NCBI RefSeq assembly: GCF_030013205.1
Contig: NZ_CP122648.1
Reading direction: 5' to 3' (one strand)
From: Escherichia coli
GTDB taxonomy: Bacteria; Pseudomonadota; Gammaproteobacteria; Enterobacterales; Enterobacteriaceae
Length of the DNA stretch: 64,000 nucleotides
A model generated the notes under the pieces. That model did not search any database. It was given only the letters and a program-made list of their open reading frames with translations, and was not told where the DNA came from. Position numbers and translations under genes: made by a program. Below, one piece after another: positions 1-64,000 of this stretch (within the stretch, counting starts at the first letter, position 1; the number at the start of each line of letters is the position of its first letter).

Positions 1-65
1 ATTTAACCGTGTTATCTCGTTGGAGATATTCATGGCGTATTTTGGATGATAACGAGGCGCAAAAA

Positions 66-1118
66 ATGAAAAAGACAGCTATCGCGATTGCAGTGGCACT
101 GGCTGGTTTCGCTACCGTAGCGCAGGCCGCTCCGAAAGATAACACCTGGTACACTGGTGCTAAACTGGGCTGGTCCCAGTACCATGACACTGGTTTTATT
201 CCTAACAATGGTCCGACCCACGAAAACCAACTGGGTGCAGGTGCTTTTGGTGGTTACCAGGTTAACCCGTATGTTGGCTTTGAAATGGGTTACGACTGGT
301 TAGGTCGTATGCCGTACAAAGGCGACAACATCAACGGCGCATACAAAGCTCAGGGCGTTCAGCTGACCGCTAAACTGGGTTACCCAATCACTGACGATCT
401 GGACATCTACACTCGTCTGGGTGGTATGGTATGGCGTGCAGACACCAAGGCTAACGTACCTGGTGGCGCATCTTTTAAAGACCACGACACCGGCGTTTCT
501 CCGGTTTTCGCTGGCGGTGTTGAGTACGCGATCACTCCTGAAATCGCTACCCGTCTGGAATACCAGTGGACCAACAACATCGGTGACGCACACACCATCG
601 GTACTCGTCCGGACAACGGCATGCTGAGCTTGGGTGTTTCCTACCGTTTCGGTCAGGGCGAAGCAGCTCCAGTAGTTGCTCCGGCTCCAGCTCCGGCACC
701 GGAAGTACAGACCAAGCACTTCACTCTGAAGTCTGACGTTCTGTTCACCTTCAACAAAGCAACCCTGAAACCGGAAGGTCAGGCTGCTCTGGATCAGCTG
801 TACAGCCAGCTGAGCAACCTGGATCCGAAAGACGGTTCCGTAGTTGTTCTGGGTTACACTGACCGCATCGGTTCTGACGCTTACAACCAGGGTCTGTCCG
901 AGCGCCGTGCTCAGTCTGTTGTTGATTACCTGATCTCCAAAGGTATCCCGGCAGACAAGATCTCCGCACGTGGTATGGGCGAATCCAACCCGGTTACTGG
1001 CAACACCTGTGACAACGTGAAACAGCGTGCTGCACTGATCGACTGCCTGGCTCCGGATCGTCGCGTAGAGATCGAAGTTAAAGGCATCAAAGACGTTGTA
1101 ACTCAGCCGCAGGCTTAA
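66..1118 (+). CDS. ompA: Outer membrane protein A (OmpA), variant surface-loop allele
   Basis: ORF track 9..1118 trimmed to ATG at 66 (signal peptide [21 protein letters not shown]); 350 aa; full-length match to E. coli OmpA with differences confined to extracellular loops; C-terminal OmpA-like peptidoglycan-binding domain. Confidence 0.95.
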
Positions 1119-1131
1119 GTTCTCGTCTGGT

Positions 1132-1161
1132 AAAAAACCCCGCTGCTGCGGGGTTTTTTTT
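1132..1161. terminator. Rho-independent terminator between convergent ompA and matP (likely bidirectional)
   Basis: A-run, 6-bp GC stem CCCCGC/GCGGGG with 4-nt loop, then T8 run; sits between ompA stop (1118) and matP stop (1194). Confidence 0.7.
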
Positions 1162-1193
1162 CGTCTTTAGAAAATTGAACTGACTTTCGTCAG

Positions 1194-1646
1194 TTATTCC
1201 TTACCCAGCAATGCCTGCAGATCCTGCTTCAAAGAAGACATTTTATTCGCGTATTTCTCTTTGTTTTCCGCATCTTCAATCAGCTGAACAATTGTTTCAG
1301 AAAGCGTTTTACCGCGACGCTGCGCAAGACCAGCCAGACGTTGCCAGACAATAAATTCCAGATCGATCGATTTTTTGCGCGTATGCTGGTGTTCCGCATT
1401 AAAATGGCGCTTCCGTCTGGCCCGAATGGTTTGCTTCATGCGATTGACCAGTTCCGGATTCATATGCTTGTCAATCCAGCCATTTACCAGCACGGGTTCA
1501 TTTTCCAGCGAGAGCAACACATCGACGGCTTCCTGGGCGGCACTGGCTTCTATGTAACGGGTGATTAACTCCCCTTCGCGGTGCTTCTTCACCAGATACT
1601 TCCATTTCCAACCGCTTTCAAGATTTTCAAGTTGTTGATATTTCAT
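1194..1646 (-). CDS. matP: Macrodomain Ter protein MatP
   Basis: 150-aa [30 protein letters not shown]...; length and sequence match E. coli MatP (YcbG); synteny next to ompA. Confidence 0.93.
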
Positions 1647-1831
1647 AGCGATCTCAATGTTACCGTGTAACTCTTTACAGAATATCAGCTTTTTGGGTCA
1701 GTGAAGAAAAGAATCTCCATCCTGTGAGCTTTAACGCCCATGCCAGGAGTATTGTCGGTGCTTTCTACGTGTGCTGCAGTGCCGGTTACGGTATAATCGC
1801 GGCTTTGACAACAGACTAAAAAACATCAACT

Positions 1832-3592
1832 TTGACCATTACGAAACTTGCATGGCGTGACCTGGTTCCTGATACCGATAGCTATCAGGAAATATTTGCT
1901 CAGCCACATTTGATTGACGAAAACGATCCTTTATTCAGTGATACTCAACCGCGACTGCAATTTGCGCTGGAGCAGTTGCTGCATACGCGAGCATCCTCCT
2001 CTTTTATGCTGGCGAAGGCCCCGGAAGAGTCTGAGTATCTGAATCTTATTGCCGATGCCGCGCGTGCGCTACAAAGCGATGCAGGCCAACTGGTGGGCGG
2101 TCACTATGAGGTTTCCGGGCACACCATCCGCTTACGTAACGCAGTGAGTGCAGATGATAATTTTGCGACTTTAACGCAAGTTGTCGCTGCCGACTGGGTA
2201 GAAGCGGAACAACTCTTTGGCTGCCTGCGCCAGTTTAATGGCGACATTACCCTGCAGCCAGGTCTGGTGCATCAGGCAAATGGCGGTATTCTCATCATCT
2301 CTTTGCGTACACTGCTGGCGCAACCTCTGCTGTGGATGCGGCTGAAAAATATCGTTAACCGCGAGCGTTTTGACTGGGTTGCGTTTGATGAGTCGCGCCC
2401 TCTCCCCGTCACTGTGCCTTCGATGCCATTGAAGCTGAAAGTCATTCTGGTAGGCGAACGCGAATCATTGGCTGATTTCCAGGAGATGGAACCAGAGCTT
2501 TCAGAGCAGGCTATTTATAGCGAATTTGAAGATACTCTGCAGATTGTCGATGCGGAGTCAGTAAGCCAGTGGTGTCGCTGGGTGACATTGACCGCCAGAC
2601 ATAATCACTTACCTGCACCAGGAGCGGATGCCTGGCCGGTACTTATCCGCGAAGCAGCCCGCTACACCGGTGAACAAGAAACACTTCCGCTTAGCCCGCA
2701 GTGGATCCTCCGCCAGTGTAAAGAGGTCGCCTCCCTGTGCGATGGCGACACCTTCTCCGGCGAGCAGCTAAACTTAATGCTGCAGCAGCGTGAATGGCGT
2801 GAAGGTTTCCTCGCTGAACGCATGCAGGATGAGATCCTTCAGGAGCAAATCCTGATTGAAACCGAAGGCGAATGCATCGGGCAAATTAACGCCCTTTCGG
2901 TCATTGAATTTCCGGGTCATCCACGCGCTTTTGGCGAACCTTCTCGCATTAGCTGCGTTGTGCATATTGGCGATGGTGAATTCACCGACATCGAACGCAA
3001 AGCGGAGCTTGGCGGCAATATCCATGCGAAAGGGATGATGATCATGCAGGCGTTCCTGATGTCGGAACTACAGCTTGAGCAACAGATCCCCTTCTCAGCA
3101 TCGCTGACATTTGAGCAGTCATACAGTGAAGTGGATGGCGATAGTGCCTCGATGGCTGAACTCTGCGCCCTGATAAGCGCCCTCGCCGATGTGCCGGTGA
3201 ATCAGAGTATCGCTATCACAGGTTCAGTCGATCAGTTCGGTCGTGCCCAGCCGGTCGGTGGTTTAAATGAGAAAATCGAAGGCTTCTTTGCTATTTGCCA
3301 GCAACGTGAGTTAACCGGGAAACAAGGTGTCATTATCCCCACTGCTAACATTCGCCATTTAAGTCTTCACAGTGAACTGGTGAAAGCGGTAGAAGAAGGC
3401 AAATTCACCATCTGGGCAGTAGACGATGTGACTGACGCACTGCCGTTATTATTAAATCTGGTGTGGGATGGCGAAGGCCAAACGACGCTGATGCAAACCA
3501 TCCAGGAACGTATCGCGCAAGCATCGCAACAGGAAGGACGTCACCGTTTTCCATGGCCATTACGTTGGCTGAACTGGTTTATTCCGAACTGA
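1832..3592 (+). CDS. ycbZ: Lon-like protease homolog YcbZ (LonH)
   Basis: 586-aa [25 protein letters not shown]...; matches E. coli YcbZ in length and sequence; synteny matP-ycbZ-fabA. Confidence 0.93.
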
Positions 3593-3622
3593 TCGGACTT
3601 GTTCAGCGTACACGTGTTAGCT
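3587..3622 (+). promoter_or_regulatory. fabA promoter operator region: FadR site (AACTGATCGGACTTGTTC) followed by FabR palindrome (AGCGTACACGTGTTAGCT)
   Basis: Sequence read directly about 40-75 bp upstream of fabA ATG; matches the recalled fabA FadR/FabR operator arrangement; overlaps the last codons of ycbZ. Confidence 0.5.
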
Positions 3623-3660
3623 ATCCTGCGTGCTTCAATAAAATAAGGCTTACAGAGAAC

Positions 3661-4179
3661 ATGGTAGATAAACGCGAATCCTATACAAAAGAAGACCTTC
3701 TTGCCTCTGGTCGCGGTGAACTGTTTGGCGCTAAAGGTCCGCAATTGCCAGCACCGAACATGCTGATGATGGACCGTGTGGTCAAAATGACCGAAACGGG
3801 TGGTAACTTCGACAAAGGGTATGTTGAAGCAGAACTGGATATCAATCCGGATCTGTGGTTCTTCGGATGCCACTTCATTGGCGATCCGGTTATGCCGGGA
3901 TGCCTGGGCCTGGACGCAATGTGGCAGCTGGTAGGGTTCTACCTCGGCTGGCTGGGCGGCGAAGGTAAAGGCCGCGCGCTGGGCGTTGGCGAAGTGAAAT
4001 TCACCGGTCAGGTACTGCCGACAGCGAAAAAAGTGACCTACCGTATTCACTTTAAACGCATTGTTAACCGTCGTCTGATTATGGGCCTGGCGGATGGCGA
4101 AGTGCTGGTTGATGGTCGTTTGATCTATACCGCCAGCGACCTGAAAGTCGGTCTGTTCCAGGATACGTCTGCCTTCTGA
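3661..4179 (+). CDS. fabA: 3-hydroxydecanoyl-ACP dehydratase/isomerase FabA
   Basis: ORF track 3463..4179 trimmed to ATG at 3661 ([23 protein letters not shown]...); 172 aa; matches E. coli FabA. Confidence 0.95.
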
Positions 4180-4204
4180 TTAGAATCAGACAGAGTATCA
4201 AAAG

Positions 4205-4236
4205 GCGAAACCTCCGCAATGCGGAGGTTTCTTTTT
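4205..4236 (+). terminator. Rho-independent terminator downstream of fabA
   Basis: Stem CCTCCGC / GCGGAGG with AAT loop followed by TTTCTTTTT; lies between convergent fabA and rmf. Confidence 0.65.
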
Positions 4237-4248
4237 AAAGAGACAGAA

Positions 4249-4416
4249 TCAGGCCATTACTACCCTGTCCGCCATGGCTTCTCGCCAGCCTCCCAGCCAT
4301 TGTGACCTTTGATTCAGCGTCTGATAGGGACACATTTCTTTTGAGCGTCCGGTGATGCCGGCCTGATAACCACGTTGATGTGCCCGTTCCAGGCGATCTC
4401 GTTTTTGTCTCTTCAT
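4249..4416 (-). CDS. rmf: Ribosome modulation factor Rmf
   Basis: Not in the ORF track (55 aa, below cutoff; track 65-aa ORF 4235..4432 is a different frame). Manual translation of reverse strand gives MKRQKRDRLERAHQRGYQAGITGRSKEMCPYQTLNQRSQWLGGWREAMADRVVMA*, matching E. coli Rmf; synteny fabA-rmf-pqiC. Confidence 0.9.
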   Translation of the reverse strand: MKRQKRDRLERAHQRGYQAGITGRSKEMCPYQTLNQRSQWLGGWREAMADRVVMA

Positions 4417-4613
4417 GCCTCGTTTCCCTCATACTGGTTTCTGGTGGAAAAGAAAACAGTGATTACTAAATGTGCAATCACAGTTAAGCAATACCGCGAA
4501 TCATAACTGCCGTCAATGCGCAAAATTCACGCCACTGTCATATTTGTGAGCTACACGGGCATGTCGGTTGTACAAATAATGTGAAGAGGAACAACTTTTT
4601 CCGCAAGTTAGAA

Positions 4614-4652
4614 ACAAAAAAACCGCCTCAGGCAACATACCGGAGACGGTTA
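4614..4652 (-). terminator. Putative Rho-independent terminator downstream of pqiC
   Basis: On minus strand: 9-bp stem (one G-U pair) AACCGUCUC / GAGGCGGUU followed by U7 run; located just 3' of pqiC stop (4672). Confidence 0.5.
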
Positions 4653-4671
4653 TATTTACAAATCTTTATGA

Positions 4672-5235
4672 TTACGGTAGACGCTTTATCTCTTGCGCAA
4701 TAGAAGCGGCTTCCTGACTCCATACACTGGCCAACACTTTAACCATTTCATCGTAACCATCCTGAGTTTGCACCCCTTCCAGACGGAACGGACGTTTGAT
4801 CAGTTGTCCCTGGTGGTTCAACAGCCATTCACCACTGACAATGACCTTGCCATCATAGCGACCGTTAAACTCCGTTACGGTAACATTGAGCGTGTCCTGG
4901 GCGCTTCCCAGAGGCTGGGAGGCAACCACCCAGCCGGGCAGTTGCGTACTCAGGTTGGCAACCAGAGTGTTGCGCAACTGTTGATCCAACGGGCTGGCCC
5001 ACAAGTTGTTGTTGGCAATCACATACTTCACATCACTGGTTTGATAAACCACACCATTTCCGGCCAGATAGTCAGGAACAGCGACCTGCTCTACCCATAA
5101 CAGGCGATTACCCTGGCTGGCGGTACTTTGTGTACCGCTCTGCACCACAGGTAACTGGTAATAGTTTTTATTAATTTCGCCGGAGCTGCATCCGGCCAGC
5201 CACAGTGCTGCAATCGTCACTAGCCACTTTTTCAT
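4672..5235 (-). CDS. pqiC: Paraquat-inducible / intermembrane transport lipoprotein PqiC (YmbA)
   Basis: 187-aa ORF with lipoprotein signal MKKWLVTIAALWLAGCSSGE; matches E. coli PqiC; start overlaps pqiB stop by 4 bp. Confidence 0.92.
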   Translation of the reverse strand: MKKWLVTIAALWLAGCSSGEINKNYYQLPVVQSGTQSTASQGNRLLWVEQVAVPDYLAGNGVVYQTSDVKYVIANNNLWASPLDQQLRNTLVANLSTQLPGWVVASQPLGSAQDTLNVTVTEFNGRYDGKVIVSGEWLLNHQGQLIKRPFRLEGVQTQDGYDEMVKVLASVWSQEAASIAQEIKRLP

Positions 5236-6872
5236 TGTTTCGCCCTCTTCGGCTCTGGATCTTTTTTGTCCTTCGCTTCAAATACCAGCGCGTTACTCTT
5301 CTCGTTGAGCGTTTTCAGCACCGGTTGCAGTTCTCGCAACACCTGATCAAGTCGCTGCATATCCGCCACCATCTTGTTGTAGGCTGCGGAGCCAGGCTGG
5401 AAGCCCTGCATGCTGCGATTCAATTCACGCAACGTTGACTGCATATCCGTCGGTAACTGCTGCATCGACTGGCTGGCGAGGATCTTGTTCATGCTATCCA
5501 GCGTCGTTTGCAGGTTTTTCATTGTGCGCTGACTTTCAGAAAGCGTACTGGTTGCCTGTTCAATCATCGGATTCAATGGCAGTTTGTTGATCTTATCCAA
5601 CGCTTCCATCAGTCGTTGCTGGATTTGCGCCAGACCGCCGCTGACGGTCGGGATAATCTGATAACCATTAAATTCACGAATACCGGTTATTGCAGGCGTA
5701 TTTGGATAGAAATCGAGATCAACATACAGTGCGCCAGTGACCAGGTTTCCGGTTTTCAGCGATCCGCGTAAACCACGTTTCAACAATTCGCCAAGGTGCT
5801 CAACAACATCCGCATTTTCGCCAAGCTGCATTTTCAGCCGCTCTGGCTCGATACGAATCAGTACCGGAATACGGTAATCATCGTTAAATGTCTGACGCAT
5901 ATTCGGCGCAAAGAATGGCACTTTGCTTACGGTACCCAGGCGAATACCCCGGAATTCTACCGGAGCTCCCGGTTGCAGACCGCGTACCGAATCTTTAAAG
6001 AACATCAGATAATCAATGTGATCGGTGTACAACGAATCCTGAATGCTCTTCTGATCATCATACAAAACGAAAGCTGTTTTCGGTGCCACTGGCTGCCCTA
6101 AATCCAGACCTTCCGGCACATCAAAGCTGACACCGCCACTAAGCAGCGTTGTCAATGAGCCCATCTCCACACGCATTCCCGCTGACGTCAAATCAACCGC
6201 AATGCCACTATCTTTCCAGAAGCGAACATTGCTGGTCACCAGACGGTCATAAGGTGCATTGATGAACAGTTGATAGCTGATATTGCGTTTTTGCGTATCG
6301 AAGGTGCTGGTTTCAACCGAACCTACCCGATAGCCACGGAACAGCACGGGATCTCCTGGCGAGAGCTGCCCGGCTTTTTTGCTATCGAGAATCACACGAA
6401 TACCTTTCGCATCAGGCGGAGCCAACGGTGGCGAGTCCAGCAAATCGTATTTATCCATTTTGCTGCCTTTCGCGCCTGGCTGCAGTTCGATATAAACCCC
6501 AGACAGCAGCGTTCCCAGGCCGCTAATCCCTTCTCGACCAATCTGCGGTTTCACCACCCAAAAGACGGTATCTTTATGCAGCAATTTTTCCATACCGGAA
6601 TTCAGCCGCGCTTTGATTTCAACGTGCGTCAAATCATCAGCCAGTGTGGCGCTTTCAACCACGCCGACGTCAACGCTACGGCTTTTAATGGTGGTTTTAC
6701 CACCTTCTATTCCTTCCGCATTCGCGGTGATCAGGGTCACTTCCGGCCCCTGATGGCTGTAATGATAAAAAAGAACCCAAGCCCCAATGAGCGCCGTGAC
6801 GATAGGAAATATCCACACGGGAGACCAGTTCTTCACTTTCTGGATTTTGGCTTCCCCATTATTAGATTCCAT
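5232..6872 (-). CDS. pqiB: Intermembrane transport protein PqiB (MCE-domain protein)
   Basis: ORF track 5232..6932 trimmed to ATG at 6872 (MESNNGEAKIQKVKNWSPVWIFPIVT...); 546 aa; matches E. coli PqiB. Confidence 0.92.
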   Translation of the reverse strand: MESNNGEAKIQKVKNWSPVWIFPIVTALIGAWVLFYHYSHQGPEVTLITANAEGIEGGKTTIKSRSVDVGVVESATLADDLTHVEIKARLNSGMEKLLHKDTVFWVVKPQIGREGISGLGTLLSGVYIELQPGAKGSKMDKYDLLDSPPLAPPDAKGIRVILDSKKAGQLSPGDPVLFRGYRVGSVETSTFDTQKRNISYQLFINAPYDRLVTSNVRFWKDSGIAVDLTSAGMRVEMGSLTTLLSGGVSFDVPEGLDLGQPVAPKTAFVLYDDQKSIQDSLYTDHIDYLMFFKDSVRGLQPGAPVEFRGIRLGTVSKVPFFAPNMRQTFNDDYRIPVLIRIEPERLKMQLGENADVVEHLGELLKRGLRGSLKTGNLVTGALYVDLDFYPNTPAITGIREFNGYQIIPTVSGGLAQIQQRLMEALDKINKLPLNPMIEQATSTLSESQRTMKNLQTTLDSMNKILASQSMQQLPTDMQSTLRELNRSMQGFQPGSAAYNKMVADMQRLDQVLRELQPVLKTLNEKSNALVFEAKDKKDPEPKRAKQ

Positions 6873-6876
6873 ACTG

Positions 6877-8130
6877 TCAGGACTCCTCATGCTCTGATTC
6901 AGGTTGACGATCCCACGACAAACGCGGGTCAAACGTCATAGCAGAAAACATTGTCATTATGACGACTAAAGCAAACATTAATGCACCCATTGCCGGATAA
7001 ATACTCATTAAACCTCCCATACGCACCAGCGCCGAGAGCACCGCGATAACGAAAACGTCAATCATCGACCAGCGGCCTACAAACTCAACAACTTCATAAA
7101 TCAAATGCATTCTTTCACTGTCGCGCTTGCCATGCCCTTTGGCATCCCAACACAACCACGCTATGGCGATCATCTTTAACGTTGGCACCATAATACTGGC
7201 CAGAAAGATAACCGCAGCGACGGGATAAGATCCTTCGCTCCATAACAGGATGACCCCAGCGAGAATCGTCGATGGCATCTTCGAGCCTAATAAATCCGTC
7301 ACCATGATGGGCAAAATATTAGCCGGAAGATACAGCATGATGGACGTAACAAGCAGCGCGAGTGTCCATTGCAGGCTGTTTCTACGTCGAACGTACCCTT
7401 TGGTACTACAACGCGGGCACACGGGTTCGTCAGCAGGAAGGATTGCCGTACAACAGGAGCACGAACGCAGCCCCTGACGTATCCCCGTGACGCCAGGTTT
7501 TAGCGGCTGGCGCAGTTCTGGCATCGGGGCGATATCGTCCCATAACCAGCGACGATCAACGCACTGAAAGGCGCGCAGTTGCAGGACACAAAATAAACAC
7601 CAGGGGAGAAAGCTGCTGCCGACACCAATGCTGCCGTAAGCCATCAGTTTAACGAAACTGACCAGCACACCCGCGAGGAAAATCTCCGCCATTCCCCAGG
7701 TTTTGAGTTGAAAAAGCACCCGTGCCAGTTGCTCTTTTAAACGGACCGGTAATTCCGCGCGATTCACCAGTAACAGAATGGTTATCAGACAAAACGCGGG
7801 AACCAGTTGCACAAACAACAGGAAAAAGGTGCCGAGGCTGGCGTAGTCCTCAGAAAAAAGCACGCCGGGAATTTCCAGTAATGTAATTTCACTGGTAACT
7901 CCTGCAACGTTCATATTCACAAAAGGAAACAAGTTGGACAGCAACAGCATGAACAGTGCAGCCAACGCATAGGCGGTGGGACGCTGCCGAGGGGCATCCC
8001 ACGCCACGGTTAACGTTGTGCCACACCGGGGACATGCCGCTTTCTGACCATGCTCAAGGCGCGGTAACGCCACCAGCATGTCACACTGCGAGCACAGGAT
8101 GTGCTTCGCGGCATGATGATGTTCGCACAT
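6877..8130 (-). CDS. pqiA: Intermembrane transport protein PqiA
   Basis: 417-aa ORF MCEHHHAAKHILCSQCDMLVALPRLEHGQKAACPRCG... with Cys-rich N-terminus and membrane segments; matches E. coli PqiA. Confidence 0.93.
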   Translation of the reverse strand: MCEHHHAAKHILCSQCDMLVALPRLEHGQKAACPRCGTTLTVAWDAPRQRPTAYALAALFMLLLSNLFPFVNMNVAGVTSEITLLEIPGVLFSEDYASLGTFFLLFVQLVPAFCLITILLLVNRAELPVRLKEQLARVLFQLKTWGMAEIFLAGVLVSFVKLMAYGSIGVGSSFLPWCLFCVLQLRAFQCVDRRWLWDDIAPMPELRQPLKPGVTGIRQGLRSCSCCTAILPADEPVCPRCSTKGYVRRRNSLQWTLALLVTSIMLYLPANILPIMVTDLLGSKMPSTILAGVILLWSEGSYPVAAVIFLASIMVPTLKMIAIAWLCWDAKGHGKRDSERMHLIYEVVEFVGRWSMIDVFVIAVLSALVRMGGLMSIYPAMGALMFALVVIMTMFSAMTFDPRLSWDRQPESEHEES

Positions 8131-8259
8131 TGGTACTCCTTAATGATGCGCTATTTTACAGATGACTAACAAAGTGTTGGTTTTCATGCCTGATAAACCC
8201 AGTTCATCAGGCAATTTTACCGTTGTCAGCTGTCTCTGTTTAAATCGACTATTTTGCGA

Positions 8260-10167
8260 TCAGCCACCATTTTTTAACGCTTCAAGATACTCCCAGCGTT
8301 CAAAGGCTTGCTCCAGCTCCTGCTCTGCAGCAGCCATATCGGCGAGCACTTTTTGCGTCTGCTCATGCGGCTGACTGAAGAAGGAAGCATCCGCCACCTG
8401 CGTCTGTAGGGCTTCCAGCTTCGCCTCCAGATCTTCGAGCAATTGCGGTAGCTGCTCCAGTTCGCGCTGCAATTTATAGCTTAGTTTGCTACTGCTGCGT
8501 TTTACAGTTTCTGCTTTTGGCGCGGCGGCTTCTTCGATTTTTTTCACCGCAGGCTGTTTGAGCGCCACATACTGTTCTTGCTGACCACGGGCATCATGAT
8601 AACCGCCGACATAACGACCAATTTTACCGCCGCCTTCGAAGATCCAGCATTCTGTAACGGTGTTATCGACAAACTGACGATCGTGGCTCACCAGCAATAC
8701 CGTGCCCTGGTAGCTGTCGATCAGTTCTTCCAGCAGTTCCAGCGTTTCAACATCAAGATCGTTGGTCGGTTCGTCAAGAATCAATAAGTTGCTTGGTTTG
8801 AGGAACAAACGCGCCAACAACAAGCGGTTACGCTCACCGCCAGAAAGCGCACGTACCGGCGTCATCGCCCGTTTCGGATGGAACAGGAAGTCCTGCAAAT
8901 AGCCCAAAACATGGCGTGGCTTGCCGTTAACCATCACCTCTTGCTTACCTTCAGCAAGGTTATCCATCACCGTTTTATCGGGATCCAGTTCCGCACGGTG
9001 CTGATCGAAATAAGCCACTTCCAGTTTGGTGCCAACGTGAATACGCCCGCTGTCCGCCTGAAGCTGACCGAGCATCAGTTTCAGCAGCGTGGTTTTGCCG
9101 CATCCATTCGGACCAATCAGGGCAATTTTGTCGCCACGTAGAACCTGGGCAGAAAAATCTTTCACCAGTTGCTTACCGTCGACCTGGTAGCAAACGTCTT
9201 CCATTTCGAAAACGATCTTACCGGAACGGCTGGCCTCTTCCACCTGCATCTTTGCGGTACCCATCACTTCGCGACGTTCGCCACGCTCGCGACGCATTGC
9301 TTTCAGGGCGCGTACGCGGCCTTCATTACGGGTACGGCGTGCTTTGATCCCCTGGCGGATCCACACCTCTTCCTGCGCCAGTTTGCGATCGAACTCGGCA
9401 TTTTGTAGTTCTTCCACGCGCAGGGCTTCTTCTTTTTCCAGCAGGTACTGGTCGTAATTCCCAGGATAGGTCACAAGCTTGCCGCGATCGAGATCAACAA
9501 TACGCGTCGCCATATTGCGGATAAACGAACGGTCGTGGGAGATGAAAATAATCGTCCCATTGAAGGTTTTAAGGAATCCTTCCAGCCAGTCGATGGTTTC
9601 GATATCCAGGTGGTTAGTCGGTTCGTCGAGCAGCAATACGCGCGGATTGCTCACCAGCGCGCGTCCTAATGCCGCTTTACGCAACCAGCCGCCGGAAAGC
9701 GACGACAGCGCAACGTTAGGATCTAACCCCAGTTGCGCCAGCACTTCGTTAATGCGGTTTTCCAGCTGCCACAGGTTGTGGTGATCCAACTGTTCCTGAA
9801 CCTTCGCCAGTTCGTTGAGATTTTTCTCGCTCGGGTCGTTCATCACCAGGCGCGAAATATCGTGATAGCGTTTCAGGTATTCCGCTTGTTCTTCAATGCC
9901 TTCGGCAACGAAATCATAAACACTCCCCTCAACGTTACGCGGCGGATCCTGTTGCAGACGAGCTACAATCAAATCTTGCTCGTAAATAATGCGACCGTCA
10001 TCCAGCCCTTGTTCACGGTTGAGGATTTTCATTAACGTCGATTTGCCTGCGCCGTTGCGGCCCACCAGACAAACACGTTCGTTATCTTCGATATGCAGTT
10101 CTGCGTTATCGAGAAGCGGCGCGTCGCTGAACGACAGCCATGCGCCATGCATACTGATTAATGACAT
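8260..10167 (-). CDS. uup: ABC-F family ATPase Uup
   Basis: 635-aa ORF with two ABC ATPase cassettes (GRNGAGKST, GPNGCGKTT Walker A motifs) and C-terminal coiled-coil tail; matches E. coli Uup. Confidence 0.95.
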   Translation of the reverse strand: MSLISMHGAWLSFSDAPLLDNAELHIEDNERVCLVGRNGAGKSTLMKILNREQGLDDGRIIYEQDLIVARLQQDPPRNVEGSVYDFVAEGIEEQAEYLKRYHDISRLVMNDPSEKNLNELAKVQEQLDHHNLWQLENRINEVLAQLGLDPNVALSSLSGGWLRKAALGRALVSNPRVLLLDEPTNHLDIETIDWLEGFLKTFNGTIIFISHDRSFIRNMATRIVDLDRGKLVTYPGNYDQYLLEKEEALRVEELQNAEFDRKLAQEEVWIRQGIKARRTRNEGRVRALKAMRRERGERREVMGTAKMQVEEASRSGKIVFEMEDVCYQVDGKQLVKDFSAQVLRGDKIALIGPNGCGKTTLLKLMLGQLQADSGRIHVGTKLEVAYFDQHRAELDPDKTVMDNLAEGKQEVMVNGKPRHVLGYLQDFLFHPKRAMTPVRALSGGERNRLLLARLFLKPSNLLILDEPTNDLDVETLELLEELIDSYQGTVLLVSHDRQFVDNTVTECWIFEGGGKIGRYVGGYHDARGQQEQYVALKQPAVKKIEEAAAPKAETVKRSSSKLSYKLQRELEQLPQLLEDLEAKLEALQTQVADASFFSQPHEQTQKVLADMAAAEQELEQAFERWEYLEALKNGG

Positions 10168-10178
10168 TACTATTCCTT

Positions 10179-12287
10179 TCAGGCTGCGGTAATCAGCCAG
10201 CAGTTGTGGATCTGGCGGTTACGGGCGAAATCCTGGGAGAGCGTTTTTTGCGTAATTTCTTGTGCTTTCAGTCCCAGTTTTGCCAGGCCGTCGAGATCCA
10301 TACGGAAGCCACGTTTGTTGTTCGAGAACATGATCGTCCCACCTGCACGCAGCAGACGTTTCAAATCTTTCATCAGCGCCAGATGATCGCGCTGAACATC
10401 AAACGCATCTTCCATTCGTTTTGAGTTAGAGAAGGTTGGCGGATCGATAAAGATCAGATCGAACTGTTCATTTGCCTCACGCAGCCACGCCAGGCAATCG
10501 GCTTGAATCAGGCGATGCGCACGCCCGGTTAGGCCATTCAGACGCAGGTTGCGTTCTGCCCACTCCAGATAAGTACGTGACATATCCACGGTGGTGGTGC
10601 TGCGTGCACCGCCTAATCCCGCATGCACGGTGGCGCTGCCGGTATAAGAGAACAGGTTGAGGAAATCTTTGCCTTTGCTCATCTGACCGAGCATACGACG
10701 GGCGATACGGTGATCGAGGAACAGACCGGTATCGAGGTAATCCGTCAGGTTCACCCACAAGTGAGCGTTATATTCGGTGACTTCGAGAAACTCGCCCTTC
10801 TCGCCCAGTTTCTGGTACTGATTTTTGCCCTTCTGGCGTTCGCGGGTTTTCAGCACCAGTTTGTTTGGCGCAATCCCCAGTACCGAAATGGTTGCAGCGA
10901 TAATATCGAACAGACGCTGACGCGCTTTGTGCGCATCAATAGTTTTTGGCGGCGCATACTCCTGCACCACCACCCAGTCGGCATAACGGTCAACTGCAAC
11001 GTTGTATTCCGGTAGATCGGCGTCGTACAGGCGGTAGCATTCAATGCCTTCCTGACGCGCCCACTTCTCGAATTTTTTGAGGTTCTTACGCAGACGGTTG
11101 GCGTAGTCTTCTGCCACCATTGCCGGTTTGCTGTCTGGTGTGCTTTCGGCAACGTGGTAATTTTTCTGCACGCAGTCTAATGGACCGTTTTTCGCTTTGT
11201 ACTGTTTGTCTGCACGCAACTGCAGGCAACTTAACAGATCCGGCGAGGCACTAAACAAAGAGAGATTCCAGCCACCGAACTGGTTTTTCATGATTCGGCC
11301 CAGCAGGCTATGCAGCGCAATCAGCGCCGGTTCGCTGTCCAGACGTTCACCGTATGGCGGGTTGCTCAACACTGTACCGTACGGCCCTTTCGGCAGCGGA
11401 TTGGTCAGTTGCGCGACATCTTTCACCTCAAAGGTGATCAGTTCACCAATCCCCGCAAGACGGGCGTTAGTGCGCGCACGTTGAATCACCCGTGCGTCGC
11501 TGTCCGAACCGTAAAAATGAGAGCTATACTCAGCCAGGCCTTTACGGGCGCGAGTTTGCGCTTCCGCTTTCACTTCCTGCCAGATAGCTTCATCATGCTG
11601 CGCCCAGCCGCTAAAGCCCCAACGCCCACGGTGCAAGCCTGGTGCGCGATCGGTCGCCAGCATCGCCGCTTCAATCAGCAACGTACCGGAACCACACATC
11701 GGATCGAGCAGCGGCGTTCCTGGCTGCCAGCCGGATCGCATCACAATAGCGGCTGCCAGGGTTTCTTTGATCGGCGCAATACCAGCACGATCGCGATAGC
11801 CACGCAGATGTAAACCATCACCACTGAGATCAAGGGCGATACTGGCGGTTTCTTTATGCAGCCAGACGTTAACGCGGATATCCGGCGCATCGCGATCAAC
11901 ATTTGGACGCGGCAGATTTTTCCGCGTGAAAGCATCGACAATCGCGTCTTTCACTTTCATCGCACCGTACTGACTGTTGCGGATGGTGTCATTCAAACCA
12001 CTGAAGTGGACAGCGAAGGTCGCGCCAGGATTAAACATCTCTGTCCAGTTGATCGCCTGAACACCGAGATAGAGGTCTAAATCGCTGTAAACCTTACACT
12101 CGCCCAGCGGCAACATAATACGCGAGGCCAGGCGGCTCCACATCAGGCTCTGGTAAACAAGCCGTGTGTCGCCCTTGAAATGGACCCCACCCTGAACCAC
12201 CTGGCATTCAACGGCCCCCAGGTTTTCCAGTTCAGTTTTTAACAGCTCTTCCAGCCCACGGGCCGTACTGGCAAACAGAGAATTCAT
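10179..12287 (-). CDS. rlmL: 23S rRNA m2G2445/m7G2069 bifunctional methyltransferase RlmKL
   Basis: 702-aa [28 protein letters not shown]...; matches E. coli RlmKL (YcbY); synteny uup-rlmL. Confidence 0.95.
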
Positions 12288-12530
12288 ATCGTCACTTTTA
12301 CTCTAAGAGCCTACCGCAGTAGGCGTAATTGTTGCAGTCAGTCTGGACATGGACAGCGCGGAGAAACCGGAGCGTACACAAGTACGTGAGGATTTCGAGC
12401 ACTTCCCTGGGCCAAACTGACAAATAAAATAGCCTAATGGGACAGGCGCTAAGAAAATTGTTGCGCATTATAGCTAATAAGCGCGTCATGTCATAAAGTT
12501 GAGGGCTTATTTTCATTTGAGGACCGCATC

Positions 12531-13640
12531 GTGGCGACATTAACCCGGCTTTTTGTTCATCCTGTTAAATCGATGCGCGGCATTGGTCTTACACATGCCC
12601 TGGCAGATATCAGTGGCCTGGCCTTCGATCGCATCTTTATGATCACGGAACCTGACGGTACGTTTATTACCGCTCGCCAGTTTCCCCAGATGGTACGGTT
12701 TACTCCTTCACCTGTGCATGATGGCTTGCATCTCACCGCACCAGATGGCAGTAGCGCATATGTTCGTTTTGCTGATTTCGCCACACAAGACGCACCAACC
12801 GAAGTTTGGGGCACACATTTTACCGCGCGAATTGCACCAGACGCGATCAACAAATGGCTAAGTGGATTTTTCTCCCGCGAAGTGCAGTTGCGCTGGGTGG
12901 GGCCACAAATGACCCGGCGCGTGAAACGCCACAACACTGTACCTCTGTCATTTGCTGATGGCTATCCTTACCTTCTTGCTAACGAAGCCTCGTTACGTGA
13001 TCTCCAACAACGTTGTCCGGCCAGTGTAAAAATGGAGCAATTCCGCCCCAATCTGGTGGTTTCCGGCGCGTCAGCCTGGGAAGAAGATCGCTGGAAAGTG
13101 ATTCGCATTGGTGATGTGGTATTTGATGTGGTTAAACCTTGTAGCCGCTGTATTTTCACCACCGTCAGCCCAGAAAAAGGGCAAAAACATCCGGCAGGCG
13201 AGCCATTAAAAACATTGCAATCTTTCCGCACTGCCCAGGATAACGGCGATGTCGATTTTGGTCAGAATTTAATTGCCCGTAATAGCGGCGTGATTCGCGT
13301 TGGCGATGAGGTGGAAATTCTGGCAACGGCTCCGGCAAAAATTTACGGCGCAGCTGCCGCTGATGATACCGCCAACATCACGCAACAACCGGACGCAAAT
13401 GTAGATATTGACTGGCAGGGACAGGCATTTCGTGGAAATAACCAACAAGTGTTGCTGGAGCAATTAGAAAATCAGGGAATTCGTATCCCTTATTCTTGCC
13501 GCGCGGGCATTTGTGGAAGTTGCCGTGTTCAGCTTTTAGAAGGCGAAGTCACGCCGCTGAAAAAATCAGCAATGGGCGATGATGGCACCATTCTTTGCTG
13601 TAGCTGTGTACCGAAGACTGCGCTTAAGCTGACGCGTTAG
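12531..13640 (+). CDS. ycbX: MOSC-domain 2Fe-2S protein YcbX
   Basis: 369-aa [23 protein letters not shown]... with C-terminal ferredoxin-like Cys cluster ([10 protein letters not shown]); matches E. coli YcbX. Confidence 0.93.
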
Positions 13641-14179
13641 ACTGCCTGTTCGAGGCTGAAGCTGTCAACATTAACCTGCGGTTTCAGCCTGTCGTTCATG
13701 ATTTTGATGGCGTCGCCCAGCTGCATCGCGCGACCCGCAATAACAACGCAGGGTTGTGCCAGCAGGCATAGTGCGGCATTTTCGCCAGATTCAACGACCA
13801 GCAAATTGACTTGCTCGTGAGTGTCGCTCAACCAAACGCAGGCCGCATCGCCCGGCATGGGCACCCACATTTCACCATGGGAAACAAAATGCCAGCTTTT
13901 CGGCATTTGCGGTTTGAGATAACGAATTGCTACCAGCGCATTAAGCACCAGTTCGGCTTTTTGTTCTTTAGATAAATTAAAATCGCGGCATTTTTCTTCA
14001 AATGAGAAATAGAGCGCGGCGTCGTCAACGCAAAAGCCTGCGGGAGAAAAGGCATCTGGAGTCAACATTTTGCGCGCAAAACGTGAGCGAAATAGCATAC
14101 CATTGGCTAAATCGAGCATCATTCGATCGTGCTCTTCATCGTAATACCAACGCCAGTTATCATCTGGTTTAATTCGCAT
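13637..14179 (-). CDS. zapC: Cell division protein ZapC
   Basis: ORF track 13637..14215 trimmed to ATG at 14179 ([27 protein letters not shown]...); 180 aa; matches E. coli ZapC. Confidence 0.9.
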
Positions 14180-14287
14180 TTGCCTCTCCCCTACCCTATA
14201 AAACCGCAGCAACACAATCCATTGTCGCTTCGCTTAATAACCTCAACAATAAAAGTACAAAATGTCTAAATAAGCAACAGCGATGAA

Positions 14288-14320
14288 TATAAAACAACCA
14301 GGGCTTAAAATAAAGCCCTG
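14288..14320 (-). terminator. Putative terminator downstream of pyrD
   Basis: 8-bp stem CAGGGCTT / AAGCCCTG with 6-nt loop, followed on minus strand by GUUGUUUU; about 30 bp 3' of pyrD stop. Confidence 0.45.
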
Positions 14321-14352
14321 ATTATCTTATAAAGAGGAATTCGAAGAAATAA

Positions 14353-15363
14353 TTAGATATGGGTAACGATTTCTTTAATCAGCGGCGGACCTTTAAAAAT
14401 AAAACCAGAATAAATTTGCACCAGTGAGGCCCCCGCAGCAATCTTTTCACGCGCAGCGATAACCGAGTCGATGCCGCCAACACCGATGATCGGTAAGCGA
14501 CCATTTAATTCCTGTGATAAACGGCGAATAATTTCGGTGCTTTTTAACTGAAGCGGACGACCACTTAAGCCACCGGTTTGATCACAATTTTTCATTCCCT
14601 GAACCAGAGAACGATCGAGTGTGGTATTGGTTGCAATAACGCCATCAATATTATGGCGAACTAAACTATCGGCAACCTGGATCAATTCTTCTTCAGAAAG
14701 ATCCGGCGCGATCTTCACTGCGATCGGCACATATTTATGGTGCATCGCTTGCAAATCATTTTGCTTATTTTTAATCGCGGTTAAGAGATCATCCAGCGCT
14801 TCGCCATATTGCAGAGTACGTAATCCCGGTGTATTCGGCGATGAAATATTGATGGCGATATATCCCGCATAAGCATAGATTTTTTCCATACAAATCAGAT
14901 AGTCATCTTTACCCTGCTCCACCGGCGTATCTTTATTTTTGCCGATGTTAATACCCAGGACGCCATCATAATGGGCTTTTTTTACGTTCTCTACGAGGTT
15001 ATCAACGCCAAGATTATTAAAGCCCATACGGTTGATCAAACCTTCGGCATCTACCAGACGAAAGAGACGCGGCTTGTCATTACCTGGCTGTGGACGTGGC
15101 GTGACGGTACCGATCTCGATCGATCCAAATCCCATCGCGCCTAACGCGTCAATGCACTCCCCGTCTTTATCAAGACCGGCTGCCAGACCAAGCGGATTTT
15201 TAAACGTCAGGCCCATGCAGTTAACAGGTTTCGCAGGCACTTTCTGCCGCACCAGTGCTTCAAACGGCGTTCCTGTAATACGGCGTAATTGCTGAAAAGT
15301 AAACTCATGAGCGCGCTCTGGATCGAGCTGGAAAAGGGCTTTACGAACGAAGGGGTAGTACAT
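14353..15363 (-). CDS. pyrD: Dihydroorotate dehydrogenase (quinone) PyrD
   Basis: ORF track 14353..15390 trimmed to ATG at 15363 ([21 protein letters not shown]...); 336 aa; matches E. coli PyrD. Confidence 0.95.
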
Positions 15364-15448
15364 GAACTCTCCTGGATTCCCGGTGTGCAAACCGGGGGCG
15401 TATTATGTGCGAGTTCGGACCAAAAGGGAATTGACCTGTGGCAATAAA

Positions 15449-15464
15449 TAGCAAACGTTTTCTT
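15449..15464 (-). promoter_or_regulatory. PurR-box-like operator upstream of pyrD (TAGCAAACGTTTTCTT)
   Basis: 16-bp sequence matching 14/16 of the recalled PUR box (ACGCAAACGTTTTCTT) about 90 bp upstream of pyrD start; pyrD is a known PurR regulon member. Confidence 0.45.
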
Positions 15465-15599
15465 ATTGCGCTTTTTTTATGCTTTTTTTGGCTTTTCTTC
15501 CTCAGATAAATCATTTCGACTCGCGGGCCACCTCTGTCAGACTGACCGAATTGTTATCAATGTTAACAAAACAAGAACAATTGGTTATAAGGAGAGAGT

Positions 15600-16175
15600 A
15601 TGCGTGTCATCACCCTGGCGGGTAGTCCTCGCTTTCCTTCTCGCTCCAGCTCCTTGCTGGAATATGCGCGGGAAAAACTGAATGGCCTGGATGTAGAGGT
15701 TTATCACTGGAATCTGCAAAACTTTGCCCCGGAAGATCTGCTTTATGCTCGTTTCGATAGTCCGGCACTCAAGACCTTCACCGAACAACTGCAACAGGCC
15801 GATGGACTGATAGTCGCTACACCTGTGTATAAAGCCGCCTATTCCGGCGCGCTGAAAACCCTGCTCGACCTGCTGCCAGAACGCGCTTTGCAAGGCAAAG
15901 TGGTGCTACCACTGGCGACGGGCGGCACGGTGGCTCATCTGCTGGCGGTCGATTACGCCCTTAAACCAGTTTTAAGTGCGCTGAAAGCCCAGGAGATCCT
16001 GCACGGCGTGTTTGCCGATGACTCGCAAGTAATTGATTACCACCACAAACCCCAGTTCACGCCAAATCTGCAAACCCGTCTTGATACCGCGCTGGAAACT
16101 TTCTGGCAGGCATTGCATCGTCGGGATGTTCAGGTTCCTGACCTTCTGTCTCTGCGAGGTAATGCCCATGCGTAA
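15600..16175 (+). CDS. ssuE: NADPH-dependent FMN reductase SsuE
   Basis: 191-aa ORF MRVITLAGSPRFPSRSSSLLEYAREKL...; matches E. coli SsuE; first gene of ssuEADCB operon. Confidence 0.95.
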   Translation: MRVITLAGSPRFPSRSSSLLEYAREKLNGLDVEVYHWNLQNFAPEDLLYARFDSPALKTFTEQLQQADGLIVATPVYKAAYSGALKTLLDLLPERALQGKVVLPLATGGTVAHLLAVDYALKPVLSALKAQEILHGVFADDSQVIDYHHKPQFTPNLQTRLDTALETFWQALHRRDVQVPDLLSLRGNAHA

Positions 16176-17127
16176 GATCATTAAACTGGCGCTGGCGGGC
16201 TTACTTAGCGTCTCTACACTTGCTGTTGCCGCGGAGTCTTCGCCAGAGGCGTTACGCATTGGCTATCAGAAAGGCAGTATTGGTATGGTGCTGGCAAAAA
16301 GCCACCAATTACTGGAAAAACGCTATCCGCAAACAAAAATCTCCTGGGTGGAGTTCCCGGCTGGCCCACAGATGCTGGAGGCGTTAAACGTTGGCAGTAT
16401 TGATCTCGGCAGTACCGGGGATATTCCGCCAATCTTTGCCCAGGCTGCCGGGGCTGATTTGGTATACGTGGGCGTCGAGCCGCCGAAGCCCAAAGCCGAA
16501 GTGATTCTGGTGGCAGATAACAGCCCGATCAAAACCGTAGCCGATCTTAAAGGTCACAAAGTTGCCTTTCAGAAAGGTTCCAGCTCGCACAATCTTTTAC
16601 TACGCGCACTACGCCAGGCCGGGCTTAAATTCACGGATATCCAGCCCACTTACCTGACACCTGCCGATGCCCGCGCCGCGTTCCAGCAAGGTAACGTCGA
16701 CGCCTGGGCTATCTGGGATCCCTACTACTCCGCTGCATTATTACAGGGCGGCGTGCGGGTGCTAAAAGACGGCACCGATCTCAATCAGACCGGATCGTTT
16801 TATCTGGCTGCCCGTCCGTATGCAGAAAAAAACGGTGCTTTTATTCAGGGCGTACTGGCAACCTTTAGTGAGGCCGATGCGTTAACCCGCAGCCAGCGCG
16901 AGCAAAGCATCGCTTTACTGGCAAAAACGATGGGCTTACCGGCCCCGGTGATTGCCTCTTATTTAGATCATCGCCCCCCTACCACCATCAAACCGGTTAA
17001 CGCCGAAGTTGCCGCCTTACAGCAGCAAACGGCAGATCTGTTTTATGAAAATCGTCTGGTGCCTAAAAAAGTCGATATTCGCCAGCGCATCTGGCGGCCA
17101 ACTCAACTGGAAGGAAAACAATTATGA
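16168..17127 (+). CDS. ssuA: Aliphatic sulfonate ABC transporter periplasmic binding protein SsuA
   Basis: ORF track 16033..17127 trimmed to ATG at 16168 ([21 protein letters not shown] signal peptide); 319 aa; overlaps ssuE end by 8 bp. Confidence 0.93.
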
Positions 17128-18269
17128 GTCTGAATATGTTCTGGTTTTTACCGACCCATGGTGACGGGCACTATCTGGGAACGGAAGAAGGTTCACGTCC
17201 GGTTGATCACGGTTATCTGCAACAAATTGCGCAAGCGGCGGATCGTCTGGGTTATACCGGTGTGCTGATCCCAACAGGACGATCGTGTGAAGATGCGTGG
17301 CTGGTGGCGGCGTCGATGATCCCGGTGACGCAGCGGCTGAAGTTTCTTGTCGCCCTGCGTCCCAGCGTAACCTCACCTACCGTTGCCGCCCGCCAGGCCG
17401 CCACGCTTGACCGTCTCTCGAATGGTCGTGCGTTGTTTAATCTGGTCACAGGCAGCGATCCACAAGAGCTGGCAGGCGACGGCGTGTTCCTTGATCATAG
17501 CGAGCGCTACGAAGCCTCGGCGGAATTTACCCAGGTCTGGCGGCGCTTATTGCTGGGGGAAACCGTCAATTTCAACGGTAAACATATTCATGTGCGCGGA
17601 GCCAAACTGCTCTTCCCGCCGATTCAACAGCCGTATCCTCCGCTTTACTTTGGCGGATCGTCAGATGTCGCCCAGGAGCTTGCGGCAGAACAAGTTGATC
17701 TCTACCTCACCTGGGGCGAACCGCCGGAACTGGTTAAAGAGAAAATCGAACAAGTGCGGGCGAAAGCTGCCGCGCATGGACGCAAAATTCGTTTCGGTAT
17801 TCGTCTGCATGTGATTGTTCGTGAAACTAACGACGAAGCGTGGCAGGCCGCCGAGCGGTTAATCTCGCATCTTGATGATGAGACTATCGCCAAAGCACAA
17901 GCCGCATTCGCCCGGACGGATTCCGTAGGACAACAGCGAATGGCGGCGCTACATAACGGCAAGCGCGACAATCTGGAGATCAGCCCCAATTTATGGGCGG
18001 GCGTTGGCTTAGTGCGCGGCGGTGCCGGGACGGCGCTGGTAGGCGATGGTCCGACGGTCGCTGCGCGAATCAACGAATACGCCGCGCTTGGCATCGACAG
18101 CTTTGTGCTTTCGGGCTACCCGCATCTGGAAGAAGCGTATCGGGTTGGCGAGTTGCTGTTTCCGCATCTGGATGTCGCCATCCCGGAAATTCCGAAGCCA
18201 CAACCGCTGAATCCGCAAGGCGAAGCGGTGGCGAATGATTTTATCCCCCGTAAAGCCGCGCAAAGCTAA
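17124..18269 (+). CDS. ssuD: FMNH2-dependent alkanesulfonate monooxygenase SsuD
   Basis: 381-aa [22 protein letters not shown]...; matches E. coli SsuD; ATGA overlap with ssuA stop. Confidence 0.95.
17300..17307 (+). other. Chi octamer GCTGGTGG (RecBCD recombination hotspot motif)
   Basis: Exact octamer read in sequence inside ssuD; function not testable from sequence; Chi motifs are frequent in E. coli. Confidence 0.4.
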
Positions 18270-18279
18270 GGAATAAATA

Positions 18280-19071
18280 ATGGCAACGCCAGTGAAGAAG
18301 TGGTTATTGCGCGTTGCCCCCTGGTTTTTACCGGTGGGCATCGTGGCGGTGTGGCAACTGGCCTCCTCAGTTGGCTGGCTGTCGACGCGTATTTTGCCCT
18401 CTCCGGACGGGGTGGTGATGGCGTTCTGGACGCTCTCCGCCAGCGGCGAATTGTGGCAGCATCTGGCGATCAGCTCCTGGCGGGCGTTGATTGGCTTTTC
18501 AATTGGCGGATCGCTGGGCTTGATTCTGGGACTGATTAGCGGGCTGTCGCGCTGGGGAGAACGGCTGCTGGATACCTCCATTCAAATGTTGCGCAACGTG
18601 CCGCATCTGGCGCTGATCCCGCTGGTGATTTTGTGGTTTGGCATTGATGAATCCGCAAAAATCTTTCTGGTCGCACTCGGTACGCTATTCCCCATTTATA
18701 TCAACACCTGGCATGGCATCCGTAATATCGATCGCGGGTTGGTGGAAATGGCGCGTAGCTATGGATTATCCGGCATACCGCTGTTTATCCATGTGATCCT
18801 GCCTGGCGCCCTGCCCTCAATTATGGTCGGCGTGCGTTTTGCGTTGGGCCTGATGTGGCTGACGTTGATTGTTGCCGAAACCATTTCTGCCAATTCCGGC
18901 ATTGGTTATCTGGCGATGAATGCGCGGGAGTTTTTGCAAACGGACGTGGTGGTAGTCGCCATTATTCTTTACGCCCTGCTCGGCAAACTTGCTGACGTCA
19001 GCGCGCAGCTGTTAGAGCGCCTCTGGTTGCGCTGGAACCCGGCTTATCATTTGAAGGAGGCCACGGTATGA
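18280..19071 (+). CDS. ssuC: Aliphatic sulfonate ABC transporter permease SsuC
   Basis: 263-aa hydrophobic [30 protein letters not shown]...; matches E. coli SsuC. Confidence 0.95.
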
Positions 19072-19835
19072 ATACTGCTCGTCTGAACCAGGGCACACCA
19101 TTGTTGCTCAATGCAGTAAGCAAACATTACGCAGAAAATATCGTCCTGAACCAACTGGATTTACATATTCCGGCAGGTCAGTTTGTGGCGGTGGTGGGCC
19201 GCAGCGGTGGTGGCAAAAGTACCCTGCTGCGCCTGCTGGCAGGTCTGGAAACGCCAACCGCTGGCGATGTGTTAGCGGGCACCACACCGCTGGCTGAAAT
19301 TCAGGAAGACACGCGAATGATGTTTCAGGATGCGCGTCTGCTGCCGTGGAAATCGGTGATTGATAACGTTGGGTTAGGCCTTAAAGGCCAGTGGCGCGAT
19401 GCCGCGCGTCGGGCGTTGGCTGCAGTAGGACTGGAGAATCGCGCAGGGGAATGGCCTGCCGCACTTTCAGGCGGGCAGAAACAGCGAGTGGCGCTGGCAA
19501 GAGCGTTGATTCATCGACCGGGTTTATTGTTGCTTGATGAACCGCTCGGGGCGCTGGACGCCTTAACGCGACTCGAGATGCAGGATTTGATTGTGTCACT
19601 TTGGCAGGAGCACGGCTTTACCGTACTGTTGGTGACGCATGATGTGAGCGAAGCGGTAGCAATGGCGGACCGGGTGTTGTTAATTGAAGAGGGAAAAATT
19701 GGTCTGGATTTGACGGTGGATATCCTCCGTCCGCGCCGGTTAGGGTCGGTGCGATTAGCGGAGCTGGAATCGGAAGTGTTGCAAAGGGTGATGCAGCGTG
19801 GTGAATCTGAAATTCGCCTGAGAAAACAGGGGTAA
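19068..19835 (+). CDS. ssuB: Aliphatic sulfonate ABC transporter ATP-binding protein SsuB
   Basis: 255-aa ORF with Walker [10 protein letters not shown] and ABC signature LSGGQKQR; 4-bp overlap with ssuC. Confidence 0.95.
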
Positions 19836-19840
19836 ATTCC

Positions 19841-19876
19841 CCGAATGGCGGCGCTATTGCCGCCATTCGGTTATTT
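19841..19876. terminator. Terminator hairpin between convergent ssuB and pepN
   Basis: Perfect 12-bp stem CCGAATGGCGGC / GCCGCCATTCGG with 6-nt loop, followed by TTATTTAT on plus strand; occupies the entire ssuB-pepN gap. Confidence 0.7.
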
Positions 19877-19877
19877 A

Positions 19878-22490
19878 TCAAGCCAGTGCTTTGGTGATCT
19901 TCTCGTACAGATCGCCAGAGAGATTTTCCAGCCCTTTCAACTGTTCCAGCGCCGCACGCATTTTCTCCTGACGTTTGGCATCATAACGTTTCAGGCGAAT
20001 CAGCGGTTCAATCAGACGTGAAGCCACCTGCGGGTTACGGCTGTTGAGGTCGGTAAGCATTTCCACCAGGAACTGGTAACCGCTGCCATCTTCGGCATGG
20101 AACGCTGCCGGATTGCTGCCCGCAAACGCGCCAATCAACGAACGAATACGGTTCGGGTTGCTCATGGTAAATGAGCGATGCTGCAACAGACCGCGCACCG
20201 TCTCCAGCACATTCGCCGCCGGGCTGGTGGCTTGCAGGATAAACCATTTATCCATCACCAGACCATCCTGATGCCACTTGTCGTCGTACTCCTGCATCAG
20301 CGCGTCACGGCATGGCAGCTGTGCAGCAACCGCCGCAGAAAGCGCTGCCAGCGCATCGGTCATATTGTTCGCTTCGTGGAACTGCTTACTCACCAGCACA
20401 TCAGCCAGATGCGTTTCACCAAAAGCAAGGAAACGCAGGCAGGCATTACGCAGAGTGCGTTTTGCAATATCTTCATGCTCAACGCGGTACTCGCTCTGGT
20501 AATTCGCGTTGTAAATAGCCAGCAGCTCATCCGCCAGTTCAGTCGCCAGAGTACGGGTGAGTGCTTCACGCACTTCGGCAATGGCAATCGGGTCGATGAT
20601 ATCGAACAGTTCCGCCATTTCATTGACGGAAGGCAGCGTCAGAATTTCTGCCGCCAGCGCCGGATCGATTTTTTCATCCAGCAGCACCGCGCGGAAAGCG
20701 TCAGCCACATGCACCGGCAGAGACAGCGGCTGTCCTTGCTGATGACGGGCGACGTTCAGCTTGATGTAGGTTGCCAGCAGGCTTTGCGCCGCATCCCAGC
20801 GGGAGAAATCATTACGCGCATGACGCATCAGGAAGGTCAGTTGCTGATCGCTCCACTTATATTCCAGTTTCACTGGCGCAGAGAATTCGCACAACAGCGC
20901 AGGCACCGGCTGGAAGTAGACATTATCAAAGACAAAGGTCTGTTCCGCCTGGGTGACGTTCAGCACCGAATTGACCGGATGACCGCCTTTCTGCAACGGG
21001 ATCACTTTGCCTTCGTTATCATACAGTTCGATGGCAAACGGAATATGCAGCGGCTGTTTTTCTGCCTGATCCGGCGTAGCTGGCGTGCGCTGGCTGATGG
21101 TCAGGGTGTACTGCTCGGTTTCTGGATTGTAGTCGTCTTTGACGGTCACAACCGGCGTACCGGACTGGCTGTACCAACGGCGGAAATGAGAGAGATCGAC
21201 ATTCGATGCATCTTCCATCGCCTGCACAAAGTCGTCACAGGTCGCTGCACTACCATCATGACGCTCGAAATAAAGCTGCATCCCTTTCTGGAAGTTTTCT
21301 TCGCCCAGCAGGGTGTGGATCATGCGAATCACTTCCGCGCCCTTCTCGTAAACGGTCAGGGTGTAGAAGTTGTTCATCTCAATGACCATATCCGGGCGGA
21401 TCGGGTGCGCCATCGGGCTGGCGTCTTCCGCAAACTGCAATCCGCGCATGGTGCGCACGTTGTTGATACGGTTTACCGCGCGGGAACCAAGGTCAGAGCT
21501 GAATTCCTGATCGCGGAAGACGGTTAAACCTTCTTTCAGGCTGAGCTGGAACCAGTCGCGGCAGGTCACACGGTTACCGGTCCAGTTGTGGAAATATTCA
21601 TGGCCGATAACACGCTCAATATCGAGGTAATCTTTATCGGTGGCGGTGTCGGTACGGGCCAGCACATATTTGGAGTTAAAGATATTCAGACCTTTATTCT
21701 CCATTGCGCCCATATTGAAGAAATCCACCGCGACGATCATATAGATGTCGAGGTCATACTCCAGGCCGAAGCGTTCTTCATCCCATTTCATGGAGTTTTT
21801 CAGCGAGGTCATCGCCCACGGCGCGCGGTCGAGGTTGCCGCGATCGACGTACAACTCCAGCGCCACTTCGCGACCAGAACGCGTGGTGAAGGTGTCGCGC
21901 AGCACGTCGAAGTCGCCTGCAACCAGCGCAAACAGGTAGCACGGTTTCGGGAACGGGTCCTGCCACTGTACCCAGTGACGTCCGTTTTCCAGTTCGCCTT
22001 GCGCAACGCGGTTACCGTTGGAAAGCAGGAAGGGATATTTGGTTTTATCGGCAATAATTTTGGTGGTAAAACGCGCCAGTACGTCCGGGCGGTCGAGATA
22101 GTACGTAATGTGGCGGAAACCTTCAGCTTCACACTGGGTGCAAAGCGCATCGCCTGACTGATAAAGCCCTTCCAGCGCGGTATTCGTCGCCGGGCTAATT
22201 TCATTAACGATCTTAAGCGTAAAACGCTCCGGCAAATTACTGATGACCAGTGCGCCCTCTTCTTCTTTCCAGGCGGTCCACGGCTCATCATTAATATGAA
22301 CAGAAACCAGTTTAAGATCTTCGCCATCAAGACGAAGCGGAGCATCTGATGCACCATGACGGACAGCCTGGCTGACCGCGGTAACGACCGTCTTTTGCGC
22401 GTCCAGGTCAAAGGTCAAGTCAATATCAGTAATCTGGTAATCCGGCGCACGATAATCGTGACGGTATTTGGCTTGTGGCTGTTGAGTCAT
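19878..22490 (-). CDS. pepN: Aminopeptidase N
   Basis: 870-aa ORF MTQQPQAKYRHDYRAPDYQITDIDLTF... with M1 zinc-peptidase motif HEYFHNWTGN; matches E. coli PepN. Confidence 0.96.
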   Translation of the reverse strand: MTQQPQAKYRHDYRAPDYQITDIDLTFDLDAQKTVVTAVSQAVRHGASDAPLRLDGEDLKLVSVHINDEPWTAWKEEEGALVISNLPERFTLKIVNEISPATNTALEGLYQSGDALCTQCEAEGFRHITYYLDRPDVLARFTTKIIADKTKYPFLLSNGNRVAQGELENGRHWVQWQDPFPKPCYLFALVAGDFDVLRDTFTTRSGREVALELYVDRGNLDRAPWAMTSLKNSMKWDEERFGLEYDLDIYMIVAVDFFNMGAMENKGLNIFNSKYVLARTDTATDKDYLDIERVIGHEYFHNWTGNRVTCRDWFQLSLKEGLTVFRDQEFSSDLGSRAVNRINNVRTMRGLQFAEDASPMAHPIRPDMVIEMNNFYTLTVYEKGAEVIRMIHTLLGEENFQKGMQLYFERHDGSAATCDDFVQAMEDASNVDLSHFRRWYSQSGTPVVTVKDDYNPETEQYTLTISQRTPATPDQAEKQPLHIPFAIELYDNEGKVIPLQKGGHPVNSVLNVTQAEQTFVFDNVYFQPVPALLCEFSAPVKLEYKWSDQQLTFLMRHARNDFSRWDAAQSLLATYIKLNVARHQQGQPLSLPVHVADAFRAVLLDEKIDPALAAEILTLPSVNEMAELFDIIDPIAIAEVREALTRTLATELADELLAIYNANYQSEYRVEHEDIAKRTLRNACLRFLAFGETHLADVLVSKQFHEANNMTDALAALSAAVAAQLPCRDALMQEYDDKWHQDGLVMDKWFILQATSPAANVLETVRGLLQHRSFTMSNPNRIRSLIGAFAGSNPAAFHAEDGSGYQFLVEMLTDLNSRNPQVASRLIEPLIRLKRYDAKRQEKMRAALEQLKGLENLSGDLYEKITKALA

Positions 22491-22708
22491 AAATAACCTT
22501 TAGCATCTTTGATAGAGTCTGGTGTTCAGTCTATTCCTGTTGCGTAAATCGCGCTATGCAGAATCTTCATCTTTTCAGGTACAAACGCCTTTATTGCTAC
22601 ATTTTTATAACATACACCGCGTAATGCCATCGACTAGAAAGGTGGCATATGGTGTGATCGGGGTTCAATAAATTGCGAAACAAGGTATACTCCAGCAGTT
22701 CCTGAAGA

Positions 22709-22726
22709 TGTTTATTGTACTAAACG
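22709..22726 (+). promoter_or_regulatory. NadR operator (NAD box TGTTTA-N6-TAAACG) in pncB promoter
   Basis: Inverted repeat TGTTTATTGTACTAAACG about 30 bp upstream of pncB ATG, just downstream of a TATACT -10-like hexamer (22686..22691); pncB is a known NadR target. Confidence 0.5.
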
Positions 22727-22755
22727 CTCCTGTACGAGGACGCTACTGCGCACCT

Positions 22756-23958
22756 ATGACACAATTCGCTTCTCCTGTTCTGCACTCGTTGCTGGATACA
22801 GATGCTTATAAGTTGCATATGCAGCAAGCCGTGTTTCATCACTATTACGATGTGCATGTCGCGGCGGAGTTTCGTTGCCGAGGTGACGATCTGCTGGGTA
22901 TTTATGCCGATGCTATTCGTGAACAGGTTCAGGCGATGCAGTACCTGCGCCTGCAGGATGATGAATATCAGTGGCTCTCTGCCCTGCCTTTCTTTAAGGC
23001 CGACTATCTTAACTGGCTACGCGAGTTCCGCTTTAACCCGGAACAAGTCACCGTGTCCAACGATAATGGCAAGCTGGATATTCGTTTAAGCGGCCCGTGG
23101 CGTGAAGTCATCCTCTGGGAAGTTCCTTTGCTGGCGGTTATCAGTGAAATGGTACATCGCTATCGCTCACCGCAGGCCGACGTTGCGCAAGCCCTCGACA
23201 CGCTGGAAAGCAAATTAGCCGACTTCTCGGCATTAACCGCCGGTCTTGATATGTCGCGCTTCCATCTGATGGATTTTGGCACCCGCCGACGTTTTTCTCG
23301 TGAAGTACAAGAAACCATCGTGAAACGTCTCCAACAGGAATCCTGGTTCGTGGGCACCAGCAACTACGATCTGGCGCGTCGGCTTTCCCTCACGCCAATG
23401 GGAACACAAGCACACGAATGGTTCCAGGCGCATCAGCAAATCAGTCCGGATCTTGCCAACAGCCAGCGAGCTGCACTTGCTGCCTGGCTGGAAGAATATC
23501 CCGACCAACTTGGCATTGCGTTAACCGACTGTATTACCATGGATGCTTTCCTGCGTGATTTCGGTGTCGAGTTCGCCAGCCGCTATCAGGGCCTGCGTCA
23601 TGACTCCGGCGACCCGGTTGAATGGGGTGAAAAAGCCATTGCACATTATAAGAAGCTGGGAATTGATCCACAGAGTAAAACGCTGGTTTTCTCTGACAAT
23701 CTGGATTTACGCAAAGCGGTTGAGCTATACCGCCACTTCTCTTCCCGCGTGCAATTAAGTTTTGGTATTGGGACTCGCCTGACCTGCGATATCCCCCAGG
23801 TAAAACCCCTGAATATTGTCATTAAGTTGGTTGAGTGTAACGGTAAACCGGTGGCGAAACTTTCTGACAGCCCTGGCAAAACTATCTGCCACGATAAAGC
23901 GTTTGTTCGGGCGCTGCGCAAAGCGTTCGACCTTCCGCATATTAAAAAAGCCAGTTAA
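22756..23958 (+). CDS. pncB: Nicotinate phosphoribosyltransferase PncB
   Basis: ORF track 22708..23958 trimmed to ATG at 22756 ([26 protein letters not shown]...); 400 aa; matches E. coli PncB. Confidence 0.94.
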
Positions 23959-23965
23959 TATCATC

Positions 23966-23991
23966 AGGGAGCTAATCGGCTCCCTTTTTTT
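23966..23991 (+). terminator. Rho-independent terminator downstream of pncB
   Basis: Stem AGGGAGC / GCTCCCT with 5-nt loop followed by T7 run immediately after pncB stop. Confidence 0.7.
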
Positions 23992-24126
23992 ACCTTTAAT
24001 TCCGAAATCTTTCGCTGCATTTGCGAATTCTGCTTGTCTGATTGCAGATGCCAGGTAACATAGGTATCCCCCCATTTACGGGTGGACAAGTGTTTATTTT
24101 TTCCGACTATTAACAGAGAGAATATT

Positions 24127-25527
24127 ATGAGCGTTGTGCCTGTAGCCGACGTACTCCAGGGCCGCGTAGCCGTTGACAGCGAAGTCACCGTGCGCGGATG
24201 GGTACGTACCCGCCGAGATTCAAAAGCTGGCATCTCCTTCCTCGCCGTTTATGACGGTTCCTGCTTTGATCCTGTACAGGCTGTCATCAATAATTCTCTG
24301 CCCAATTACAATGAAGACGTCCTGCGTCTGACCACCGGTTGCTCAGTCATTGTGACGGGTAAAGTCGTGGCATCGCCGGGCCAGGGGCAACAATTTGAAA
24401 TTCAGGCCAGCAAGGTTGAAGTTGCTGGTTGGGTTGAAGATCCAGACACTTACCCGATGGCGGCAAAACGCCACAGCATTGAGTATCTGCGTGAAGTCGC
24501 TCACCTGCGTCCGCGCACAAACCTGATTGGTGCCGTCGCGCGCGTTCGCCATACGCTGGCGCAGGCGCTGCATCGCTTCTTTAACGAGCAGGGATTCTTC
24601 TGGGTTTCAACGCCACTGATTACTGCGTCTGATACCGAAGGGGCTGGCGAAATGTTCCGCGTTTCTACGCTGGATCTGGAAAACCTGCCGCGTAACGATC
24701 AGGGCAAAGTGGATTTCGACAAAGACTTCTTTGGTAAAGAGTCTTTCCTGACCGTATCTGGCCAGTTGAACGGCGAAACCTACGCTTGCGCATTATCCAA
24801 AATTTATACCTTCGGCCCGACTTTCCGTGCTGAAAACTCCAACACCAGCCGTCACCTGGCGGAATTCTGGATGCTGGAGCCGGAAGTGGCGTTTGCTAAC
24901 CTGAACGATATCGCGGGTCTGGCTGAAGCCATGCTGAAATATGTCTTCAAAGCGGTTCTCGAAGAACGCGCTGACGACATGAAATTCTTCGCTGAACGCG
25001 TAGATAAAGATGCCGTTTCACGTCTGGAACGCTTCATTGAAGCCGATTTTGCGCAGGTGGATTACACCGACGCAGTGACCATTCTCGAAAACTGCGGCAG
25101 GAAGTTTGAAAACCCAGTTTACTGGGGCGTTGATCTCTCTTCTGAGCATGAGCGTTATCTGGCGGAAGAACACTTTAAAGCACCGGTAGTGGTTAAAAAC
25201 TATCCGAAAGATATTAAAGCGTTCTATATGCGCCTTAACGAAGACGGTAAAACCGTTGCGGCTATGGACGTTCTGGCTCCGGGCATCGGTGAGATCATTG
25301 GTGGCTCCCAGCGTGAAGAACGTCTGGACGTGCTGGACGAGCGTATGCTGGAAATGGGCCTGAATAAAGAAGATTACTGGTGGTATCGCGATCTGCGTCG
25401 CTACGGTACTGTTCCGCATTCAGGTTTCGGTCTTGGTTTTGAACGCCTGATTGCTTACGTAACTGGTGTGCAAAACGTGCGTGATGTGATTCCGTTCCCA
25501 CGTACTCCGCGTAACGCCAGCTTCTAA
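24127..25527 (+). CDS. asnS: Asparaginyl-tRNA synthetase
   Basis: ORF track 24082..25527 trimmed to ATG at 24127 ([35 protein letters not shown]...); 466 aa; class II aaRS motifs; matches E. coli AsnS. Confidence 0.95.
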
Positions 25528-25540
25528 TTTAGCGTCTTCA

Positions 25541-25569
25541 AGAGCCAGCACCCGCTGGCTCTTTTTTTA
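25541..25569 (+). terminator. Rho-independent terminator downstream of asnS
   Basis: Perfect 9-bp stem AGAGCCAGC / GCTGGCTCT with ACCC loop followed by T7 run. Confidence 0.75.
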
Positions 25570-25914
25570 TCCTTTCTGTCAAGTTATCTGTTTGTTAAGT
25601 CAAGCAATCTATTTGCAACCCCGCCATAACGATCATCCTGTTACGGAATATTACATTGCAACATTTACGCACAAAAAATAACCCGCATTCTTATTGCGGA
25701 TTAGTTTTTTCTTAGCTGATAGCACAATTTTCATACTATTTTTTGGCATTCTGGATGTCTGAAAGAGGATTTTGTGCCAGGTCGATAAAGTTTCCATCAG
25801 AAACAAAATTTCCGTTTAGTTAATTTAAATATAAGGAAATCATATAAATAGATAAAAATTGCTGTAAATATCATCACGCCTCTATGGAAATATGACGGTG
25901 TTCACAAAGTTCCT

Positions 25915-25980
25915 TAATTTTTACTTTTAGTTACATATTTTTTCTTTTTGAAACCAAATCTTTATCTTTGTAGCACTTTC
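25915..25980 (+). promoter_or_regulatory. ompF upstream OmpR-binding region (F1-F3-like sites)
   Basis: AT-rich block TTTTACTTTTAGTTACATATTTTTTCTTTTTGAAACCAAATCTTTATCTTTGTAGCACTTTC about 150-210 bp upstream of ompF ATG, matching the recalled OmpR F1-F3 sites of the ompF promoter; exact site limits not resolved. Confidence 0.5.
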
Positions 25981-26129
25981 ACGGTAGCGAAACGTTAGTT
26001 TGAATGGAAAGATGCCTGCAGACACATAAAGACACCAAACTCTCATCAATAGTTCCGTAAATTTTTATTGACAGAACTTATTGACGGCAGTGGCAGGTGT
26101 CATAAAAAAAACCATGAGGGTAATAAATA

Positions 26130-27218
26130 ATGATGAAGCGCAATATTCTGGCAGTGATCGTCCCTGCTCTGTTAGTAGCAGGTACTGCAAACGCTGCAGA
26201 AATCTATAACAAAGATGGCAACAAAGTAGATCTGTACGGTAAAGCTGTCGGTCTGCATTATTTCTCCAAGGGTAACGGTGAAAACAGTTACGGTGGCAAT
26301 GGTGACATGACCTATGCCCGTCTTGGTTTTAAAGGGGAAACTCAAATCAATTCCGATCTGACCGGTTATGGTCAGTGGGAATATAACTTCCAGGGTAACA
26401 ACTCTGAAGGCGCTGACGCTCAAACTGGTAACAAAACGCGTCTGGCATTCGCGGGTCTTAAATACGCTGACGTTGGTTCTTTCGATTACGGCCGTAACTA
26501 CGGTGTGGTTTATGATGCACTGGGTTACACCGATATGCTGCCAGAATTTGGTGGTGATACTGCATACAGCGATGACTTCTTCGTTGGTCGTGTTGGCGGC
26601 GTTGCTACCTATCGTAACTCCAACTTCTTTGGTCTGGTTGATGGCCTGAACTTTGCTGTTCAGTACCTGGGTAAAAACGAGCGTGACACTGCACGCCGCT
26701 CTAACGGCGACGGTGTTGGTGGTTCTATCAGCTACGAATACGAAGGCTTTGGTATCGTTGGTGCCTATGGCGCCGCTGACCGTACCAACCTGCAAGAAGC
26801 TCAACCTCTTGGCAACGGTAAAAAAGCTGAACAGTGGGCTACTGGTCTGAAGTATGACGCGAACAACATCTACCTGGCAGCGAACTACGGTGAAACCCGT
26901 AACGCTACGCCGATCACTAATAAATTTACAAACATCAGCGGCTTCGCCAACAAAACGCAAGACGTTCTGTTAGTTGCGCAATACCAGTTCGATTTCGGTC
27001 TGCGTCCGTCCATCGCTTACACCAAATCTAAAGCGAAAGACGTAGAAGGTATCGGTGATGTTGATCTGGTGAACTACTTTGAAGTGGGCGCAACCTACTA
27101 CTTCAACAAAAACATGTCCACCTATGTTGACTACATCATCAACCAGATCGATTCTGACAACAAACTGGGCGTAGGTTCTGACGACACCGTTGCTGTGGGT
27201 ATCGTTTACCAGTTCTAA
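26130..27218 (+). CDS. ompF: Outer membrane porin OmpF
   Basis: 362-aa [41 protein letters not shown]... ending ...VGIVYQF; essentially identical to E. coli K-12 OmpF. Confidence 0.97.
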
Positions 27219-27243
27219 TAGCACACCTCTTTGTTAAATGCCG

Positions 27244-27273
27244 AAAAAACAGGACTTTGGTCCTGTTTTTTTT
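27244..27273 (+). terminator. Rho-independent terminator downstream of ompF
   Basis: Stem AAACAGGAC / GTCCTGTTT with 4-nt loop followed by a long T run. Confidence 0.75.
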
Positions 27274-27402
27274 ATGCCTTCCAGAGCAATCTCACGTCTT
27301 GCAAAAACAGCCTGCGTTTTCATCAGTAATAGTTGGAATTTTGTAAATCTCCCGTTACCCTGATAGCGGACTTCCCTTCTGTAACCATAATGGAACCTCG
27401 TC

Positions 27403-28593
27403 ATGTTTGAGAACATTACCGCCGCTCCTGCCGACCCGATTCTGGGCCTGGCCGATCTGTTTCGTGCCGATGAACGTCCCGGCAAAATTAACCTCGGGAT
27501 TGGTGTCTATAAAGATGAGACGGGCAAAACCCCGGTACTGACCAGCGTGAAAAAGGCTGAACAGTATCTGCTCGAAAATGAAACCACCAAAAATTACCTC
27601 GGCATTGACGGCATCCCTGAATTTGGTCGCTGCACTCAGGAACTGCTGTTTGGTAAAGGTAGCGCCCTGATCAATGACAAACGTGCTCGCACGGCACAGA
27701 CTCCGGGTGGCACTGGCGCACTACGCGTGGCTGCCGATTTCCTGGCAAAAAATACCAGCGTTAAGCGTGTGTGGGTGAGCAACCCAAGCTGGCCGAACCA
27801 TAAGAGCGTCTTTAACTCTGCAGGTCTGGAAGTTCGTGAATACGCTTATTATGATGCGGAAAATCACACCCTTGACTTCGATGCACTGATTAACAGCCTG
27901 AACGAAGCTCAGGCTGGCGACGTGGTGCTGTTCCATGGCTGCTGCCATAACCCAACCGGTATCGACCCTACGCTGGAACAATGGCAGACACTGGCACAAC
28001 TTTCCGTTGAGAAAGGCTGGTTACCGCTGTTTGACTTCGCTTACCAGGGGTTTGCCCGTGGTCTGGAAGAAGATGCTGAAGGACTGCGCGCTTTCGCGGC
28101 TATGCATAAAGAGCTGATTGTTGCCAGTTCCTACTCTAAAAACTTTGGCCTGTACAACGAGCGTGTTGGCGCTTGTACTCTGGTTGCTGCTGACAGTGAA
28201 ACCGTTGATCGCGCATTCAGCCAAATGAAAGCGGCGATTCGCGCTAACTACTCTAACCCACCAGCACACGGCGCTTCTGTTGTTGCCACCATCCTGAGCA
28301 ACGATGCGTTACGTGCGATTTGGGAACAAGAACTGACTGATATGCGCCAGCGTATTCAGCGTATGCGTCAGTTGTTCGTCAATACGCTGCAGGAAAAAGG
28401 CGCAAACCGCGACTTCAGCTTTATCATCAAACAGAACGGCATGTTCTCCTTCAGTGGTCTGACAAAAGAACAAGTGCTGCGTCTGCGCGAAGAGTTTGGC
28501 GTGTATGCTGTTGCTTCTGGTCGTGTGAACGTAGCCGGGATGACACCAGATAACATGGCTCCGCTGTGCGAAGCGATTGTGGCAGTGCTGTAA
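27403..28593 (+). CDS. aspC: Aspartate aminotransferase
   Basis: 396-aa [57 protein letters not shown]...; PLP-lysine motif [14 protein letters not shown]; matches E. coli AspC. Confidence 0.96.
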
Positions 28594-28608
28594 GCGTTAA
28601 AAACAATG

Positions 28609-28636
28609 AAGCCCGCTTGAAAAGCGGGCTTTTTTA
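28609..28636. terminator. Terminator hairpin between convergent aspC and gloC (ycbL)
   Basis: 10-bp stem AAGCCCGCTT / AAGCGGGCTT with short loop followed by T6 on plus strand; fills the aspC-ycbL gap. Confidence 0.7.
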
Positions 28637-28643
28637 TGCGCCT

Positions 28644-29291
28644 TTACCAGACGGGCATTTCGTCTTGCAGGAAGGGATTATGCAGGCGCTCATAACCAAG
28701 TGTGGATAATGGTCCGTGACCCGGAATAAATGTCACGTCATCCCCCAGTGGCAGCAACTTATCTTTGATTGAAGAAATCAGTTGATTATGATCGCCACGC
28801 GGGAAGTCACTGCGCCCTATTCCGCCTTTGAAAATAACGTCGCCAGAAATCAGCAGCCTTGCCCGATCATCAAAAAACACGACATGACCCGGCGTATGCC
28901 CAGGGCAATGTAACACCTGTAAAGCCACATTCCCTATGCTGATGGTATCGCCTTCGTTCAGCCAACGATCCGGCGTCAACGGCTGGCACTCTTCCAGACC
29001 AAACATACGACTTTGTGCAGGCAAGCCTTGCAGCCAGAACTCATCTTCTTTTTCCGGGCCAAAAACCGGCACGCCGTAATGTTGCGCCAGTTCCGCCGCT
29101 GCACCAACGTGGTCCAGATGACCATGCGTCAGCAGGATCTGCATCAGTGTCAGGCCGCTGGCGTCAACTTCCTGTTTGATTTTTTCCGCATCGCCGCCAG
29201 GATCGACCAGTGCGGCCAGACGGGTTTGTTCACACCAGATCAATGAACAGTTCTGGGAGAATGCGGTGACCGGAATAATACGATAGTTCAT
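28644..29291 (-). CDS. gloC: Metallo-beta-lactamase-fold hydroxyacylglutathione hydrolase GloC (YcbL)
   Basis: 215-aa [25 protein letters not shown]... with HxHxDH metal-binding motif (THGHLDHVG); matches E. coli YcbL. Confidence 0.92.
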
Positions 29292-29317
29292 ACTGCCCCT
29301 GTTTCGTTAAGCGATTG

Positions 29318-29866
29318 CTACCAGTGCCGTGCTGGCCCGGTATCAATATGCACAAAGTTACTACGTGGGTAATATCCTACACCACCTGCGCGCATAGATA
29401 ACGCGGCTTTGCGAATATTGCTTAACGCGATACCTTCAATATGGAAATCCATCGCCTGCCCTTTCGTGTGATAGCTTTTCTTCGCTACTCCACGGCTGCG
29501 GGCGCGTAGTTCATTGTTGGTATCAATGGAACGATAACCGGAAATGAGTTGCACCGGTTTGCGGGTACCTAATAACCCTTGCAGGCGATACAACTGATCG
29601 AACAATCCTGGGTCGATGGACTTTATTTTGTTCGCGCGGTAATCGCGGAAAAAATGGTTAAGTTTTGCCAATTCTTCCTGAATATAGCCTCTGCCATCGA
29701 AAAACTCCGCTTTGATTGACTCTCCGGTATGAAGATTATTGAGTGTCAAAATGCGCGGGCGTGGGGTAGAGAGTGTTGCAAACGCAGGGGTCGGCAGGAT
29801 GGCGGCACCGAGTGCAACGCCACCAAGCGCCAGCAGTTTGCGGCGATTAGCGTCGAATTTGTCCAT
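29318..29866 (-). CDS. mepK: Murein DD-endopeptidase-like protein MepK (YcbK), Tat-signal periplasmic protein
   Basis: ORF track 29318..29875 trimmed to ATG at 29866 (MDKFDANRRKLLALGGVALGAAILPTPAFA, twin-arginine-like signal); 182 aa; matches E. coli YcbK. Confidence 0.9.
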   Translation of the reverse strand: MDKFDANRRKLLALGGVALGAAILPTPAFATLSTPRPRILTLNNLHTGESIKAEFFDGRGYIQEELAKLNHFFRDYRANKIKSIDPGLFDQLYRLQGLLGTRKPVQLISGYRSIDTNNELRARSRGVAKKSYHTKGQAMDFHIEGIALSNIRKAALSMRAGGVGYYPRSNFVHIDTGPARHW

Positions 29867-30046
29867 GATAATCAAGTCTACAGGTCAATGTTATCGTTTA
29901 TATGCACTTCTGGCGCACAAGAGGCACCTTAACCGTCAGTAAAGCTGACGTCAAGATGACTCAACCCCAGCAGTGACGGGGGCTGCAGAGAATCGCCCCC
30001 GATCATGCTAATTATTACGACAACTGATTTCCCCGAACTGCTTCAT

Positions 30047-31894
30047 TTACCTGATTAATTGTTCCGCTTTCGATATGATTTGCGAGCTGGATCGCGCAGG
30101 CAGATCATAATTGTAAATATCTGTACGATACTGGGTACGACCATCTGCACCAACAAAGGCAGTCAGGTAGTAGAGATTCACCGGAATCGACTGCCGAATA
30201 TTGACGTAACGCGTATCGCCCTGCTTCAGCGCATCAGAAATACGTTTGTCATTCCATCCTGCATCTTGCAACAGCATATTCGCCAGATCGGAAGCTTTAT
30301 TCACTCGTACACAGCCTGAGCTCAATGCGCGTGTATCACGCTTGAACAGATTGTGGTTCGGCGTGTCATGCAAATAAATGGCCTCTGAACTCGGCATATT
30401 GAATTTATAGCGCCCCAGCGAGTTCCGTGGGCCTGGAGCCTGCTGGAAGCGAAACGGTAAATTCGAGGCCGTGATTGTAGACCAGTCAACCTGCCATGGG
30501 TCAATCGCTTCTCTGCTGTTCCAGCCGCGCATCACCGTATAGCCATGGCTTTCGAGATATCCCGGATCGTTGCGCACTTTCGGCAGAATATCTTTGCGTG
30601 CCAGAGTTGGTGGTACGTTCCACGGCGGGTTTACCACTACGTTGTTAAGTGCACTGCTCATCATCGGCGTTTTGCGATCGGGGCGACCGACAATGACTCG
30701 CGAATCCAGCACCTGATTGCCGTTCTGATAGTAGACCAGCGAATAGGCCGGAATGTTAACCATGATCCCGGTAGAAAGCTCTGTTGGCAGCAAGCGCAAT
30801 CGCTGGATGTTGAGTGCCAACACGCCAGCACGCTGGGCGGGCGTTACGTTTAACCAGTCACGCGTTGCCGGGCCAATAGCGCCATCTGCTCCCAATCCTT
30901 GCCATGCCTGAAAACGTTTAACGGCCTGCACCAGTTCATTATCGTAGGCGGCACGAACGGCAGGCGCAGGTTTACTACGAGACGTCGTTTGCTTGTCCAT
31001 CGGCTTAGTTTCTGCTGTTTCAACAGTAACAGCGGATGGGCTGACTACTGCGTCAGTTGGCGTGTCATCGCCAGGGAGAGTAATTTTTGGCCCCCCGTCC
31101 AACATGCCTGTGCGTTGCAATATTTCGCGCAACGCCGGTACGTCGTTACTCCACTGCCCTGGGCGCAACGTTGCTTTACCGGTCAGTTGAGGCCACGGTT
31201 TGGTGTCACTGAGTAAGGCCAGTAACGATTCATGCATCGCCGCATATTGCGGATGCTGCGGTGCCAGTCCTGCAACAAACGTCGGCAATTGACCTTTATC
31301 CAGCGCCAGCTGCCATTGGTTAATCACCGAAAGCGGCGGCGTTGCAAGCGCATAAGGTTTACTGCTATATAGCCAGCGAGTGCCTTTGACCGGAATATTT
31401 GCAATGAAATGGAGATAGCCCATCATCGCATCAGAGAGCACGACGTCGCGTGCCATCCCGTTAACACCAGGATCGGTCAGTAACTCTACCCATTTATTAA
31501 ACTGCGGCTGGAAACCGGCAATCGCCACCTCTGCCAGCTGTTGCTGGAAGGCTTTAACAGCATCACGGTTTTCCCACATGGGTTGCATATCGCGTGCGGC
31601 ATACAACAGTTGAAGCTGGTTAAGATAAACCGGCTTATAACCTGCGGGTAATTGAGATTCGATTTGCGTGCGGGCCTTTTCTGCCGCACCTTCAGGCAAT
31701 GGCTGGATCCCCGCCATTATTGCCGTGGCTTGCGCCTGCGGCAGTGCCTCGCCCTGTTCACTGACAGCCACCGGGCTGTCGCCAGGGATTACTTCAGGCT
31801 CATCGGCCTGCGCATTGAACAGTGGAGCGAATGTTACGGCCAGGCACAAACTGATTGCCGACAGCCGACGACCACACATCATATTAAGCAACAT
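30047..31894 (-). CDS. ldtD: L,D-transpeptidase LdtD (YcbB)
   Basis: 615-aa [33 protein letters not shown]...; YkuD-type catalytic motif (HDTPNHNLF...SSGCVRV); matches E. coli LdtD. Confidence 0.94.
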
Positions 31895-32116
31895 CCCTTG
31901 CCCCCTGTTTTTATCATACTCTGAATAGCCAGGCTGTTATTTTACGACTTGCCTGTACAACGCCAATACTCACGAAAGTATGACGAGCAAGCCTGTTACT
32001 CATCAGGCTTATCTTCAGTATATAAACGCCGATACGTTTTTACATAACCTAATGTAAAGAAGTTTAAAGAAAAGCGCGCCGTAATGTGCCACTTTTTTAG
32101 TGCAGAAACGGAGTTT

Positions 32117-32150
32117 TCGGAAAAAGAAAAGGCGGCATTGCTGCCGCCTT
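32117..32150 (-). terminator. Rho-independent terminator downstream of mukB
   Basis: Perfect 9-bp stem AAGGCGGCA / TGCCGCCTT with 4-nt loop, followed on minus strand by UUUUCUUUUU; begins 5 bp after mukB stop. Confidence 0.7.
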
Positions 32151-32154
32151 AAAC

Positions 32155-35100
32155 CTAGCTCGCCTGGGAAGGCGCTTCGTCAGTTCCTGGAAGCGTTTCA
32201 GGGAGTTGCGGCGCAAAGCCACGCAGGCCGACGACGTGTACGTGTTCGGTATTCTGGAAGACTTTACGCACCAGTTTATAGGTGGTGCCTTTCTCCGGGC
32301 TGATATTTTCCGGCGCTGCGATGATGAGCTGCATTTGCAAACGCTCACACAATTCAAACAGCGTGGCGATAGAACGAGCATCCAGTCGCGCTGCTTCATC
32401 GAGGAACAGCAGGCGGCAAGGAGAGATATCTTTACCGCGCAGGCGGCGAGATTCATCTTCCCAGCTTTGTACCACCATCACCAGAATCGACATACCGGTA
32501 CCAATCGCCTCACCGGTCGACAATGCACCAGACTCTGCGCGCAACCAGCCATCGGAACCACGGTTAACCTCAACTTCCATTTCCAGATAGTTGCGGTAAT
32601 CCAGCAGTTCTTCGCCAATGGTCTGCGGCGTGCGCTGCCCCATATCAATCTGCGGATTAAGACGCTGATACAATTTCGCCAGCGCTTCCGAGAAGGTCAG
32701 ACGGTTGCTGTTAAACAGATCCTGATGCTGCTCGTGCTGTTCAGAGAGCACATCCAGCAGCATGGCGTGCGTTTCACGTACGTTCACGTTCAGACGTACG
32801 CTGTTTACCTGACCGAACGATACGTTCTGCAAGCCCTGGTTGAGCATACGGATACGGTTTTGCTCGCGCTGAATGGTTTTGCGAATAATGTTCGCCACGC
32901 TGCGGGAACTGATCGCCAGTTTCTGTTCGCGGGAGGTTAACTCTTCGGTCAGACGGCTAAGTTCGATCTCCATCTGTTCGATAGCTTCCACCGGATCATC
33001 GGTACGAATAATATCCTGACGAATACGTTCACGCAGATGCTGATAAACCGCCACGAAGAACTGAATTTTACGTTCCGGACGTTTTGGATCTTCCGACATG
33101 CGCAGCACATCGCGCAGATGTTCGTTATCTGCCACTGCCAGACGCAGCGCACCTAACGCCTTATCCGACATGGAACGCAAATCATCAGCGGAGAGATAAG
33201 CCAGCTCACGACGGTGTAAGCGGCGCTCAACGCCGTTATCTTTCACCATGCGCATGACTGCACACCAGCCCGCTTTCGCGGTCACTACCTGCTCGCGCAT
33301 CTCAAAGTAATCCCGCTCCAGCTTGCGCAGTTTGCGGGTCAGGTTGTCCATCTCTGCTTCGCAGAAGGTAAGCGCTTTTTCCAGTTGATTGCGGCGTGAA
33401 CGGTTATTGCTCAGTTGCGCGTGCAGCTCGTCACGGCGAATACGCGCCCGCTCTTCTGCCCCGCTATCAGCTCGCACGCCGATATCCTGCAATTCACGTT
33501 GCAGATCATTGAGTAGCTCTTTTTTGGTGTCGTAAGAACTTTTCAGCGAAGCCAGCACCTGGTTGTACTGACTCAACTGCGCTGCGTGTCCGCGCAACGC
33601 TTCACGCGCGCGGGTACGCTCCGCTTCCGCCTGTTCCAGACGTTCACGCAGTTTTTCGTTGAGATCGCTGTTACCGCTAAGCATTTCTGCCGAGTCAGAG
33701 TAGCTAAAGTGCGCACGACGCTGCACCACTTCCGTCAGGGCAAACGCCTGCTGACGGGCATCGCGCTGCATCTGCTGAGAGTACGCGTAATCTTCTTTTA
33801 ACTGTTCGAACTGTTCCGGGTCACTCTGCAATACCGAAACGATCGGTTCCAGTTTCGCCAGTTGATTACCGAACTGCTGAACAAAACGCGCGGCTTCCTG
33901 GGCTTCATCCAGACGTTCGCGGATTTCATCGACGCGATCTGCCAGGCTGTCATCAGCCAACAGGTTGAGACGCGGCAGAATGCGGTTCAGCGCCGTAACG
34001 CCCACTTTCGCCTGCTCAAATTGAATACGCTGCTGCTGGTTATCATTTTCATGATTACTCAGCGCCCGCTCCAGTTCGACGCGACGGCTGTTCAGTTGAC
34101 GGATTTCTGCTTCCGGGTTAGACTCAAACGCCACCGCCAGATGACTACCGATAAAGCGGCTGAACGCCTGATGCAGACGCTGGGTTTTCTGTACATCAAA
34201 GGAGAGCGTGGCGAAGCGTTCGGAAAGCACTTCACGCTCGACATGGAGGCTTTCAATACGGCTTTCACGCGCAGCACGACCAAACAGCGGCACTTCCGGG
34301 AAACGTGAATAACGCCACTGACGATCGGCGATTTTCACCACCACCGCTTTTTCCAGCTCATCAACGCTGAACACGCTGTCATCGAATGACTGCGGATCCC
34401 CTTCGATCAGATAGAGATCTTCCGGGCAATCGGTCAAGCCTTCCAGGTGTTCGGTTACCTGTGACAGATCTGGCACCACGATGGCGTGGCGTGACGGGCC
34501 ATACAGCGCCGAGAAGTACGGCGCATCTTCCAGGCTAACGTCGTCATAAATTTCTGACAGCAGCACGCCGCCAAAACGCTCCGCCAGCGCATTCAAACGC
34601 TGGTCTTCAGAACCACCTGGCTGGCTTAAACGTTCGATCTCTTCATCGACGGCGTTTTTGCGCGCGCCTACTTCATCGCGTTCAACAATCGCCTCGCGCT
34701 CACGCTCCAGCAACTGTTGCAGATATTCGGTGACGTCCTGGCTGGAGGAGAACTCTTCGCCGCACTGTTCGCTCAACTGGTTGAGACTGTTTTGCGCAGC
34801 CAGCCAAACCGGCGCACGCTGCATCAAACTCTGAATGCGAGACTGCAGCTGTTCCTGCTCCTGACGCAGTGCCATACGCTCTTCGCGGGCGTTAGACACG
34901 CTATCGGAAAGAGAGGCAATGCGCGCTTCCAGCTCCTGATGCAGAGCTTCCAGTTCATCAATATCAAAATTCTTGCCCTGACGTTTGCAGAAATCTGCCA
35001 GCAGGCGTTCGGCTTCTTGCTGCTCGCGCAGACGCTGTTCCAGTTCGCTTAAGCGCATCCGCAACGGTTGAACCTGCTCTGCCAGGTGACGCTGATCGAC

Positions 35101-36615
35101 CCCTTCGCGCAGCAGTTCGCGAGCGACATCCCACGCCTCGTTACGCGCCAGCGGGCCGTTGATTGCCACCACCAGCTGATAAGCCTGCTCAAACTGGCTG
35201 TGCGCGGTTTGCGCCATGCTCATTTTCTGCTCAAGAGAGAGCATTTTTTCAGTCGCTTCCAGCTCTTTCGCCTGGAAGGTTTCCAGCCATTCGGCGGCGC
35301 TGTCGGCGGTTAAGTCCGGCAGATGGCACAGTTCTTTGGCACGATTAAGCGCAGCAACCGCCTGGTTATACTGGATCGCGCGCGTTTGCTGGACGTCCAG
35401 CGCCTGCTGATAGTCAGCAAGCTGGCTTTTCAGCTCGTCCACTTCCAGTTCGGCAGCTTCCGCACGAGCCTCGTTCTCTTCCTGGCGTTCGATGGCTTCT
35501 GCCACCACTTCGTTTTGCTCTTCCAGACGGATCTGCAGCTCATCGAGATCCGCTTCGTAACGTTCGATCTTCTCCTGCTGACGCAGTGCGGTTTGCACCA
35601 GGTTCAGGTGATCGCTGGCCGCCTGATAATCTGCTTCCAGATCGCCTTCGGCACCGTTGTGCTCTGCCAGCTCACGCGCCATATCGACGTGTTTGTACTG
35701 CTCAGCCGCCAGTTGCTGACGCGAAGTGTGTAGCTCGCGACGAAATTCCAGGGCTTTGTCGAGATGGACACGGCGCTCGTTGGCGTGACGCATGTAGTCC
35801 GCCGCCACGTAGTTGGTGGCTTCGCTGATCAGATGCTTAAACAGGTCACGGTCCGACTGGGTGACACGAATCGCTTCCAGCGTCATGCGGTTTTCGCGCA
35901 GCGCCGCTTCCATGTCCTGGAACGCTTTCCGCACGCCGCTGTTTTCCGGCAACAGGTAGTCGCGCAGAGAGCGCGTAATGGCGCTGGAGATCCCGCCGTA
36001 CAGCGAAGCTTCGATCAGACGATAGAATTTGCTACGGTCAGACGCTGAGCGCAGACGACGCGCGATGATGCCCAGATCGAACATCAGCGAGTGGTAATCG
36101 GTAATGGAGTTGAACTGCTTAAACTGCACGCCTTCCATCGCCTCGAGCTTGTCTTTCAGCTCGTTCAGCGGCAGTACACGCGCCTGGCGTTCGTTGAGGG
36201 TTTCGGTCACCAGCTGCGTCGGCAGCACCGACATCGGCAGGCCCTGAATGGCAAACGGTTTGATATCGACTTTACGATCGCGTCCGGCAACCTGTTGCAA
36301 ACGCACACCGACCACCACACGCTGGTGGCGCGAGTTAATGGTGTCGAGCATCGAATAACAGACACCCGCTTTCAGCTTACCGTGCAGACCTTTATCGCGC
36401 GAACCGCTGGTGGCCCCGGCTTCCGTGGTGTTACGGAAATGCAGCAGGGTCAGGTCGGGGATCAGCGCCGTAACGAACGCCGCCATGGTGGTGGATTTAC
36501 CCGCCCCGTTACCGCCGGAGAGCGTCGTAACCAGCTCATCGAGGTCAAAAGTTCGGGCAAAAAAGCCGTTCCAGTTAATCAGCGTCAGTGAGCGAAATTT
36601 ACCGCGTTCAATCAT
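32155..36615 (-). CDS. mukB: Chromosome partition protein MukB (SMC-like condensin ATPase)
   Basis: 1486-aa [50 protein letters not shown]...; long coiled-coil arms; matches E. coli MukB. Confidence 0.97.
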
Positions 36616-37319
36616 TATTCTTCCTCTCCGCTATCTGGCTGACTCTCTTCGGTTTCATCGTTGAGTTGCAGATGATTTTCAATCGGCATTGCTTCGCCAT
36701 CACGAATCAGGCGACGCTGTGCTTCACGGGGATCGTCGCCAGCACGCACATCGGCTCCGAAGCGGAACACCGATTCGGTAATGCGGAACTTGCTGCTGTC
36801 GTGGCCCATAAACCACACCATACCCAAACGACGCAGACGGTTGAGCGAAGAACGTACTTTTTCCTGCAACTTCTGGCGGTCAACGTCTGAACCGGTTGAA
36901 CGGTTGTTCACCAGTTTCAGCAGTTTCGCTTCATCGGCCAGGGTGAGCAGTTCGTCGTACAGTTCCTGCTGGGTGAAAATCCCCTCGTTCGCCAGCCGTT
37001 CCGGGCTGAGATAGAGATAACAGAGGATTTTCCCGACCATCATATCCAGTTCCGACAAGACGGAACGAGGGATCAGCGTGGTGGAACGTGGGCGTAAATA
37101 GAAGAACCCTTCCGGTGCACGAATAAGCTCAACGTTATAACGCGCGTAAAACTCTTCCAGATATTCCTGAAAATCCATCAGGAATGCATGATTATCCAGT
37201 TCGTCGAGGCCAATATGGCGGCCTGAACGTAAGGCGCTATCCAGCGCCGGAAATAACGGATTCGCCAGCGCCTGCGCCAGCTTAACCGGCATCACTTGTT
37301 CAATATTTGTCGATGACAT
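36615..37319 (-). CDS. mukE: Chromosome partition protein MukE
   Basis: ORF track 36615..37346 (243 aa); annotated E. coli MukE start [16 protein letters not shown]... corresponds to ATG at 37319 (234 aa); the stop shares one base with mukB ATG; start choice (37319 vs 37346) uncertain. Confidence 0.88.
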
Positions 37320-38622
37320 GCGCCTGTACCTTGGCTCCGTAATCATTAATCGGCTGCCATTTCGCTGGCAGTCCGGTGAAATCTGCTTGCGCTACGCCAA
37401 GACGTACCGCCTGATCAATAACAATGCGCGCAACGTCAAAGTGACGTGCACGCGGATACTGTGACAGATATTCGCGTACCACCAGACCAAGATCCAGCGG
37501 CACTTGTCTGGTTTTGTACACGGCGAGTTGTTCTTCGATGATCGCCGCCAACTGTTCGCGGATCTCGTTAAACTCTTCGTACTCCAGATCCTCAGGAAGT
37601 TCTCCTGTCACTTCTTCATCGCGCAGAGCCATCTCTTCGTCACGCATATCCAACAGACGATCGGCATTGGCATAAGTTAGCGCCCACGGCTCATCAAAAT
37701 AGGTTTGTACCGACTGACGTAACCGCTGAGCAAAGACGCGGTTTTTATCCATATCGATCGCAGTACGAATAAATTTGTGTACGTGGCGGTCGTAGCCAAT
37801 CCACAAATCGATGGATTGCTGGCCCCAGCTGATAATACGGTCAAGTTTGCTCTGCAGATCGAATACCAGACGATCGACAAAATGCAGATCGTCATGGGTC
37901 ATCGTCGCATCCTGAATGCGTAACAGGTTGGCCTGCAATTTATCGCCTGCCGCTTCCAGCGTATCCTGCAATTCACGCAGCGTGCCGGAAGTTTCTGAAA
38001 GCAACAATTCACAGCTGGAAATCGCCGCCCGCCAGTCTTTGTTCAACAACTGGGCGATATCATCCTTCACCTGCTGCTGCTGTTCATCCATCAGACGTTG
38101 CGTCAGGTCGATACTGTCGAAAATTTCTGCTACCGAATATTTCAGTGGCGCATAAACATTACGGTGCCAGTGAAATTCATCACCGCCCTCTTCGGCGGCA
38201 TCTGCTGCGCGTTTGAGCTCACCCGCCACAATCGACAATTGCATAGAAAGGCGCAGCGTAGAAAACTCGCGCTGACGAATGTAATAGTCAGTGATGCCAA
38301 TGCCGAGCGGCGTCAGACGGTAAATTGCGTTCCCTTCCGCCTGCTCGCTGGTAAAGCGGTTCAGCAGACGTTGACGCACCATGTCGTTGATCGCGTTGTT
38401 GGCGCGCACGCCGATGGTTTCGCTGGTTTGCTCAAACGCATCACTCACATGGCGGAATGCATCCACCAGCTCGCCTTCACTCATCTCACCATCCAGACGC
38501 TCGCCGTTCAGCGTGGCAACCGCCAGCAGAAAAGAGAGTCGGTCTACCGGCAGCGAGATGGAGAAGTCATTTTTTCTGGCCCAGGCAACCAGTTCGGGGA
38601 CTGTCTGGGAAAATTCACTCAT
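37300..38622 (-). CDS. mukF: Chromosome partition protein MukF (kleisin)
   Basis: 440-aa [59 protein letters not shown]...; matches E. coli MukF. Confidence 0.96.
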
Positions 38623-39404
38623 ACTTTATCCTTGCTCTGCGGTTTGCGCGCGGTGACATGAATATAACGCCCCAGGGTAATATACGGTTCCTGACGGCAA
38701 TAACGCGTTTCTAATTCAAGTAATGCTTCATAGCAGTCGCGCTGCTGGTGCTTCTCGCGCAGATAATCATGAAACACGCGAACGCCTGTCTTACCCATAA
38801 TTTGCCAACCAGCTTCTTCCAGCCACAGATAAACCTGCGCCGGGTCGCGTGGATAATCTGGCGAAAGCGTCCGTTTTTTCTTTTTCGGCATTCCCGCCTG
38901 CACGTAATCAAAATTCCCGGCGACCATGTTATGCATCAGCAAGCCGTGCGCATTGTAGAACATTAACGACAACACACCGCCTGGACGCAACACTGACCAC
39001 AGGGTCTGTAATACGCTGCGGGGATCGGCCACCCACTCGAGCACCGCATGGAACAATATCAGATCAACGGGCGTTTCCAAATGCGAAGCAACATCCTGAG
39101 CGGCGCAATGTATAAATTGCATGTTGTCGCTCACACCTTTTGCTTCTGCCGCCTGTTTTGCGCGGTCGATCATCTGCGCAGAAAGATCGCATAAAATGAC
39201 CTGATGCCCGCGCTCAGCCATTTTGATTGCGGTCTGCCCTTCTCCACCGCCAGCATCCAGCACACGCAGTTTTTGCGGGCCCATTTCCGCCAGCACGCGA
39301 TCGAGATCCTGCCACAGAATAGCCTGTCGAAGCTGCCCTTTGGTGGTGCCGTAAATGTTACGGGAAAACTTTTCCGCAATATCATCAAAATTGCGATCCT
39401 GCAT
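38619..39404 (-). CDS. cmoM: tRNA 5-carboxymethoxyuridine methyltransferase CmoM (SmtA), SAM-dependent
   Basis: ORF track 38619..39416 trimmed to ATG at 39404 ([24 protein letters not shown]...); 261 aa; SAM motif VLDAGGGEG; 4-bp overlap with mukF start (smtA-mukFEB operon). Confidence 0.92.
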
Positions 39405-39539
39405 TGCTTTCTCCACCGGTTGGCTAAGACGTTTTCTGATAAAGACGCTATTTTGTCACAGCCACGGCGAGAATGAACCCGTCTGGTGTAATATCGCTGG
39501 CGATCCCTTGCTATATGGTTAAAAAAGGAACCAGAAAGG

Positions 39540-40319
39540 ATGCTTTTTACACTGAAAAAAGTGATTGGCAATATGTTGCTGCCACTTCCGCTAATGTTGT
39601 TGATTATTGGCGCTGGCCTGGCGCTGCTGTGGTTTAGCCGTTTTCAAAAAACCGGGAAGATTTTTATTAGCATTGGGTGGCTGGCGCTCTTGTTATTGAG
39701 TTTGCAACCGGTAGCCGACCGCCTGCTGCGTCCCATCGAAAGCACCTATCCGACATGGAATAATTCGCAAAAAGTGGACTATATCGTGGTGCTCGGAGGT
39801 GGTTATACCTGGAACCCGCAGTGGGCACCAAGCTCGAATTTAATCAATAACAGTCTGCCCCGCCTGAATGAAGGTATTCGCTTATGGCGCGAAAATCCGG
39901 GATCAAAACTGATCTTCACGGGAGGCGTAGCAAAAACCAATACGGTGAGTACAGCCGAAGTAGGTGCCCGAGTTGCGCAATCGCTGGGCGTGCCGCGCGA
40001 GCAAATTATCACTCTGGATTTGCCAAAAGATACCGAAGAAGAAGCTGCGGCAGTGAAACAGGCAATTGGTGACGCCCCTTTCCTGCTGGTGACATCCGCG
40101 TCTCATTTGCCGCGGGCGATGATCTTTTTTCAGCAGGAAGGGTTAAATCCGCTGCCAGCCCCGGCGAATCAGTTGGCCATCGACTCGCCGCTTAACCCGT
40201 GGGAACGGGCAATCCCTTCTCCAGTCTGGTTGATGCATAGCGATCGTGTTGGCTATGAAACGCTTGGCCGCATCTGGCAGTGGCTAAAAAGTTCGTCAGG
40301 CGAGCCACGGCAAGAGTGA
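39540..40319 (+). CDS. elyC: Envelope biogenesis factor ElyC (YcbC), DUF218 membrane protein
   Basis: 259-aa ORF MLFTLKKVIGNMLLPLPLMLLIIGAGLALLWFSRFQ...; matches E. coli ElyC. Confidence 0.92.
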   Translation: MLFTLKKVIGNMLLPLPLMLLIIGAGLALLWFSRFQKTGKIFISIGWLALLLLSLQPVADRLLRPIESTYPTWNNSQKVDYIVVLGGGYTWNPQWAPSSNLINNSLPRLNEGIRLWRENPGSKLIFTGGVAKTNTVSTAEVGARVAQSLGVPREQIITLDLPKDTEEEAAAVKQAIGDAPFLLVTSASHLPRAMIFFQQEGLNPLPAPANQLAIDSPLNPWERAIPSPVWLMHSDRVGYETLGRIWQWLKSSSGEPRQE

Positions 40320-41189
40320 TTTTGATGCCAGATCGAAGTTGCGCCGACTAAATCGTCCGGTATTAACCAGTTGCGCAACTTCATCCCATAACACATACAA
40401 CCAACGCCGCCAGATGAACGACTCCGCCACTGGCGCGCGTTGCAGGTAACTCCAGAGCAAATCTTCCGCCAGAGAATTATCCATTAGTCGGAACAGTTCG
40501 TATTCTCGCGGTGCCCAAAGCATTAGTCCCGGCCCGACCATCGCCAGTAACTGATCGCTGCGCGAATCTTTCAGCATGCTGCGTAAACAGAAGTTACCGT
40601 GAATCAGCACACAATTGTCGTTAAAGCCTTCAAATAATGCCGGGAGACATTCGCGAGTACGAAACAGGATCCGCTTATCCTGCATCGTTAGACCGGTGTT
40701 ATTGAACTGATTGAGCGTGGTCCATAGCACTTCAACATGTTGCCGGTACCATGAGGGCCAGAAATTTTCCTGAGTATTGTCGACCGCGCCGACGCAACCG
40801 CGACTGTCCTGACGGTGCCAGGCCAGTAAGGCTTCAACGATTTGGTCTTTGAGTTGTTCCCAGCGTTCTGGTGTTCGGGCTGGTGCCTCCACCGAAACAC
40901 CACGCATCCGCTCCAGTAGCAGGACATCGGGGCCGGGGTGTTCTTCATGCGTCATCACACCATAAATAGTCGGCATACGGACAGTTCCACTTCTTGCCAG
41001 CATGGTGGTTTTCCATGCCAGTTGTCGGGCTTTTCCGGGCGTACTAAAGCTTCTTGCCATTAACGGCATTGGGTTTCCCTGGCTGTCATACAAAGCCCAC
41101 AACGCCGTATCCGCTTTTTCATTGACGCACTCAATACGACTGAGTTTTTCGCCCAGTAAATGGCTTAATTCGGCACGCAGCTGTTCCAT
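40296..41189 (-). CDS. ycbJ: Protein kinase-like / phosphotransferase-fold protein YcbJ
   Basis: 297-aa ORF MEQLRAELSHLLGEKLSRIECVNEKADTALWALYDSQGNPMPLMARSF...; matches E. coli YcbJ; 3' end overlaps elyC 3' end (convergent). Confidence 0.9.
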   Translation of the reverse strand: MEQLRAELSHLLGEKLSRIECVNEKADTALWALYDSQGNPMPLMARSFSTPGKARQLAWKTTMLARSGTVRMPTIYGVMTHEEHPGPDVLLLERMRGVSVEAPARTPERWEQLKDQIVEALLAWHRQDSRGCVGAVDNTQENFWPSWYRQHVEVLWTTLNQFNNTGLTMQDKRILFRTRECLPALFEGFNDNCVLIHGNFCLRSMLKDSRSDQLLAMVGPGLMLWAPREYELFRLMDNSLAEDLLWSYLQRAPVAESFIWRRWLYVLWDEVAQLVNTGRFSRRNFDLASKSLLPWLA

Positions 41190-41342
41190 TCAGATTACCC
41201 TCATAAAAGCTACTGCTTTCATAATGAGCGCCAATATAAAAGATGTCACCTGAATGAGATCAATTGTTGAAAAGAAAAATTGAGGAAAATCGTAACGGTA
41301 CGACACTCCTCCCAAAATTGGCTGGAGTGTCGTGAAGTGAAA

Positions 41343-42268
<926 letters not shown>

Positions 42269-42319
42269 AGTTCCTCCAGATGGATCGGGTTATGAATGCA
42301 TAAATCTTATCATAATCAT

Positions 42320-43552
42320 TTATGCGACGGGGTCTATTTCCCAGCCAGTGCGGCAATCAGTAAAGAGACCTTGCGGGCAGCGTCCTAATGTCACTCGCGT
42401 TGCCTGCTGCCAGCTCGCGAAATCAGTAATCGCCTGACGTAACCCTTTTTGCAGCATTGTCGTTGGTTTAATGCCTTCCTGTAACCACAGAGAGATAACT
42501 TCAAGGATGCCTGTCTGGCGATGCATTTTGGCATCCATTCGCCCAACTAATTGCCCACGATGTAATAACGGCAGAACAAAATAGCCATACTGGCGTTTCG
42601 GCGCTGGGGTATAGCACTCCAGCCGGTAGCTAAAATCAAAAAGCTGCTCTGCGCGTTTGCGATCCCAGACAACAGGATCAAAAGGCGAAAGTACCGCGCT
42701 GTGCGTTGCAGTGAGCTTTCCGGCCAGCGCACGCTCGAGTAGCGGCAGCAAATCAGCATGCAGCCAAAGATTGCCCAATTTTTCAACATGCACAGCAATG
42801 ATTTGCTGCTGTTCAGCCCTCGCTTCGCGCCACGCCGCCAGTGCCGGACGTTTCAGTCGATAGTAATCTGCCAACCACTGTTCGCGGAATATGCCCAGGC
42901 TACGCGCACTGTTATCCAGCATGATGATTTCTGCTTCTGTTTGCGAAACGAGATCGCGCTCATCATCCCAGTCAGGCATGACACGATGGGTTAAATCATA
43001 AACGCGCTGGAAGTTGCGCCGTTCAATCACCATCACTTTCCCGGCTGTAAATAAACCTTCCAGATGCCGTTTATGCGGCTTCCATTCCCACCAGCCGCTT
43101 GCACCTTTACGAGGATGCTCAAAATCGGCTGAACGTACCGGCCCCTTATCATGAATATGCTGAATTAACTGTGCAATTTCCGCCGCATGTTCCTGCATCC
43201 AGGCGTTTTTGTATTTCCAGCCCATTTTTTCAGGTGCCAGCATGCGGTGGCGAATAAGACGAAAGTCGCTACGCGGCATAAAGCAGGCTTCATGCGCCCA
43301 GTATTCCATTAATTCGCCACGCGCCAGAGACTCATCCAGCCACTGCGCAGGATAATTTCCCAGACGACTGAAAAGCACCAGATATGGGCTACGGGCAACA
43401 ATATTGATGATATCGATTTGCAGCAAGGACATGCGGGAGATCGTTGCCGGAATATCCTCCAACGATGCTCGACGGCGGGGTTTGTTTAACAGGCCTTGCG
43501 CGGCAAGGTGAAGATTACGCGCATCAGCAAGGGAGATGTGCGGCAGCGACAT
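42320..43552 (-). CDS. ycaQ: Winged-helix DNA glycosylase-like protein YcaQ
   Basis: 410-aa ORF MSLPHISLADARNLHLAAQGLLNKPRRRASLEDIPATISRMSLLQIDIINIVARS...; matches E. coli YcaQ. Confidence 0.92.
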   Translation of the reverse strand: MSLPHISLADARNLHLAAQGLLNKPRRRASLEDIPATISRMSLLQIDIINIVARSPYLVLFSRLGNYPAQWLDESLARGELMEYWAHEACFMPRSDFRLIRHRMLAPEKMGWKYKNAWMQEHAAEIAQLIQHIHDKGPVRSADFEHPRKGASGWWEWKPHKRHLEGLFTAGKVMVIERRNFQRVYDLTHRVMPDWDDERDLVSQTEAEIIMLDNSARSLGIFREQWLADYYRLKRPALAAWREARAEQQQIIAVHVEKLGNLWLHADLLPLLERALAGKLTATHSAVLSPFDPVVWDRKRAEQLFDFSYRLECYTPAPKRQYGYFVLPLLHRGQLVGRMDAKMHRQTGILEVISLWLQEGIKPTTMLQKGLRQAITDFASWQQATRVTLGRCPQGLFTDCRTGWEIDPVA

Positions 43553-43588
43553 TCATGACTCCATCAATCGAACGCTGCCGCGGCGTAA

Positions 43589-44575
43589 CTAGTTGCCAGA
43601 AGCCAGCGAGGTTAGTTGCGCAAGCAGTTTCGCTGGTTCATCACCTAAAAGCTGTGCGTCAACAGGCAAATACCACCAATTTCCTTCGGCAAAGGCCAAG
43701 CATTTCACCGCATCTTTTTCAGTCATTACCAGCGTTTGCCCGGCGCTTACCAACGCGCTAACATCCGCATGGTTCAAAGACTGATGATCGGCCAGCGGTA
43801 CACATTTTTCCGGTTGTACGCCGCACATCTTCAGCGTGGCAAAAAAGCGCGGCGGATGTCCAATCCCCGCCATCGCCACTACATGTTCAAGCTGAGCAAC
43901 GTCACAACGCATACCGGTACGTAAATTCACCGCCTGACCCGGCAGCAGATGCATGGGGATTTCACCGCTGCGTGGGACACCGCCGTTGACGATTACCGCA
44001 TCAACCGACTTTAAGCGCCCCGCTCGCTCACGCATTGGCCCCGCCGGCAACCACCAGCCATTGCCAAAGCGACGCACACCATCAACAACGACAATTTCCA
44101 CATCACGCGCCAGACGGTAATGCTGTAAACCGTCGTCGGTTACGATGATCTGCACATCAGGGTGTTGCGCCAGAATGGCTTTTACCGCATCAGAACGCAC
44201 GGGAGAAACCGCAACGGGCGCGCCAGTGCGTTGATAAATCAACACAGGTTCATCACCCGCCTGTGCTGTGGTGGTATCTGCCGACAATAACAGCGGATAA
44301 GATTCAGCCTTACCACCATATCCCCGCGATACTACCCCCACGCGAATACCGCGCTGTTGCAGCTGTTCCACCAGCCAGACAACGACCGGGGTTTTTCCAT
44401 TGCCGCCTGCGGTGAGATTACCAACCACGACAACCGGTACGGGGGCACGCCAGGCGCGCTTCAGTTTTAGTTTATAGCAAAGACGGATCGCGCCACTCAC
44501 CAGGCCATACAACCAGGAGAGTGGCAGCAATAGCCGCCACAAAGGGGATTCACCAGACCAGATTTTTTCGATCAT
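43589..44575 (-). CDS. lpxK: Tetraacyldisaccharide 4'-kinase (lipid A)
   Basis: 328-aa [35 protein letters not shown]... with P-loop [12 protein letters not shown]; matches E. coli LpxK. Confidence 0.96.
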
Positions 44576-46320
44576 TGGCCAAACTGCATTTTGTGAAGTT
44601 GCGCGTAAACGCCACGGTGCTCAAGCAAATCGTTATGCGTACCGCGTTCCACAATGACACCATCCTCGACGACCACGATTTCGTCTGCCTTTTCAATGGT
44701 AGACAAGCGGTGGGCAATCACCAGAGAGGTACGGTTTTTCTGCAACTCATCCAATGCCGCCTGAATCGCACGTTCAGATTCGGTATCCAGCGCCGAGGTA
44801 GCTTCGTCCAGAATCAGAATCGGGCTATCACACAACAAGGCTCGAGCGATGGCAATACGCTGACGCTGACCGCCAGAGAGCAGCACGCCGTTTTCACCAA
44901 TCACTGTATCGAGACCGTTATCCATCTTATTGATGAAGTCCATGGCGTAGGCCATACGCGCCGCTTCTTCAATTTGCTCACGGCTGTACTGTTCAGTCCG
45001 TGCGTAAGCAATGTTGTTAGCAACAGTATCGTTAAACAAATGGACATTCTGCGACACCAGAGCAACCTGGTTACGTAACGACGCCAGGGTATACTCGCGC
45101 AGATCGTGACCATCCATCAGGATTTCGCCTTCATCAATATCGTAAAAACGCGTGATCAGGCTGGCGATGGTTGATTTACCCGAACCAGAGCGTCCAACCA
45201 GAGCAACCGTCTTCCCTGCCGGAATTTTCAGGTTGATGTTACGCAATGCGGGTACGTCACGTCCCGGATAAGTAAAGGTGACATTGCGGAATTCCACGTC
45301 GCCAGTCGCACGCTCGATCACGCGCTTACCTTCGTCTTTCTCCTGCTCACTGTCCAGAATGGTAAACAGCGTCTGACAAGCCGCCATACCGCGCTGGAAC
45401 TGGGCGTTAACGTTGGTCAGCGATTTCAGTGGACGCATCAGTGCAATCATTGAAGAGAAAACAACGGTAATCGTACCGGCAGTCAGGTTATCCATAACAC
45501 TTGGGAAGCTCGCCGCATACAGAACAAACGCCAGCGCCAAAGAGGCGATCAGCTGAATGATCGGATCAGAGATGGAAGAGGCTGAAACCATTTTCATCCC
45601 CTGAAGACGCATTCGGTTACTGACTTTATCGAAGCGTTTCGTTTCCACTTCCTGACCACCGAAAATCAATACTTCTTTGTGGCCCTTCAGCATTTGTTCT
45701 GCGCTGGTGGTCACCTGCCCCATGGTGTTCTGCATGTTTTTACTGATGTTACGAAAACGCTTCGATACAACGCGAATCGCAATCGAAACAATCGGTGCCA
45801 GCACAATCAAAATGATCGACAGTTGCCAGCTGTAATAGAACATCATGATGAACAGGCCGATGATCGACGCACCTTCACGCACAACAGTAATCAGTGCGCC
45901 GGAAGAAGAAGAAGCAACCTGTTCGGAATCGTAGGTGATACGTGACAACAGCGTACCCGTTGACTGTTTGTCAAAAAATGAAACAGGCATTCCCATCATG
46001 TGACCAAACAGGCGGCGACGCATGGTCATTACCACCTTTCCTGATACCCAGGAGATACAGTAGCTGGAGACATAGCTGGTGATACCACGTAAAATCATTA
46101 GCCCGATCACCACCAGCGGCATCCACACCAGCACGGAGCGATCTGTTTTACCAAAGCCATCATCAAGAAGTGGCTTAAGGAGCGATAACATGAAGGTATC
46201 GCTGGCTGCGTTGAGGATTAACGCTACGCCCGCCACGATCAGACCCGCTTTAAAAGGCGCAATGGTTGGCCACAGTCGGCGGAATGTCTGCCACGTAGAG
46301 AGATCTTTGTCGTTATGCAT
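44572..46320 (-). CDS. msbA: Lipid A export ABC transporter (flippase) MsbA
   Basis: 582-aa [44 protein letters not shown]...; Walker [13 protein letters not shown] signature LSGGQRQR; 4-bp overlap with lpxK start. Confidence 0.97.
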
Positions 46321-46356
46321 TCAAAAAACCAGCATTTGTTGAAATAGCCGCATATT

Positions 46357-48621
46357 CTACCCGTTATCCACTGGCACGCCAAACCACTGATGATACCAAC
46401 GAGGTAAAATTTGCTCCCTGAGGCTGCTAATCCGCCAGCCTTGCGCTGAAAAATTGACCGTTATTTGCCCCTGATGAGGAGTATCAAGCCACGTATAACC
46501 CTGTTGTTGATAGCGATGTTTAACTTTGCTTGAGGGCAATCGCCATGCGTTATAGCGCGATGCCGATGCGAGTGCCACTTTTCCATTCACTCGCTGAATT
46601 AATGGTAACGATGATGAGGTATTACTGCCATGATGAGGTACCTGAAGTAATGTTGCCTGCATTTGCTGCCAGTAACGGCTTAGCATCTTTTGTTCAGCAG
46701 GGGCTTCAATATCACCGGTTAGAAGAATGCTATTCGTCCCGTCATCAACCTTAACCACACAGGAATGGTTATTTCCTTTATCGTTGCTACCTTGTAAAGG
46801 CCAGTGCGCGCTGAAACGCAATCCTTGCCATTGCCACGCTTCGCCACGCACACAGGGCTGATGATGTTCCCAGTTTAACGGACTTCTGATCCATAACATC
46901 GGCCATATATGCAATATTGAATCCAGCCCTCCCCGGTGATCCAGATGTTCATGGCTCAGAATAACGCCTTCCGGTTCAAGATTATGCCAGTGGAGCCAAG
47001 GGATAATCAGTTGTTGCCCACTATCTCCTTCAGGCCAGGCCATTCCCGTGTCATAGAGAATCGCTTTGCCGTTTCTGGCTATCACCATTGCCAGCCCTTG
47101 CCCGACATCAAGCATGTACACTTGCCACTCGTCAGGTCGAGGTTTTTGCCACAGCGGCCAGCACATCAGCAAGCCTACAGCCACACACATTGCTGGCAAC
47201 GTTCGCCAGGCGTTTAATCGCCATACCACCAGTAAGAACCATGGGGAAAATGTTAGCCATTGCCAACGTTCAGCAATGTTGATCCACCCTTCCGGCAAAC
47301 TCTTTAACCCCCAGAAAAGTAAAGCTAAAGACCGGTCGGCAAGAAACCATAATCCCTCTTCCAGGATTAACGGCCCGCTTAAATGCACAACCATAGCGGC
47401 GAGGATCAACGGAACCGTGATAAATGTCACCAAGGGAATTGCAAATAGATTTGCAATAAACGAGGTCAGACTAATGCCATGAAATATGACGATTTGCACG
47501 GGCATAAGCAGGAGGGTGATTCCCAGCTGCAGATGGATGAGGGAAACAACCGCGCGCAATACCGGCGGCAGTTGCCACTCCGGACAGGGAAACCACTGAT
47601 ACCAAAAAATCAGTGCCGCGACCGCAGCGGCAGAGAGCCATAAACTTTGCGAGAGAATGGCAACAGGATCCATCAGCAAAATTGCCGCCAGACAACATAT
47701 CCATACATCCCAGCCACTCCACTGTCGCCCACTTAACTTAAGCATTCCCCACGTAGCAAGCGCCACCACGGTACGAAATGCAGGAGGTTGCATTCCCGTC
47801 AGCCAGGCATAAAAAGCAGCACAGCAGATTCCGCCAATTAATGGCATTTGCCAGTGGATCCAGCGCCCAGGCAGAAAAATTTGTCCACTGCGAATGAGTC
47901 CGGCAGCCAGCAACGCCGCAAAAGCGATATGCAATCCCGATATCGCCATTAAATGCGCCGTTCCAGTATCGCGCATGATATTTTTGATTTCTTTGGGAAC
48001 GGATAACCGTTCCCCCATACCTAAACCAAGAATAACCGCATTCCACGGATAGGGTTGCAGCGTTGTTTGTAATGACGCCAGATACTGTGCACGCAGGCTA
48101 CAATTCGGTTCAATGACACTTGCCTGCAGAAAGCGGCCGGTCAGCGGCTGATGCTGGGCAATGGCATAACGCTGGCTATCAAAGCCGCCATCATTAAGTT
48201 GGCCATGAACTGCACGAACTTTGAGTTTCATTGACCACAGTTGTCCAGCACAAACCGCTTGCGGAAGATATTCGCCATACAGCACGAGGCCTGGCGCAGG
48301 GAATATACGTCGACCTTGTAGATGAGTAATTTGACCGTAATGAGTGGTCATACCGTCAGTAGCAGTGATCTCAACAATTGCATCCTGCGTCGCGCCAGTT
48401 AAGGTTTCTCCTGCCCACAAAATTTGCTTTGCTGCTAATATGCCCCAAACGAAAAACAGCAACGTCAGCGCGATATAACGGACAGTTTTAAAAGGGATAA
48501 ATACCAGTACGCAGGCGAAGACGGTCAGAGACGCAAGGGTTAATGTCCCAGGCAATTGGGGCAAAATCAGCAACGGAAAAATTCCGCAAATTATGCATAC
48601 GCCGACTGTCGTTATTTTCAT
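46357..48621 (-). CDS. ycaI: ComEC/Rec2-family inner membrane protein YcaI
   Basis: ORF track 46357..48699 trimmed to ATG at 48621 (MKITTVGVCIICGIFPLLILPQLPG...); 754 aa; polytopic N-terminal domain plus C-terminal metallo-beta-lactamase-like domain (HxHxDH: SHEHLDHRGG); matches E. coli YcaI. Confidence 0.9.
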   Translation of the reverse strand: MKITTVGVCIICGIFPLLILPQLPGTLTLASLTVFACVLVFIPFKTVRYIALTLLFFVWGILAAKQILWAGETLTGATQDAIVEITATDGMTTHYGQITHLQGRRIFPAPGLVLYGEYLPQAVCAGQLWSMKLKVRAVHGQLNDGGFDSQRYAIAQHQPLTGRFLQASVIEPNCSLRAQYLASLQTTLQPYPWNAVILGLGMGERLSVPKEIKNIMRDTGTAHLMAISGLHIAFAALLAAGLIRSGQIFLPGRWIHWQMPLIGGICCAAFYAWLTGMQPPAFRTVVALATWGMLKLSGRQWSGWDVWICCLAAILLMDPVAILSQSLWLSAAAVAALIFWYQWFPCPEWQLPPVLRAVVSLIHLQLGITLLLMPVQIVIFHGISLTSFIANLFAIPLVTFITVPLILAAMVVHLSGPLILEEGLWFLADRSLALLFWGLKSLPEGWINIAERWQWLTFSPWFLLVVWRLNAWRTLPAMCVAVGLLMCWPLWQKPRPDEWQVYMLDVGQGLAMVIARNGKAILYDTGMAWPEGDSGQQLIIPWLHWHNLEPEGVILSHEHLDHRGGLDSILHIWPMLWIRSPLNWEHHQPCVRGEAWQWQGLRFSAHWPLQGSNDKGNNHSCVVKVDDGTNSILLTGDIEAPAEQKMLSRYWQQMQATLLQVPHHGSNTSSSLPLIQRVNGKVALASASRYNAWRLPSSKVKHRYQQQGYTWLDTPHQGQITVNFSAQGWRISSLREQILPRWYHQWFGVPVDNG

Positions 48622-48771
48622 GCACCCCTCCCTGTTTATGGAAAGTGTGCAACTTTGTTGAGCGGTTGTCTGGTGGGAATTTTGCGTTCCCCGAGGCACG
48701 TTCAGAAGAATTTAACGAGAGGGTGAAAACTGCTCAAAACTCTGCGAGGCAGCTTCCAGTTCCAGATTAGA

Positions 48772-48801
48772 GAAATGAAAAAAGCACCCGACAGGTGCTT
48801 T
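48772..48801 (-). terminator. Rho-independent terminator downstream of ihfB
   Basis: 8-bp stem AAAGCACC / GGTGCTTT with 5-nt loop, followed on minus strand by UUUUUCAUUUC; about 27 bp after ihfB stop. Confidence 0.7.
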
Positions 48802-48827
48802 TCTCGCGTTCAAGTTTGAGTAAAAAC

Positions 48828-49112
48828 TTAACCGTAAATATTGGCGCGATCGCGCAGTTCTTTACCTGGTTTAAAGTGAGGAACGTATTTTCCTTCCAGT
48901 TCTACTTTATCGCCAGTCTTCGGATTACGTCCGGTACGTGGTGCGCGGTAGTGCAAAGAGAAACTGCCGAAACCGCGGATTTCAATACGCTCGCCCTGCG
49001 CAAGAGTCGAGGCCATATGCTCCAGCATCTCTTTTACTGCATCTTCAACCGTCTTGGCGGGAATGTGCGATTGCTGGGTGGCAAGTCTTTCTATCAATTC
49101 TGACTTGGTCAT
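48828..49112 (-). CDS. ihfB: Integration host factor beta subunit
   Basis: 94-aa [97 protein letters not shown]; matches E. coli IhfB. Confidence 0.97.
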
Positions 49113-49271
49113 GATTCCTCCGGTTCCTTAAAGGCAAATTTAGCGGCTGCTGTTGCTGCATTGATTAAGGGCGGCCGTAGCCGCCCTTAGTGCTTGATTA
49201 CAGGACGAAACCTGCAATCTGTCAAGTAAACTCAACAAACTTCGGAATAAAAATCCCGAAGAGTCAGAGAA

Positions 49272-50945
49272 TTACTCGCCTTTAGCTGCTTTGAAAGCTT
49301 CAGCCATTGCGTTGTTGGAGAAGTTTGCATCTTCCTGTTTGTTAACAGTTGCGATTGCATCTTTCTCGTCAGCTTCGTCTTTCGCACGAACAGACAGGCT
49401 GATTGCGCGGTTTTTACGATCAACGCCGGTGAATTTAGCTTCAACTTCGTCGCCAACGCTCAGAACCAGGGTAGCGTCTTCAACGCGGTCACGGGATGCT
49501 TCAGAAGCACGCAGGTAACCTTCAACGCCGTCAGCCAGTTCTACGGTTGCGCCTTTAGCGTCAACTGCAGTTACTTTACCGGTTACGATAGCGCCTTTCT
49601 TGTTCAGAGCAACCCAGTTGTTGAACGGATCTTCTGCGAGCTGTTTAACGCCCAGGGAGATACGTTCACGTTCTGCGTCAACCTGCAGAACAACTGCAGC
49701 GATTTCGTCGCCTTTTTTGTATTCACGAACTGCTTCTTCGCCTGCAACGTTCCAGGAGATGTCAGACAGGTGAACCAGGCCGTCGATGCCGCCGTCCAGG
49801 CCGATGAAGATACCGAAGTCAGTGATAGACTTGATTTTACCTTCAACACGGTCACCCTTGTTGTGGGTTTCCGCGAACTGCTGCCACGGGTTAGCTTTGC
49901 ACTGTTTCAGACCCAGGGAGATACGACGACGTTCTTCGTCGATATCCAGAACCATAACTTCCACTACATCGCCAACGTTAACAACTTTGGACGGGTGGAT
50001 GTTTTTGTTGGTCCAATCCATTTCGGAAACGTGTACCAGGCCTTCAACGCCTTCTTCGATTTCAACGAAGCAGCCGTAGTCGGTCAGGTTGGTCACGCGA
50101 CCAGTCAGTTTGGTACCTTCCGGATAACGTTTAGCGATAGCTACCCACGGATCTTCACCCAGCTGTTTCAGGCCCAGGGATACACGGGTACGTTCGCGGT
50201 CGAACTTCAGCACTTTAACAGTGATTTCATCGCCAACGTTGACGATTTCGCTCGGATGCTTAACGCGTTTCCAGGCCATGTCAGTGATGTGCAGCAGGCC
50301 GTCAACGCCGCCCAGATCAACGAATGCACCGTAGTCAGTGAGGTTCTTAACGATACCTTTAACTTCCATGCCTTCCTGCAGGTTTTCCAGCAGCTGATCG
50401 CGCTCTGCGCTGTTTTCGGATTCGATAACGGCACGACGAGAAACAACAACGTTGTTGCGCTTCTGATCCAGCTTGATTACTTTGAATTCAAGCTCTTTGC
50501 CTTCCAGGTGCAGAGTGTCACGCACCGGACGAACGTCTACCAGAGAACCTGGCAGGAACGCACGAATACCGTTCAGCTCAACAGTGAAGCCGCCCTTAAC
50601 TTTGCCGTTGATAACACCGGTAACAGTTTCAGCATCTTCGTAAGCTTTTTCCAGCGTGATCCAGGCTTCGTGACGTTTAGCTTTCTCACGGGACAGCAGA
50701 GTTTCACCGAAGCCGTCTTCTACTGCGTCCAGAGCAACGTCAACTTCGTCACCTACCTGGATTTCCAGCTCGCCCTGGGCGTTTTTGAACTGCTCAGCCG
50801 GGATGGCGGACTCAGATTTCAGACCAGCGTCAACCAGTACTACGTCTTTGTCGATAGCAACAACAACGCCACGAACGATAGAACCCGGGCGGGTTTCGAT
50901 TTCTTTTAAGGACTCTTCAAAGAGTTGAGCAAAAGATTCAGTCAT
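49272..50945 (-). CDS. rpsA: 30S ribosomal protein S1
   Basis: 557-aa [52 protein letters not shown]... with six S1 repeats; matches E. coli RpsA. Confidence 0.97.
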
Positions 50946-51055
50946 GTTTAATCTTCAGGTTTATATTTAACGTCCACCTGGCTCCATGCCGGATGGGGTT
51001 GTTTAACATACCCGCTGTCATTCCATTGCAACGGGGGTACTGCAAATTCGGTCGC

Positions 51056-51739
51056 TTATGCGAGAGCCAATTTCTGGCGCGCGTATTGTAGCGCTTTTTC
51101 AATCACTTGCTCAATGCTTAAGGTGGTGGAATCCAACACTAAAGCATCGGCTGCCGGAACCAGTGGCGCTACCGCTCGGTTACGATCGCGGTCGTCGCGT
51201 TCTTTGATCTCGGCCAAAAGGCGCTCAAAGTTAACACTAAAGCCCTTCTCCTGCAACTGTAGCATGCGGCGATGCGCACGTTCTTCCGAGGAGGCGTCAA
51301 GGAAAATTTTCACTGGCGCATCAGGGAATACCACCGTTCCCATATCGCGGCCATCGGCAATCAAGCCTGGTAATTCGCGAAACGCGCGTTGGCGACGCAA
51401 TAATGCTTCACGAACGCGTGGGAATGCCGCGACTTGTGAAGCAGCATTCGCCACTTCCTGAGTACGAATTTCGCCGCTGACATCTTCCCCTTCGAGGATC
51501 ACTTCCAGATTGCCATTGGTCGACACAAAACGTACATCCAGATGGGATGCCAGCGGCACGAGCGCATCTTCCGATGCAACATCAACATGGTGATGTAATG
51601 CCGCCAGTGCCAGTACGCGATAAATTGCACCCGAGTCCAGCAGATGCCATTGCAACGCTTCCGCCATAGCCTTACACAAGGTGCCTTTCCCTGCACCGCT
51701 TGGGCCATCAATGGTAATAACCGGGGCAATTGCCGTCAT
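51056..51739 (-). CDS. cmk: Cytidylate kinase
   Basis: 227-aa [44 protein letters not shown]...; matches E. coli Cmk. Confidence 0.96.
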
Positions 51740-51911
51740 CTTTATCTCCTTAAAACAGGCGTACCGTTAACATAACCGCGCGCATTATACGCGCCGACGC
51801 CACAAATCGTTAACGTTGTGTGCAAAAACCAGTTTTGTCTGTATTCAGATGGGGATTTATTGCGCAATTATAGCGGGCTGGCAGAAGACCAGCCCGAAAG
51901 ATGACAATGAT

Positions 51912-52676
51912 TTACTTACCAGAGGCGATACGATCACGGATGTGTTGCGCACGCTCTGTTGATGGTGGGTGAGAGTCAAACATGGACTGGGTACGACCGC
52001 CATCCAGGCTGGCCAATTTTTCAAAGCTGCCAACCAGCCCCTGGGTGCTGATGCCACGTTTCTTCAACAGTTCAAAGGAGAAATCATCTGCTTCGGACTC
52101 TTTATCGCGGGAGTATTTAGCATTGATCGCGCCTTCTGCGATATCACCTAATTGTGAGCGAGAAAGCTGGGAAGCCACACCGCTGGTAGCGGAAATCGCA
52201 TCACGTGCGGCAACGATCGCATAAGAAGCTTTCATTTCAGCCAGCGAGTGACCCAACGCGACGTGGCCCAGTTCATGACCCAGAACGCCTTCAATTTCGT
52301 TGTCGTTCATCATGTCCATCAGGCCACTGTAGACACGAACACAGCCGTTCGCCATCGCCCATGCGTTGACGTCGCTGGTCATATAAACCTTATAGTTGAC
52401 CGGCGTGCCATTAATATTGTTACCCAATGCTTTGGCGATTTTTGCCAGACGTTTACCGTACTTGCTGGATTTACTTGCGACTTGATTGCCGCTGTCCATT
52501 TCGGCACAGCCCTGATTGGCAATCGCTTTTGCATCAGCATCGCTTAACGTTGCTGCTTTATAGGCATTTAAACCTGAGCTGATAGCCATATTGGTATCAA
52601 TACCGTGGGTATTTTGACACCCTGTCAGTAATGCTGCAGAAGCCGCAATCGCCAGCAGTAATTTAGTATTCTTCAT
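51912..52676 (-). CDS. ycaL: M48-family zinc metalloprotease lipoprotein YcaL
   Basis: ORF track 51912..52700 trimmed to ATG at 52676 (MKNTKLLLAIAASAALLTGC lipobox); 254 aa; HELGH zinc motif (HELGHVALGH); matches E. coli YcaL. Confidence 0.92.
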   Translation of the reverse strand: MKNTKLLLAIAASAALLTGCQNTHGIDTNMAISSGLNAYKAATLSDADAKAIANQGCAEMDSGNQVASKSSKYGKRLAKIAKALGNNINGTPVNYKVYMTSDVNAWAMANGCVRVYSGLMDMMNDNEIEGVLGHELGHVALGHSLAEMKASYAIVAARDAISATSGVASQLSRSQLGDIAEGAINAKYSRDKESEADDFSFELLKKRGISTQGLVGSFEKLASLDGGRTQSMFDSHPPSTERAQHIRDRIASGK

Positions 52677-52774
52677 GTGAATCATCCGTTGATTAATCAT
52701 ATATAAATATTATGTATCAACAACTTACATTGACAAGCGACGCTACCATTAATCAAAATGACTCACAAGGTCCG

Positions 52775-53485
52775 AATAAATATCCTCCGGCATAGCCGGA
52801 GGTTTTTCAAATGCGCCTATAAGGCTCTCTTACCAGCCGCGCCCTAACAGGCGCACACGATCTGACATTTGCATCCAACTTCGTTACTTACGGCCCGTAA
52901 ACGGGCTGCCCGGATAGGGAATCGATAACTGCTCTCCCATTTTATCCTCTTCAAGCTGGTGCTTTATGTAATCCTGTATCTTCGCCGTGTTCTTACCCAC
53001 CGTATCGACGTAGTACCCTCTGCACCAGAACTCTCTGTTCCTGTATTTGAATTTCAAATCACCAAACTGCTCGTAAAGCATCAGACTGCTTTTCCCTTTC
53101 AGATATCCCATAAAGCCGGATACGCTCATTTTGGGCGGGATCTCCACAAGCATATGGATATGATCTGCACAGCATTCAGCTTCAAGAATCCGTACGCTTT
53201 TCCACTCACACAGCTTTCTCAAAATACTGCCTATTGCTCTACGCTTCTCTCTGTAGAACACTTGTCTTCGGTATTTTGGCGCAAAAACTATGTGATATTT
53301 ACAGTTCCATCGGGTGTGCGCTAAGCTCTTTTCGTTCCCCATTGGGACCCCCTTTTGATTTCTTGTTTGACACTTGCAGTTGCCAGACCGCAAGGTGTTT
53401 TAACAAATCAAAAGGGGTTTTAATAACTGGCTCAAAGCTGAAAGCTTTCCGGAACCCCCAGCCTAGCTGGGGGTTTTCTGTGCAC
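52775..53485 (-). mobile_element. IS200 insertion sequence (IS200/IS605 family), about 0.71 kb, tnpA only
   Basis: Contains a 152-aa Y1/HuH transposase ORF with the recalled hallmark features of IS200 (twin subterminal GC hairpins at 52784..52802 and 53455..53473, and an RBS-occluding inverted repeat in the tnpA leader). Boundaries estimated (+/- about 20 bp) from hairpin positions and the canonical ~707-bp length; not confirmed by alignment. Confidence 0.7.
52884..53342 (-). CDS. tnpA: IS200 transposase TnpA (Y1 HuH single-strand transposase)
   Basis: ORF track 52884..53393 trimmed to ATG at 53342 preceded by AAGGGGG RBS; protein MGNEKSLAHTRWNCKYHIVFAPKYRRQVFY...ADHIHMLVEIPP...YPGSPFTGRK matches the recalled IS200 TnpA (HuH motif HIH, catalytic Tyr region); 152 aa. 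Confidence 0.9.
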   Translation of the reverse strand: MGNEKSLAHTRWNCKYHIVFAPKYRRQVFYREKRRAIGSILRKLCEWKSVRILEAECCADHIHMLVEIPPKMSVSGFMGYLKGKSSLMLYEQFGDLKFKYRNREFWCRGYYVDTVGKNTAKIQDYIKHQLEEDKMGEQLSIPYPGSPFTGRK

Positions 53486-53555
53486 AAAAAAAACGCCGAC
53501 AATGTGCCGACGTTTTGATAAAGAAAGATTTGGCTATTTATTGCCCGTTGTTCAT

Positions 53556-54839
53556 TCAGGCTGCCTGGCTAATCCGCGCCAGCTGCTCGAAATAATCCGG
53601 AAATGTTTTGGCCGTACATTTGGGATCAAGAATCGTCACTGGTGTATCTGACAACGCCACCAGCGAGAAACACATCGCCATCCGGTGATCATTGTATGTC
53701 GCGATCTCGGCAAAGTTCAGTTTTTCCGGTGGAGTGATACGAATGTAATCGTGCCCCTCTTCTACTTCCGCACCAACTTTACGCAGTTCTGTTGCCATCG
53801 CAAACAGGCGATCGGTCTCTTTAACACGCCAGTTATAGATATTGCGCAGCGTGGTGGTGCCTTTTGCAAATAACGCCGCCGTGGCAATGGTCATCGCCGC
53901 ATCGGGAATATGGTTCATATCCATATCAATAGCGTTCAGTTCACCACGCGTGCAGGAAATATAATCGTCGCCCCAGCAAATAGTCGCGCCCATTTTTTCC
54001 AGCACATCAGCAAAGCGAATATCACCCTGCATACTGTTGCGTCCAATGCCGGTCACTTTTACAGTGCCGCCTCTGATTGCTGCTGCTGCCAGGAAGTAAG
54101 AAGCCGAAGATGCATCGCCTTCGACCAAATAAGTACCCGGAGACTGATAAGACTGCCCGCCTTTTACGACAAATTGTTGATAGTGCTGATTTTCAATTTC
54201 AACACCAAACGTCTTCATCAGATTGAGTGTGATGTCGATATAAGGTTTAGAAACCAGATCGCCTTTAATACGAATAACCGTATCTTCCGGCGCAAGAGGC
54301 GCAGTCATTAATAGTGCGGTGAGGAACTGGCTGGAAACGGAGCCATCAACGTCAACGTTGCCGCCAGTAAAGCTGCCCTGTAAACGCAATGGCGGATAAT
54401 TTTCTTGTTCCAGGTAAGTGATCTTCGCCCCGCCCAGGCGCAGCGCATCCACCAGATGACCAATCGGGCGCTCTTTCATACGCGGCTCACCAGTCAGCAC
54501 AATATCATTGCTACCCAGACAAAGAGCTGCCGCCAGCGGGCGCATTGCCGTTCCGGCGTTTCCGAGGAACAACTCCAGGGCACCTTCTGCGTGTAATGGA
54601 CCGCCGTTACCGATAATTTCGCAACGCGTACGATCAGCTGAAAGCGTATAGCTTACCCCTAACGCTGCTAATGCATTCAGCATATGGCGCACGTCATCGC
54701 TATCCAGCAGATTGGTTAATACTGTTTTGCCGTGTGCTAATGCCGCCAGCAATAAAGCGCGGTTAGAAACGCTCTTGGAACCGGGCAGATTAATAGTGCC
54801 ATCGACACGAGCGATGGGTTGTAACGTCAGGGATTCCAT
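53556..54839 (-). CDS. aroA: 3-phosphoshikimate 1-carboxyvinyltransferase (EPSP synthase)
   Basis: 427-aa [60 protein letters not shown]...; matches E. coli AroA. Confidence 0.97.
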
Positions 54840-54860
54840 GAACTCAACTCTCTACAACAG

Positions 54861-54890
54861 AAATAAAAACCCCACAGGCTGGCTGTGGGG
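54861..54890 (-). terminator. Intercistronic terminator/attenuator-like hairpin between serC and aroA
   Basis: 8-bp stem CCCCACAG / CUGUGGGG with 5-nt loop followed on minus strand by UUUUUAUUUCUG; lies in the 70-bp serC-aroA spacer, so probably partial termination within the serC-aroA operon. Confidence 0.55.
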
Positions 54891-54909
54891 ATTAAGCAAA
54901 ATTTCGGCA

Positions 54910-55998
54910 TTAGCCGTGACGGCGTTCGAACTCAATCATGAAGTCTGTCAGCGCTTTAACGCCTTCCAGTGGCATGGCGTTATAAATGGACGCACGCATT
55001 CCGCCGACCACACGGTGACCTTTCAGTGCATGAAGGCCAGCAGCAAAAGACTCTTCAAGGAACAATTTGTCAAGCGCACTGTCCGCCAACTGGAACGGCA
55101 CGTTCATCCGCGAACGGTTAGCTTTCGCCACGTCATTGCGGTAGAAATCGCTGTTATCAATCACCCCATACAGCAGTTCTGCTTTTTGCTGATTGATTTT
55201 ATCCATTTCAGCTACACCGCCGTTCGCTTTCAGCCATTTAAAGACCAGACCAGACAGATACCAGGCAAATGTCGGCGGCGTGTTAAACATGGAGCCGTTA
55301 TCGTTGAGGATGGAATAATCCAGAATCGACGGACACGCGATATTCGCTTTGCCCAGCAAATCTTCACGAACGATGACGATTGTCAGGCCTGCCGGGCCGA
55401 TATTTTTCTGCGCGCCAGCGTAAATCACGCCATAACGGCTGACGTCAATCGGACGGGAAAGAATGGTTGAAGAGAAGTCGGCGGCGACCACCACATCTTT
55501 GCCGAAGTCTGGCGTTTCGTCGATGGCGATACCGTCGATAGTTTCATTCGGGCAATAATGCATATAAGCAGCATTATCAGAGAGTTGCCATTCACGCATT
55601 GGTTTAACCGCGCGCAGACCATCAACAGTCACTTTGGCGTCAAAGACATTAGGCGTGCAGTATTTTTTCGCTTCTTTAATGGCACTTGCCGCCCAGTAAC
55701 CGGCATCAACATAATCTGCAGTGGTTTTATCACCGAGAATATTCAGCGGAACAGCAGCAAACTGACCGCGACCGCCGCCATGGCAGAACAATACCTTGTA
55801 GTTGGAGGGGACATTAAGAAGATCGCGAAAATCCTTCTCGGCTTCCTCTGCAACCTGAATGAACTCTTTGCCACGGTGACTCACTTCCATCACCGACGTA
55901 CCAAGACCGTTCCAGTCGCGCAGTTCCTGTTGAGCCTGTTTAAGCACCTCTGCCGGTAGCATTGCCGGACCAGAACTAAAATTGAAGATTTGAGCCAT
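54910..55998 (-). CDS. serC: Phosphoserine aminotransferase
   Basis: 362-aa [59 protein letters not shown]...; matches E. coli SerC. Confidence 0.97.
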
Positions 55999-56196
55999 TT
56001 CCCCTCACCACGTTGCGTTGCTATTAACCCGCGGTCAATCGATTGCGACCACAGGTAATACATTATTCCTGTGGCTATCGGTTTTATCATTCAGTGACAC
56101 ACATCGCAATGAGTAAAACCGTTGAGGGCAAAAATGTGGCTTGCATCACACAAAAGAATCTCTCGGATTATTAGCAAAAAGCCGATGTTTTTACTG

Positions 56197-56889
56197 TCAC
56201 GTCACCCGTTTTGCCCGACTTGCCTTCGTCCATTCTGGATTTGCACAGCGCGGACATAATTGTTTTTCCCCCGCGTTCATATGAATGATTTCACTGCAAC
56301 GAATGCAGGCATAGTCCGCCGACTCCGGCACCACTTTGTAACGCTGAGTACAATCACTGGGTAAAATAAGTAAACCCGGTTTCACCTTGTCATCTTCAAA
56401 GAAATAGACACTGATTTGCCCGTTGGTTTCGAGAATCGCCAGACGTACCTGCCCCAACTGCTCTACACCGCGCAATCGTAGCTCCATAAAGAACTCAAAT
56501 TCCGTCATGTTGGAGTTATTGAGTTTTGACCAGGCCAGCTCGCCATCTTCAATAATGACAACCGGCTTGCCTTCCAGAAGATCTTCCAGTTTTTCACTGT
56601 GCGCCATCAACCACATTACCAGGCGGTATAACAACGCCAGAGTAATAAAGACGATAAGTACCGGGACCATCGGCACATCATCATAAAACGCCACATCTCC
56701 CGCCGCTGATCCCAGCGTCAGAATGATTAACACTTCAAAAAGCGACATCTGCCGCACACCGCGTCTTCCGGTCATTTTGAGGAACAAAAAAACCAGTACA
56801 AAGGTATAAAGACTACGTAGTGCCACTTCGCCAAGGAAATCAAAAGGCACTTTATCAAATGCCATACGGTGGAGATCGAACGCCTTCAT
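56197..56889 (-). CDS. ycaP: DUF421-family inner membrane protein YcaP
   Basis: 230-aa ORF MKAFDLHRMAFDKVPFDFLGEVALRSLYTFVLVFLFLKMTGRRGVRQMSLFEV...; matches E. coli YcaP. Confidence 0.9.
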   Translation of the reverse strand: MKAFDLHRMAFDKVPFDFLGEVALRSLYTFVLVFLFLKMTGRRGVRQMSLFEVLIILTLGSAAGDVAFYDDVPMVPVLIVFITLALLYRLVMWLMAHSEKLEDLLEGKPVVIIEDGELAWSKLNNSNMTEFEFFMELRLRGVEQLGQVRLAILETNGQISVYFFEDDKVKPGLLILPSDCTQRYKVVPESADYACIRCSEIIHMNAGEKQLCPRCANPEWTKASRAKRVT

Positions 56890-57018
56890 TTTTATGCTCT
56901 TATCGTGGTTTATCCACTAAAAGCATAGTCAACAGTTCATCGGCATGGCGGCGGTGATAGCGCCTTTGAGATAAAACCCGTATTATTGCGCGCTTTCCGT
57001 ACGACTAAAGTGATTTTC

Positions 57019-58779
57019 ATGACGCAAACATTTATCCCCGGCAAAGATGCCGCACTGGAAGATTCCATCGCTCGCTTCCAGCAAAAACTTTCAGACCTCG
57101 GCTTTCAGATTGAAGAGGCCTCCTGGCTGAATCCGGTGCCTAACGTCTGGTCTGTACATATTCGCGACAAAGAGTGCGCACTGTGTTTTACCAACGGTAA
57201 AGGCGCAACCAAAAAAGCGGCGCTGGCTTCTGCACTCGGTGAATATTTCGAGCGTCTCTCAACCAACTACTTTTTTGCTGATTTCTGGCTGGGCGAAACC
57301 ATCGCCAACGGTCCGTTCGTGCATTATCCCAACGAAAAATGGTTCCCACTGAGCGAAAATGACGATGTGCCAGAAGGGCTGCTCGATGACCGTCTGCGCG
57401 CATTTTACGATCCGGAGAATGAACTGACCGGCAGTATGCTGATTGACCTGCAATCCGGTAACGAAGATCGTGGTATTTGCGGTCTGCCGTTTACGCGCCA
57501 GTCCGACAATCAGATCGTTTATATTCCGATGAATATCATTGGTAATCTGTACGTTTCTAACGGTATGTCCGCTGGCAATACCCGAAACGAAGCACGCGTT
57601 CAGGGGTTGTCCGAAGTTTTCGAACGCTACGTGAAAAACCGCATTATTGCTGAAAGCATCAGCTTGCCGGAAATCCCGGCAGACGTGCTGGCGCGTTACC
57701 CTGCGGTGGTTGAAGCCATCGAAACGCTGGAAGCAGAAGGTTTCCCGATCTTCGCATATGATGGTTCCCTTGGCGGCCAGTATCCGGTGATTTGCGTGGT
57801 TCTGTTTAATCCTGCTAACGGCACCTGCTTTGCCTCTTTCGGTGCACATCCTGATTTTGGCGTAGCACTGGAACGTACCGTGACCGAGCTGCTGCAAGGT
57901 CGTGGCCTGAAAGATTTGGATGTGTTTACTCCGCCAACCTTCGATGATGAAGAAGTTGCTGAACATACCAACCTCGAAACGCACTTTATCGATTCCAGCG
58001 GTTTAATCTCCTGGGACCTGTTCAAGCTGGATGCCGATTATCCGTTTGTGGACTGGAATTTCTCCGGCACTACGGAAGAAGAGTTTGCTACGCTGATGGC
58101 TATCTTCAGCAAAGAAGATAAAGAAGTTTATATTGCCGATTACGAGCATCTGGGCGTTTATGCTTGCCGAATTATCGTGCCTGGCATGTCCGATATTTAT
58201 CCGGCTGAAGATCTGTGGCTGGCGAATAACAGTATGGGCAGCCATTTACGTGAAACGATTCTTTCGTTACCAGGCAGCGAGTGGGAAAAAGAAGATTACC
58301 TGAACCTTATCGAGCAACTGGATGAAGAAGGTTTTGATGACTTTACTCGCGTGCGTGAGCTGTTGGGTCTGGCGACCGGGTCGGATAACGGTTGGTACAC
58401 CCTGCGTATCGGTGAATTAAAAGCCATGCTGGCGCTGGCTGGTGGCGATCTGGAACAGGCTCTGGTCTGGACCGAATGGACGATGGAGTTTAACTCATCA
58501 GTATTTAGTCCGGAACGCGCCAACTATTATCGCTGCCTGCAAACGTTGTTATTACTGGCGCAGGAAGAAGATCGCCAGCCGCTGCAATATTTGAATGCGT
58601 TTGTTCGCATGTACGGCGCAGATGCCGTGGAAGCCGCCAGTGCGGCAATGAGCGGCGAAGCGGCGTTTTATGGCTTGCAACCAGTAGATAGCGATCTGCA
58701 CGCGTTTGCTGCACATCAGTCGTTGTTGAAGGCCTACGAAAAGCTGCAGCGCGCCAAAGCAGCATTCTGGGCAAAATAA
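57019..58779 (+). CDS. ycaO: YcaO-family protein (ribosomal protein S12 methylthiolation accessory factor)
   Basis: ORF track 56986..58779 trimmed to ATG at 57019 (MTQTFIPGKDAALEDSIARFQQKLSDLGF...); 586 aa; matches E. coli YcaO. Confidence 0.93.
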   Translation: MTQTFIPGKDAALEDSIARFQQKLSDLGFQIEEASWLNPVPNVWSVHIRDKECALCFTNGKGATKKAALASALGEYFERLSTNYFFADFWLGETIANGPFVHYPNEKWFPLSENDDVPEGLLDDRLRAFYDPENELTGSMLIDLQSGNEDRGICGLPFTRQSDNQIVYIPMNIIGNLYVSNGMSAGNTRNEARVQGLSEVFERYVKNRIIAESISLPEIPADVLARYPAVVEAIETLEAEGFPIFAYDGSLGGQYPVICVVLFNPANGTCFASFGAHPDFGVALERTVTELLQGRGLKDLDVFTPPTFDDEEVAEHTNLETHFIDSSGLISWDLFKLDADYPFVDWNFSGTTEEEFATLMAIFSKEDKEVYIADYEHLGVYACRIIVPGMSDIYPAEDLWLANNSMGSHLRETILSLPGSEWEKEDYLNLIEQLDEEGFDDFTRVRELLGLATGSDNGWYTLRIGELKAMLALAGGDLEQALVWTEWTMEFNSSVFSPERANYYRCLQTLLLLAQEEDRQPLQYLNAFVRMYGADAVEAASAAMSGEAAFYGLQPVDSDLHAFAAHQSLLKAYEKLQRAKAAFWAK

Positions 58780-59110
58780 AATCAAATAGCCTACGCAATG
58801 TAGGCTTAATGATTCGTCTGAGTTATATTACGGGGCGTTTTTTTAATGCCCCGCTTTACATATATTTGCATTAATAAAATAATTGTAATTATAAAGTTAA
58901 ATATCGGTAATTTGTATTTAATAAATACGATCGATATTGTTACTTTATTCGCCTGGTGCTCCCTTTTAATTAACTGTTTTAGCGGAGGATGCGGAAAAAA
59001 TTCAACTCATTTGTTAATTTTTAAAATTTATTTTTATTTGGATAATCAAATATTTACTCCGTATTTGCATAAAAACCATGCGAGTTACGGGCCTATAAGC
59101 CAGGCGAGAT

Positions 59111-59124
59111 ATGATCTATATCAA
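59111..59124 (+). promoter_or_regulatory. FNR-box-like site (aTGAT-CTAT-ATCAA) in the focA-pflB promoter region
   Basis: Near-consensus TTGAT-N4-ATCAA (9/10) about 60-75 bp upstream of focA GTG, with TAGTAT/TATAAT -10-like hexamers downstream; consistent with the FNR-dependent focA-pfl promoters; embedded in a 400-bp AT-rich regulatory region. Confidence 0.45.
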
Positions 59125-59184
59125 TTTCTCATCTATAATGCTTTGTTAGTATCTCGTCGCCGACTTAATAAAGAGAGAGTTAGT

Positions 59185-60042
59185 GTGAAAGCTGACAACC
59201 CTTTTGATCTTTTACTTCCTGCAGCAATGGCCAAAGTGGCCGAAGAGGCAGGTGTCTATAAAGCAACGAAACATCCGCTTAAGACTTTCTATCTGGCGAT
59301 TACCGCCGGTGTTTTCATCTCAATCGCATTCGTCTTCTATATCACAGCAACCACTGGCACAGGCACAATGCCCTTCGGCATGGCAAAACTGGTTGGCGGC
59401 ATTTGCTTCTCTCTGGGGCTGATTCTTTGTGTTGTCTGCGGAGCCGATCTCTTTACTTCCACAGTGTTGATTGTTGTTGCTAAGGCGAGTGGGCGCATCA
59501 CCTGGGGTCAGTTGGCGAAAAACTGGCTAAATGTCTATTTTGGCAACCTGGTCGGCGCACTGCTGTTTGTACTTTTAATGTGGCTTTCCGGCGAGTATAT
59601 GACCGCAAATGGTCAATGGGGACTAAACGTCCTACAAACCGCCGACCACAAAGTGCATCATACTTTTATTGAGGCCGTCTGTCTTGGTATCCTGGCAAAC
59701 CTGATGGTATGTCTGGCAGTATGGATGAGTTATTCTGGCCGCAGCCTGATGGACAAAGCGTTCATTATGGTGCTGCCGGTCGCGATGTTTGTTGCCAGCG
59801 GTTTTGAGCACAGTATCGCAAACATGTTTATGATCCCGATGGGTATTGTAATCCGCGACTTCGCATCTCCGGAATTCTGGACCGCTGTCGGTTCTGCACC
59901 GGAAAATTTTTCTCACCTGACCGTGATGAACTTCATCACTGATAACCTGATTCCGGTTACGATCGGTAATATTATCGGCGGTGGTTTGTTGGTTGGGTTG
60001 ACATACTGGGTCATTTATCTGCGTGAAAACGATCACCATTAA
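59185..60042 (+). CDS. focA: Formate channel FocA
   Basis: Track ORF 58846..60042 (398 aa) is an in-frame upstream extension through the AT-rich promoter; real start taken as GTG at 59185 after a GAGAGAG RBS-like stretch, giving 285 aa (V/MKADNPFDLLLPAAMAKVAEEAGVYKATKHPLKTFYLAITAGV...) matching E. coli FocA. Confidence 0.9.
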   Translation: MKADNPFDLLLPAAMAKVAEEAGVYKATKHPLKTFYLAITAGVFISIAFVFYITATTGTGTMPFGMAKLVGGICFSLGLILCVVCGADLFTSTVLIVVAKASGRITWGQLAKNWLNVYFGNLVGALLFVLLMWLSGEYMTANGQWGLNVLQTADHKVHHTFIEAVCLGILANLMVCLAVWMSYSGRSLMDKAFIMVLPVAMFVASGFEHSIANMFMIPMGIVIRDFASPEFWTAVGSAPENFSHLTVMNFITDNLIPVTIGNIIGGGLLVGLTYWVIYLRENDHH

Positions 60043-60096
60043 TGGTTGTCGAAGTACGCAGTAAATAAAAAATCCACTTAAGAAGGTAGGTGTTAC

Positions 60097-62379
60097 ATGT
60101 CCGAGCTTAATGAAAAGTTAGCCACAGCCTGGGAAGGTTTTACCAAAGGTGACTGGCAGAATGAAGTAAACGTCCGTGACTTCATTCAGAAAAACTACAC
60201 TCCGTACGAGGGTGACGAGTCCTTCCTGGCTGGCGCTACTGAAGCGACCACCACCCTGTGGGACAAAGTAATGGAAGGCGTTAAACTGGAAAACCGCACT
60301 CACGCGCCAGTTGACTTTGACACCGCTGTTGCTTCCACCATCACCTCTCACGACGCTGGCTACATCAACAAAGCGTTGGAAAAAGTTGTTGGTCTGCAGA
60401 CTGAAGCTCCGCTGAAACGTGCTCTTATCCCGTTCGGTGGTATCAAAATGATCGAAGGTTCCTGCAAAGCGTACAACCGCGAACTGGACCCGATGATCAA
60501 AAAAATCTTCACTGAATACCGTAAAACTCACAACCAGGGCGTGTTCGACGTTTACACTCCGGACATCCTGCGTTGCCGTAAATCCGGTGTTCTGACCGGT
60601 CTGCCAGATGCTTATGGCCGTGGTCGTATCATCGGTGACTACCGTCGCGTTGCGCTGTACGGTATCGACTACCTGATGAAAGACAAACTTGCACAGTTCA
60701 CCTCTCTGCAGGCTGATCTGGAAAACGGCGTAAACCTGGAACAGACTATCCGTCTGCGCGAAGAAATCGCTGAACAGCACCGCGCTCTGGGTCAGATGAA
60801 AGAAATGGCTGCGAAATACGGCTACGACATCTCTGGTCCGGCTACCAACGCTCAGGAAGCTATCCAGTGGACTTACTTTGGCTACCTGGCTGCTGTTAAG
60901 TCTCAGAACGGTGCTGCAATGTCCTTCGGTCGTACCTCCACCTTCCTGGATGTGTACATCGAACGTGACCTGAAAGCTGGCAAGATCACCGAACAAGAAG
61001 CGCAGGAAATGGTTGACCACCTGGTCATGAAACTGCGTATGGTTCGCTTCCTGCGTACTCCGGAATACGATGAACTGTTCTCTGGCGACCCGATCTGGGC
61101 AACCGAATCTATCGGTGGTATGGGCCTCGACGGTCGTACCCTGGTTACCAAAAACAGCTTCCGTTTCCTGAACACCCTGTACACCATGGGTCCGTCTCCG
61201 GAACCGAACATGACCATTCTGTGGTCTGAAAAACTGCCGCTGAACTTCAAGAAATTCGCCGCTAAAGTGTCCATCGACACCTCTTCTCTGCAGTATGAGA
61301 ACGATGACCTGATGCGTCCGGACTTCAACAACGATGACTACGCTATCGCTTGCTGCGTAAGCCCGATGATCGTTGGTAAACAAATGCAGTTCTTCGGTGC
61401 GCGTGCAAACCTGGCGAAAACCATGCTGTACGCAATCAACGGTGGCGTTGACGAAAAACTGAAAATGCAGGTTGGTCCGAAGTCTGAGCCGATCAAAGGC
61501 GATCTCCTGAACTACGATGAAGTGATGGAGCGCATGGATCACTTCATGGACTGGCTGGCTAAACAGTACATCACTGCACTGAACATCATCCACTACATGC
61601 ACGACAAGTACAGCTACGAAGCCTCTCTGATGGCGCTGCACGACCGTGACGTTATCCGCACCATGGCGTGTGGTATCGCTGGTCTGTCCGTTGCTGCTGA
61701 CTCCCTGTCTGCAATCAAATATGCGAAAGTTAAACCGATTCGTGACGAAGACGGTCTGGCTATCGACTTCGAAATCGAAGGCGAATACCCGCAGTTTGGT
61801 AACAACGATCCGCGTGTAGATGACCTGGCTGTTGACCTGGTAGAACGTTTCATGAAGAAAATTCAGAAACTGCACACCTACCGTGACGCTATCCCGACTC
61901 AGTCTGTTCTGACCATCACTTCTAACGTTGTGTATGGTAAGAAAACTGGTAACACCCCAGACGGTCGTCGTGCTGGCGCGCCGTTCGGACCGGGTGCTAA
62001 CCCGATGCACGGTCGTGACCAGAAAGGTGCAGTAGCCTCTCTGACTTCCGTTGCTAAACTGCCGTTTGCTTACGCTAAAGATGGTATCTCCTACACCTTC
62101 TCTATCGTTCCGAACGCACTGGGTAAAGACGACGAAGTTCGTAAGACCAACCTGGCTGGTCTGATGGATGGTTACTTCCACCACGAAGCATCCATCGAAG
62201 GTGGTCAGCACCTGAACGTTAACGTGATGAACCGTGAAATGCTGCTCGACGCGATGGAAAACCCGGAAAAATATCCGCAGCTGACCATCCGTGTATCTGG
62301 CTACGCAGTACGTTTCAACTCGCTGACTAAAGAACAGCAGCAGGACGTTATTACTCGTACCTTCACTCAATCTATGTAA
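60097..62379 (+). CDS. pflB: Pyruvate formate-lyase (formate C-acetyltransferase 1)
   Basis: 760-aa [66 protein letters not shown]... with C-terminal glycyl-radical motif (RVSGYAVRF); matches E. coli PflB. Confidence 0.98.
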
Positions 62380-62419
62380 TTAGTTTTGACTGAAATCGTA
62401 CAGTAAAAAGCGTACAATA

Positions 62420-62447
62420 AAGGCTCCACGAAAGTGGGGCCTTTTTT
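62420..62447 (+). terminator. Rho-independent terminator downstream of pflB
   Basis: 8-bp stem GGCTCCAC / GTGGGGCC (one G-U pair) with GAAA loop followed by T6 run, about 40 bp after pflB stop. Confidence 0.6.
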
Positions 62448-62570
62448 AGCACGAGAGCCTTTTTTGTCAGCTATCTATACTTTAAGGTGACTGCCAAAAC
62501 AGACTCGACGTAGCCTTCGAGCTGCGCACCAACACGGCCTCAGATGGGCCACATCTGGAGAAACACCGCA

Positions 62571-63311
62571 ATGTCAGTTATTGGTCGCATTCACTCCTTT
62601 GAATCCTGTGGAACCGTAGACGGCCCGGGTATTCGCTTTATCACCTTTTTCCAGGGCTGCCTGATGCGCTGCCTGTATTGTCATAACCGCGACACCTGGG
62701 ACACGCATGGCGGTAAAGAAGTTACCGTTGAAGATTTGATGAAGGAAGTGGTGACCTATCGCCACTTTATGAACGCTTCCGGCGGCGGCGTTACCGCATC
62801 CGGCGGTGAAGCAATCCTGCAAGCTGAGTTTGTTCGTGACTGGTTCCGCGCCTGCAAAAAAGAAGGCATTCATACCTGTCTGGATACCAACGGTTTTGTT
62901 CGTCGTTACGATCCGGTGATTGATGAACTGCTGGAAGTAACCGACCTGGTAATGCTCGATCTCAAACAGATGAACGACGAGATCCACCAAAATCTGGTTG
63001 GAGTTTCCAACCACCGCACGCTGGAGTTCGCCAAATATCTGGCGAACAAAAATGTGAAGGTGTGGATCCGCTACGTTGTTGTCCCAGGCTGGTCTGACGA
63101 TGACGATTCAGCGCATCGCCTCGGTGAATTTACCCGTGATATGGGCAACGTTGAGAAAATCGAGCTTCTCCCCTACCACGAACTGGGCAAACACAAATGG
63201 GTGGCGATGGGTGAAGAATACAAACTTGATGGTGTTAAACCACCGAAGAAAGAGACCATGGAACGCGTGAAAGGCATTCTTGAGCAGTACGGTCATAAGG
63301 TAATGTTCTAA
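62571..63311 (+). CDS. pflA: Pyruvate formate-lyase activating enzyme (radical SAM)
   Basis: ORF track 62544..63311 trimmed to ATG at 62571 ([43 protein letters not shown], CxxxCxxC radical-SAM cluster motif); 246 aa; matches E. coli PflA. Confidence 0.96.
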
Positions 63312-63321
63312 TTTCCCCGTA

Positions 63322-63354
63322 AAGCGGCAACTTTTTTGAGTTGCCGCTTTTTTA
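63322..63354 (+). terminator. Rho-independent terminator downstream of pflA
   Basis: 10-bp stem AAGCGGCAAC / GTTGCCGCTT with 8-nt loop followed by T-rich tract. Confidence 0.7.
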
Positions 63355-63520
63355 TTCCGCTCTGCATAAATAATTCAGAGCTCTATTTCTAACGCCCTTA
63401 CAGCACAGCTTCCAAATGTATTACCCAAACCGCCAGTATATGTCCTGCGGCTTACGCGCATTTCTCGATTATGTAAAAACGGGTCAGATCTGCCAGAGTC
63501 AGCGTCACCGACCACAATAA

Positions 63521-64000
63521 TTATTTACCATTCGCTTTACGCGCCAGCAGCGGGAATATCAGTCCTAATCCTACCAACACAAACGGCGTTGCAACATTCA
63601 GCGCCAACTGGAAGGTCCACTCTGCAGTGAAGGCTTCCATTTTCGGGAAGATCCCCGTCAAACAGGCAAAGGCGGTAAAGGCAAAACACCAAATCCCGAC
63701 GGTCATTGCCAGAGGCTTATTACGAATAAAGACATATTCTGGTTTATATTTCTGCGCCAGGCGAACGACTGCAATAAATGCAACAAATACCCATAAATAA
63801 CGCAGCGGCATCACTACCGAGTTAAGATTCAACAGCCATTTATAGAGATTGTTCATATCACCAATGCCGAGAGTCGGTAGCATTATCAGGATCGCCACCA
63901 GCACCAGGGTCAGAAAATAGCCATTAACGGGCGTACCAGAAGCGTTGGTACGACATAAACTGGCTGGAATATATTTGCTGTCAGCATCGCCTAATAACAC
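63521..64000 (-). CDS. Amino-acid/polyamine-type permease, C-terminal part only (gene continues beyond the window edge)
   Basis: 159 in-window codons ending at stop 63521; strongly hydrophobic with several predicted TM segments (e.g. YFLTLVLVAILIMLPTLGIG, LWVFVAFIAVV, VGIWCFAFTAFACLTGIF, ATPFVLVGLGLIFPLL); by position and strand could be ycaM, but the sequence is not recognised with certainty. Confidence 0.6.
   Translation of the reverse strand: MLLGDADSKYIPASLCRTNASGTPVNGYFLTLVLVAILIMLPTLGIGDMNNLYKWLLNLNSVVMPLRYLWVFVAFIAVVRLAQKYKPEYVFIRNKPLAMTVGIWCFAFTAFACLTGIFPKMEAFTAEWTFQLALNVATPFVLVGLGLIFPLLARKANGK

Follow-up and report, generated by a model that had tools for sequence, protein, structure and literature searches.

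Clustering of some 86,000 E. coli OmpA sequences by Sorgenfrei et al. (2025; PMC12259851) gave two main isoforms of the protein, which were named OmpA-short and OmpA-long after the length of loop 3; OmpA-long is defined by an 11-residue variable stretch of this loop. The most frequent sequence of each isoform was crystallised with an isoform-specific nanobody (PMC12259851), PDB 9FZD being the complex of OmpA-long with the nanobody Nb39. In the classification of Liao et al. (2017; PMC5413513), the polymorphic sites of the loops are residue 25 (loop 1), residues 66-68 (loop 2) and residues 108-114 (loop 3) (their Table 3A). Pattern III of this classification combines P25, DNI, the 11-residue loop 3 and a histidine in loop 4, and accounts for 14.1% of isolates (Table 3A), the long loop 3 itself being common to patterns II and III; C-terminal type beta is defined by A175, T203 and G251 (Table 3B). 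Three of the 78 isolates (numbers 6, 117 and 146) are entered in the published tables under pattern III as well as under type beta, while the seven alleles tested experimentally by the same group include (III, gamma) and not (III, beta) (PMC5413513, PMC9560509). ompA2, an allele described by Power et al. (2006), is the same as pattern II, the term ompA2-type being applicable also to the loop 3 described below; in their PCR assay, primed on the segment coding for ANVPGGA, 43% of 524 isolates are reported as positive. Gophna et al. (2004) are reported to have found pattern III in the O78 strain 789 and in CFT073. More generally, Chen et al. include ompA in their list of E. coli porin genes with "mosaic evolution," that is, local recombination and selection in loop regions.

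The gene considered here lies at the beginning of a stretch of E. coli DNA of 64,000 nucleotides, which was analysed as a whole and is referred to below as the window. It is almost certainly an ordinary functional ompA of the common OmpA-long class, allele (III, beta), belonging to one of two old classes that differ almost exclusively in a block of about 310 bp. The allele is already known: thousands of its sequences have been determined, it bears a name, it has been crystallised, and its phenotype has been studied in part. It cannot be called unusual; E. coli has two main OmpA isoforms, and OmpA-long is one of them.

The ompA gene and its genomic surroundings

The coding sequence occupies positions 66 to 1,118 of the plus strand (350 codons plus stop). 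Its product is covered over residues 1-350 by the NCBIfam equivalog NF008071, "porin OmpA" (674.3 bits against a cut-off of 277), and in everything that was tested for membership it agrees with the enterobacterial OmpA family. The signal peptide of 21 amino acids (66-128, plus strand), which is the length reported for OmpA (PMC9560509), is identical to that of K-12 and is followed by the mature start APKD found in the PDB chains. The eight-stranded beta-barrel membrane domain takes up precursor residues 22-196 (129-653, plus strand), as supported by PDB 9FZD and by the Pfam model PF01389 (OmpA_membrane), matched over residues 23-199 with E = 1.2e-79. The periplasmic peptidoglycan-binding domain (741-1,028, plus strand) corresponds to Pfam PF00691 (residues 226-321, E = 8.7e-24) and matches also the C-terminal domain chains 2MQE and 4ERH in the PDB. 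Mechanical calling of open reading frames extends the gene upstream to a GTG at nucleotide 9 (a frame of 369 amino acids on the plus strand, the additional part being 9-65), which we reject as an artefact: the ATG at position 66 is the true start, because it yields the canonical 21-residue signal peptide and coincides with the RefSeq annotation of strain K_EC180.

The window begins inside the 5' untranslated region of ompA, so that the promoter of the gene falls outside it. Downstream, an intrinsic terminator (1,132-1,167, plus strand), made up of a G+C-rich stem of 12 bp and a run of T behind it, was recognised both by the terminator scan and in the sequence itself; it is followed by matP (1,194-1,646, minus strand) and ycbZ (1,832-3,592, plus strand) in the same order as in K-12 and Salmonella. 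The ompA-matP-ycbZ part of the sulA-ompA-matP-ycbZ order is thus present, sulA lying upstream of the window start.

E. coli K_EC180, isolated from swine faeces in South Korea, has a chromosome that matches the window over its whole 64 kb with 99.997% identity and in which the same protein is annotated as porin OmpA, WP_000750418.1. The only two differences between these sequences are an additional T in a T-run at about 25,744, in the asnS-ompF intergenic region, which shifts the downstream coordinates by +1, and a single mismatch inside gloC at about 28,804. Several other features of the window may be recorded here. A match to the Rfam PyrD leader (15,358-15,431, minus strand, 97.9 bits) is found, as expected, upstream of pyrD. 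Between ycaL and aroA there is an element of the IS200C family (approximately 52,884-53,475, minus strand), whose tnpA is annotated in the near-identical K_EC180, and a match to the Rfam STnc490 Hfq-binding sRNA (53,352-53,475, 146 bits) lies just upstream of tnpA. Between pflA and ycaM (about 63,410-63,520, plus strand) a short gene fragment, a hypothetical protein without N-terminus, is annotated in K_EC180. As for another porin gene of the region, ompF (26,130-27,218, plus strand) is of the K-12 type and differs from PDB 3HW9 by the single substitution T269I (precursor numbering); with only one substitution in ompF, an ompA whose loops are not of the K-12 class is combined in this strain with a K-12-like ompF.

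Surface loops and the divergent block

The K-12 reference for the protein comparison was OmpA of strain RP437 (RefSeq WP_000750416.1), and the residues that differ are given in this section in mature numbering. The two proteins differ by eight substitutions and an indel of four amino acids; seven of the substitutions and the indel are located in loops 1-3, the eighth substitution being N203T. In loop 1 the codon CCT (201-203, plus strand) specifies Pro25 in place of Asn encoded by AAC in K-12 (N25P), which gives FIPNNGP instead of FINNNGP. In loop 2 the codons at 324-332 (plus strand) specify DNI at residues 66-68, where K-12 has SVE (S66D, V67N, E68I); the K-12 string KGSVENGAYK has a counterpart of the same length, ten residues, in the window. 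Loop 3 (450-482, plus strand) has a variable stretch of 11 residues against the seven of K-12 (SNVYGKN), owing to 12 extra nucleotides at 464-475; it differs by S108A, Y111P, the four extra residues GASF and N114D, and the indel is in frame. Seen in the alignment, the K-12 string TKSNVYGKNHDTG has a counterpart of 17 residues. The same loop differences are obtained in PDB alignments to the K-12-type chains 3NB3 and 9FZC. In loop 4 the polymorphic residue (591-593, plus strand; GDAHTIG) is a histidine encoded by CAC, as in K-12, which places the allele in pattern III and not in pattern II. Finally, the codon ACC at 747-749 (plus strand; AAC in K-12) brings about N203T in the periplasmic dimerization region. 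The C-terminal part has no other difference from K-12, whose alpha type is A, N, G, and its type is accordingly beta.

These results bear directly on an earlier note on this DNA, made from the sequence alone, in which the gene was taken for ompA with a variant set of surface loops. The family and domain models and the alignment agree with this identification. The three loop strings reported there for the window, as well as those given for K-12, prove to be exact at every residue when aligned to WP_000750416.1; the check proposed there, a protein alignment to K-12 OmpA, was carried out, and identity of the loops to K-12, the outcome which had been named as speaking against the note, is excluded. 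The span of 190-500 given for the variant region fits the block delimited below well. The note went further in asserting that both the barrel core and the periplasmic domain match E. coli OmpA: this is right for the barrel strands, while the match of the periplasmic domain is imperfect, N203T having been overlooked.

With respect to described alleles, precursor residues 22-195 of the window protein, loops 1 to 4 included, are 100% identical to OmpA-long in chain A of PDB 9FZD, a construct without the periplasmic domain, so that N203T is outside the structure. No difference was found between the window protein and the Liao allele (III, beta), i.e., P25, DNI at 66-68, loop 3, the loop-4 histidine, A175, T203 and G251. 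The ompA2 allele, or pattern II, has the same loops 1, 2 and 3 and differs in having asparagine instead of histidine in loop 4; asparagine is also found at this position in OmpA of Shigella flexneri (P0015 in our set). K-12 OmpA, allele (I, alpha) (1BXW, 1QJP, 9FZC), shares with the window protein an identical signal peptide, barrel strands, loop 4 and Pro-rich linker, its periplasmic domain is identical save for one residue, and matP and ycbZ are arranged alike next to both genes.

At the nucleotide level the differences from K-12 are concentrated in a divergent haplotype block at 195-506 (plus strand, about 310 bp), which encodes loops 1 to 3 and separates the long and short classes. Identity to K-12 is 90.0% in the block and 99.3% in the remainder of ompA: about 300 aligned nucleotides of the block contain 30 substitutions in addition to the 12-nt indel, against five substitutions in the other 740 or so (Fisher p = 1.4e-12 for the clustering). 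Synonymous differences are distributed in the same manner, 14 inside the block and four outside it (p = 1.9e-5). The flanking matP-ycbZ region differs at about 1 to 3 of every 100 nt. Because the synonymous changes cluster in the block too, we regard it as a segment of an old diverged haplotype and not as a set of fresh or selected point mutations. Conserved strands combined with a few recombining loop types make up the very pattern that Chen et al. call mosaic evolution.

The allele is widespread. The exact 350-residue protein is encoded on at least 1000 contigs under the name "MULTISPECIES: porin OmpA [Enterobacteriaceae]." The DNA of the long loop 3 is present at 95% identity or more in 2061 of the 5426 complete E. 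coli genomes (about 38%), a 321-nt stretch covering the block was matched at 99% identity or more in 1142 records, and the entire ompA gene gave 370 matches at 99% or more among the complete E. coli genomes; an exact 61-mer around the T203 codon occurs in 1741 of 5425 genomes. Five ompA-like matches in the collection are on plasmids. One of them, the 4668-bp plasmid NZ_CP097216.1 of E. coli BE311, carries at about 635-978 a gene annotated as "outer membrane beta-barrel protein" which is 90.7% identical to nucleotides 199-554 of ompA and represents a plasmid-borne copy of its barrel/loop region.

Origin of the loop haplotype

The outgroup sample was small: three OmpA proteins of Salmonella enterica and one of Yokenella, all from the same 90% cluster, with codon-by-codon comparison of nucleotides for two of the Salmonella genes. 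In this sample, loop 1 is FIPNNGP, with P25 as in the window, in two of the three Salmonella proteins, the third (P0012) having FINNDGP; loop 2 is KGDNINGAY, with the DNI of the window, in all three; and loop 3 is of the long form in all three (e.g., SNVPGGPSTKD), its residues differing in detail from those of the window. Elsewhere the Salmonella proteins have about 6% amino-acid differences from the window protein, the nucleotide identity being about 90-92%. Loop 3 of the Yokenella protein is short. In the two genes compared by codon, the window block 195-506 is 89.7-90.4% identical to Salmonella and the K-12 block 86.7-87.3%, while outside the block both E. coli alleles have 91.6% identity. 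The window block thus being nearer to Salmonella than the K-12 block is, the long class looks less derived, and the short loop 3 of K-12 is probably a derived 4-residue deletion on a faster-evolving or imported haplotype, as far as can be judged from these few sequences. In this connection the description of loop 3 in the earlier note as carrying a 4-residue insertion needs to be amended: the four extra residues are there, but a deletion in the K-12 type is the likelier origin of the difference.

Other explanations of the block were weighed against the assignment to an old, common class. The loop differences might have been caused by recent phage- or immune-escape mutations in the strain's own lineage, i.e., by point mutations and a small insertion, and it is true that the ompA mutations of strains selected in the laboratory for resistance to phages or colicins mostly affect loops 2 and 3 (introduction of PMC9560509). 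However, such a recent event is at variance with the occurrence of the identical protein on at least 1000 contigs and of the long loop 3 in 38% of the complete genomes, the same loop states are found in Salmonella, and the 14 synonymous changes within the same block are not what selection acting on a handful of residues would leave behind. Taken together, the frequency in the population and the synonymous clustering rule recent escape out, and we give it hardly any chance of being correct. Even less can be said for a sequencing or assembly artefact or a wrong K-12 sequence in the earlier note: it would be suggested only by general caution, whereas the RefSeq sequence of a K-12 derivative and the PDB sequences match the K-12 loops given there, the indel is in frame, and the window is 99.997% identical to an independently obtained complete genome. 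The K-12 references, the in-frame indel and the match to K_EC180 dispose of this explanation entirely.

Import of the block by recent recombination from another species, such as Salmonella or another enterobacterium, into a K-12-like ompA deserves slightly more attention, although we still consider it very improbable. The divergence has sharp edges, at about nucleotides 195 and 506, with 99.3% identity outside; the loop residues match those of Salmonella; and local recombination has been reported in the loop regions of ompA. Nevertheless, in the block the two Salmonella genes tested reach only about 90% identity, which is close to the divergence between the species seen outside it (91.6% identity), and, because the divergence in the block about equals that of the rest, a recent import from Salmonella is contradicted. 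Moreover, the K-12-type block is even more divergent from Salmonella (about 87%), so that the short class is the better candidate for import or fast evolution. Recombination among E. coli lineages, by which two old classes are shuffled, fits the data better than import does.

As to the age of the dimorphism, the E. coli classes differ by 10% in the block, which is to be compared with 8.4% between E. coli and Salmonella outside it, for which reason a great age is possible. We put forward, as a speculation that we ourselves hold to be rather unlikely, that the long/short dimorphism might be a balanced polymorphism at least as old as the split of Escherichia and Salmonella, in which the long class would be ancestral, the short one derived, fast-evolving or imported, and both kept by frequency-dependent selection exerted by phages. 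If true, such an old balanced polymorphism would extend, not overturn, the published description of ompA as evolving in a mosaic manner.

Expected effects on phages, antibodies and other ligands

The barrel strands, the Pro-rich linker and the peptidoglycan-binding domain being K-12-like, the basic functions of OmpA should be unchanged, i.e., the protein would act as an eight-stranded outer-membrane barrel with a periplasmic peptidoglycan-binding domain. The block is predicted to alter the surface epitope only, loops 1 to 3 forming exposed surface, and the two classes would be told apart by ligands that read the loops, such as the Gp38 adhesins of T-even-type phages, antibodies and nanobodies. 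Many OmpA functions are insensitive to the loop class, as we gather from the work of Liao et al., which counts for a small effect. [quoted passage not shown]

The earlier note expected an altered susceptibility, OmpA loops being receptors for phages and colicins and targets of host defence. For the window allele, an altered phage susceptibility and antibody recognition would follow by analogy from published experiments with the same loop types, which support this expectation. Natural OmpA loop variants placed in an ompA deletion of MG1655 changed the host range of Straboviridae (PMC12032242). In that study phages with "type 1" Gp38 (FL08, AV119) infected all eight ECOR OmpA variants, while "type 2" phages (FL12, FL18, FL20) infect only variants with loop 3a or 3b together with loop 2a; variants 1, 3 and 4 have E89 in loop 2, the residue of the permissive variants (PMC12032242). 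E89 belongs to the K-12 SVE form of loop 2, and the window protein has I89. We infer indirectly, from I89, that the window allele would lack loop 2a and be non-permissive for type 2 phages. With respect to binding proteins, Nb39 binds OmpA-long only and Nb01 OmpA-short only, each of them contacting all four loops (PMC12259851). As for conjugation, OmpA is bound by TraN of F-like plasmids; in the case of TraN-gamma, from the F plasmid, it is the OmpA of E. coli and not that of Klebsiella that is used.

The allele, its frequency, the crystal structure and the consequences for phages and antibodies having already been published, the finding has little significance as a discovery. Its value is rather in typing: the strain should be recognised by OmpA-long reagents such as Nb39 and not by OmpA-short ones such as Nb01, and it is probably no host for those OmpA-dependent phages that need loops 2 and 3 of the K-12 type. 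Results obtained with K-12 OmpA on phage receptors, vaccine epitopes and loop insertions for surface display need to be checked before they are transferred to the strain of the window.

Follow-up and report, generated by a model that had tools for sequence, protein, structure and literature searches.

The junction between ycbZ and fabA in Escherichia coli raises the question of how far the DNA that controls transcription of fabA is at the same time coding sequence of its upstream neighbor. The DNA analyzed here, a 64 kb stretch of E. coli chromosome referred to below as the window, carries the gene order ompA, matP, ycbZ, fabA, rmf, pqiCBA according to the RefSeq annotation. The ycbZ reading frame (1832..3592, + strand; ORF and RefSeq annotation) encodes a LonC-like putative protease of 586 residues with the Pfam domains AAA_32 and Lon_C. 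Its top PDB match is LonC (4fwd, E = 1e-57), and this alignment ends at residue 547, such that a tail comprising residues 548-586 extends beyond the aligned Lon-like domain. The ycbZ stop codon, a TGA, occupies positions 3590-3592 (+ strand), which map to 1,016,539-1,016,541 on the complement strand of K-12. A spacer of 68 nt separates it from fabA (3661..4179, + strand, annotated; 172 residues; Pfam FabA domain, E = 4.8e-53), which begins with an ATG at 3661. We found no terminator-like site on the + strand between the two genes. A bidirectional intrinsic terminator with an 11-bp stem including seven GC pairs, flanked by T-runs on both strands, is present at 4207..4231 and is common to fabA (+ strand) and rmf (− strand). 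It has been reported that ycbZ and fabA are co-transcribed as one transcription unit from a promoter that precedes ycbZ (Conway et al.), and an internal promoter within ycbZ, upstream of fabA, has already been published as well. Positions 3300-4300 were matched in 5,425 of 5,426 complete E. coli genomes, several of them at 100% identity.

An earlier note on this DNA placed the fabA promoter together with its FadR and FabR operators inside the 3′ end of ycbZ, and from this arrangement it concluded that the regulation of fabA is physically coupled to the ycbZ coding sequence. The junction reads ...TTT ATT CCG AAC TGA TCGGACTTGTTC AGCGTACACGTGTTAGCT ATCCTG..., and direct reading combined with a pattern search puts the two 18-mers exactly where the note had them, at 3587-3604 and 3605-3622. 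On the + strand, AACTGATCGGACTTGTTC at 3587-3604 is the sole match in the 64 kb when up to three mismatches are allowed, with 0.06 matches expected by chance. It contains the FadR operator AACTGATCGGACTTGTT (3587..3603, + strand; 1,016,528-1,016,544 on the complement strand when mapped to K-12), which is a 17-bp imperfect palindrome for a regulator of the GntR family and agrees at 15 of 17 positions with aaCTGGTCnGACCwGtt, the consensus given in a review. As a further check, a position weight matrix (PWM) for FadR was derived from five independent sites among the published EMSA probes (two from fadL, two from fadD and one from fadBA), with fabA and fabB excluded. With this matrix the fabA box ranked 7th-8th among 127,968 window positions (z = 4.2), and it ranked 1st when fabB was added, which bears out the match that the note had anticipated from a motif scan. 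Other high PWM matches (at 63087, 62154, 55239, 45555 and 44547) all lie within coding sequences (pflA, pflB, serC, msbA and lpxK) and are regarded as noise of a five-site matrix. The identity of the two motifs as the fabA operators does not have to be argued from matrices: positions 3577-3632 correspond letter for letter to the published fabA EMSA probe, on which both are marked, as FadR box and FabR palindrome (PMC4259882, PMC4537474). This probe is shifted by wild-type FadR and not by the W60G mutant. Binding of FadR to the 3577-3632 sequence, activation by FadR and repression by FabR have all been published on the basis of experiments.

The FabR operator AGCGTACACGTGTTAGCT (3605..3622, + strand; K-12 positions 1,016,509-1,016,526, complement strand) is an 18-bp palindrome for a TetR-family regulator, self-complementary at 14 of its 18 positions, that fills the promoter spacer. 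It is the only match in the 64 kb at up to three mismatches, and 0.04 matches are expected by chance. The FabR box starts 13 nt beyond the ycbZ stop codon, and a single base lies between it and the FadR box. A generic sigma-70 scan of 3200-4400 returned no promoter having at least nine of 12 consensus matches at 16-18 nt spacing, and the hexamers were therefore assigned from geometry only. Promoters that depend on an activator can be expected to be weak, and the scan result is understandable in this light. The −35-like element would be TTGTTC (3599..3604, + strand), which overlaps the 3′ end of the FadR box and agrees with TTGACA at three of six positions. The −10-like element would be TATCCT (3622..3627, + strand), the first T of which doubles as the final base of the FabR box. 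Together the two hexamers show seven of 12 consensus matches with a 17-nt spacer. The main fabA start probably lies near 3633-3635, and the second would be expected a few bases 5′ of it, in or beside the FabR box. A published fabA promoter mutation, −19G>A, falls inside the FabR box, and a G at −19 in that box is consistent with a start in this position. The center of the FadR box (3595) is ~27-32 nt 5′ of TATCCT and would correspond to about −40 relative to this start.

If both motifs were chance resemblances without a regulatory role, the negative outcome of the generic promoter scan would fit, and we see nothing else in favor of such an explanation. It is already refuted by the identity of the DNA to published FadR-bound probes, by the rarity of the motifs (0.04-0.06 matches expected by chance) and by their conservation, as they do not vary among 5,425 E. 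coli genomes and are conserved across dozens of genera; what probability it retains is negligible. We conclude, with a probability of about 95%, that 3587-3660 constitutes the canonical sigma-70 promoter region of E. coli fabA with its FadR and FabR operators. The literature describes fabA as activated by FadR and repressed by FabR, and as having two overlapping promoters, one 3′ of the FabR site and one within it. The normal start is 3′ of the FabR site, while deletion of fadR leads to use of the FabR-controlled promoter inside the site (literature including PMC7083825). In terms of the sequence elements in the window, a FadR dimer on the box at 3587-3603, overlapping the putative weak −35 element TTGTTC, activates fabA transcription. 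Long-chain acyl-CoA would release FadR, and fabA expression would fall. FabR on the palindrome at 3605-3622, which would fill the spacer and touch the −10 element TATCCT, represses fabA.

Having identified the promoter, we can ask how much of it belongs to ycbZ. The DNA shared between ycbZ and the operators is AAC TGA (3587-3592), that is, six of the ~36 operator bases, corresponding to positions 1-6 of the FadR box. The TGA, which indeed ends at 3592 as had been read before, represents box positions 4-6, so six bases are common to coding and operator DNA. The remainder of the FadR box lies in the intergenic spacer, as do the complete FabR palindrome, TTGTTC and TATCCT and, presumably, the main starts. 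Since only AAC TGA is shared, the description of the operators as lying inside the 3′ end of ycbZ goes too far; it is accurate for 6 nt of the FadR box and inaccurate for the remaining ~30 bases, which include the FabR box, and for the hexamers. The 6-nt overlap with the ycbZ stop is implicit in the public annotation, and in the ycbZ and fabA literature searched we found no discussion of the FadR box overlapping the ycbZ stop.

To place the arrangement in an evolutionary context, a FabA-based scan using one genome per species was carried out, which yielded 80 loci from Enterobacterales, Pasteurellaceae and Vibrio. A ycbZ homologue (36-95% protein identity) is positioned directly 5′ of fabA on the same strand in 78 of the 80; one of the two loci not counted has too little upstream sequence to tell. 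The FadR box is intact, defined as at most one mismatch to NNCTGRTCNGAYNTGTT at the fixed position, in 51 of the 78 loci, and the ycbZ TGA occupies box positions 4-6 in 45 of these 51, one Vibrio included. A FabR box (at most two mismatches to AGCKTACANNTGTWMGCT, 52-60 nt from the ATG) is present in 65 loci, and in most species the spacing from the start of the FadR box to the start of the FabR box is 18 nt. Conservation, calculated as the majority-base fraction per column and averaged over 65 anchored species loci, is 0.86 for the FadR box and 0.90 for the FabR box, compared with 0.61 over the final 60 nt of ycbZ. Moreover, T3622, A3623 and T3627, the TAnnnT of the −10 element, are 100% conserved in the 65 species. 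In E. coli, 5,425 of 5,426 genomes have an identity of 99% or more across the 106-nt junction, and 1,389 genomes drop to 95-99% across the surrounding 1 kb.

The position of the ycbZ stop relative to the box differs among lineages. Two Haemophilus loci carry an in-frame TGA within a shifted, more degenerate box, and in two Vibrio species a TAG stop abuts the FadR box. In Photorhabdus, Proteus and one Pectobacterium locus, ycbZ stops 11-20 nt upstream of the box. The range for Morganellaceae is 11-23 nt, and there the box is kept or nearly kept (some have CAGATC). Pectobacteriaceae have the stop 20 nt upstream together with a degenerate FadR box. In Erwiniaceae a TAA is found at the fixed stop position and the left half-site is destroyed. 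The FabR box is kept in nearly all loci, even in those Erwiniaceae and Pectobacteriaceae in which the FadR box has decayed. These two families have lost the canonical FadR box and retained the FabR box. The location of the ycbZ stop within the FadR box may date from before the split of Enterobacterales, Vibrio and Pasteurellaceae, or it may have been acquired repeatedly.

These comparisons bear on the strong form of the embedding claim, in which the fabA operators would be embedded in ycbZ codons, the two would constrain each other and regulation would depend on the ycbZ frame. The six shared bases speak for it, as do the recurrence of the stop at box positions 4-6 in 45 of the 51 loci with an intact box and the situation in Erwiniaceae, in which TAA as the stop goes together with a change of the left half-site from CTGATC to TTAATC. 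However, 30 of the ~36 operator bases and both hexamers are intergenic, and the one shared sense codon covers box positions 1-3, of which positions 1-2 have lower-case letters in the consensus, denoting weak specification. In addition, the last YcbZ residue varies among species, being N, G, S, R or D. The sequence CTGATC is also present at fabB, which has no ycbZ upstream, and in Morganellaceae, where ycbZ ends before the box, the corresponding bases are CTGATC, GTGATC or CAGATC. The presence of CTGATC at fabB and of CTGATC or near variants in Morganellaceae therefore indicates that the A of TGA is not maintained by its role in a stop codon. Given that the last residue and box positions 1-2 vary, and that the box is kept without the stop, the stop exploits the operator rather than constraining it. 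We consider mutual embedding unlikely. A related possibility concerns the DNA just upstream, where a vestigial FadR-like box AACTGGTTTATTCCGAA (3572..3588, + strand) spans codons N581-N586; in E. coli its left half alone is intact and its PWM score is 4.8. The tail codons for N-W-F-N-(H/Q) read AACTGGTTYAACCAS in many genera, starting 15 bp 5′ of the canonical box. One could imagine a putative second FadR-type operator, AACTGGTTnAACCAG, in the last ycbZ codons that is real somewhere in the clade, being ancestral or alternative in other Enterobacterales, used where the canonical box was lost, and vestigial in E. coli. In other genera, PWM scores for the homologous AACTGGTTYAACCAG are 8-10.3 (the 99.9th percentile of the window is 8.0), mostly in Erwiniaceae and Pectobacteriaceae with a degenerate canonical box, and Asn at palindrome positions 3 and 12 is encoded by AAC in 48 of 52 cases as compared with 46% AAC elsewhere in the same genes, but for scores and codon counts alike the species are non-independent samples. 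The Phe codon at the central "n" is free (14 TTC and 12 TTT). Furthermore, the motif survives in five Pectobacteriaceae loci in which, owing to an earlier ycbZ stop, this DNA is non-coding, and Pasteurella bettyae has it immediately upstream of its FabR box. On the other hand, CTGGTT follows automatically from the conserved Trp-Phe/Leu peptide, and a five-site PWM is permissive. The 15-bp shift would also bring FadR to another face of the helix, near −55, and the CTGGTTnAACCAG variant is a candidate site by sequence alone. The right half is absent in the window, in keeping with the low score, and this second palindrome does not belong to the E. coli promoter; that it acts as an operator elsewhere in the clade appears doubtful.

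The preferred reading, an intergenic fabA promoter whose FadR box begins in the last codons of ycbZ, leaves the idea of physical coupling weak as far as a sequence constraint is concerned. Coupling does exist in other forms, namely through the published co-transcription, the internal promoter, a CpxR box and an acid-induced start. A CpxR DNase I footprint covers 3374..3406 (+ strand), corresponding to −287 to −255 from the fabA ATG and within ycbZ codons (Xu et al. 2020, PMC7083825). The CpxR box GTAGAAGAAGGCAAA inside this footprint was located at 3389-3403 (+ strand) and its position was confirmed by sequence search; it was published as GTAGAagaagGCAAA at −272 to −258 from the fabA ATG (Xu et al. 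2020, PMC7083825). The acid-induced third fabA start, S3, maps to 3458 (+ strand), 203 bp upstream of the ATG and likewise within ycbZ codons (PMC7083825). A −10-like TATTAT at 3447-3452 may serve this start. Counted from the ycbZ stop codon, the CpxR box is 189-203 nt and the acid-induced start 132-134 nt upstream. The CpxR box and TATTAT are conserved in Escherichia only (E. coli and E. albertii), so that, in contrast to the FadR/FabR module, the one within ycbZ is restricted to a single lineage.

The last codons of ycbZ also have a role in translation. Pro585 (CCG) in the P site and Asn586 (AAC) in the A site, at 3584..3589 (+ strand), are published ribosome stall codons of K-12 ycbZ (PMC8848927). 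The pause is among the strongest in E. coli and exceeds that at SecM Pro166 (Fujita et al. 2022, PMC8848927). It has been validated by ribosome profiling, a reporter assay, cryo-EM (PDB 7CPJ) and tRNA-seq, and it depends on P585, N586 and W579/L580 (PMC8848927). The window encodes the identical 30-residue tail motif with every residue named in that study. The A-site codon AAC represents positions 1-3 of the FadR box and is directly followed by the stop. Consequently, arrest codons (CCG AAC), the ycbZ stop and the FadR operator with the fabA −35 element all fall within ~20 bp (3584-3604), and a published arrest that is functionally unexplained sits at the very start of the fabA FadR operator. 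Fujita et al. 2022 (PMC8848927) make no mention of fabA, FadR or the operon context. YcbZ protein is ~2-fold higher in a queuosine-deficient tgt mutant; it is a matter of speculation that this effect may relate to decoding of the Asn586 codon.

It is conceivable that the C-terminus of YcbZ is a cis-acting arrest element that modulates fabA on the read-through ycbZ-fabA mRNA, in the manner of SecM-secA or TnaC-tnaA. A validated stall stronger than SecM Pro166, a single ycbZ-fabA transcription unit with no terminator-like site between the genes, and the synteny of the two genes in 78 of 80 species speak in favor of such an element. Moreover, the tail motif WPLRWLNWF, which includes the stall-relevant W579 and L580, is kept even where overall identity is ~50%, and tail residues 548-586 are outside the aligned Lon-like domain. 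Against this, transcription of fabA starts mainly 3′ of the stall, so that the stall site is missing from most fabA mRNA, and P585 and N586 are themselves poorly conserved, with just 13 of 78 tails ending in PN. There is also no significant or conserved mRNA structure between the stall site and the ribosome-binding site of fabA. For 3560-3690 and 3590-3680, the folds were no better than those of shuffled sequences (z = −1.0 and +1.2), and a 25-species consensus fold of −4.3 kcal/mol contained 0 compensatory pairs. An mRNA hairpin connecting the stall/stop region with the fabA leader was rejected, as it showed neither excess stability nor covariation. In addition, ycbZ is a gene for a full-length enzyme and not a short leader ORF, and the promoter itself accounts for the spacing being conserved. 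Taken as a whole, a SecM- or TnaC-like element is very unlikely. That the meeting of arrest codons, stop and operator is functional, with the YcbZ arrest acting in cis on read-through ycbZ-fabA mRNA, also seems quite improbable. In such a case, a ribosome stalled over the start of the spacer might alter Rho access, mRNA decay or re-initiation on the ycbZ-fabA mRNA. The output of fabA would then be tied to translation status besides FadR, FabR and CpxR, a translational input would be added to the control of unsaturated fatty acids, and one of the strongest E. coli stalls would have a function.

The reading of this junction as the fabA promoter with its two operators re-identifies a textbook promoter and contributes nothing new in this respect. 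The proposal was correct in substance and ordinary, given that the fabA operators were already known. Its worth is that of a positive control, in which the operators were recognized from raw sequence at exact coordinates.

Comparison with known systems places the junction as follows. With SecM-secA and TnaC-tnaA, ycbZ has in common a strong stall that depends on the nascent chain and is located at the 3′ end of a co-transcribed upstream ORF. Unlike SecM and TnaC, the ORF bearing the arrest encodes a 586-residue protease homologue, no stall-sensitive RNA structure was found, and the main promoters of the downstream gene, fabA, lie 3′ of the stall. The fabA promoters of Vibrio and Shewanella have the FadR/FabR tandem as in E. 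coli, and FadR binding and activation have been shown experimentally for both. Also as in E. coli, a ycbZ homologue is upstream of fabA in the three Vibrio loci examined; unlike in E. coli, the ycbZ TAG abuts the box without overlapping it in two of the three. The closest relative within E. coli is the fabB promoter, which has the same architecture, a FadR box (GGCTGATCGGACTTGTT), one base and a FabR box (GGCGTACAAGTGTACGCT), with a −10 element that begins with the last T of the FabR box. The fabA and fabB tandems are identical at 37 of 47 bases, including CTGATC instead of the consensus CTGGTC, and their FabR boxes at 14 of 18. In contrast to fabA, fabB is not preceded by ycbZ and its TGA has no coding role, and the use of these bases as a stop codon at fabA is therefore opportunistic. 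The fabA promoter itself was reportedly described by Henry and Cronan (1991/1992) and by Feng and Cronan (2009/2011); the locus studied here is the same locus with the same sequence, and no difference separates the two.

The ycbZ-fabA synteny is kept in 78 of 80 species of Enterobacterales, Pasteurellaceae and Vibrio (loci L003-L082, one fabA locus per species). In the Pectobacteriaceae (L030, L032, L033, L035, and L049) and the Erwiniaceae (L034, L040, L042, L052, L055, L057, L059, and L067), the FabR palindrome has been retained, but the canonical FadR box ahead of fabA is either degenerate or destroyed. Decay of one operator with retention of the other suggests that FadR activation of fabA has been lost or relocated in these two families.

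A second FadR-like palindrome, AACTGGTTnAACCAG, is present in the final ycbZ codons, its first base lying 15 bp before that of the canonical box. It was assigned to loci L016, L019, L022, L023, L030, L032-L035, L049, L052, L055, L057, L060, and L063, and it is strongest in loci where the canonical FadR box has decayed. The E. coli copy (3572-3588) is vestigial. The Asn codons of the palindrome are skewed to AAC (48/52), and in Pectobacteriaceae the palindrome is still present in non-coding DNA. The same end of ycbZ encodes a basic, W/F-rich C-terminal tail (WPLRWLNWF and variants) beyond the Lon-like domain, and this tail is better conserved than YcbZ overall.

The end of ycbZ is also the location of a very strong ribosome stall site, Pro585-Asn586, reported in a study that mentions neither fabA nor FadR (Fujita 2022, PMC8848927). 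The stall codons (3584-3589) are positioned one codon ahead of the ycbZ stop. They comprise the codon preceding the FadR box and box positions 1-3. The A-site codon of the stall is AAC, an Asn codon decoded by queuosine-modified tRNA. In a queuosine-deficient tgt mutant, the YcbZ protein is approximately 2-fold up (PMC9508795). Any tie between this rise and the AAC codon at the stall is speculative.

Further upstream, two published features are located wholly within ycbZ codons: the CpxR footprint (3374-3406), which contains the CpxR box GTAGAAGAAGGCAAA at 3389-3403, and S3 (3458), a fabA start site induced by acid. A -10-like TATTAT is found at 3447-3452. Among the 27 Enterobacteriaceae loci compared, the CpxR box and TATTAT are kept in E. 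coli and E. albertii only. Downstream, a bidirectional intrinsic terminator with an 11-bp stem (4207-4231) lies between the convergent fabA and rmf genes.

Strain CFSAN018748 is one of several that are 100% identical to the window over 3300-4300, with 63 differing positions in the first 50 kb. Its ycbJ and ycaL are annotated as pseudogenes (internal stop and frameshift); in the window both are intact ORFs on the minus strand (40296-41189 and 51912-52700, respectively). Between ycaL and aroA lie an IS200-type transposase ORF (52884-53393) and the adjoining Rfam match STnc490 (53352-53475, minus strand). The second of the two Rfam matches, the PyrD leader (15358-15431, minus strand), is situated upstream of pyrD.

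In Haemophilus haemolyticus (L075) and H. seminalis (L081), the ycbZ-fabA spacer is longer (about 180 nt) and two FabR-like palindromes are present upstream of fabA. The distal one is near the ycbZ stop, and a FadR-like box precedes the proximal one.

Follow-up and report, generated by a model that had tools for sequence, protein, structure and literature searches.

The window, by which the whole analysed stretch of 64,000 nucleotides from Escherichia coli is meant, carries on its minus strand rmf, the gene of ribosome modulation factor (RMF). The gene lies downstream of pqiC, which is encoded on the same strand, and faces the convergent fabA. The features of the locus are the following, with all positions referring to the window:

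3661..4179, plus strand: fabA, 172 aa, convergent with and downstream of rmf (annotation of NZ_CP028192.1; Pfam FabA, 178.9 bits)
4207..4231, both strands: terminator-like hairpin between the convergent rmf and fabA, G+C-rich, with a perfect 11-bp stem and a 3-nt loop
4235..4432, minus strand: 65-aa open reading frame overlapping rmf, ATG at 4430..4432; a by-product and no gene
4249..4416, minus strand: rmf, 55 codons from ATG to TGA, with the stop codon at 4249..4251 (direct translation)
4417..4474, minus strand: 5′ untranslated leader of rmf, provided that transcription starts at -58 as published for K-12
4418..4430, minus strand: putative ribosome-binding region of rmf, purine-rich, read from the sequence and identical to K-12
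4475..4671, minus strand: promoter and regulatory spacer of rmf (full pqiC-rmf spacer 4417..4671, 255 bp)
4672..5235, minus strand: pqiC, 187 aa, upstream of rmf (annotation of NZ_CP028192.1 and K-12; Pfam ABC_trans_aux, 138.2 bits)

A preceding sequence-only reading had identified the 55-codon frame as RMF and had named translation of the reverse complement of 4249..4416 as the check. This translation indeed yielded 55 codons with the RMF sequence, MKRQKRDRLERAHQRGYQAGITGRSKEMCPYQTLNQRSQWLGGWREAMADRVVMA, followed by a stop. All 55 residues could be aligned with PDB chain 6h4n_v, 54 of them being identical (E 8.3e-34), and the same 54/55 identity was obtained for the E. coli RMF chains in PDB 6H4N, 6H58, 9IOT and 4V8G (including 4v8g_AV; E about 1e-33). 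The lone mismatch to these structures is A22T. The product also passed the cut-offs of the Pfam family PF04957 (79.7 bits, cut-off 27.9, E 1.7e-22) and of the NCBIfam equivalog NF011162 (92.9 bits, cut-off 40, E 7.6e-27), both of which describe RMF. Its composition is strongly basic, with nine arginines and three lysines against two aspartates and three glutamates. Thirteen residues were reported to be invariant in 50 gammaproteobacterial RMFs, and alanine substitution of the 11 among them that were tested greatly reduced or abolished the formation of 100S ribosomes (PMC8126665). The product encoded in the window contains all 13 of them (M1, R3, K5, R11, A12, G16, G23, C29, P30, W40, G43, W44 and R45).

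The genomic setting is that of the E. coli chromosome. The 601-bp region 4100..4700 recurs without a single difference in other genomes, NZ_CP028192.1 being one of them, and the rmf annotated in NZ_CP028192.1 by RefSeq (WP_001625028.1) maps exactly onto 4249..4416, between fabA and pqiC. The region around rmf was found in 5,425 of 5,426 complete E. coli genomes. The arrangement pqiC-rmf-fabA is also present in K-12 MG1655, Shimwellia pseudoproteus, 'Enterobacteriaceae bacterium 89' and Klebsiella pneumoniae, and in Shimwellia and 'Enterobacteriaceae bacterium 89' the order is kept up to ycbZ (pqiC-rmf-fabA-ycbZ). The possibility of a plasmid-borne rmf, raised by four places on plasmids in the E. 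coli set, was rejected. These records, like the 12 PLSDB records that match the rmf-fabA region, are 0.26-5.4 Mb in size and non-mobilisable, and they are chromosomes or chromosome fragments which were labelled as plasmids. With no evidence found to be contrary to the identification as rmf and with caveats that are minor, 4249..4416 on the minus strand is almost certainly the chromosomal rmf of E. coli with a rare A22T allele (probability of about 0.98). It is an ordinary and already known gene in its known place, and nothing about it is novel.

The exact 601-bp haplotype occurs at 100% in at least ten complete genomes, while most E. coli genomes are 95-99% identical over this region. Pigs were the source of seven of the ten carriers listed for this haplotype, two O139:H1 strains among them.

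Expression signals around rmf

Counted from the rmf start codon, the putative ribosome-binding region has GAGGG at -14..-10, and GAGG recurs at -5..-2. For K-12, a single RpoD promoter of rmf was reported at -58 from the initiation codon, and the pqiC-rmf spacer (256 bp by the count of that paper) was used as rmf promoter probe (PMC6134199). If this start applies here, transcription of rmf would begin at about position 4474. A strict sigma-70 consensus scan of the rmf region did not yield any promoter. The best relaxed sigma-70-like pair, TTGACG (4511..4516) and TATTGC (4488..4493) with a spacer of 17 nt, predicts a start near -65. As this differs by about 7 nt from the published position, the two hexamers are not claimed as the rmf promoter. 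Similarly, a scan of the spacer for the CRP consensus (TGTGA-N6-TCACA) returned just one match, with 7 of 10 positions, at -179..-164. A promoter that resembles the consensus so little would fit the reported dependence of rmf on ppGpp and cAMP-CRP as well as on several further transcription factors (PMC8778775; PMC6134199). Over the 135 bp that precede the rmf ATG the window does not differ from K-12, and the same regulation is therefore to be expected.

The inverted repeat GTGATTGCACATTTAGTAATCAC at 4459..4481 on the minus strand, which is imperfect and has a T-rich run behind it, was flagged as terminator-like by the scan. It straddles the published rmf start (about 4474) and is also identical in K-12.

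At the other end of the gene, the hairpin at 4207..4231 had a predicted folding energy of -20.8 kcal/mol on the rmf strand (z = -3.9 against shuffled sequences), and its sequence does not differ from K-12. It looks like a terminator which would act on both strands, terminator-like sites having been called on each of them. A permissive Rfam scan of 3400..5400 did not reveal any RNA family, as it returned just sub-threshold matches (21-26 bits, gathering thresholds of 50-60), most of which are due to terminator hairpins; in K-12, no RNA gene is annotated between pqiC and fabA. One of these matches, to GlmZ_SraJ at 4617..4799 on the minus strand (25.1 bits, gathering threshold 60, E 0.0014), covers the 3′ end of pqiC together with a terminator-like hairpin at 4622..4636 and is probably driven by the latter.

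The overlapping frame and the A22T allele

The sequence-only reading had stated that rmf is present at this locus while being missed by the ORF track, which instead displayed a 65-aa ORF in another frame. Both statements hold. With the default floor of 60 aa, the ORF at 4235..4432 on the minus strand is the sole one listed across 4180..4670. When the list was compared with one made at a floor of 20 aa, both the 55-aa rmf and the 65-aa ORF were included, so that the absence of rmf is purely a consequence of the length floor. On the same strand, the 65-aa ORF starts 16 nt ahead of the rmf ATG, which places it in a different frame. The concern that the locus would be mis-called as a hypothetical protein was, by contrast, not borne out. 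RefSeq/PGAP calls rmf in the identical strain as well as in every E. coli record listed, and as annotation pipelines handle the gene correctly, the locus is in practice not at risk of being mis-annotated. The lesson is a more general one: a floor of 60 aa hides real small genes and can display a spurious longer overlapping frame in their place, and the same artefact is to be expected for any small protein on such ORF tracks.

The neighbouring fabA is affected by the same list in another way. It is started there at a GTG at 3463 (3463..4179, plus strand, 238 aa), while the annotated start lies at 3661. This over-extension results from the rule of taking the first start after a stop and represents a second artefact of this kind.

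Compared with K-12, the window exhibits eight differences over 511 aligned bases. Only one of them is located in the coding sequence of rmf (b0953), namely base 4353 within codon 22 (4351..4353), where GCC is changed to ACC. Four lie in the distal part of the pqiC-rmf spacer (4577, 4595, 4606 and 4613; 161-197 nt before the rmf ATG), two at the 3′ terminus of pqiC or immediately beyond it (4670 and 4675) and one just after the stop codon of fabA (4183). To count the alleles, a 41-mer with the variant base in its middle was looked up in 5,426 complete E. coli genomes. The A22T 41-mer was present in 24 and the K-12 41-mer in 5,139 of them. All five A22T carriers listed were from pigs.

Two other readings of the locus have to be weighed against that of an ordinary rmf, the first being that the 65-aa ORF is the real gene, or a second, overlapping gene translated together with rmf. 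The frame is uninterrupted and starts with ATG in the window and in K-12, and it is longer than rmf. Yet, its product matched neither a Pfam nor an NCBIfam family, and the exact product did not occur in a collection of about 15 billion predicted proteins. The same collection does contain the exact RMF(A22T), named 'ribosome modulation factor', on at least 1000 contigs. In the orthologous loci of Shimwellia and 'Enterobacteriaceae bacterium 89' in-frame stops break the 65-aa frame, whereas the rmf frame is open there. Of the bases at which these two Enterobacteriaceae differ from the window, 13 of 17 and 11 of 16 occupy the third codon position of rmf. The substitutions follow the rmf frame, and the pattern indicates that purifying selection acts in the reading frame of rmf. 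The 65-aa ATG, which overlaps the upstream edge of the likely rmf ribosome-binding region, is not preceded by any purine-rich or Shine-Dalgarno-like stretch. Moreover, structures on the E. coli ribosome are available for RMF, the protein of the other frame. A coding role of the 65-aa ORF is accordingly improbable in the extreme. The lack of a family match, the absence of the product, the stops in relatives and the third-position changes identify the frame as one that is open by chance.

The other reading accepts rmf and supposes its A22T variant to be functionally impaired, so that the protein binds ribosomes but dimerises them poorly since residue 22 adjoins G23. The substitution G23A does abolish 100S formation while leaving binding unaffected (PMC8126665), and the allele counts given above show that A22T is rare. 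Against an impairment stands the variability of residue 22, which is not among the 13 invariant positions (PMC8126665): threonine is native at this position in the RMFs of Shimwellia and 'Enterobacteriaceae bacterium 89', and a V22 variant exists in E. coli. For I21A, a substitution of the neighbouring variable residue, ribosome binding was intact and, according to the authors, 100S formation was not significantly affected; dimer formation by I21A is marked as only faintly detected in their summary table (PMC8126665). Furthermore, a group of field isolates carries A22T as a fixed allele, so that it is evidently tolerated. An impaired RMF is therefore very unlikely, and the A22T allele is most likely neutral. 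As residue 22 is adjacent to G23, which is needed for dimerisation, this neutrality is something that we infer. Hardly any weight can be given to more elaborate versions of the two readings, in which the 65-aa ORF would be a young, Escherichia-specific gene translated at a low level or A22T would alter dimerisation in the lineage carrying it. All of the collected evidence counts against both the young overlapping gene and the altered dimerisation.

Comparison with known systems

What the rmf product may do in the cell can be described by analogy with K-12. According to the K-12 literature, this small basic protein would be made as growth slows, upon entry into stationary phase or starvation, with its transcription being driven by (p)ppGpp and cAMP-CRP. 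The rmf mRNA of K-12 is exceptionally long-lived, its half-life being about 24 min (PMC8778775). The protein would then bind to the 30S subunit beside the anti-Shine-Dalgarno end of the 16S rRNA and thereby block initiation; in the K-12 protein, R45 contacts C1536 of the 16S rRNA (PMC8126665; PMC8778775). Once bound, RMF would trigger the pairing of two 70S ribosomes to a 90S dimer, which HPF would mature to the inactive, translationally silent 100S or 'hibernating' ribosome. Binding to the 30S subunit and dimerisation of 70S ribosomes to 90S and, with HPF, 100S particles are documented for K-12 RMF (PMC8126665; PMC8778775). On the basis of this literature, the A22T protein is expected to be expressed in the same pattern, to bind ribosomes and to promote the formation of 100S particles.

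K-12 Rmf (b0953, NP_415473.1; PDB 6H4N, 4V8G) has the same length of 55 aa, shares 54 of 55 residues with the window protein and is encoded in the same pqiC-rmf-fabA context. The two genes differ in A22 (GCC) of K-12 where the window has T22 (ACC, base 4353), besides the four SNPs in the distal spacer. UniProt P0AFW2 is presumably the entry of this K-12 protein. The RMFs of other Enterobacteriaceae, such as Shimwellia pseudoproteus and Klebsiella, fall into the same Pfam family and are encoded in the same gene order, and that of Shimwellia shares T22 with the window protein. These enterobacterial relatives differ at 5-6 of 55 residues, and among other gammaproteobacterial RMFs it is the C-terminal residues that vary. 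The RMF of Vibrio parahaemolyticus, for which an NMR structure is available (PDB 2JRM), belongs to the same Pfam family and aligns over residues 1-50 (E 1.5e-19).

In Klebsiella pneumoniae GCA_029455295.1 (locus 1501..1680), rmf is called with 59 aa and a C-terminus ending in ...EDGTNGLTLSL. This tail resembles the end of the alternative frame, which in E. coli reads ...NGLILSL. Apparently the frame of the Klebsiella gene is shifted by one base close to its 3′ end, either through a true mutation or through an error of sequencing.

A more distant likeness exists to CrpP and related Rmf-like proteins. The window protein is weakly similar to the model of the CrpP/Rmf-like fold (NF041886; 51.2 bits, cut-off 28), but stays below the cut-offs of the models for CrpP and for phage Rmf-like proteins (NF033696, 19.4 bits against a cut-off of 55; NF041887, 23.9 against 40). 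While CrpP/Rmf-like proteins belong to integrative elements and phages, the RMF encoded in the window is chromosomal and a true equivalog.

Follow-up and report, generated by a model that had tools for sequence, protein, structure and literature searches.

Cumulatively, our comparisons suggest that the 236-bp interval separating pyrD from ssuE in the window, by which we mean the whole 64-kb stretch of Escherichia coli DNA that was analysed, is very probably the ancestral-type, empty allele of this locus, and that the elf operon carried by other strains is an insertion of about 7 kb just on the ssuE side of the predicted PurR operator. The interval would then represent the uninterrupted divergent control region of pyrD and ssuEADCB in its ancestral-type form, into which the elfADCG-ycbUVF chaperone-usher cassette would have been inserted in other lineages, immediately ssuE-ward of the operator. 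A first reading made from the letters of this DNA (the sequence-only reading) had taken the arrangement to be either a clean lineage-specific absence or a precise deletion. The former description holds, while the latter is refuted by a segment of the junction, 15463-15537, which is conserved in outgroups.

The two genes form a divergent pair, and the sequence between them (15364-15599) is intergenic and exactly 236 bp long, which bears out both the adjacency of ssuE and pyrD and the spacing that had been described for them. As assessed by tblastn, the PyrD protein of the window is 99.7% identical and the SsuE protein 99.5% identical to its K-12 counterpart, and the annotation of K_EC180, a record identical to the window, agrees for both genes. 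ssuE is the first gene of ssuEADCB, and this operon extends to about 19835. The features of the locus, in order of position, are:

14353-15363, minus strand: pyrD coding sequence, from the open reading frame list and its translation; quinone-dependent dihydroorotate dehydrogenase, 336 aa
15358-15431, minus strand: PyrD leader (Rfam RF02373), a 5' UTR with a hairpin and the Shine-Dalgarno sequence AGGAG
15423-15438, minus strand: conserved block AGGTCAATTCCCTTT upstream of the pyrD leader, its alignment columns at least 80% identical across 20 enterobacterial spacers
15449-15464, no strand assigned: PurR-operator-like 16-bp palindrome TAGCAAACGTTTTCTT, its centre 93 bp upstream of the pyrD ATG
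15463-15537, no strand assigned: ancestral spacer segment of about 70-75 bp, without a BLAST match in elf-bearing alleles
15538-15599, plus strand: ssuE-proximal control region with the blocks CAGACTG, AATTGTTATCAATGTTA and GTTATAAGGAGAG (Shine-Dalgarno)
15600-16175, plus strand: ssuE coding sequence, from its open reading frame and translation; NADPH-dependent FMN reductase, 191 aa

The pyrD-ward half of the spacer would comprise the PyrD leader, the pyrD promoter and the PurR operator. The leader matches the RF02373 covariance model over positions 1-74 of 74 with 97.9 bits against a gathering score of 47 (E=1.4e-17), which places it in the family; its position and orientation upstream of pyrD are correct, and it overlaps the pyrD start. 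A hairpin, CCCGGT...ACCGGG, lies within the leader at 15377-15398, and 15364-15407 is almost without variation in a 20-taxon alignment composed of the window spacer and 19 empty spacers. Because a simple sigma-70 consensus scan of 15250-15700 found no promoter, we can only infer the role of AGGTCAATTCCCTTT, which is presumably part of the pyrD promoter. The PurR-like box that had been noticed for pyrD was recovered as the palindrome TAGCAAACGTTTTCTT, which possesses the central CG and the core of a predicted PurR operator. Its exact core, GCAAACGTTTTC (15451-15462), occurs once in the 64-kb window and is kept in 20 of 20 taxa. A search with the core as GCAAACGTTTNC also gave a unique exact match in the window and, with one mismatch allowed, 3 matches against 2.25 expected, that is, no more than chance. 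The K-12 equivalent at the same place is ACGCAAACGTTTTCCG, and pyrD is reportedly regulated by PurR. On the pyrD side, the elf insertion and every other gene-content variant at the locus end at this box.

The ssuE-ward half would consist of a core promoter and 5' UTR, preceded by a conserved region that probably carries predicted Cbl/CysB activator sites. The core promoter and 5' UTR of ssuEADCB probably correspond to 15538-15599, in which 15549-15565, 15576-15582 and 15584-15592 are kept across 20 taxa. The leader of ssuE is intact, as the first reading had it, with 61 of the 62 ssuE-proximal bases as in K-12 (98%). Between the two halves, the segment 15463-15537 retains the blocks ATAAATCATTTCG (15506-15516) and TTATGC (15477-15482); in K-12 orientation, the blocks conserved family-wide within these 75 bp are CTGACAGAG, CGAAATGATTTAT and GCATAA. 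In the spacer alignment, Escherichia spp., Citrobacter, Enterobacter, Klebsiella, Kluyvera, Kosakonia, Cedecea and Buttiauxella all retain the segment. The matching flank of O157:H7, O102:H6, KE55 and E1V33 has a different sequence, and against the K-12 locus, with a BLAST word size of 7, the segment gave no match.

The K-12 gene order given in the first reading proved to be correct: in MG1655, elfA-elfD-elfC-elfG-ycbU-ycbV-ycbF (b0938-b0944) occupy the space between ssuE and pyrD, 7,255 bp from start codon to start codon. Homology between the window and K-12 ends on the ssuE side at 15538, 62 bp upstream of the ssuE ATG, and resumes on the pyrD side at 15462, 99 bp upstream of the pyrD ATG. 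The GC content is 46.5% in the elf segment and 26% in the region upstream of elfA, as compared with 55% in the ssu genes. All elf-bearing alleles examined (K-12, O157:H7, O102:H6, KE55 and E1V33) have one common pair of boundaries, and the ancestral spacer is common to all empty alleles examined (the window, NRZ14408, APEC O2:K1:H4 and EcN).

The polarity of the difference follows from the outgroups. A PyrD scan of one genome per species provided 80 loci with 10-kb flanks, and in 69 of them ssuE lies directly upstream of pyrD, divergently, across a spacer of about 236-356 bp. ssuEADCB is wholly missing from a further 7, one contig is too short to tell, and elf occupies the site in the remaining 3, which belong to Escherichia sp. 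E1V33 and two Pseudocitrobacter species. A spacer of exactly 236 bp is found in Escherichia whittamii, Escherichia sp. MOD1-EC7003 and a record titled E. coli SCPM-O-B-8794. Conserved blocks span the full 236 bp of the 20-taxon alignment, as is to be expected of an ancestral-type allele, and since the spacer is conserved in outgroups, the allele of the window is very likely the ancestral-type one and elf the derived insertion.

The elf cassettes at the three species loci span retrieved-locus positions 3113-9887 in E1V33 and approximately 3150-9887 in both Pseudocitrobacter species. Their Elf proteins are 73-86% identical in the case of E1V33 and 55-74% in the case of Pseudocitrobacter, and are therefore far more diverged than the flanking SsuE (87-99%) and PyrD (94-99%), while the pyrD-side junction is common to both. 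Either the cassette is old and fast-evolving, or it has moved between genera by recombination in the flanks. The site also varies in other ways. In several species, including E. albertii NBRC 107761 and S. enterica subsp. arizonae, ssuEADCB is missing and pepN adjoins pyrD; the interval of Superficieibacter electus (retrieved-locus 4941-9915) holds an SSF symporter, a NagB-like isomerase, an amidohydrolase and a ROK regulator, and that of Enterobacter sp. BIGb0383 (retrieved-locus 6440-9916) a LysR regulator, a nucleoside symporter and a PNP-family phosphorylase. All gene-content variants have in common an edge that coincides with the PurR box or lies close to it, 85-139 bp upstream of the pyrD ATG.

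The flanks of the elf-bearing alleles were aligned to a profile HMM built from 20 empty spacers. The left flanks of the E1V33 and Pseudocitrobacter alleles aligned weakly up to the GCATAA block, and the alignment of the K-12 left flank ended earlier, at model position 86; the right flanks gave confident alignments that set in immediately ahead of the PurR box and were cleanest in Pseudocitrobacter. These flank alignments place the insertion point of elf at about 15465-15476. Smith-Waterman comparison of the left flank of elf-bearing alleles with the ancestral spacer was not significant (49-132 of 1000 shuffles). In view of the weak HMM alignment of the left flanks, a clean replacement of 75 bp was dropped in favour of an insertion beside the PurR box together with a strongly diverged left flank; the left flank may fit an insertion that replaced 75 bp, or else a simple insertion followed by divergence or by import from a distant donor. 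At the left end of the K-12 cassette (retrieved-locus about 3650-3680), what looked by eye like a degenerate second copy of the PurR box was rejected for want of statistical support.

The first reading had implied that the junction is rare, which is not the case: the whole 236 bp is present, at 97.9-100% identity, in 1,352 of 5,426 complete E. coli genomes, although the window-type spacer (at least 99% identical) is limited to about 33 genomes. Within the same set, any match to elfC was found in 4,036 genomes (about three quarters) and a match of at least 80% coverage in 4,003, the K-12 ssuE-elfA junction was found in 3,999, and only 4 elfC places are on plasmids; 38 genomes possess neither elfC nor the complete empty spacer. 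As the number of elfC matches of at least 80% coverage agrees with that of ssuE-elfA junctions, elf adjoins ssuE in essentially every elf-bearing genome. Several phylogroups are represented among the empty-site genomes, which include the B2 strains APEC O2:K1:H4, ST131 and Nissle. Absence of the operon from B2 has already been published: Wurpel et al. 2013 described Ycb/Elf as clade-specific, occurring in phylogroups A, B1, D and E but not in B2, named Auf as its B2 counterpart and found the two to be mutually exclusive (PMC3559732). The presence or absence of elf at this locus is a known polymorphism of a known fimbrial operon and an ordinary strain difference.

EcN_Sk was discarded as a B2 comparator because it is 99.83% identical to K-12 here, and APEC O2:K1:H4 was used instead. 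Over positions 1-40236 of this record (NZ_CP172017.1, labelled Nissle/B2), which correspond to approximately 1-35400 of the window, the sequence is K-12-like at the 99.83% just mentioned, as compared with 97.7% for a genuine B2 strain, and yet the site is empty. Its few differences from K-12 fall into clusters of approximately 30 bp, at every third base, for example at retrieved-locus 20855-20885, 21242-21269 and 26650-26677, and in the original Nissle record, CP007799, the 5' end of ssuE is 99.4% identical to K-12. Either an effect of assembly or a recent A-to-ST73 recombination that was patchily repaired could account for the likeness of EcN_Sk to K-12.

Inside E. coli, empty and elf behave as alternative alleles whose sharp boundaries are the same, and their exchange would run through the promoter arms of roughly 60-100 bp together with the flanking genes. 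The flanks of the window are closest to those of D-type strains, with 98.2% identity overall to each of NRZ14408 (empty) and O102:H6 (elf-bearing), against 97.3% to a B2 strain and 97.6% to K-12. Its closest flanking haplotype is that of KE55 (NZ_CP141061.1), which carries elf and shows, relative to the window, no SNP over 14831-15438 and 4 over 15538-17300, the remaining differences, besides the cassette, being allele-class substitutions at 15439-15450 and 15535/15537. Since KE55 has near-identical flanks and yet is elf-bearing, the empty and elf states appear to have been swapped as a clean cassette, and we infer that this exchange occurred by homologous recombination via the conserved arms. 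The lineage of the window may have lost elf by allelic replacement, or KE55 may have gained it.

The former course, in which the window lineage was once elf-bearing and its cassette was recently replaced, by homologous recombination with crossovers in or near the promoter arms, with an empty allele from an NRZ14408-like E. coli donor, is a serious possibility, although not the one that we would put first. Most of the next-closest ssuEAD haplotypes, like KE55 itself, carry elf, and the window equals KE55 up to both boundaries of the cassette; it shares its spacer unchanged with NRZ14408, a strain in which ssuE diverges sharply from 15911 on, so that the window appears mosaic-like with a breakpoint near the junction. 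Vertical inheritance of the empty allele in the window lineage has to be viewed against this same pair of comparisons, a nearest flanking haplotype that is elf-bearing and an identical spacer joined to a divergent ssuE side. However, the data also fit a gain of the D-type elf operon by KE55 on an empty background, and keeping in mind that the whole 37-kb region is a patchwork of recombination, similarity of the flanks is a poor guide to ancestry. The first reading's remark that an adhesin locus has been removed needs correction: the locus is absent, but the site is better described as never interrupted, or as restored to the ancestral arrangement.

Signs of recombination were also seen elsewhere in the region. 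Across 16001-21000 (ssuEADCB), identity of the window to the E. coli strains compared, which represent A, B2, D and E, does not go beyond 93-98%, and its flanks reach 98-99.8% with D-type strains. KE55 matches the initial 2 kb at 99.7%, and from about 18000 the sequence is divergent from all those sampled. The ssu operon of the window looks like a mosaic of recombination tracts. Within pyrD, 14470-14830 carries 13 substitutions relative to both KE55 and NRZ14408, most of them also relative to O102:H6, K-12 and a B2 strain, and looks like a short import from an unsampled lineage. At 26001-27000, which is ompF by K-12 synteny, identity is only 89.8% to the D-type strains NRZ14408 and O102:H6, whereas K-12 and O157:H7 match at 98.9% and KE55 at about 99%; ompF is a hot spot of allelic variation, uncoupled from the backbone around it.

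A precise deletion arising de novo, in which illegitimate recombination, or recombination between short repeats, would have removed the 7-kb operon from an elf-bearing ancestor, is very improbable, and what speaks for it is the superficial picture of a clean junction free of gene remnants. Approximately 70-75 bp of the junction (15463-15537) is absent from all elf-bearing alleles examined and kept in outgroup genera in which elf never occupies the site, and for this reason no deletion from an elf-bearing allele could have generated the junction of the window. Neither mark of a deletion scar was found: the junction is not built solely from sequence of elf-bearing alleles, and direct repeats, IS remnants and gene stubs are missing from it, the repeat search of 15000-16000 having returned short chance pairs of which none brackets the junction. 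The traces to which the sequence-only reading had pointed, short remnants of elfA or ycbF and direct repeats on either side, are accordingly not present at the junction. The occurrence of the same junction, at least 97.9% identical, in the 1,352 genomes of several phylogroups also argues against such an excision.

The window itself is devoid of the operon, and the statement that no fimbrial gene remnants are left there stands. When all seven K-12 Elf/Ycb proteins were compared with the 64-kb window by tblastn, no match was obtained at E<1e-3, be it to the ElfC usher, to the ElfD and YcbF chaperones, or to the ElfA major and ElfG, YcbU and YcbV minor subunits or their pseudogene remnants; blastn of the 7.1-kb K-12 segment against the window gave none at E<1e-2. 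For complete genomes we used a composite probe, in which 1,800 bp of ssuE-ssuA-ssuD from the window and 1,300 bp of K-12 elfC were joined in an unnatural orientation, such that one matching place signifies no elfC and elf-bearing genomes give two places. The probe ranked the window's own lineage first (99.9-100% identity), and each of the 18 complete chromosomes that match the window at 99.9% or more (K_EC180, O139:H1 W13-16 and P15-25, the porcine ETEC series, EC556/571/581 and CFSAN018748) displayed a single place, and hence no elfC anywhere. The strain of the window belongs to a porcine O139:H1/ST1-like lineage. O139:H1-ST1 is phylogroup E by the Clermont scheme (PMC6230658); the flanks of the window instead resemble D-type strains. 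A relocation of elf to another part of this strain's genome, outside the window, which the first reading had itself envisaged, is the least probable explanation of all, for nothing positive speaks in its favour apart from the window being only about 1.3% of a 5-Mb genome, and against it stand the lack of elfC in these 18 chromosomes, the agreement of 4,003 elfC genomes with 3,999 ssuE-elfA junctions, and the mere 4 plasmid-borne elfC places.

As the strain carries the empty allele, it cannot make ELF fimbriae. The consequence at the level of the strain is the lack of ELF/Ycb laminin-binding fimbriae, and beyond the description of the strain this is of little importance. In K-12 these fimbriae are said to be cryptic. 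In one O157:H7 genome (Z1814; retrieved-locus 20001-25441), elfC has a frameshift, elfG an internal stop and ycbF a frameshift, all three being annotated as pseudogenes, which indicates that, in the serotype from which ELF was originally described, at least some strains carry a decayed operon. CFS3246 and ETEC1716 have IS1 insertions in elf or beside it. A contribution of ELF to the adherence of O157:H7 in vitro is described in passages of PMC7593697 and PMC3032704 that cite Samadder et al. 2009.

The direction of the difference from K-12 is what our analysis corrects: it is K-12 that is derived, and the empty site represents the ancestral compact divergent control region of pyrD and ssuE. For annotation pipelines and pangenome studies, the locus provides a clean two-allele presence/absence marker with fixed boundaries, whose history, as the comparison of the window with KE55 illustrates, is dominated by homologous recombination and not by phylogroup-faithful vertical descent. 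We regard as modestly new the polarity, the finding that the boundaries are fixed, one at the predicted PurR operator and the other at the probable ssuE core promoter, and the evidence for recombinational exchange of the cassette. It is conceivable, but in our opinion unlikely, that elf and empty are long-lived alternative alleles shuttled within Escherichia, and possibly between it and Pseudocitrobacter, by recombination in the conserved promoter arms of pyrD and ssuE, and that Cbl/CysB-dependent control of ssu would differ between strains with and without elf. The argument here is that the cassette displaces, or is accompanied by divergence of, a family-wide conserved region of approximately 70 bp upstream of ssuE, so that control of sulfonate utilisation would differ between the two types; if true, a fimbrial polymorphism would be coupled to a sulfur-starvation phenotype.

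Set beside known loci, the window is matched most closely by the porcine ETEC/STEC genomes (K_EC180, W13-16, P15-25, ETEC17xx/40xx/63xx and EC556/571/581), in which the junction and ssuE-ssuA-ssuD are 99.9-100% like those of the window; they show no difference at the locus, are annotated plainly as pyrD followed by ssuE, and are effectively of the same lineage. The empty junction of B2 strains (APEC O2:K1:H4 E12053, Nissle 1917 and ST131) consists of the same 236-bp spacer with the central segment, 97.9-98.3% identical; in its variable part four bases are substituted (GGTGGCCCGC in the window as against GGGCGTCCGC in B2), and the flanking genes are only about 97.3% identical. KE55 differs in having, at the same boundaries, a complete D-type elf operon, whose identity to the O102:H6 operon is 98.7% and to the K-12 operon 95.6%. 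The K-12 locus (b0937-b0945) shares with the window the flanking genes and their divergent orientation, and the ssuE-proximal 62 bp and pyrD-proximal 99 bp, the latter including the core of the PurR box and the PyrD leader, are 96-99% identical; where the window has its 75-bp central spacer, however, K-12 has 7,093 bp with the seven chaperone-usher fimbrial genes and the elfA upstream region of 26% GC. In the ssuE-pyrD spacers of other Enterobacteriaceae, the variable stretches have diverged from the window and some genera have insertions of 10-15 bp beside the PurR box, yet these spacers are collinear with that of the window and every conserved block is present.

Follow-up and report, generated by a model that had tools for sequence, protein, structure and literature searches.

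The question raised by this locus is whether a 16-bp palindrome lying between two divergent genes, pyrD and ssuE, is the operator at which the purine repressor PurR acts on pyrD, and in which allelic form it is carried by this genome. PurR is a LacI-family dimer which binds DNA in its hypoxanthine- or guanine-loaded form, and its gene, purR, is expected in E. coli and maps outside the 64-kb window, as we term the whole stretch of 64,000 nucleotides of Escherichia coli DNA analysed here. We consider it very probable that positions 15449..15464 (minus strand) constitute the pyrD PurR operator, the counterpart of the site described in K-12, with PurR binding to the allele present in the window being predicted from its sequence. 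A sequence-only reading had called a PurR-like box at this position, a call that is supported by palindromic structure, by matrix scores and rank, by a K-12 ortholog detected by ChIP-chip and by conservation in 80 of 80 loci from as many other species.

The box is situated inside the 236-bp divergent spacer between pyrD (14353..15363, minus strand), encoding the 336-amino-acid quinone-dependent dihydroorotate dehydrogenase, and ssuE (15600..16175, plus strand), encoding an NADPH-dependent FMN reductase and the first gene of ssuEADCB. Both genes were assigned from their open reading frames and from annotation, that of a 100%-identical record in the case of pyrD; 601 bp of the window are 100% identical to E. 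coli strain CFSAN018748. The interval between the box and the pyrD ATG (15363, minus strand) is 85 bp, for which the sequence-only reading had estimated approximately 90 bp. On the plus strand the letters of 15449..15464 are TAGCAAACGTTTTCTT; the preferred reading is the pyrD-oriented one, AAGAAAACGTTTGCTA, because pyrD is located on the minus strand. In structure the box is an imperfect palindrome of 16 bp matching the PUR-box definition, ACGNAAACGTTTGCNT, with a central CpG at 15456/15457 bordered by AAA and TTT, AAAACGTTT, and the gene in whose control region it sits, pyrD, belongs to the PurR regulon. The central CpG step is the hinge-helix contact in established PurR-DNA structures. For comparison, the purF operator was taken as AAGAAAACGTTTGCGT, reverse complement ACGCAAACGTTTTCTT, from the list of Cho et al. 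2011. With respect to this operator TAGCAAACGTTTTCTT is identical at 14 of 16 positions, with mismatches at positions 1 and 2, confirming the claimed 14/16 match to the PUR consensus. In the pyrD orientation, positions 1-14 are identical to this reference PUR box of cvpA-purF-ubiX, AAGAAAACGTTTGC.

A plain consensus match is, taken alone, not significant. With up to two mismatches allowed, the consensus occurs once in the 64 kb compared to 0.36 occurrences expected, and at least one match is observed in 31 of 100 shuffles, figures which taken by themselves would be compatible with a functionless chance match. As the consensus count was not significant, log-odds matrices were used instead, derived from the 27 ChIP-supported PurR motifs in Table 1 of Cho et al. 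with pyrD excluded. The oriented matrix places the box at the top of the window, at 13.96 bits (P = 5e-6), with a near-tie at 44669. A symmetrised matrix was added because PurR binds its palindrome as a dimer and because the oriented, MEME-style matrix over-penalises A16, a base equal to T1 of the other half-site. With the symmetrised matrix the box is again the best match in the window, at 15.35 bits (P = 2.8e-6) with the runner-up at 13.2 bits, passes the cut-off applied by Cho et al. (P < 1e-4) and stands 19th among 29 ChIP-supported sites, with the carAB and guaBA operators scoring lower. At 15.35 bits, 0.18 matches are expected per 64 kb and approximately 6e-4 per 236-bp spacer.

The second-best PurR matrix match, ACGACCACGATTTCGT at 44669..44684 (13.2-13.95 bits), lies within an msbA-like ABC-transporter ORF (44572..46320, minus strand) and was set aside; it is probably a chance occurrence, no PurR peak being reported there in K-12. 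That a match scoring equally with the oriented matrix is found inside coding sequence is a further point in favour of chance as the origin of the pyrD box as well. What decides against it is conservation. The sample consisted of 80 pyrD loci from other Enterobacteriaceae, obtained from a scan of representative genomes with PyrD, the loci not being phylogenetically independent of each other. In all 80, the best PurR-matrix match within 300 bp upstream of pyrD has the same orientation as in the window and a 5' end 100-113 nt before the pyrD ATG, with scores between 12.8 and 25.2 bits. When 82 distinct sequences were aligned, conservation reached at least 90% in the core, G.AAACG.TTGC, and the distal flank of the box was unconserved, at 0.05-0.4 bits per position. 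Eight positions (3, 6, 8, 9 and 11-14) are invariant in the 80 boxes and positions 2, 4, 10 and 15 vary freely. Since both position and sequence are conserved in 80 other species, the box is not a chance match; it is, in addition, the ortholog of a site bound in vivo. The chance reading is effectively refuted and is left with next to no probability.

The pattern of constraint also follows the specificity of PurR. Per-position information in the orthologous boxes correlates with that in the 27 non-pyrD PurR sites (Spearman 0.81, P = 1.4e-4), the box being carried by 80 of 80 species, and this conservation profile is that which selection for PurR binding would produce, and shows purifying selection of a PurR-shaped kind. 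The identical 16-mer is also present in E. albertii, E. whittamii, a C. amalonaticus strain and Intestinirhabdus.

The counterpart in K-12 provides the experimental anchor. The pyrD PUR box of E. coli K-12 was reportedly first mapped by Wilson and Turnbough in 1990. In a K-12-type genome this position is occupied by ACGCAAACGTTTTCCG, reverse complement CGGAAAACGTTTGCGT, and CGGAAAACGTTTGCGT is the motif beneath the PurR ChIP-chip peak at pyrD in K-12 (Cho et al. 2011, PMC3159470, Table 1). The window box is therefore the ortholog of a site at which PurR occupancy has been observed by experiment, the peak motif being at 1,003,889-1,003,904. Occupancy was detected with adenine only, at a log2 ratio of 1.01, among the weakest ChIP signals, and pyrD is listed as directly PurR-repressed (PMC3159470); PurR repression of pyrC and pyrD is weak relative to that of the pur genes (review, PMC6245113). 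Both the adenine-dependent occupancy and the weak repression are taken from the K-12 literature. The two boxes serve the same gene in the same orientation, at a distance from the pyrD promoter that is the same within 1 bp, and are identical at positions 3-14, where both are also identical to the purF operator, as well as in the adjoining promoter and leader sequence. They differ in that the linker is 1 bp shorter in the window, in the distal neighbour, which here is the ssuE spacer and not the end of ycbF, and in the outermost box positions, 1-2 (AA in the window, CG in K-12) and 15-16 (TA in the window, GT in K-12). The sequence-only reading had staked its claim on the motif being present upstream of K-12 pyrD and on an above-threshold score; K-12 has the motif and the score passes.

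The differences at the box edges have a cost in matrix score. The K-12 allele scores 17.87 bits with the symmetrised and 21.06 bits with the oriented matrix, against 15.35 and 13.96 bits for the window allele, a deficit of 2.5 bits (symmetrised) to 7 bits (oriented) which is caused by T15, A16 and A2. It may be argued from the fall in oriented score, from 21.06 to 13.96 bits, from the occurrence of A16 in none of the 27 training sites and from the weak, adenine-dependent ChIP signal of K-12 itself that the box is a decayed remnant, in which the outer positions have drifted and PurR occupancy in vivo is negligible, leaving only start-site switching and the leader to control pyrD. We regard this as unlikely. 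With the symmetrised matrix, which is suited to a palindromic dimer site, the deficit is just 2.5 bits and the box outranks carAB and guaBA; the plus-strand sequence TAGCAAACGTTTTCTT is similar to two sites that PurR binds strongly, purMN and xanP, in which the first base is likewise T; the exact 16-mer has been kept in several species with diverged flanks; and the eight invariant core positions are all intact. The preferred reading, an operator that in the slightly weaker form found in the window would still be bound by PurR, is thus retained.

How PurR might act from this position depends on the geometry of the promoter. Proceeding from the box towards pyrD on the minus strand, a T-rich 12-nt linker, TTTATTGCCACA (15437..15448), delimited from the distribution of gaps in other genera, where it measures 11-13 or 22-24 nt, is followed by a block, GGTCAATTCC (15427..15436), which is at least 90% conserved and which every locus has at 71-73 nt from the ATG. 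This block overlaps a putative weak -35 hexamer, TTCCCT (15430..15425, minus strand), assigned by its 17-nt spacing to the -10. A sigma-70 consensus scan of 15330..15640 reported no promoter-like site, so that the -35 assignment stays putative. The single terminator-like match returned by the scan of 15330..15640 is the pyrD leader hairpin on the wrong strand and was rejected. Conservation of the GGTCAATTCC block across the 80 species exceeds what a weak -35 alone explains, and the block is partly inside the Rfam PyrD_leader model. The -10 hexamer, CATAAT (15402..15407, minus strand), was identified by sequence and conservation, and its position agrees with transcription starting 6-7 nt further on (PMC6524683).

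Transcription of pyrD starts at C, 6-7 nt past the -10, at a high CTP/GTP ratio and at G, further downstream, when the ratio is low; a hairpin formed in the longer transcript blocks translation (PMC6524683). Applied to the window, this places the putative start window at 15393..15396 (minus strand), with C at 15396/15395 and G at 15393. Coordinate arithmetic using the same review (PMC6524683) indicates that the box spans about -54 to -69 from the C starts, with its centre at about -61, and lies upstream of the putative -35. The Rfam PyrD leader, RF02373, is matched over its full length (15358..15431, minus strand; model positions 1-74 of 74) at 97.9 bits (E = 1e-17), compared to a gathering score of 47, immediately upstream of pyrD. 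This leader, which was curated independently, adjoins the box in the pyrD control region; it operates at the RNA level, governed by start-site choice, whereas the PUR box is a DNA operator located 18 bp upstream and outside the model. An inverted repeat, CCCGG...CCGGG, forms the leader hairpin at 15379..15396, and the predicted folding of the C-start leader RNA is -10.3 kcal/mol compared to -3.1 for the G-start RNA. No differences between K-12 and the window are observed over 14978..15438. One other Rfam match, SNORA57, at 14 bits (E = 0.69), was discarded as noise. With a full-length PyrD_leader, K-12 identity across this interval and a hairpin that folds as expected, the proposal of the sequence-only reading that the pyrD control region is intact holds. 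The genome thus has a complete pyrD control region, consisting of operator, promoter and leader, in which the box is the already known pyrD PurR operator, conserved across enterics; the identification is correct but ordinary, and its importance is small beyond correct annotation.

Repression exerted from about -61 cannot operate by simple occlusion of the core promoter. When purines are plentiful, PurR would bind this imperfect palindrome of 16 bp at the central CpG, modestly lowering pyrD transcription and adding purine cross-control to the main, pyrimidine control, which works through the CTP/GTP-sensitive choice of start site and the leader hairpin and is likewise intact. The repression itself may proceed through bending of the DNA, or through blocking of contacts between the RNA polymerase alpha-subunit and the T-rich linker, and either form of interference would fit the weak repression reported. 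Operators of the purF type are located between or over the -35 and -10 and confer strong repression (PMC3159470), unlike the pyrD box, which lies upstream of the -35 and for which repression is weak (PMC6245113). The PUR box of carAB P1 is likewise a PurR site of the pyrimidine pathway upstream of the core promoter with modest repression (PMC6245113). The carAB box differs in being far more upstream, at -128.5 compared to about -61, and in functioning within a larger nucleoprotein complex. The difference extends to associated factors, as we know of no partners at the pyrD box like those of the carAB complex.

Spacing of the box in other genera bears on the same geometry. Spacing was anchored on GGTCAATTCC, since a first -10 pattern missed 25 loci. 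Between the box and GGTCAATTCC lie 11-13 nt in 30 loci and 22-24 nt in 49; no intermediate gap was observed, and the 10-11 nt added in the longer class show no conservation. The two gap classes are one helical turn apart, which is suggestive, in loci that are not phylogenetically independent, of a box whose helical phase with respect to the promoter stays the same from genus to genus. A fixed helical phase would fit a geometry-dependent mechanism of repression.

The same observations bear on whether the palindrome could belong to a different regulatory system, either as the target of another LacI-family regulator with a similar AAACGTTT core, such as Cra/FruR or RbsR, or as a site serving the ssuE promoter. 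A central CG palindrome is common to LacI-family operators, and in the ancestral layout the box is located 136-151 bp upstream of the ssuE ATG. The conservation profile, however, is specific to PurR, with G3 and C14 invariant and positions 2, 4, 10 and 15 free, as in the motif derived from unrelated promoters, and it is PurR which was cross-linked at the K-12 site. The fixed phase with respect to the pyrD promoter, moreover, persists where ssuE is not the neighbour, as in K-12 and in 12 of the 80 loci. Assignment to another regulator or to ssuE is consequently very improbable, and the box is treated below as the PurR operator of pyrD.

The genomic setting of the operator differs between E. coli lineages. 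The sequence-only reading had observed that pyrD is placed directly against the ssu operon; the 236-bp divergent spacer bears this out, and the arrangement is not peculiar to this genome. Of the 80 loci of other species, 68 have ssuE next to pyrD and divergent from it; ssuE is absent from that position in 12, including those of Pseudocitrobacter, S. arizonae and E. albertii. Within E. coli, pyrD-ssuE adjacency is found in 1352 of 5426 complete genomes, about a quarter, and in the remaining complete genomes, K-12 included, elfADCG-ycbUVF is located between the two genes. Adjacency is the ancestral layout of the Enterobacteriaceae and K-12 is derived, with the elf/ycb cluster inserted. Comparison of the junctions indicated that homology with K-12-type genomes on the pyrD side stops after TTTTC (15462) and resumes on the ssuE side at approximately 15532, and therefore that the cluster takes the place of a 69-bp spacer segment (15463..15531), which K-12-type E. 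coli lack, and borders directly on the distal end of the operator. In K-12-type genomes 8 nt separate the box from the ycbF stop codon. The strain used as reference throughout the experimental work, K-12, thus represents a derived state in which a fimbrial cluster is situated at the edge of the operator.

The window allele is the common, ancestral Escherichia form of the pyrD operator. Over a 45-bp stretch containing the box, 1327 E. coli genomes are at least 97% identical to the window, and in four other E. coli genomes of the window haplotype that were aligned the box is identical, with one common difference at 15439. At this linker position the window has T, and the four aligned genomes of the same haplotype and K-12 have C. 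In 1114 of the 1327 genomes of the same haplotype there is one mismatch in the 45-bp stretch, which spans 15439, and the equivalent position varies in other genera too (A/G in the pyrD orientation). This common, non-K-12 operator allele, a predicted PurR site, is the one with the lower score.

Three differences between K-12 and the window are clustered at 15445..15450, at the proximal edge of the box and immediately beside it on the pyrD side. A ycbF-like chaperone gene ends approximately 10 bp from the box, at the K-12 junction, both in Escherichia sp. E1V33 (78% amino acid identity) and in three Pseudocitrobacter loci (56-58% amino acid identity). In combination, the clustered differences and the ycbF-like junctions hint that the island haplotype may extend as far as the pyrD side of the operator and so take in the box, in which case the stronger box of K-12 could have come with the cluster. 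Extended to the species, E. coli would possess two non-equivalent pyrD operators, a weaker ancestral AAGAAAACGTTTGCTA and a stronger box of the elf/ycb haplotype, perhaps island-borne, a proposal to which we give a low likelihood on the sequence comparisons at hand. If it were true, E. coli lineages would not be alike in how strongly purines cross-control pyrD. In the ancestral haplotype, PurR bound approximately 140 bp upstream of ssuE might have an effect on the divergent ssu promoter as well.

Two further elements were noted in the spacer. Three phased T-tract units, TTATTGCGCTTTTTTT, TTTTTATGCTTTTTTT and TTTTTTGGCTTTTCTT, extend over 15463..15499 with spacings of 11 and 10 bp, starting at the distal edge of the box, within the 69-bp segment that K-12-type genomes lack. 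Repetition of T-tracts at the helical repeat suggests that the DNA between the divergent pyrD and ssuE promoters may be intrinsically curved. A literature search on the ssu promoter, together with a review of LTTRs, yielded no coordinates for the Cbl and CysB sites of ssuE. An inverted repeat, TTGTTATCA / TGTTAACAA, is present at 15551..15569, 31-49 bp upstream of the ssuE ATG, is conserved in K-12 and may be bound by a regulator of the ssu promoter.

What the first reader, a model, noticed from the sequence alone, without database searches (positions are those of the whole stretch)
22686..22726. pncB promoter with NAD-box operator
TGTTTATTGTACTAAACG is a near-perfect NadR-type inverted repeat (TGTTTA-N6-TAAACA). 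It lies immediately downstream of a TATACT -10-like hexamer and upstream of the pncB start, consistent with NadR repression of the NAD salvage gene.
Basis: partly seen in the sequence, partly recalled or inferred. Interest (0 to 1): 0.2.

Follow-up and report, generated by a model that had tools for sequence, protein, structure and literature searches.

The report
Known NadR operator at pncB promoter

Summary
The window is E. coli chromosome (ssu–pepN / pncB–asnS–ompF). TGTTTATTGTACTAAACG is at 22709-22726 and matches TGTTTA-N6-TAAACA at 11 of 12 positions. It is the only hit with one mismatch or fewer in 64 kb. TATACT is at 22686-22691 and the pncB ATG at 22756.

Published genome-wide TSS mapping in K-12, whose sequence is identical here, puts the pncB start at window 22698. 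TATACT is therefore the real -10 (-12..-7), and the box lies at +12..+29 of a 58-nt leader.

The box resembles the K-12 nadA and nadB boxes and is the top hit of a PWM built from other NadR sites. Its 12 half-site bases are invariant in 54 of 80 Enterobacteriaceae pncB loci, while adjacent DNA is only about 62% identical. RNA-structure, coding and chance explanations fail. nadR, which carries an HTH domain, is in 5424 of 5426 complete E. coli genomes. The literature gives this consensus and lists pncB as a NadR target.

Verdict: observation confirmed, interpretation supported, already known.

Side observations: a mapped divergent TSS at 22706 on the minus strand uses a -10 (TACAAT) inside the box. 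The operator has been lost or moved in the Klebsiella, Atlantibacter and Cronobacter-related lineages.

The parts
22650..22672 (+). Conserved upstream promoter block (GGTGTGATCGGGGTTCAATAAAT). It contains the weak -35 region: GTTCAA/TTCAAT at about 22663-22669, 16-17 bp before the -10.
   Evidence: Mean pairwise identity is 0.96 among 55 box-bearing sequences, against 0.62 further upstream. The exact -35 hexamer is inferred; the consensus promoter scanner found nothing.
22686..22691 (+). -10 hexamer TATACT of the pncB promoter (-12..-7)
   Evidence: The TSS is mapped 7 nt downstream. The hexamer is invariant in 81 of 81 sequences.
22698..22698 (+). pncB transcription start site (G), giving a 58-nt leader
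   Evidence: Kim et al. 2012, Table S1: NC_000913.2 position 989637, minus strand, 180 reads, 5' UTR 58 nt, upstream sequence ...GGTATACTCCAGCAG. K-12 is identical to the window here.
22709..22726 (.). NAD box / NadR operator TGTTTA-TTGTAC-TAAACG, with half-sites at 22709-22714 and 22721-22726. It lies at +12..+29 relative to the TSS and ends 29 nt before the ATG.
   Evidence: Searches give the sequence and chance estimate. Searches show similarity to the nadA and nadB boxes and the PWM rank. Searches show conservation. Searches give the published consensus.
22727..22755 (+). Remainder of the pncB leader. It includes a block CTCCYGTNAGAGGAYGCTA that is conserved even in species lacking the NAD box. 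GAGGA lies 15 nt before the ATG.
   Evidence: No conserved RNA structure was found. Function was not determined.
22756..23958 (+). pncB coding sequence (nicotinate phosphoribosyltransferase, 400 aa), the regulated gene
   Evidence: ORF. Pfam NAPRTase_N plus NAPRTase, E=5.5e-94. RefSeq annotation of a strain 100% identical over the 291-bp query spanning the intergenic region.
22714..22719 (-). TACAAT on the minus strand, inside the NAD-box spacer. It is the likely -10 of a divergent TSS at 22706 (minus strand), annotated as a distal pepN start with a 216-nt leader.
   Evidence: The TSS is listed in two independent data sets: Kim 2012 (5 reads) and Cappable-seq (score 39.4). The -10 assignment is my inference from the sequence.
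19878..22490 (-). pepN, the divergent neighbour. Its main TSS maps to window 22597 on the minus strand.
   Evidence: for the gene; for the TSS (K-12 .2 coordinate 989738).

Best explanation
The 18-bp inverted repeat at 22709-22726 is the NadR operator (NAD box) of the E. coli pncB promoter.

Transcription starts at 22698 from a sigma-70 promoter whose -10 is TATACT (22686-22691). A dimer of the trifunctional NadR protein binds the two TGTTTA-type half-sites at +12..+29 through its N-terminal helix-turn-helix. According to the literature, it does so when NAD is bound as corepressor.

This position overlaps the downstream edge of the RNA polymerase footprint (established knowledge: roughly to +20). 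Bound NadR therefore most likely prevents open-complex formation or promoter escape. That lowers synthesis of nicotinate phosphoribosyltransferase when NAD is plentiful. Low NAD with normal ATP releases NadR and de-represses the gene.

Shown here: the sequence, the TSS and -10, similarity to other NadR sites, strong purifying selection on the half-sites, and presence of the repressor gene in the species. Taken from the literature: pncB is NadR-repressed, and the consensus. Inferred: the exact step of transcription that is blocked.
For: The sequence is present at the stated coordinates with 11 of 12 consensus positions, and is the only hit with one mismatch or fewer in the window.

The published consensus is TGTTTA-N6-TAAACA, bound by the NadR HTH. 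pncB is named as a NadR target in E. coli and Salmonella. It is a predicted NadR regulon member in 6 genomes, against 11 for pnuC, among the Enterobacterales genomes of the RegPrecise-based study.

The K-12 nadA box TGTTTAGCATATAAAACA and nadB box TGTTTAGTAAATTAAACA have the same architecture. A PWM built from four non-pncB sites ranks this site first in the window at 16.4 bits.

The TSS at 22698 has 180 reads, which makes TATACT the -10 and places the box at +12..+29.

Phylogenetic footprint: the box is at the same distance from the ATG (28-29 nt) in 54 of 80 Enterobacteriaceae loci. All 12 half-site bases are invariant, and the box has 0.983 mean pairwise identity. The segment between the -10 and the box has 0.62.

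The 81-bp promoter-operator-leader segment is identical in 5404 of 5425 E. coli genomes. nadR is present in 5424 of 5426 E. coli genomes, and K-12 NadR has an N-terminal HTH_3 domain.
Against: No binding or expression experiment on this exact DNA could be run or read. The primary Salmonella and E. coli papers (Penfound & Foster 1999; Grose et al. 2005) are not in the held library. The 2025 EMSA study tested only the nadB and nadA-pnuC promoters.

At window scale the match is not overwhelming. 17 of 100 shuffles contain a hit with one mismatch or fewer, and 16 of 200 shuffles reach the PWM score.

The spacer and the 'mismatch' G are also nearly invariant. The right half-site merges into a leader block conserved even in species without the box. 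Part of the conservation may therefore reflect another constraint.

26 of 80 related species lack the box although they keep the promoter.
Confidence: 0.9

Rival explanations
1. The palindrome's conserved role is as promoter DNA for the divergent transcript. Its spacer carries TACAAT on the minus strand, the -10 of a TSS at 22706 heading toward pepN. NadR binding would then be secondary or additional, giving a dual-use site.
For: The minus-strand TSS at 22706 appears in two independent data sets. TACAAT sits at -13..-8 of it (sequence). All five spacer variants in 55 sequences keep TAnnnT on that strand. This would help explain why the spacer is conserved as well as the half-sites.
Against: There is no recognisable -35 (sequence). 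There were only 5 reads in Kim 2012, against 180 for pncB. A/T-rich operators often yield incidental -10-like hexamers. This reading does not explain invariance of the outer half-site bases TGTT / AACG. No paper in the library links pepN and NadR.
Confidence: 0.2
2. The inverted repeat acts as an RNA hairpin in the pncB 5' leader, as a stability or translation element, rather than as a DNA operator.
For: The repeat is transcribed (+12..+29) and can form a 6-bp A/U-rich stem.
Against: The hairpin is worth only -2.6 kcal/mol and is absent from the MFE fold of the leader. The leader is less structured than shuffled sequences (z = +1.6). The consensus fold of 81 leaders does not include it and shows no compensatory changes. 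There is no Rfam family here.
Confidence: 0.03
3. A chance A/T-rich palindrome, or the site of some other regulator, that merely resembles the NadR consensus.
For: A hit with one mismatch or fewer arises by chance in about 17% of shuffled windows. The -10-to-operator geometry (+12..+29) differs from nadA, where the box is at -54..-37.
Against: It lies in the 58-nt leader of one of the few NAD genes in the genome, where about 0.001 hits are expected in the intergenic region. The half-sites are invariant across 54 species while neighbouring DNA has 62% identity. The literature assigns pncB to the NadR regulon.
Confidence: 0.03
4. The region is coding. The ATG at 22708 is in frame with pncB and would give a 416-aa protein or a short upstream ORF.
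For: the ORF listing reports a 416-aa ORF at 22708..23958.
Against: The mapped TSS leaves only 10 nt before that ATG, with no Shine-Dalgarno sequence. Most species have TTG there. The distance to the real ATG is 28 or 29 nt depending on species, so the frame is not preserved. All three codon positions are equally invariant in the box, which is not a coding pattern. RefSeq annotates the 400-aa product.
Confidence: 0.01

Closest known systems
NadR operators (NAD boxes) of E. coli / Salmonella nadB and nadA-pnuC
   Same: They share the same 18-bp architecture, TGTTTA-N6-TAAACA, with an A/T-rich spacer. They belong to the same repressor and the same pathway. The Salmonella nadB and nadA promoters bind NadR in EMSA.
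   Different: The position relative to the promoter differs. The nadA box is at -54..-37 of its mapped TSS, whereas the pncB box is at +12..+29. nadB has a perfect box 6 nt before its ATG, plus a second, weaker box 74 bp upstream; pncB has a single box. The pncB spacer starts with T rather than the G seen in nadA, nadB and niaP, and the last base is G rather than A.
The pncB NadR site of E. coli/Salmonella, as catalogued in comparative-genomic reconstructions of the NadR regulon (Gerasimova & Gelfand 2005; RegPrecise)
   Same: It is the same gene, organism group and regulator. This finding is that site.
   Different: Nothing substantive differs. I could not read the catalogued coordinates themselves, only the summaries.
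NiaR and NrtR repressors controlling pncA/pncB in Firmicutes, Pseudomonas, Vibrio and others
   Same: They are functional analogues: a repressor senses an NAD-related metabolite and its operator sits in front of niacin-salvage genes.
   Different: The protein families, operator motifs and effectors (niacin, ADP-ribose) are unrelated. Neither operates in E. coli.

Membership tests
NadR operator (NAD box) | 18-bp inverted repeat matching TGTTTA-N6-TAAACA | tested here: met
   TGTTTATTGTACTAAACG matches 11 of 12 specified positions.
NadR operator (NAD box) | Similarity to experimentally used or validated NadR sites (nadA, nadB) | tested here: met
   The K-12 nadA and nadB boxes were retrieved and compared. 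A PWM from four non-pncB sites scores the site at 16.4 bits, the top hit of the window. This is below the training sites (18-28 bits), and 16 of 200 shuffles reach it.
NadR operator (NAD box) | Located in the promoter or leader of an NAD biosynthesis or salvage gene, positioned to interfere with RNA polymerase | tested here: met
   The downstream gene is pncB (NAPRTase domains; annotation). The TSS is at 22698, so the box is at +12..+29. The blocked step itself is inferred.
NadR operator (NAD box) | Cognate HTH-bearing NadR encoded by the host | tested here: met
   nadR is found in 5424 of 5426 complete E. coli genomes. K-12 NadR has HTH_3 at residues 7-59. The window's own genome outside the 64 kb was not available, so presence there is inferred from the species.
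NadR operator (NAD box) | Evolutionary conservation of the half-sites above the neutral background in related genomes | tested here: met
   All 12 half-site positions are invariant in 55 sequences. Box identity is 0.983, against 0.62 for the adjacent segment. The box is absent in 26 of 80 loci (lineage-specific), consistent with pncB being a variable regulon member.
NadR operator (NAD box) | Physical binding by NadR, enhanced by NAD, and nadR-dependent repression of the gene in vivo | not testable with these tools
   Only secondary statements were found that pncB is repressed by NadR. Primary papers are not held.
Cis-regulatory RNA element in the 5' UTR | Stable, conserved secondary structure with covariation | tested here: not met
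   Leader z-score is +1.6. The hairpin is worth -2.6 kcal/mol. The consensus fold of 81 sequences gives -2.75 kcal/mol with 0 compensatory pairs. There is no Rfam hit in the region.

The most novel reading that the evidence does not exclude
The NAD box may be a shared operator for two face-to-face promoters. It sits at +12..+29 of pncB and, on the other strand, covers -3..-20 of a mapped divergent start at 22706. That span includes the divergent start's TACAAT -10. The 216-nt-leader transcript from 22706 runs through the pncB promoter toward pepN. NadR would then couple NAD status to a distal pepN transcript, or tune transcriptional interference between the two promoters, whose 5' ends overlap by 9 nt. 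This link is not mentioned in any paper in the searchable library.
Probability: 0.15. Interest if true: 0.3.

Novelty: already known. Interest (0 to 1): 0.08.

Why it matters
It matters little beyond correct annotation. The site is a textbook example of feedback control of NAD salvage in enteric bacteria. Confirming it shows the first-stage reader can recognise operators from raw sequence. The only mildly new angles are the overlap of the operator with a mapped antisense/divergent start site, and the evidence that the operator's position has turned over among Enterobacteriaceae while the promoter stayed fixed.

Tried and rejected
Literature and data sets that could not be used:
- The primary NadR papers and an NAD review (PMC93422, PMC1070365, PMC2738131) are not held.
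- The Cappable-seq GTF held as text is cut before the K-12 minus-strand entries. It gave only the pepN-direction TSSs, not an independent pncB TSS.
- The K. pneumoniae sheet of Kim 2012 Table S1 is cut before the pncB region. The promoter used in the box-less Klebsiella clade could not be checked.

Scans that found nothing at the site:
- The consensus promoter scanner found no promoter in 22400-22900, because the -35 is weak. It was uninformative and is superseded by the TSS data.
- Rfam at gathering threshold has no hit near the site.

Explanations rejected:
- RNA hairpin or structured leader.
- N-terminal extension or uORF from the ATG at 22708, because frame and start codon are not conserved.
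- A second upstream NAD-like element, TCAATAAATTGCGAAACA at 22666-22683. It has four mismatches and a PWM score of only 6.6 bits, so it is not claimed.
- Other window hits with two mismatches (20042, 35826, 45351, 59031), and the second PWM hit at 49220 in the rpsA-ihfB spacer, are at chance level.

Full report
**Where we are.** The window is E. coli chromosome. A 291-bp query spanning the finding matches 5425 of 5426 complete E. coli genomes, and is 100% identical to strain CFSAN018748. The match sits between pepN and pncB. The annotated neighbourhood is ssuEADCB, then pepN on the minus strand, then pncB, asnS, ompF and aspC on the plus strand. K-12 MG1655 is base-for-base identical from the -35 region to the pncB ATG.

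**The observation.** The sequence read shows three features:
- TATACT at 22686-22691.
- TGTTTATTGTACTAAACG at 22709-22726.
- The pncB ATG at 22756, opening a 400-aa product that begins [10 protein letters not shown] and carries NAPRTase_N and NAPRTase domains.

The repeat matches TGTTTA-N6-TAAACA at 11 of 12 specified positions. It is the only match with one mismatch or fewer in the window. Such a match is expected 0.19 times per 64 kb, and 17 of 100 shuffles had at least one. At two mismatches there are 5 hits against 2.4 expected. The bare match is therefore only suggestive at window scale. What makes it improbable is its location, in a 265-bp intergenic region in front of an NAD-salvage gene, where roughly 0.001 hits are expected.

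**Promoter.** The simple consensus scanner finds no promoter here, because the -35 is weak. Experimental data settle the matter. Table S1 of Kim et al. 2012 (PMC3415461) lists a pncB TSS at NC_000913.2 position 989637 on the minus strand. It has 180 reads, a 58-nt 5' UTR, and the upstream sequence ...AAGGTATACTCCAGCAG. Converted to window coordinates this is G22698. The NAD box lies at +12..+29 of the transcript, 17 bp after the hexamer and 29 nt before the ATG. The hexamer, within GGTATACTCC, is invariant in all 80 Enterobacteriaceae pncB loci retrieved.

Two NAR 2008 papers give the NadR operator as a palindromic 18-bp TGTTTA-N6-TAAACA recognised by the N-terminal HTH of enterobacterial NadR. 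They also cite a Proteus niaP site, TGTTTAGTATACTAAACA. I retrieved the K-12 sites for comparison:
- nadA: TGTTTAGCATATAAAACA, 72 nt before the ATG.
- nadB: a perfect TGTTTAGTAAATTAAACA, 6 nt before the ATG, plus a weaker TGTTTAGCAACTGTAACA 74 bp upstream.

A PWM built only from these four non-pncB sites ranks the pncB box first in the window at 16.4 bits. The training sites score 18-28 bits, and 16 of 200 shuffles reach the pncB score. The site is thus a good but not perfect member, as expected for a one-mismatch site with a different spacer.

A 2025 mBio study shows by EMSA that Salmonella NadR binds the nadB and nadA-pnuC promoters, and states that pncB is also NadR-repressed. A RegPrecise-based study lists pncB as a predicted NadR regulon member in 6 genomes, against 11 for pnuC.

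**Phylogenetic footprint.** Eighty pncB loci from distinct Enterobacteriaceae species (82-98% protein identity) were fetched.
- In 54 of them the box is present 28-29 nt before the ATG, with all 12 half-site bases identical, including the terminal G.
- There are five spacer variants, differing only at spacer positions 7 and 9.
- Mean pairwise identity is 0.983 for the box, 1.0 for the -10, and 0.96 for the -35 block.
- It is only 0.62 for the segment between the -10 and the box, and 0.62 further upstream (profile).
- Within E. coli, the 81 bp at 22680-22760 are identical in 5404 of 5425 genomes.

The repressor gene is core to the species, present in 5424 of 5426 genomes. K-12 NadR has an HTH_3 domain at residues 7-59, followed by nucleotidyltransferase and kinase-type domains.

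**Rivals.**
- *RNA element.* The 93-nt leader region folds worse than shuffled sequences (z = +1.6). The box hairpin alone is worth -2.6 kcal/mol. The consensus fold of 81 leaders has 4 pairs, none in the box and none compensatory. There is no Rfam family here.
- *Coding.* The ORF lister extends pncB to an in-frame ATG at 22708. That codon is TTG in most species. The distance to the true ATG is 28 or 29 nt depending on species, so the frame is not kept. The TSS leaves only 10 nt of leader before it.
- *Chance.* This is excluded by the conservation pattern.

**Mechanism.** A NadR dimer on +12..+29 overlaps the downstream part of the RNA polymerase footprint (general knowledge: roughly to +20). 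The most likely effect is exclusion of polymerase or a block to promoter escape; which of the two is inferred, not shown. Operator position is not fixed within the regulon: the nadA box lies at -54..-37 of its mapped TSS. In Enterobacter cloacae-complex loci (L024, L026, L029, L033), a 10-bp shorter gap places the box about 7 bp after the -10, so it starts near +1 or +2. That is one helical turn closer to the promoter, while the distance to the ATG is unchanged.

**Things beyond the finding.**

(1) *A divergent start inside the operator.* Two independent TSS data sets report a start on the opposite strand at window 22706. This is K-12 .2 coordinate 989629, plus strand, with 5 reads in Kim 2012 and a Cappable-seq score of 39.4. 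It is annotated as a distal pepN start with a 216-nt leader. Its -10 would be TACAAT, the reverse complement of 22714-22719, which lies inside the NAD-box spacer. The 5' ends of this transcript and the pncB transcript overlap by 9 nt. NadR bound to the box would occlude this promoter as well. No paper in the library mentions pepN together with NadR. This may be incidental initiation at an A/T-rich operator, so I rate a functional role as unlikely but not excluded.

(2) *A leader block that outlasts the operator.* The right half-site merges into a leader block, AAACGCTCCYGTNAGAGGAYGCTA, that is conserved even in the 26 species lacking the left half-site. This probably explains why the 'mismatch' G never reverts. 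Its function is unknown, and it has no conserved fold.

(3) *Operator turnover.* The Klebsiella/Raoultella/Trabulsiella loci carry an insertion of about 60 bp between the -35 block and the -10. They also have a 2-mismatch palindrome, TGTTCAATATATTAAACT, on the displaced block, scoring 18.4 bits on the PWM. Enterobacter sp. Ag1 (L075) has a perfect TGTTTAGTACTCTAAACA 179 nt before the ATG. The Atlantibacter, Franconibacter, Siccibacter, Mangrovibacter and Superficieibacter loci have no site with two mismatches or fewer. This fits the published view that pncB is a variable member of the NadR regulon.

**Verdict.** The feature is an already known regulatory site, so interest is low.

Noticed in passing
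window 22706 (- strand TSS); 22714-22719 (- strand TACAAT): A divergent TSS is reported by two published data sets and annotated as a distal pepN start with a 216-nt leader. It lies 8 nt to the right of the pncB TSS, so the two transcripts overlap by 9 nt at their 5' ends. Its likely -10 lies inside the NAD-box spacer, so NadR would occlude it. No paper in the library links pepN and NadR.
   Followed up: partly
window 22721-22745: The leader block AAACGCTCCYGTNAGAGGAYGCTA is conserved in all 80 species, including the 26 without the NadR left half-site. It contains GAGGA, which lies unusually far (15 nt) from the ATG. It shows no conserved RNA fold. It absorbs the right half-site, which may explain the fixed terminal G of the box.
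   Followed up: partly
L024, L026, L029, L033 (about 1431-1472); L035, L039, L048, L055-L059, L061 (about 1340-1365); L075 (1304-1321): The operator has moved while the promoter stayed fixed. Enterobacter cloacae-complex loci have the box exactly 10 bp closer to the -10. The Klebsiella/Raoultella/Trabulsiella loci lack it, and instead have a roughly 60-bp insertion and a TGTTCAATATATTAAACT palindrome on the displaced -35 block. Enterobacter sp. Ag1 has a perfect NAD box 179 nt before the ATG. Sixteen other loci have no site with two mismatches or fewer.
   Followed up: partly
window 22666-22683: The promoter spacer contains a lone NadR-like half-site: GAAACA in E. coli, and TAAACA in Citrobacter, Salmonella and Enterobacter. 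It co-occurs with the downstream box, while box-less lineages have TAATCA. Its centre is 43 bp from the main box. As an 18-mer it scores poorly (6.6 bits), so this may be phylogenetic coincidence.
   Followed up: partly
window 15364-15600: pyrD and ssuE are separated by only about 237 bp. The roughly 7-kb elfADCG-ycbUVF fimbrial operon that sits between them in K-12 MG1655 is absent from this strain, and from CFSAN018748.
   Followed up: yes
window 53352-53475 (-) and 15358-15431 (-): These are the only two Rfam gathering-level hits in the window: STnc490 Hfq-binding sRNA (146 bits) and the PyrD leader (98 bits).
   Followed up: no
window 49220-49237: The second-best hit of the NadR PWM (TGTCAAGTAAACTCAACA, 15.8 bits, three consensus mismatches) lies just downstream of the 557-aa ORF taken to be rpsA. 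It is judged to be chance.
   Followed up: no
E. coli genome collection: Four copies of the pepN-pncB intergenic region and three of nadR lie on records labelled as plasmids in RefSeq complete E. coli assemblies. This may reflect mislabelled replicons or large chromosomal captures.
   Followed up: no

Follow-up and report, generated by a model that had tools for sequence, protein, structure and literature searches.

A GC-rich hairpin without a U-tract between rpsA and ihfB of Escherichia coli, at the mapped end of one transcript and the mapped start of another

Introduction

What does a GC-rich hairpin without a U-tract do between two genes transcribed in the same direction? The question is raised by the 159-nt spacer between rpsA (49272..50945, minus strand) and ihfB (48828..49112, minus strand) in Escherichia coli, within the 64,000 nucleotides of contig NZ_CP122648.1 that were analysed (the window). 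Transcription of ihfB is known to occur both from a promoter of its own and together with rpsA. A first-pass annotation, made from the sequence, had placed a hairpin AAGGGCGGC-cgta-GCCGCCCTT at 49167..49188. It took this for a weak or partial terminator, or an RNA-processing or stability element, with read-through into ihfB. The hairpin is present there, and published Term-seq and SMRT-Cappable-seq data support that reading. The interpretation is incomplete, since it overlooked that the ihfB promoter (ihfBp) starts at the first base of the hairpin and that a second, U-tailed hairpin lies near the rpsA stop codon.

The rpsA-ihfB spacer

The annotation of rpsA and ihfB is shared with many complete E. 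coli genomes that are 100% identical over 701 nt around the hairpin. Window positions (x) convert to MG1655 as NC_000913.3 position = 963,828 + (49112 - x), with no indel between. On the mRNA strand, the rpsA stop codon (49272..49274, minus) is followed by a first hairpin (H1), the promoter elements TTGACA, a 17-nt spacer and TGTAAT with a second hairpin (H2) within them, the GC hairpin (H3), a 45-nt leader, the ihfB Shine-Dalgarno sequence GGAGG (49121..49117, minus; invariant in the 11-sequence alignment described below) and the ATG (49112..49110, minus). Downstream of ihfB, the terminator scan found a hairpin with a U-run (48776..48805, minus); window 48776 corresponds to 964,164 of NC_000913.3, the mapped 3' end of the ihfB-only transcript (Yan 2018). 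The ihfB leader differs from K-12/MG1655 at a single position, window 49146 (plus-strand T, A in the mRNA; gccgctAaatt instead of gccgctTaatt), which lies 17 nt downstream of the RNA 3' end mapped at H3.

H3 (49166..49189, minus strand) reads U-AAGGGCGGC-UACG-GCCGCCCUU-A as RNA and has a folding energy of about -20.1 kcal/mol. Because rpsA and ihfB both lie on the minus strand, the transcribed hairpin is the reverse complement of the one first described, and its loop is UACG, a UNCG-type tetraloop closed by a C-G pair. The stem had been described as perfect over 9 bp; the pairing is indeed perfect, while the length is 10 pairs, seven of them G-C, the outermost joining T49189 to A49166. The distance from rpsA, first given as 85 bp, comes to 82-83 nt counted from the last base of the stop codon, and a further 53 nt separate the end of H3 from the ihfB ATG. 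As had been noted, there is no T-run on either flank. The RNA tail is AAUCAAUGC past the full stem and UUAAUCAAU past the G/C core, with U-tract scores of 0.64 and 2.02, and the terminator scan makes no call here.

A chance palindrome is no explanation for H3. Perfect hairpins of at least 10 bp with loops of 3-8 nt occur nine times in the window, against 0.43 +/- 0.62 in dinucleotide shuffles, and the best hairpin of the spacer, at -20.1 kcal/mol, compares with -5.6 +/- 2.8 kcal/mol in shuffled spacers; H3 is far beyond chance. Of 5426 complete E. coli genomes, 5425 carry it as a single copy, with one-base differences over the 36 nt searched in 94 genomes. Two variants were seen in which the outer stem positions are unchanged: in strain AMSHJX01 the loop-closing pair carries a G to A change, and in strain KH_005 the loop is UAUG in place of UACG, as in Superficieibacter. 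H3 appears in the minimum free energy (MFE) and centroid folds in both of its transcript contexts, the rpsA 3' UTR and the ihfB 5' UTR. A search of Rfam 15 with permissive E-values gave no match reaching a gathering threshold; the best overlap was a PhrS fragment at 16.8 bits against 37 (E = 0.087).

With the threshold lowered to 9 bp and loops of 3-8 nt, the window holds 12 perfect hairpins in all, compared with 1.6 expected. Ten further ones start at window positions 1132, 1866, 4207, 19841, 25540, 27244, 28609, 32129, 53453 and 63321. Several are flanked by the A/T-tracts typical of bidirectional terminators; others have no T-runs, such as CCGAATGGCGGC-GCTATT-GCCGCCATTCGG at 19841.

Between the rpsA stop and the mapped 3' end lie 112 nt, which folded into four hairpins in series, with an MFE of -49.9 kcal/mol as against -24.7 +/- 3.4 kcal/mol in shuffles (z = -7.5). 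H1, CUUCGGGAU-UUUU-AUUCCGAAG followed by UUUGUUGAGUUU (49240..49261, minus), was found by the terminator scan 10 nt past the rpsA stop. Its stem has 9 bp and its U-score is 3.39. No other terminator-like site of the spacer has a U-rich tail, and H1 resembles a terminator more than H3 does. No 3' end is listed at H1 in the Term-seq table of Adams 2021 or the SMRT-Cappable-seq table of Yan 2018. The sequence of H1 varies between genera, and some small hairpin stands at that place in each genus. H2 is an imperfect palindrome, GAUUGCAGG-UUUCGU-CCUGUAAUC (49196..49219, minus), which forms a hairpin in the fold of the rpsA 3' UTR. As DNA (GATTGCAGG-TTTCGT-CCTGTAATC) it occupies the spacer and -10 element of ihfBp. 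In Citrobacter the palindrome is perfect (10-4-10), and its loop is TTCG. Changes between A and G opposite T keep A-U or G-U pairing, as an RNA would, and some genera have mismatches. H2 may function as a hairpin in the RNA of the rpsA 3' UTR or, as DNA, as an operator.

The RNA 3' end of rpsA transcripts

The first-pass annotation had proposed 3'-end mapping and a comparison with mapped rpsA-ihfB transcripts as checks, and had held that its reading would fall if no 3' ends lay here. Such ends have been published. Term-seq placed a 3' end at 963,777 (+) of NC_000913.3, which is window 49163 (minus strand, ...GCCGCCCUUAAUC-3'), 3 nt past the H3 stem, with 9,925 reads in LB at OD 0.4 and again in a second condition (Adams 2021, PMC7815308, supplementary file 3). 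It was classed there as 'orphan', 51 nt upstream of ihfB, and filed among '3' ends in 5' UTRs'; the table lists no further 3' ends within 200 nt upstream of ihfB. Its intrinsic-terminator score is 14.4, where values of at least 3 were taken as suggestive (Adams 2021). The Rho score is 1.34 ('No', not significant; Adams 2021), a value confounded by the fact that coverage downstream of 963,777 in cells treated with bicyclomycin, which inhibits Rho, includes RNA initiated at ihfBp.

SMRT-Cappable-seq has revealed full-length primary transcripts from 961,720 to the same nucleotide (Yan 2018, PMC6131387; rows from M9 or rich medium). For this unit, 337 reads were counted at the start site, 109 end at the termination site, 67 pass it and 9 stop at most 50 bp downstream. 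The matching counts for the unit from a second promoter, 961,861 to 963,777, are 77, 38, 15 and 0. Both units were flagged 'novelTTS', and the same study lists rpsA-ihfB and cmk-rpsA-ihfB read-through units. From these counts, 59-72% of the rpsA transcripts that reach 963,777 end there and the remainder read through into ihfB. Past the site, read-through reads continue for a median of 149-192 nt, compared with 387 nt to the ihfB terminator. There is thus a precise in vivo 3' end at H3, on which Rho inhibition has no significant effect.

The ihfB promoter and its start site

The start of the ihfB-specific transcript has been mapped to window 49189 (minus strand; 963,751 in NC_000913.3, 962,974 in NC_000913.2). 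Kim 2012 (PMC3415461) reported it in the older numbering, supported by 71 reads; the 5' UTR is 77 nt long, and the sequence given there for -50..+1 ends in ...TGTAATCAAGCACT / ...TTGACAGATTGCAGGTTTCGTCCTGTAATCAAGCACT. An ihfB-only unit from 963,751 to 964,164 was also found by SMRT-Cappable-seq (Yan 2018, PMC6131387). In these two independent start maps the start site is the first base of the H3 stem, and H3 is therefore also the 5'-terminal stem-loop of the mRNA that ihfB makes from its own promoter. The initiating base is U, an uncommon initiating nucleotide; the two datasets nonetheless agree. Together with the rpsA 3' end, this start means that the two transcription units overlap by 27 nt.

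The promoter elements can be read from the sequence. A -10 element TGTAAT (49197..49202, minus) lies 8 nt upstream of the mapped start, and a -35 element TTGACA (49220..49225, minus) is separated from it by the 17-nt spacer; the ihfB promoter thus sits within the rpsA 3' UTR. The promoter scan made no call in the spacer, since it accepts only -10 elements whose second base is A, and ihfBp was identified from the published start-site data instead. ihfBp is listed in RegulonDB as a sigma-38 promoter, one of only 2 among 169 with a recognisable -35. Folding of +1..+120 of the ihfBp RNA placed H3 at +1..+24 in both the MFE and centroid structures, with 0-1 unpaired nucleotides 5' of it, and the search for a competing or alternative structure in this stretch found none.

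Conservation across Gammaproteobacteria

Loci were collected by a scan for IhfB with one genome per species. This gave 80 loci, 74 of which have rpsA directly upstream. In 67 of these 74 the spacer hairpin is better than 95% of its own shuffles (p<=0.05), and in 63 it is better than 99%. Stem sequences vary by lineage, G-U pairs are tolerated, and loops are often UNCG or GNRA, which fits a role at the RNA level. A sequence-only MAFFT alignment of -85..+3 from 13 genera of Enterobacteriaceae and Erwiniaceae was folded with RNAalifold, and H3 was the only consensus structure. Compensatory, two-sided changes occur in 7 of its 10 pairs. Paired cells reach 85%, compared with 32-64% when the partner is slid, and none of 500 shuffles matched the observed covariation. 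H3 is a conserved RNA structure.

Among close relatives, 11 sequences were aligned: three E. coli strains, E. albertii, one further Escherichia species, Citrobacter, Pseudocitrobacter, Kluyvera, Pseudescherichia, Superficieibacter and one metagenome-assembled genome. Both promoter hexamers, the 8-nt gap and a 9-bp stem stand out as invariant islands in 11/11, while the region of H1 and the leader of ihfB have diverged, with indels. The same ihfB promoter module is visible in a Salmonella table. Outside the Escherichia-like group the hairpin lies 4-16 nt past the rpsA stop (5-16 nt in Yersinia or Erwinia), and the whole spacer measures only 60-93 nt; therefore no promoter can fit between stop and hairpin.

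The tail of the hairpin also differs between lineages. The U-tract score past the G/C core is 4.8-6.1 in Vibrio and Aeromonas, where the hairpins are canonical terminators. It is 2.5-3.1 in Kluyvera, Pseudocitrobacter, Pseudescherichia and other close relatives of E. coli with the more U-rich tail UUGUUUAA, 2.0 in Escherichia and Citrobacter, and 0.05-0.4 in Rahnella, Acerihabitans, Photorhabdus, Erwinia and Pantoea persica. The hairpin is thus mostly U-less in Enterobacterales and carries a canonical U-tract in Vibrio and Aeromonas.

Other features of the region vary as well. Direct repeats surround H3 in E. coli (UAAUCAAGCAC / UAAUCAAUGCAGC, window 49150..49203, minus), and contain the WATCAA half of the IHF consensus without its TTR part. 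Citrobacter has an exact 9-nt TAATCAATG on both sides of H3. The hairpin is flanked by AACGG ... ACGGUAG(UUUAG) in Yersinia, Pectobacterium, Hafnia, Photorhabdus and others. Core Vibrio has a different solution to the rpsA/ihfB gene boundary. Its rpsA hairpin is a terminator complete with A-tract and U-tract, and between this and ihfB come an additional 127-197 nt of spacer that contain a conserved TTGGAAT...TACTATAAT block. In Salmonella SL1344, late-stationary-phase dRNA-seq placed a weak antisense start of 1-4 reads, 'LSPncRNA52', at about 1,024,059 (-), equivalent to window ~49230-49260 (+). It opposes the rpsA 3' end, and upstream of it the ihfB promoter module is found in reverse complement.

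Origin and function of the shared hairpin

H3 is an RNA hairpin at the boundary of two overlapping transcription units and probably combines non-canonical termination with protection of a 3' and a 5' end, the latter by later co-option. Polymerases from the strong rpsA promoters cross ihfBp, itself within the rpsA 3' UTR. The E. coli 3' end would arise mainly from termination that depends on the hairpin, is inefficient and non-canonical, and takes place over the A/U-rich tail UUAAUCAAU. Termination is favoured for this end because the end is insensitive to Rho inhibition, has a high terminator-model score and is followed by more U in relatives. H3 would then shield the rpsA mRNA from 3' exonucleases and so stabilise it. 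At the 5' end of the ihfB mRNA it may hinder RppH and 5'-end-dependent RNase E, as in ompA/papA; by analogy, a stem with no unpaired 5' nucleotide should slow decay and stabilise the ihfBp transcript. Base pairing at the 5' terminus is an established stabiliser of E. coli mRNA (Emory, Bouvet and Belasco 1992; Bouvet and Belasco 1992). Since the hairpin is present across Gammaproteobacteria, its 3'-end role appears ancestral. The 5'-end role would have been co-opted later, in the Escherichia/Citrobacter/Kluyvera/Salmonella group, which has the promoter module just upstream of the hairpin.

Several observations count against termination as the full account. The tail has no U-tract (0.64-2.02), and a 3' end only 3 nt from the full stem also fits exonuclease trimming. 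If H3 terminates, ihfBp transcripts should also stop at +27. The short read-through reads hint at decay intermediates. Termination cannot be the general role of the hairpin, because many Enterobacterales keep it with near U-free tails; in lineages whose tails have no U at all, trimming must be its role. It is possible, but rather less probable, that H3 is only an exonuclease barrier in E. coli too. Polymerase would then not stop at H3: transcripts would be cut or terminated further downstream, either diffusely or, through RNase E, in the A/U-rich leader of ihfB, and PNPase and RNase II would trim them back to the hairpin, giving a precise 3' end and allowing the rpsA and ihfB segments to decay at different rates. 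The missing U-tract, the closeness of the end to the stem base, the retention of a U-less hairpin at this place by most Enterobacterales and the heterogeneous ends of read-through reads beyond the site all agree with this, and stem-loops that block PNPase and RNase II form a described class (Dar and Sorek 2018, PMC6061677). A purely protective hairpin is harder to reconcile with the terminator-model score, with the greater U content of the tail in close relatives and with the Rho score, non-significant although confounded by downstream initiation at ihfBp. The tail is moreover A/U at 8 of 9 positions and would therefore give a weak RNA-DNA hybrid.

The position of the 3' end, 26 nt downstream of the ihfB start and filed by Adams 2021 under 5' UTRs, raises the alternative that H3 is an attenuator of ihfBp, a regulated premature terminator at +27 that tunes IHF-beta, with the rpsA end incidental. 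This is improbable: the full-length reads that end at 963,777 begin at rpsA promoters, no antiterminator fold competes with H3, and homologous hairpins occur with no promoter upstream of them. A regulated 5' UTR attenuator would call for a mutually exclusive structure or a ligand or uORF element, and +1..+120 contains no competing fold. An RNase III site at H3 was rejected, as a 10-bp stem is too short. Still more remote is the idea that the palindrome works as DNA, as the operator of a dimeric protein, in IHF autoregulation or as a mobile REP-like element. It does cover +1..+24 of a promoter reported to be autoregulated, and the IHF core half-motif stands on both flanks. Against this, the RNA ends map exactly to the two feet of the palindrome, and other lineages have replaced the stem by different complementary sequences and tolerate G-U pairs in it. 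An IHF operator is unlikely, as each flank carries only WATCAA and no TTR, and a REP/BIME or mobile element was ruled out, the hairpin being single-copy in E. coli (median one place per genome in 5425 genomes).

The boundary hairpin with partial termination, as preferred here, could be extended to a growth-phase switch shared by the two units, which would set the ratio of S1 to IHF-beta; this is a tentative and rather unlikely addition. During fast growth, heavy rpsA transcription would occlude ihfBp and ihfB would be supplied by read-through. In stationary phase, as rpsA falls, the sigma-S/sigma-70 promoter would take over and yield a long-lived mRNA capped by H3. ihfBp might also release a 27-nt hairpin RNA.

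Significance

Public tables already contain both RNA ends, and RegulonDB lists the promoter, so the feature is known at the level of data. No paper noting the double use of H3 was found; a Reg-Seq preprint and a paper on mRNA stability mention ihfB only incidentally. H3 is a leaky gene-boundary element of an ordinary kind, neatly used twice, and its importance beyond annotation is small. At this locus one hairpin without a U-tract forms the boundary of two mRNAs simultaneously, and the shared hairpin explains how an entry labelled '5' UTR / orphan' or 'novel TTS' is really the end of the rpsA mRNA. As a natural test case it lends itself cleanly to two questions, whether such an end arises by termination or by exonuclease trimming, and whether a 5' hairpin protects mRNA. 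The series from Vibrio and Aeromonas through Kluyvera and Pseudocitrobacter to Rahnella and Photorhabdus may illustrate how terminators drift between mechanisms.

Comparison with known systems

Like a canonical intrinsic terminator, H3 is a GC-rich stem-loop directly upstream of a precise 3' end that is insensitive to Rho inhibition, and the orthologous hairpins of Vibrio and Aeromonas are such terminators, with A- and U-tracts. Unlike one, it lacks the 7-8 nt U-tract, ends only 59-72% of transcripts and lies downstream of the start of the next promoter instead of upstream of that promoter. Dar and Sorek 2018 (PMC6061677) described stable stem-loops without U-rich 3' sequence which define steady-state ends by blocking PNPase and RNase II. 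H3 resembles these in its stability, in the lack of uridines after it and in the 3' end immediately downstream. It differs in that the class was defined on Rho-dependent transcripts, whereas the bicyclomycin effect at H3 is not significant, and in that the next gene is translated 51 nt away. With the 5' stem-loops of ompA and papA (Emory, Bouvet and Belasco 1992), H3 has in common that a primary transcript starts with it; the likeness is one of position, and H3 also ends the mRNA of the upstream gene.

H3 therefore lacks one defining feature of an intrinsic terminator, the U-tract, and has the sequence features of the U-less protective class. The operons rpsO-pnp and rpsU-dnaG-rpoD have internal promoters and partial terminators. 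The rpsA-ihfB boundary follows the same type in combining a ribosomal-protein gene, a leaky hairpin and a downstream gene served by both read-through and its own promoter. It departs from that type in that ihfBp precedes the hairpin, so that the two units overlap by 27 nt and the structure is common to both.
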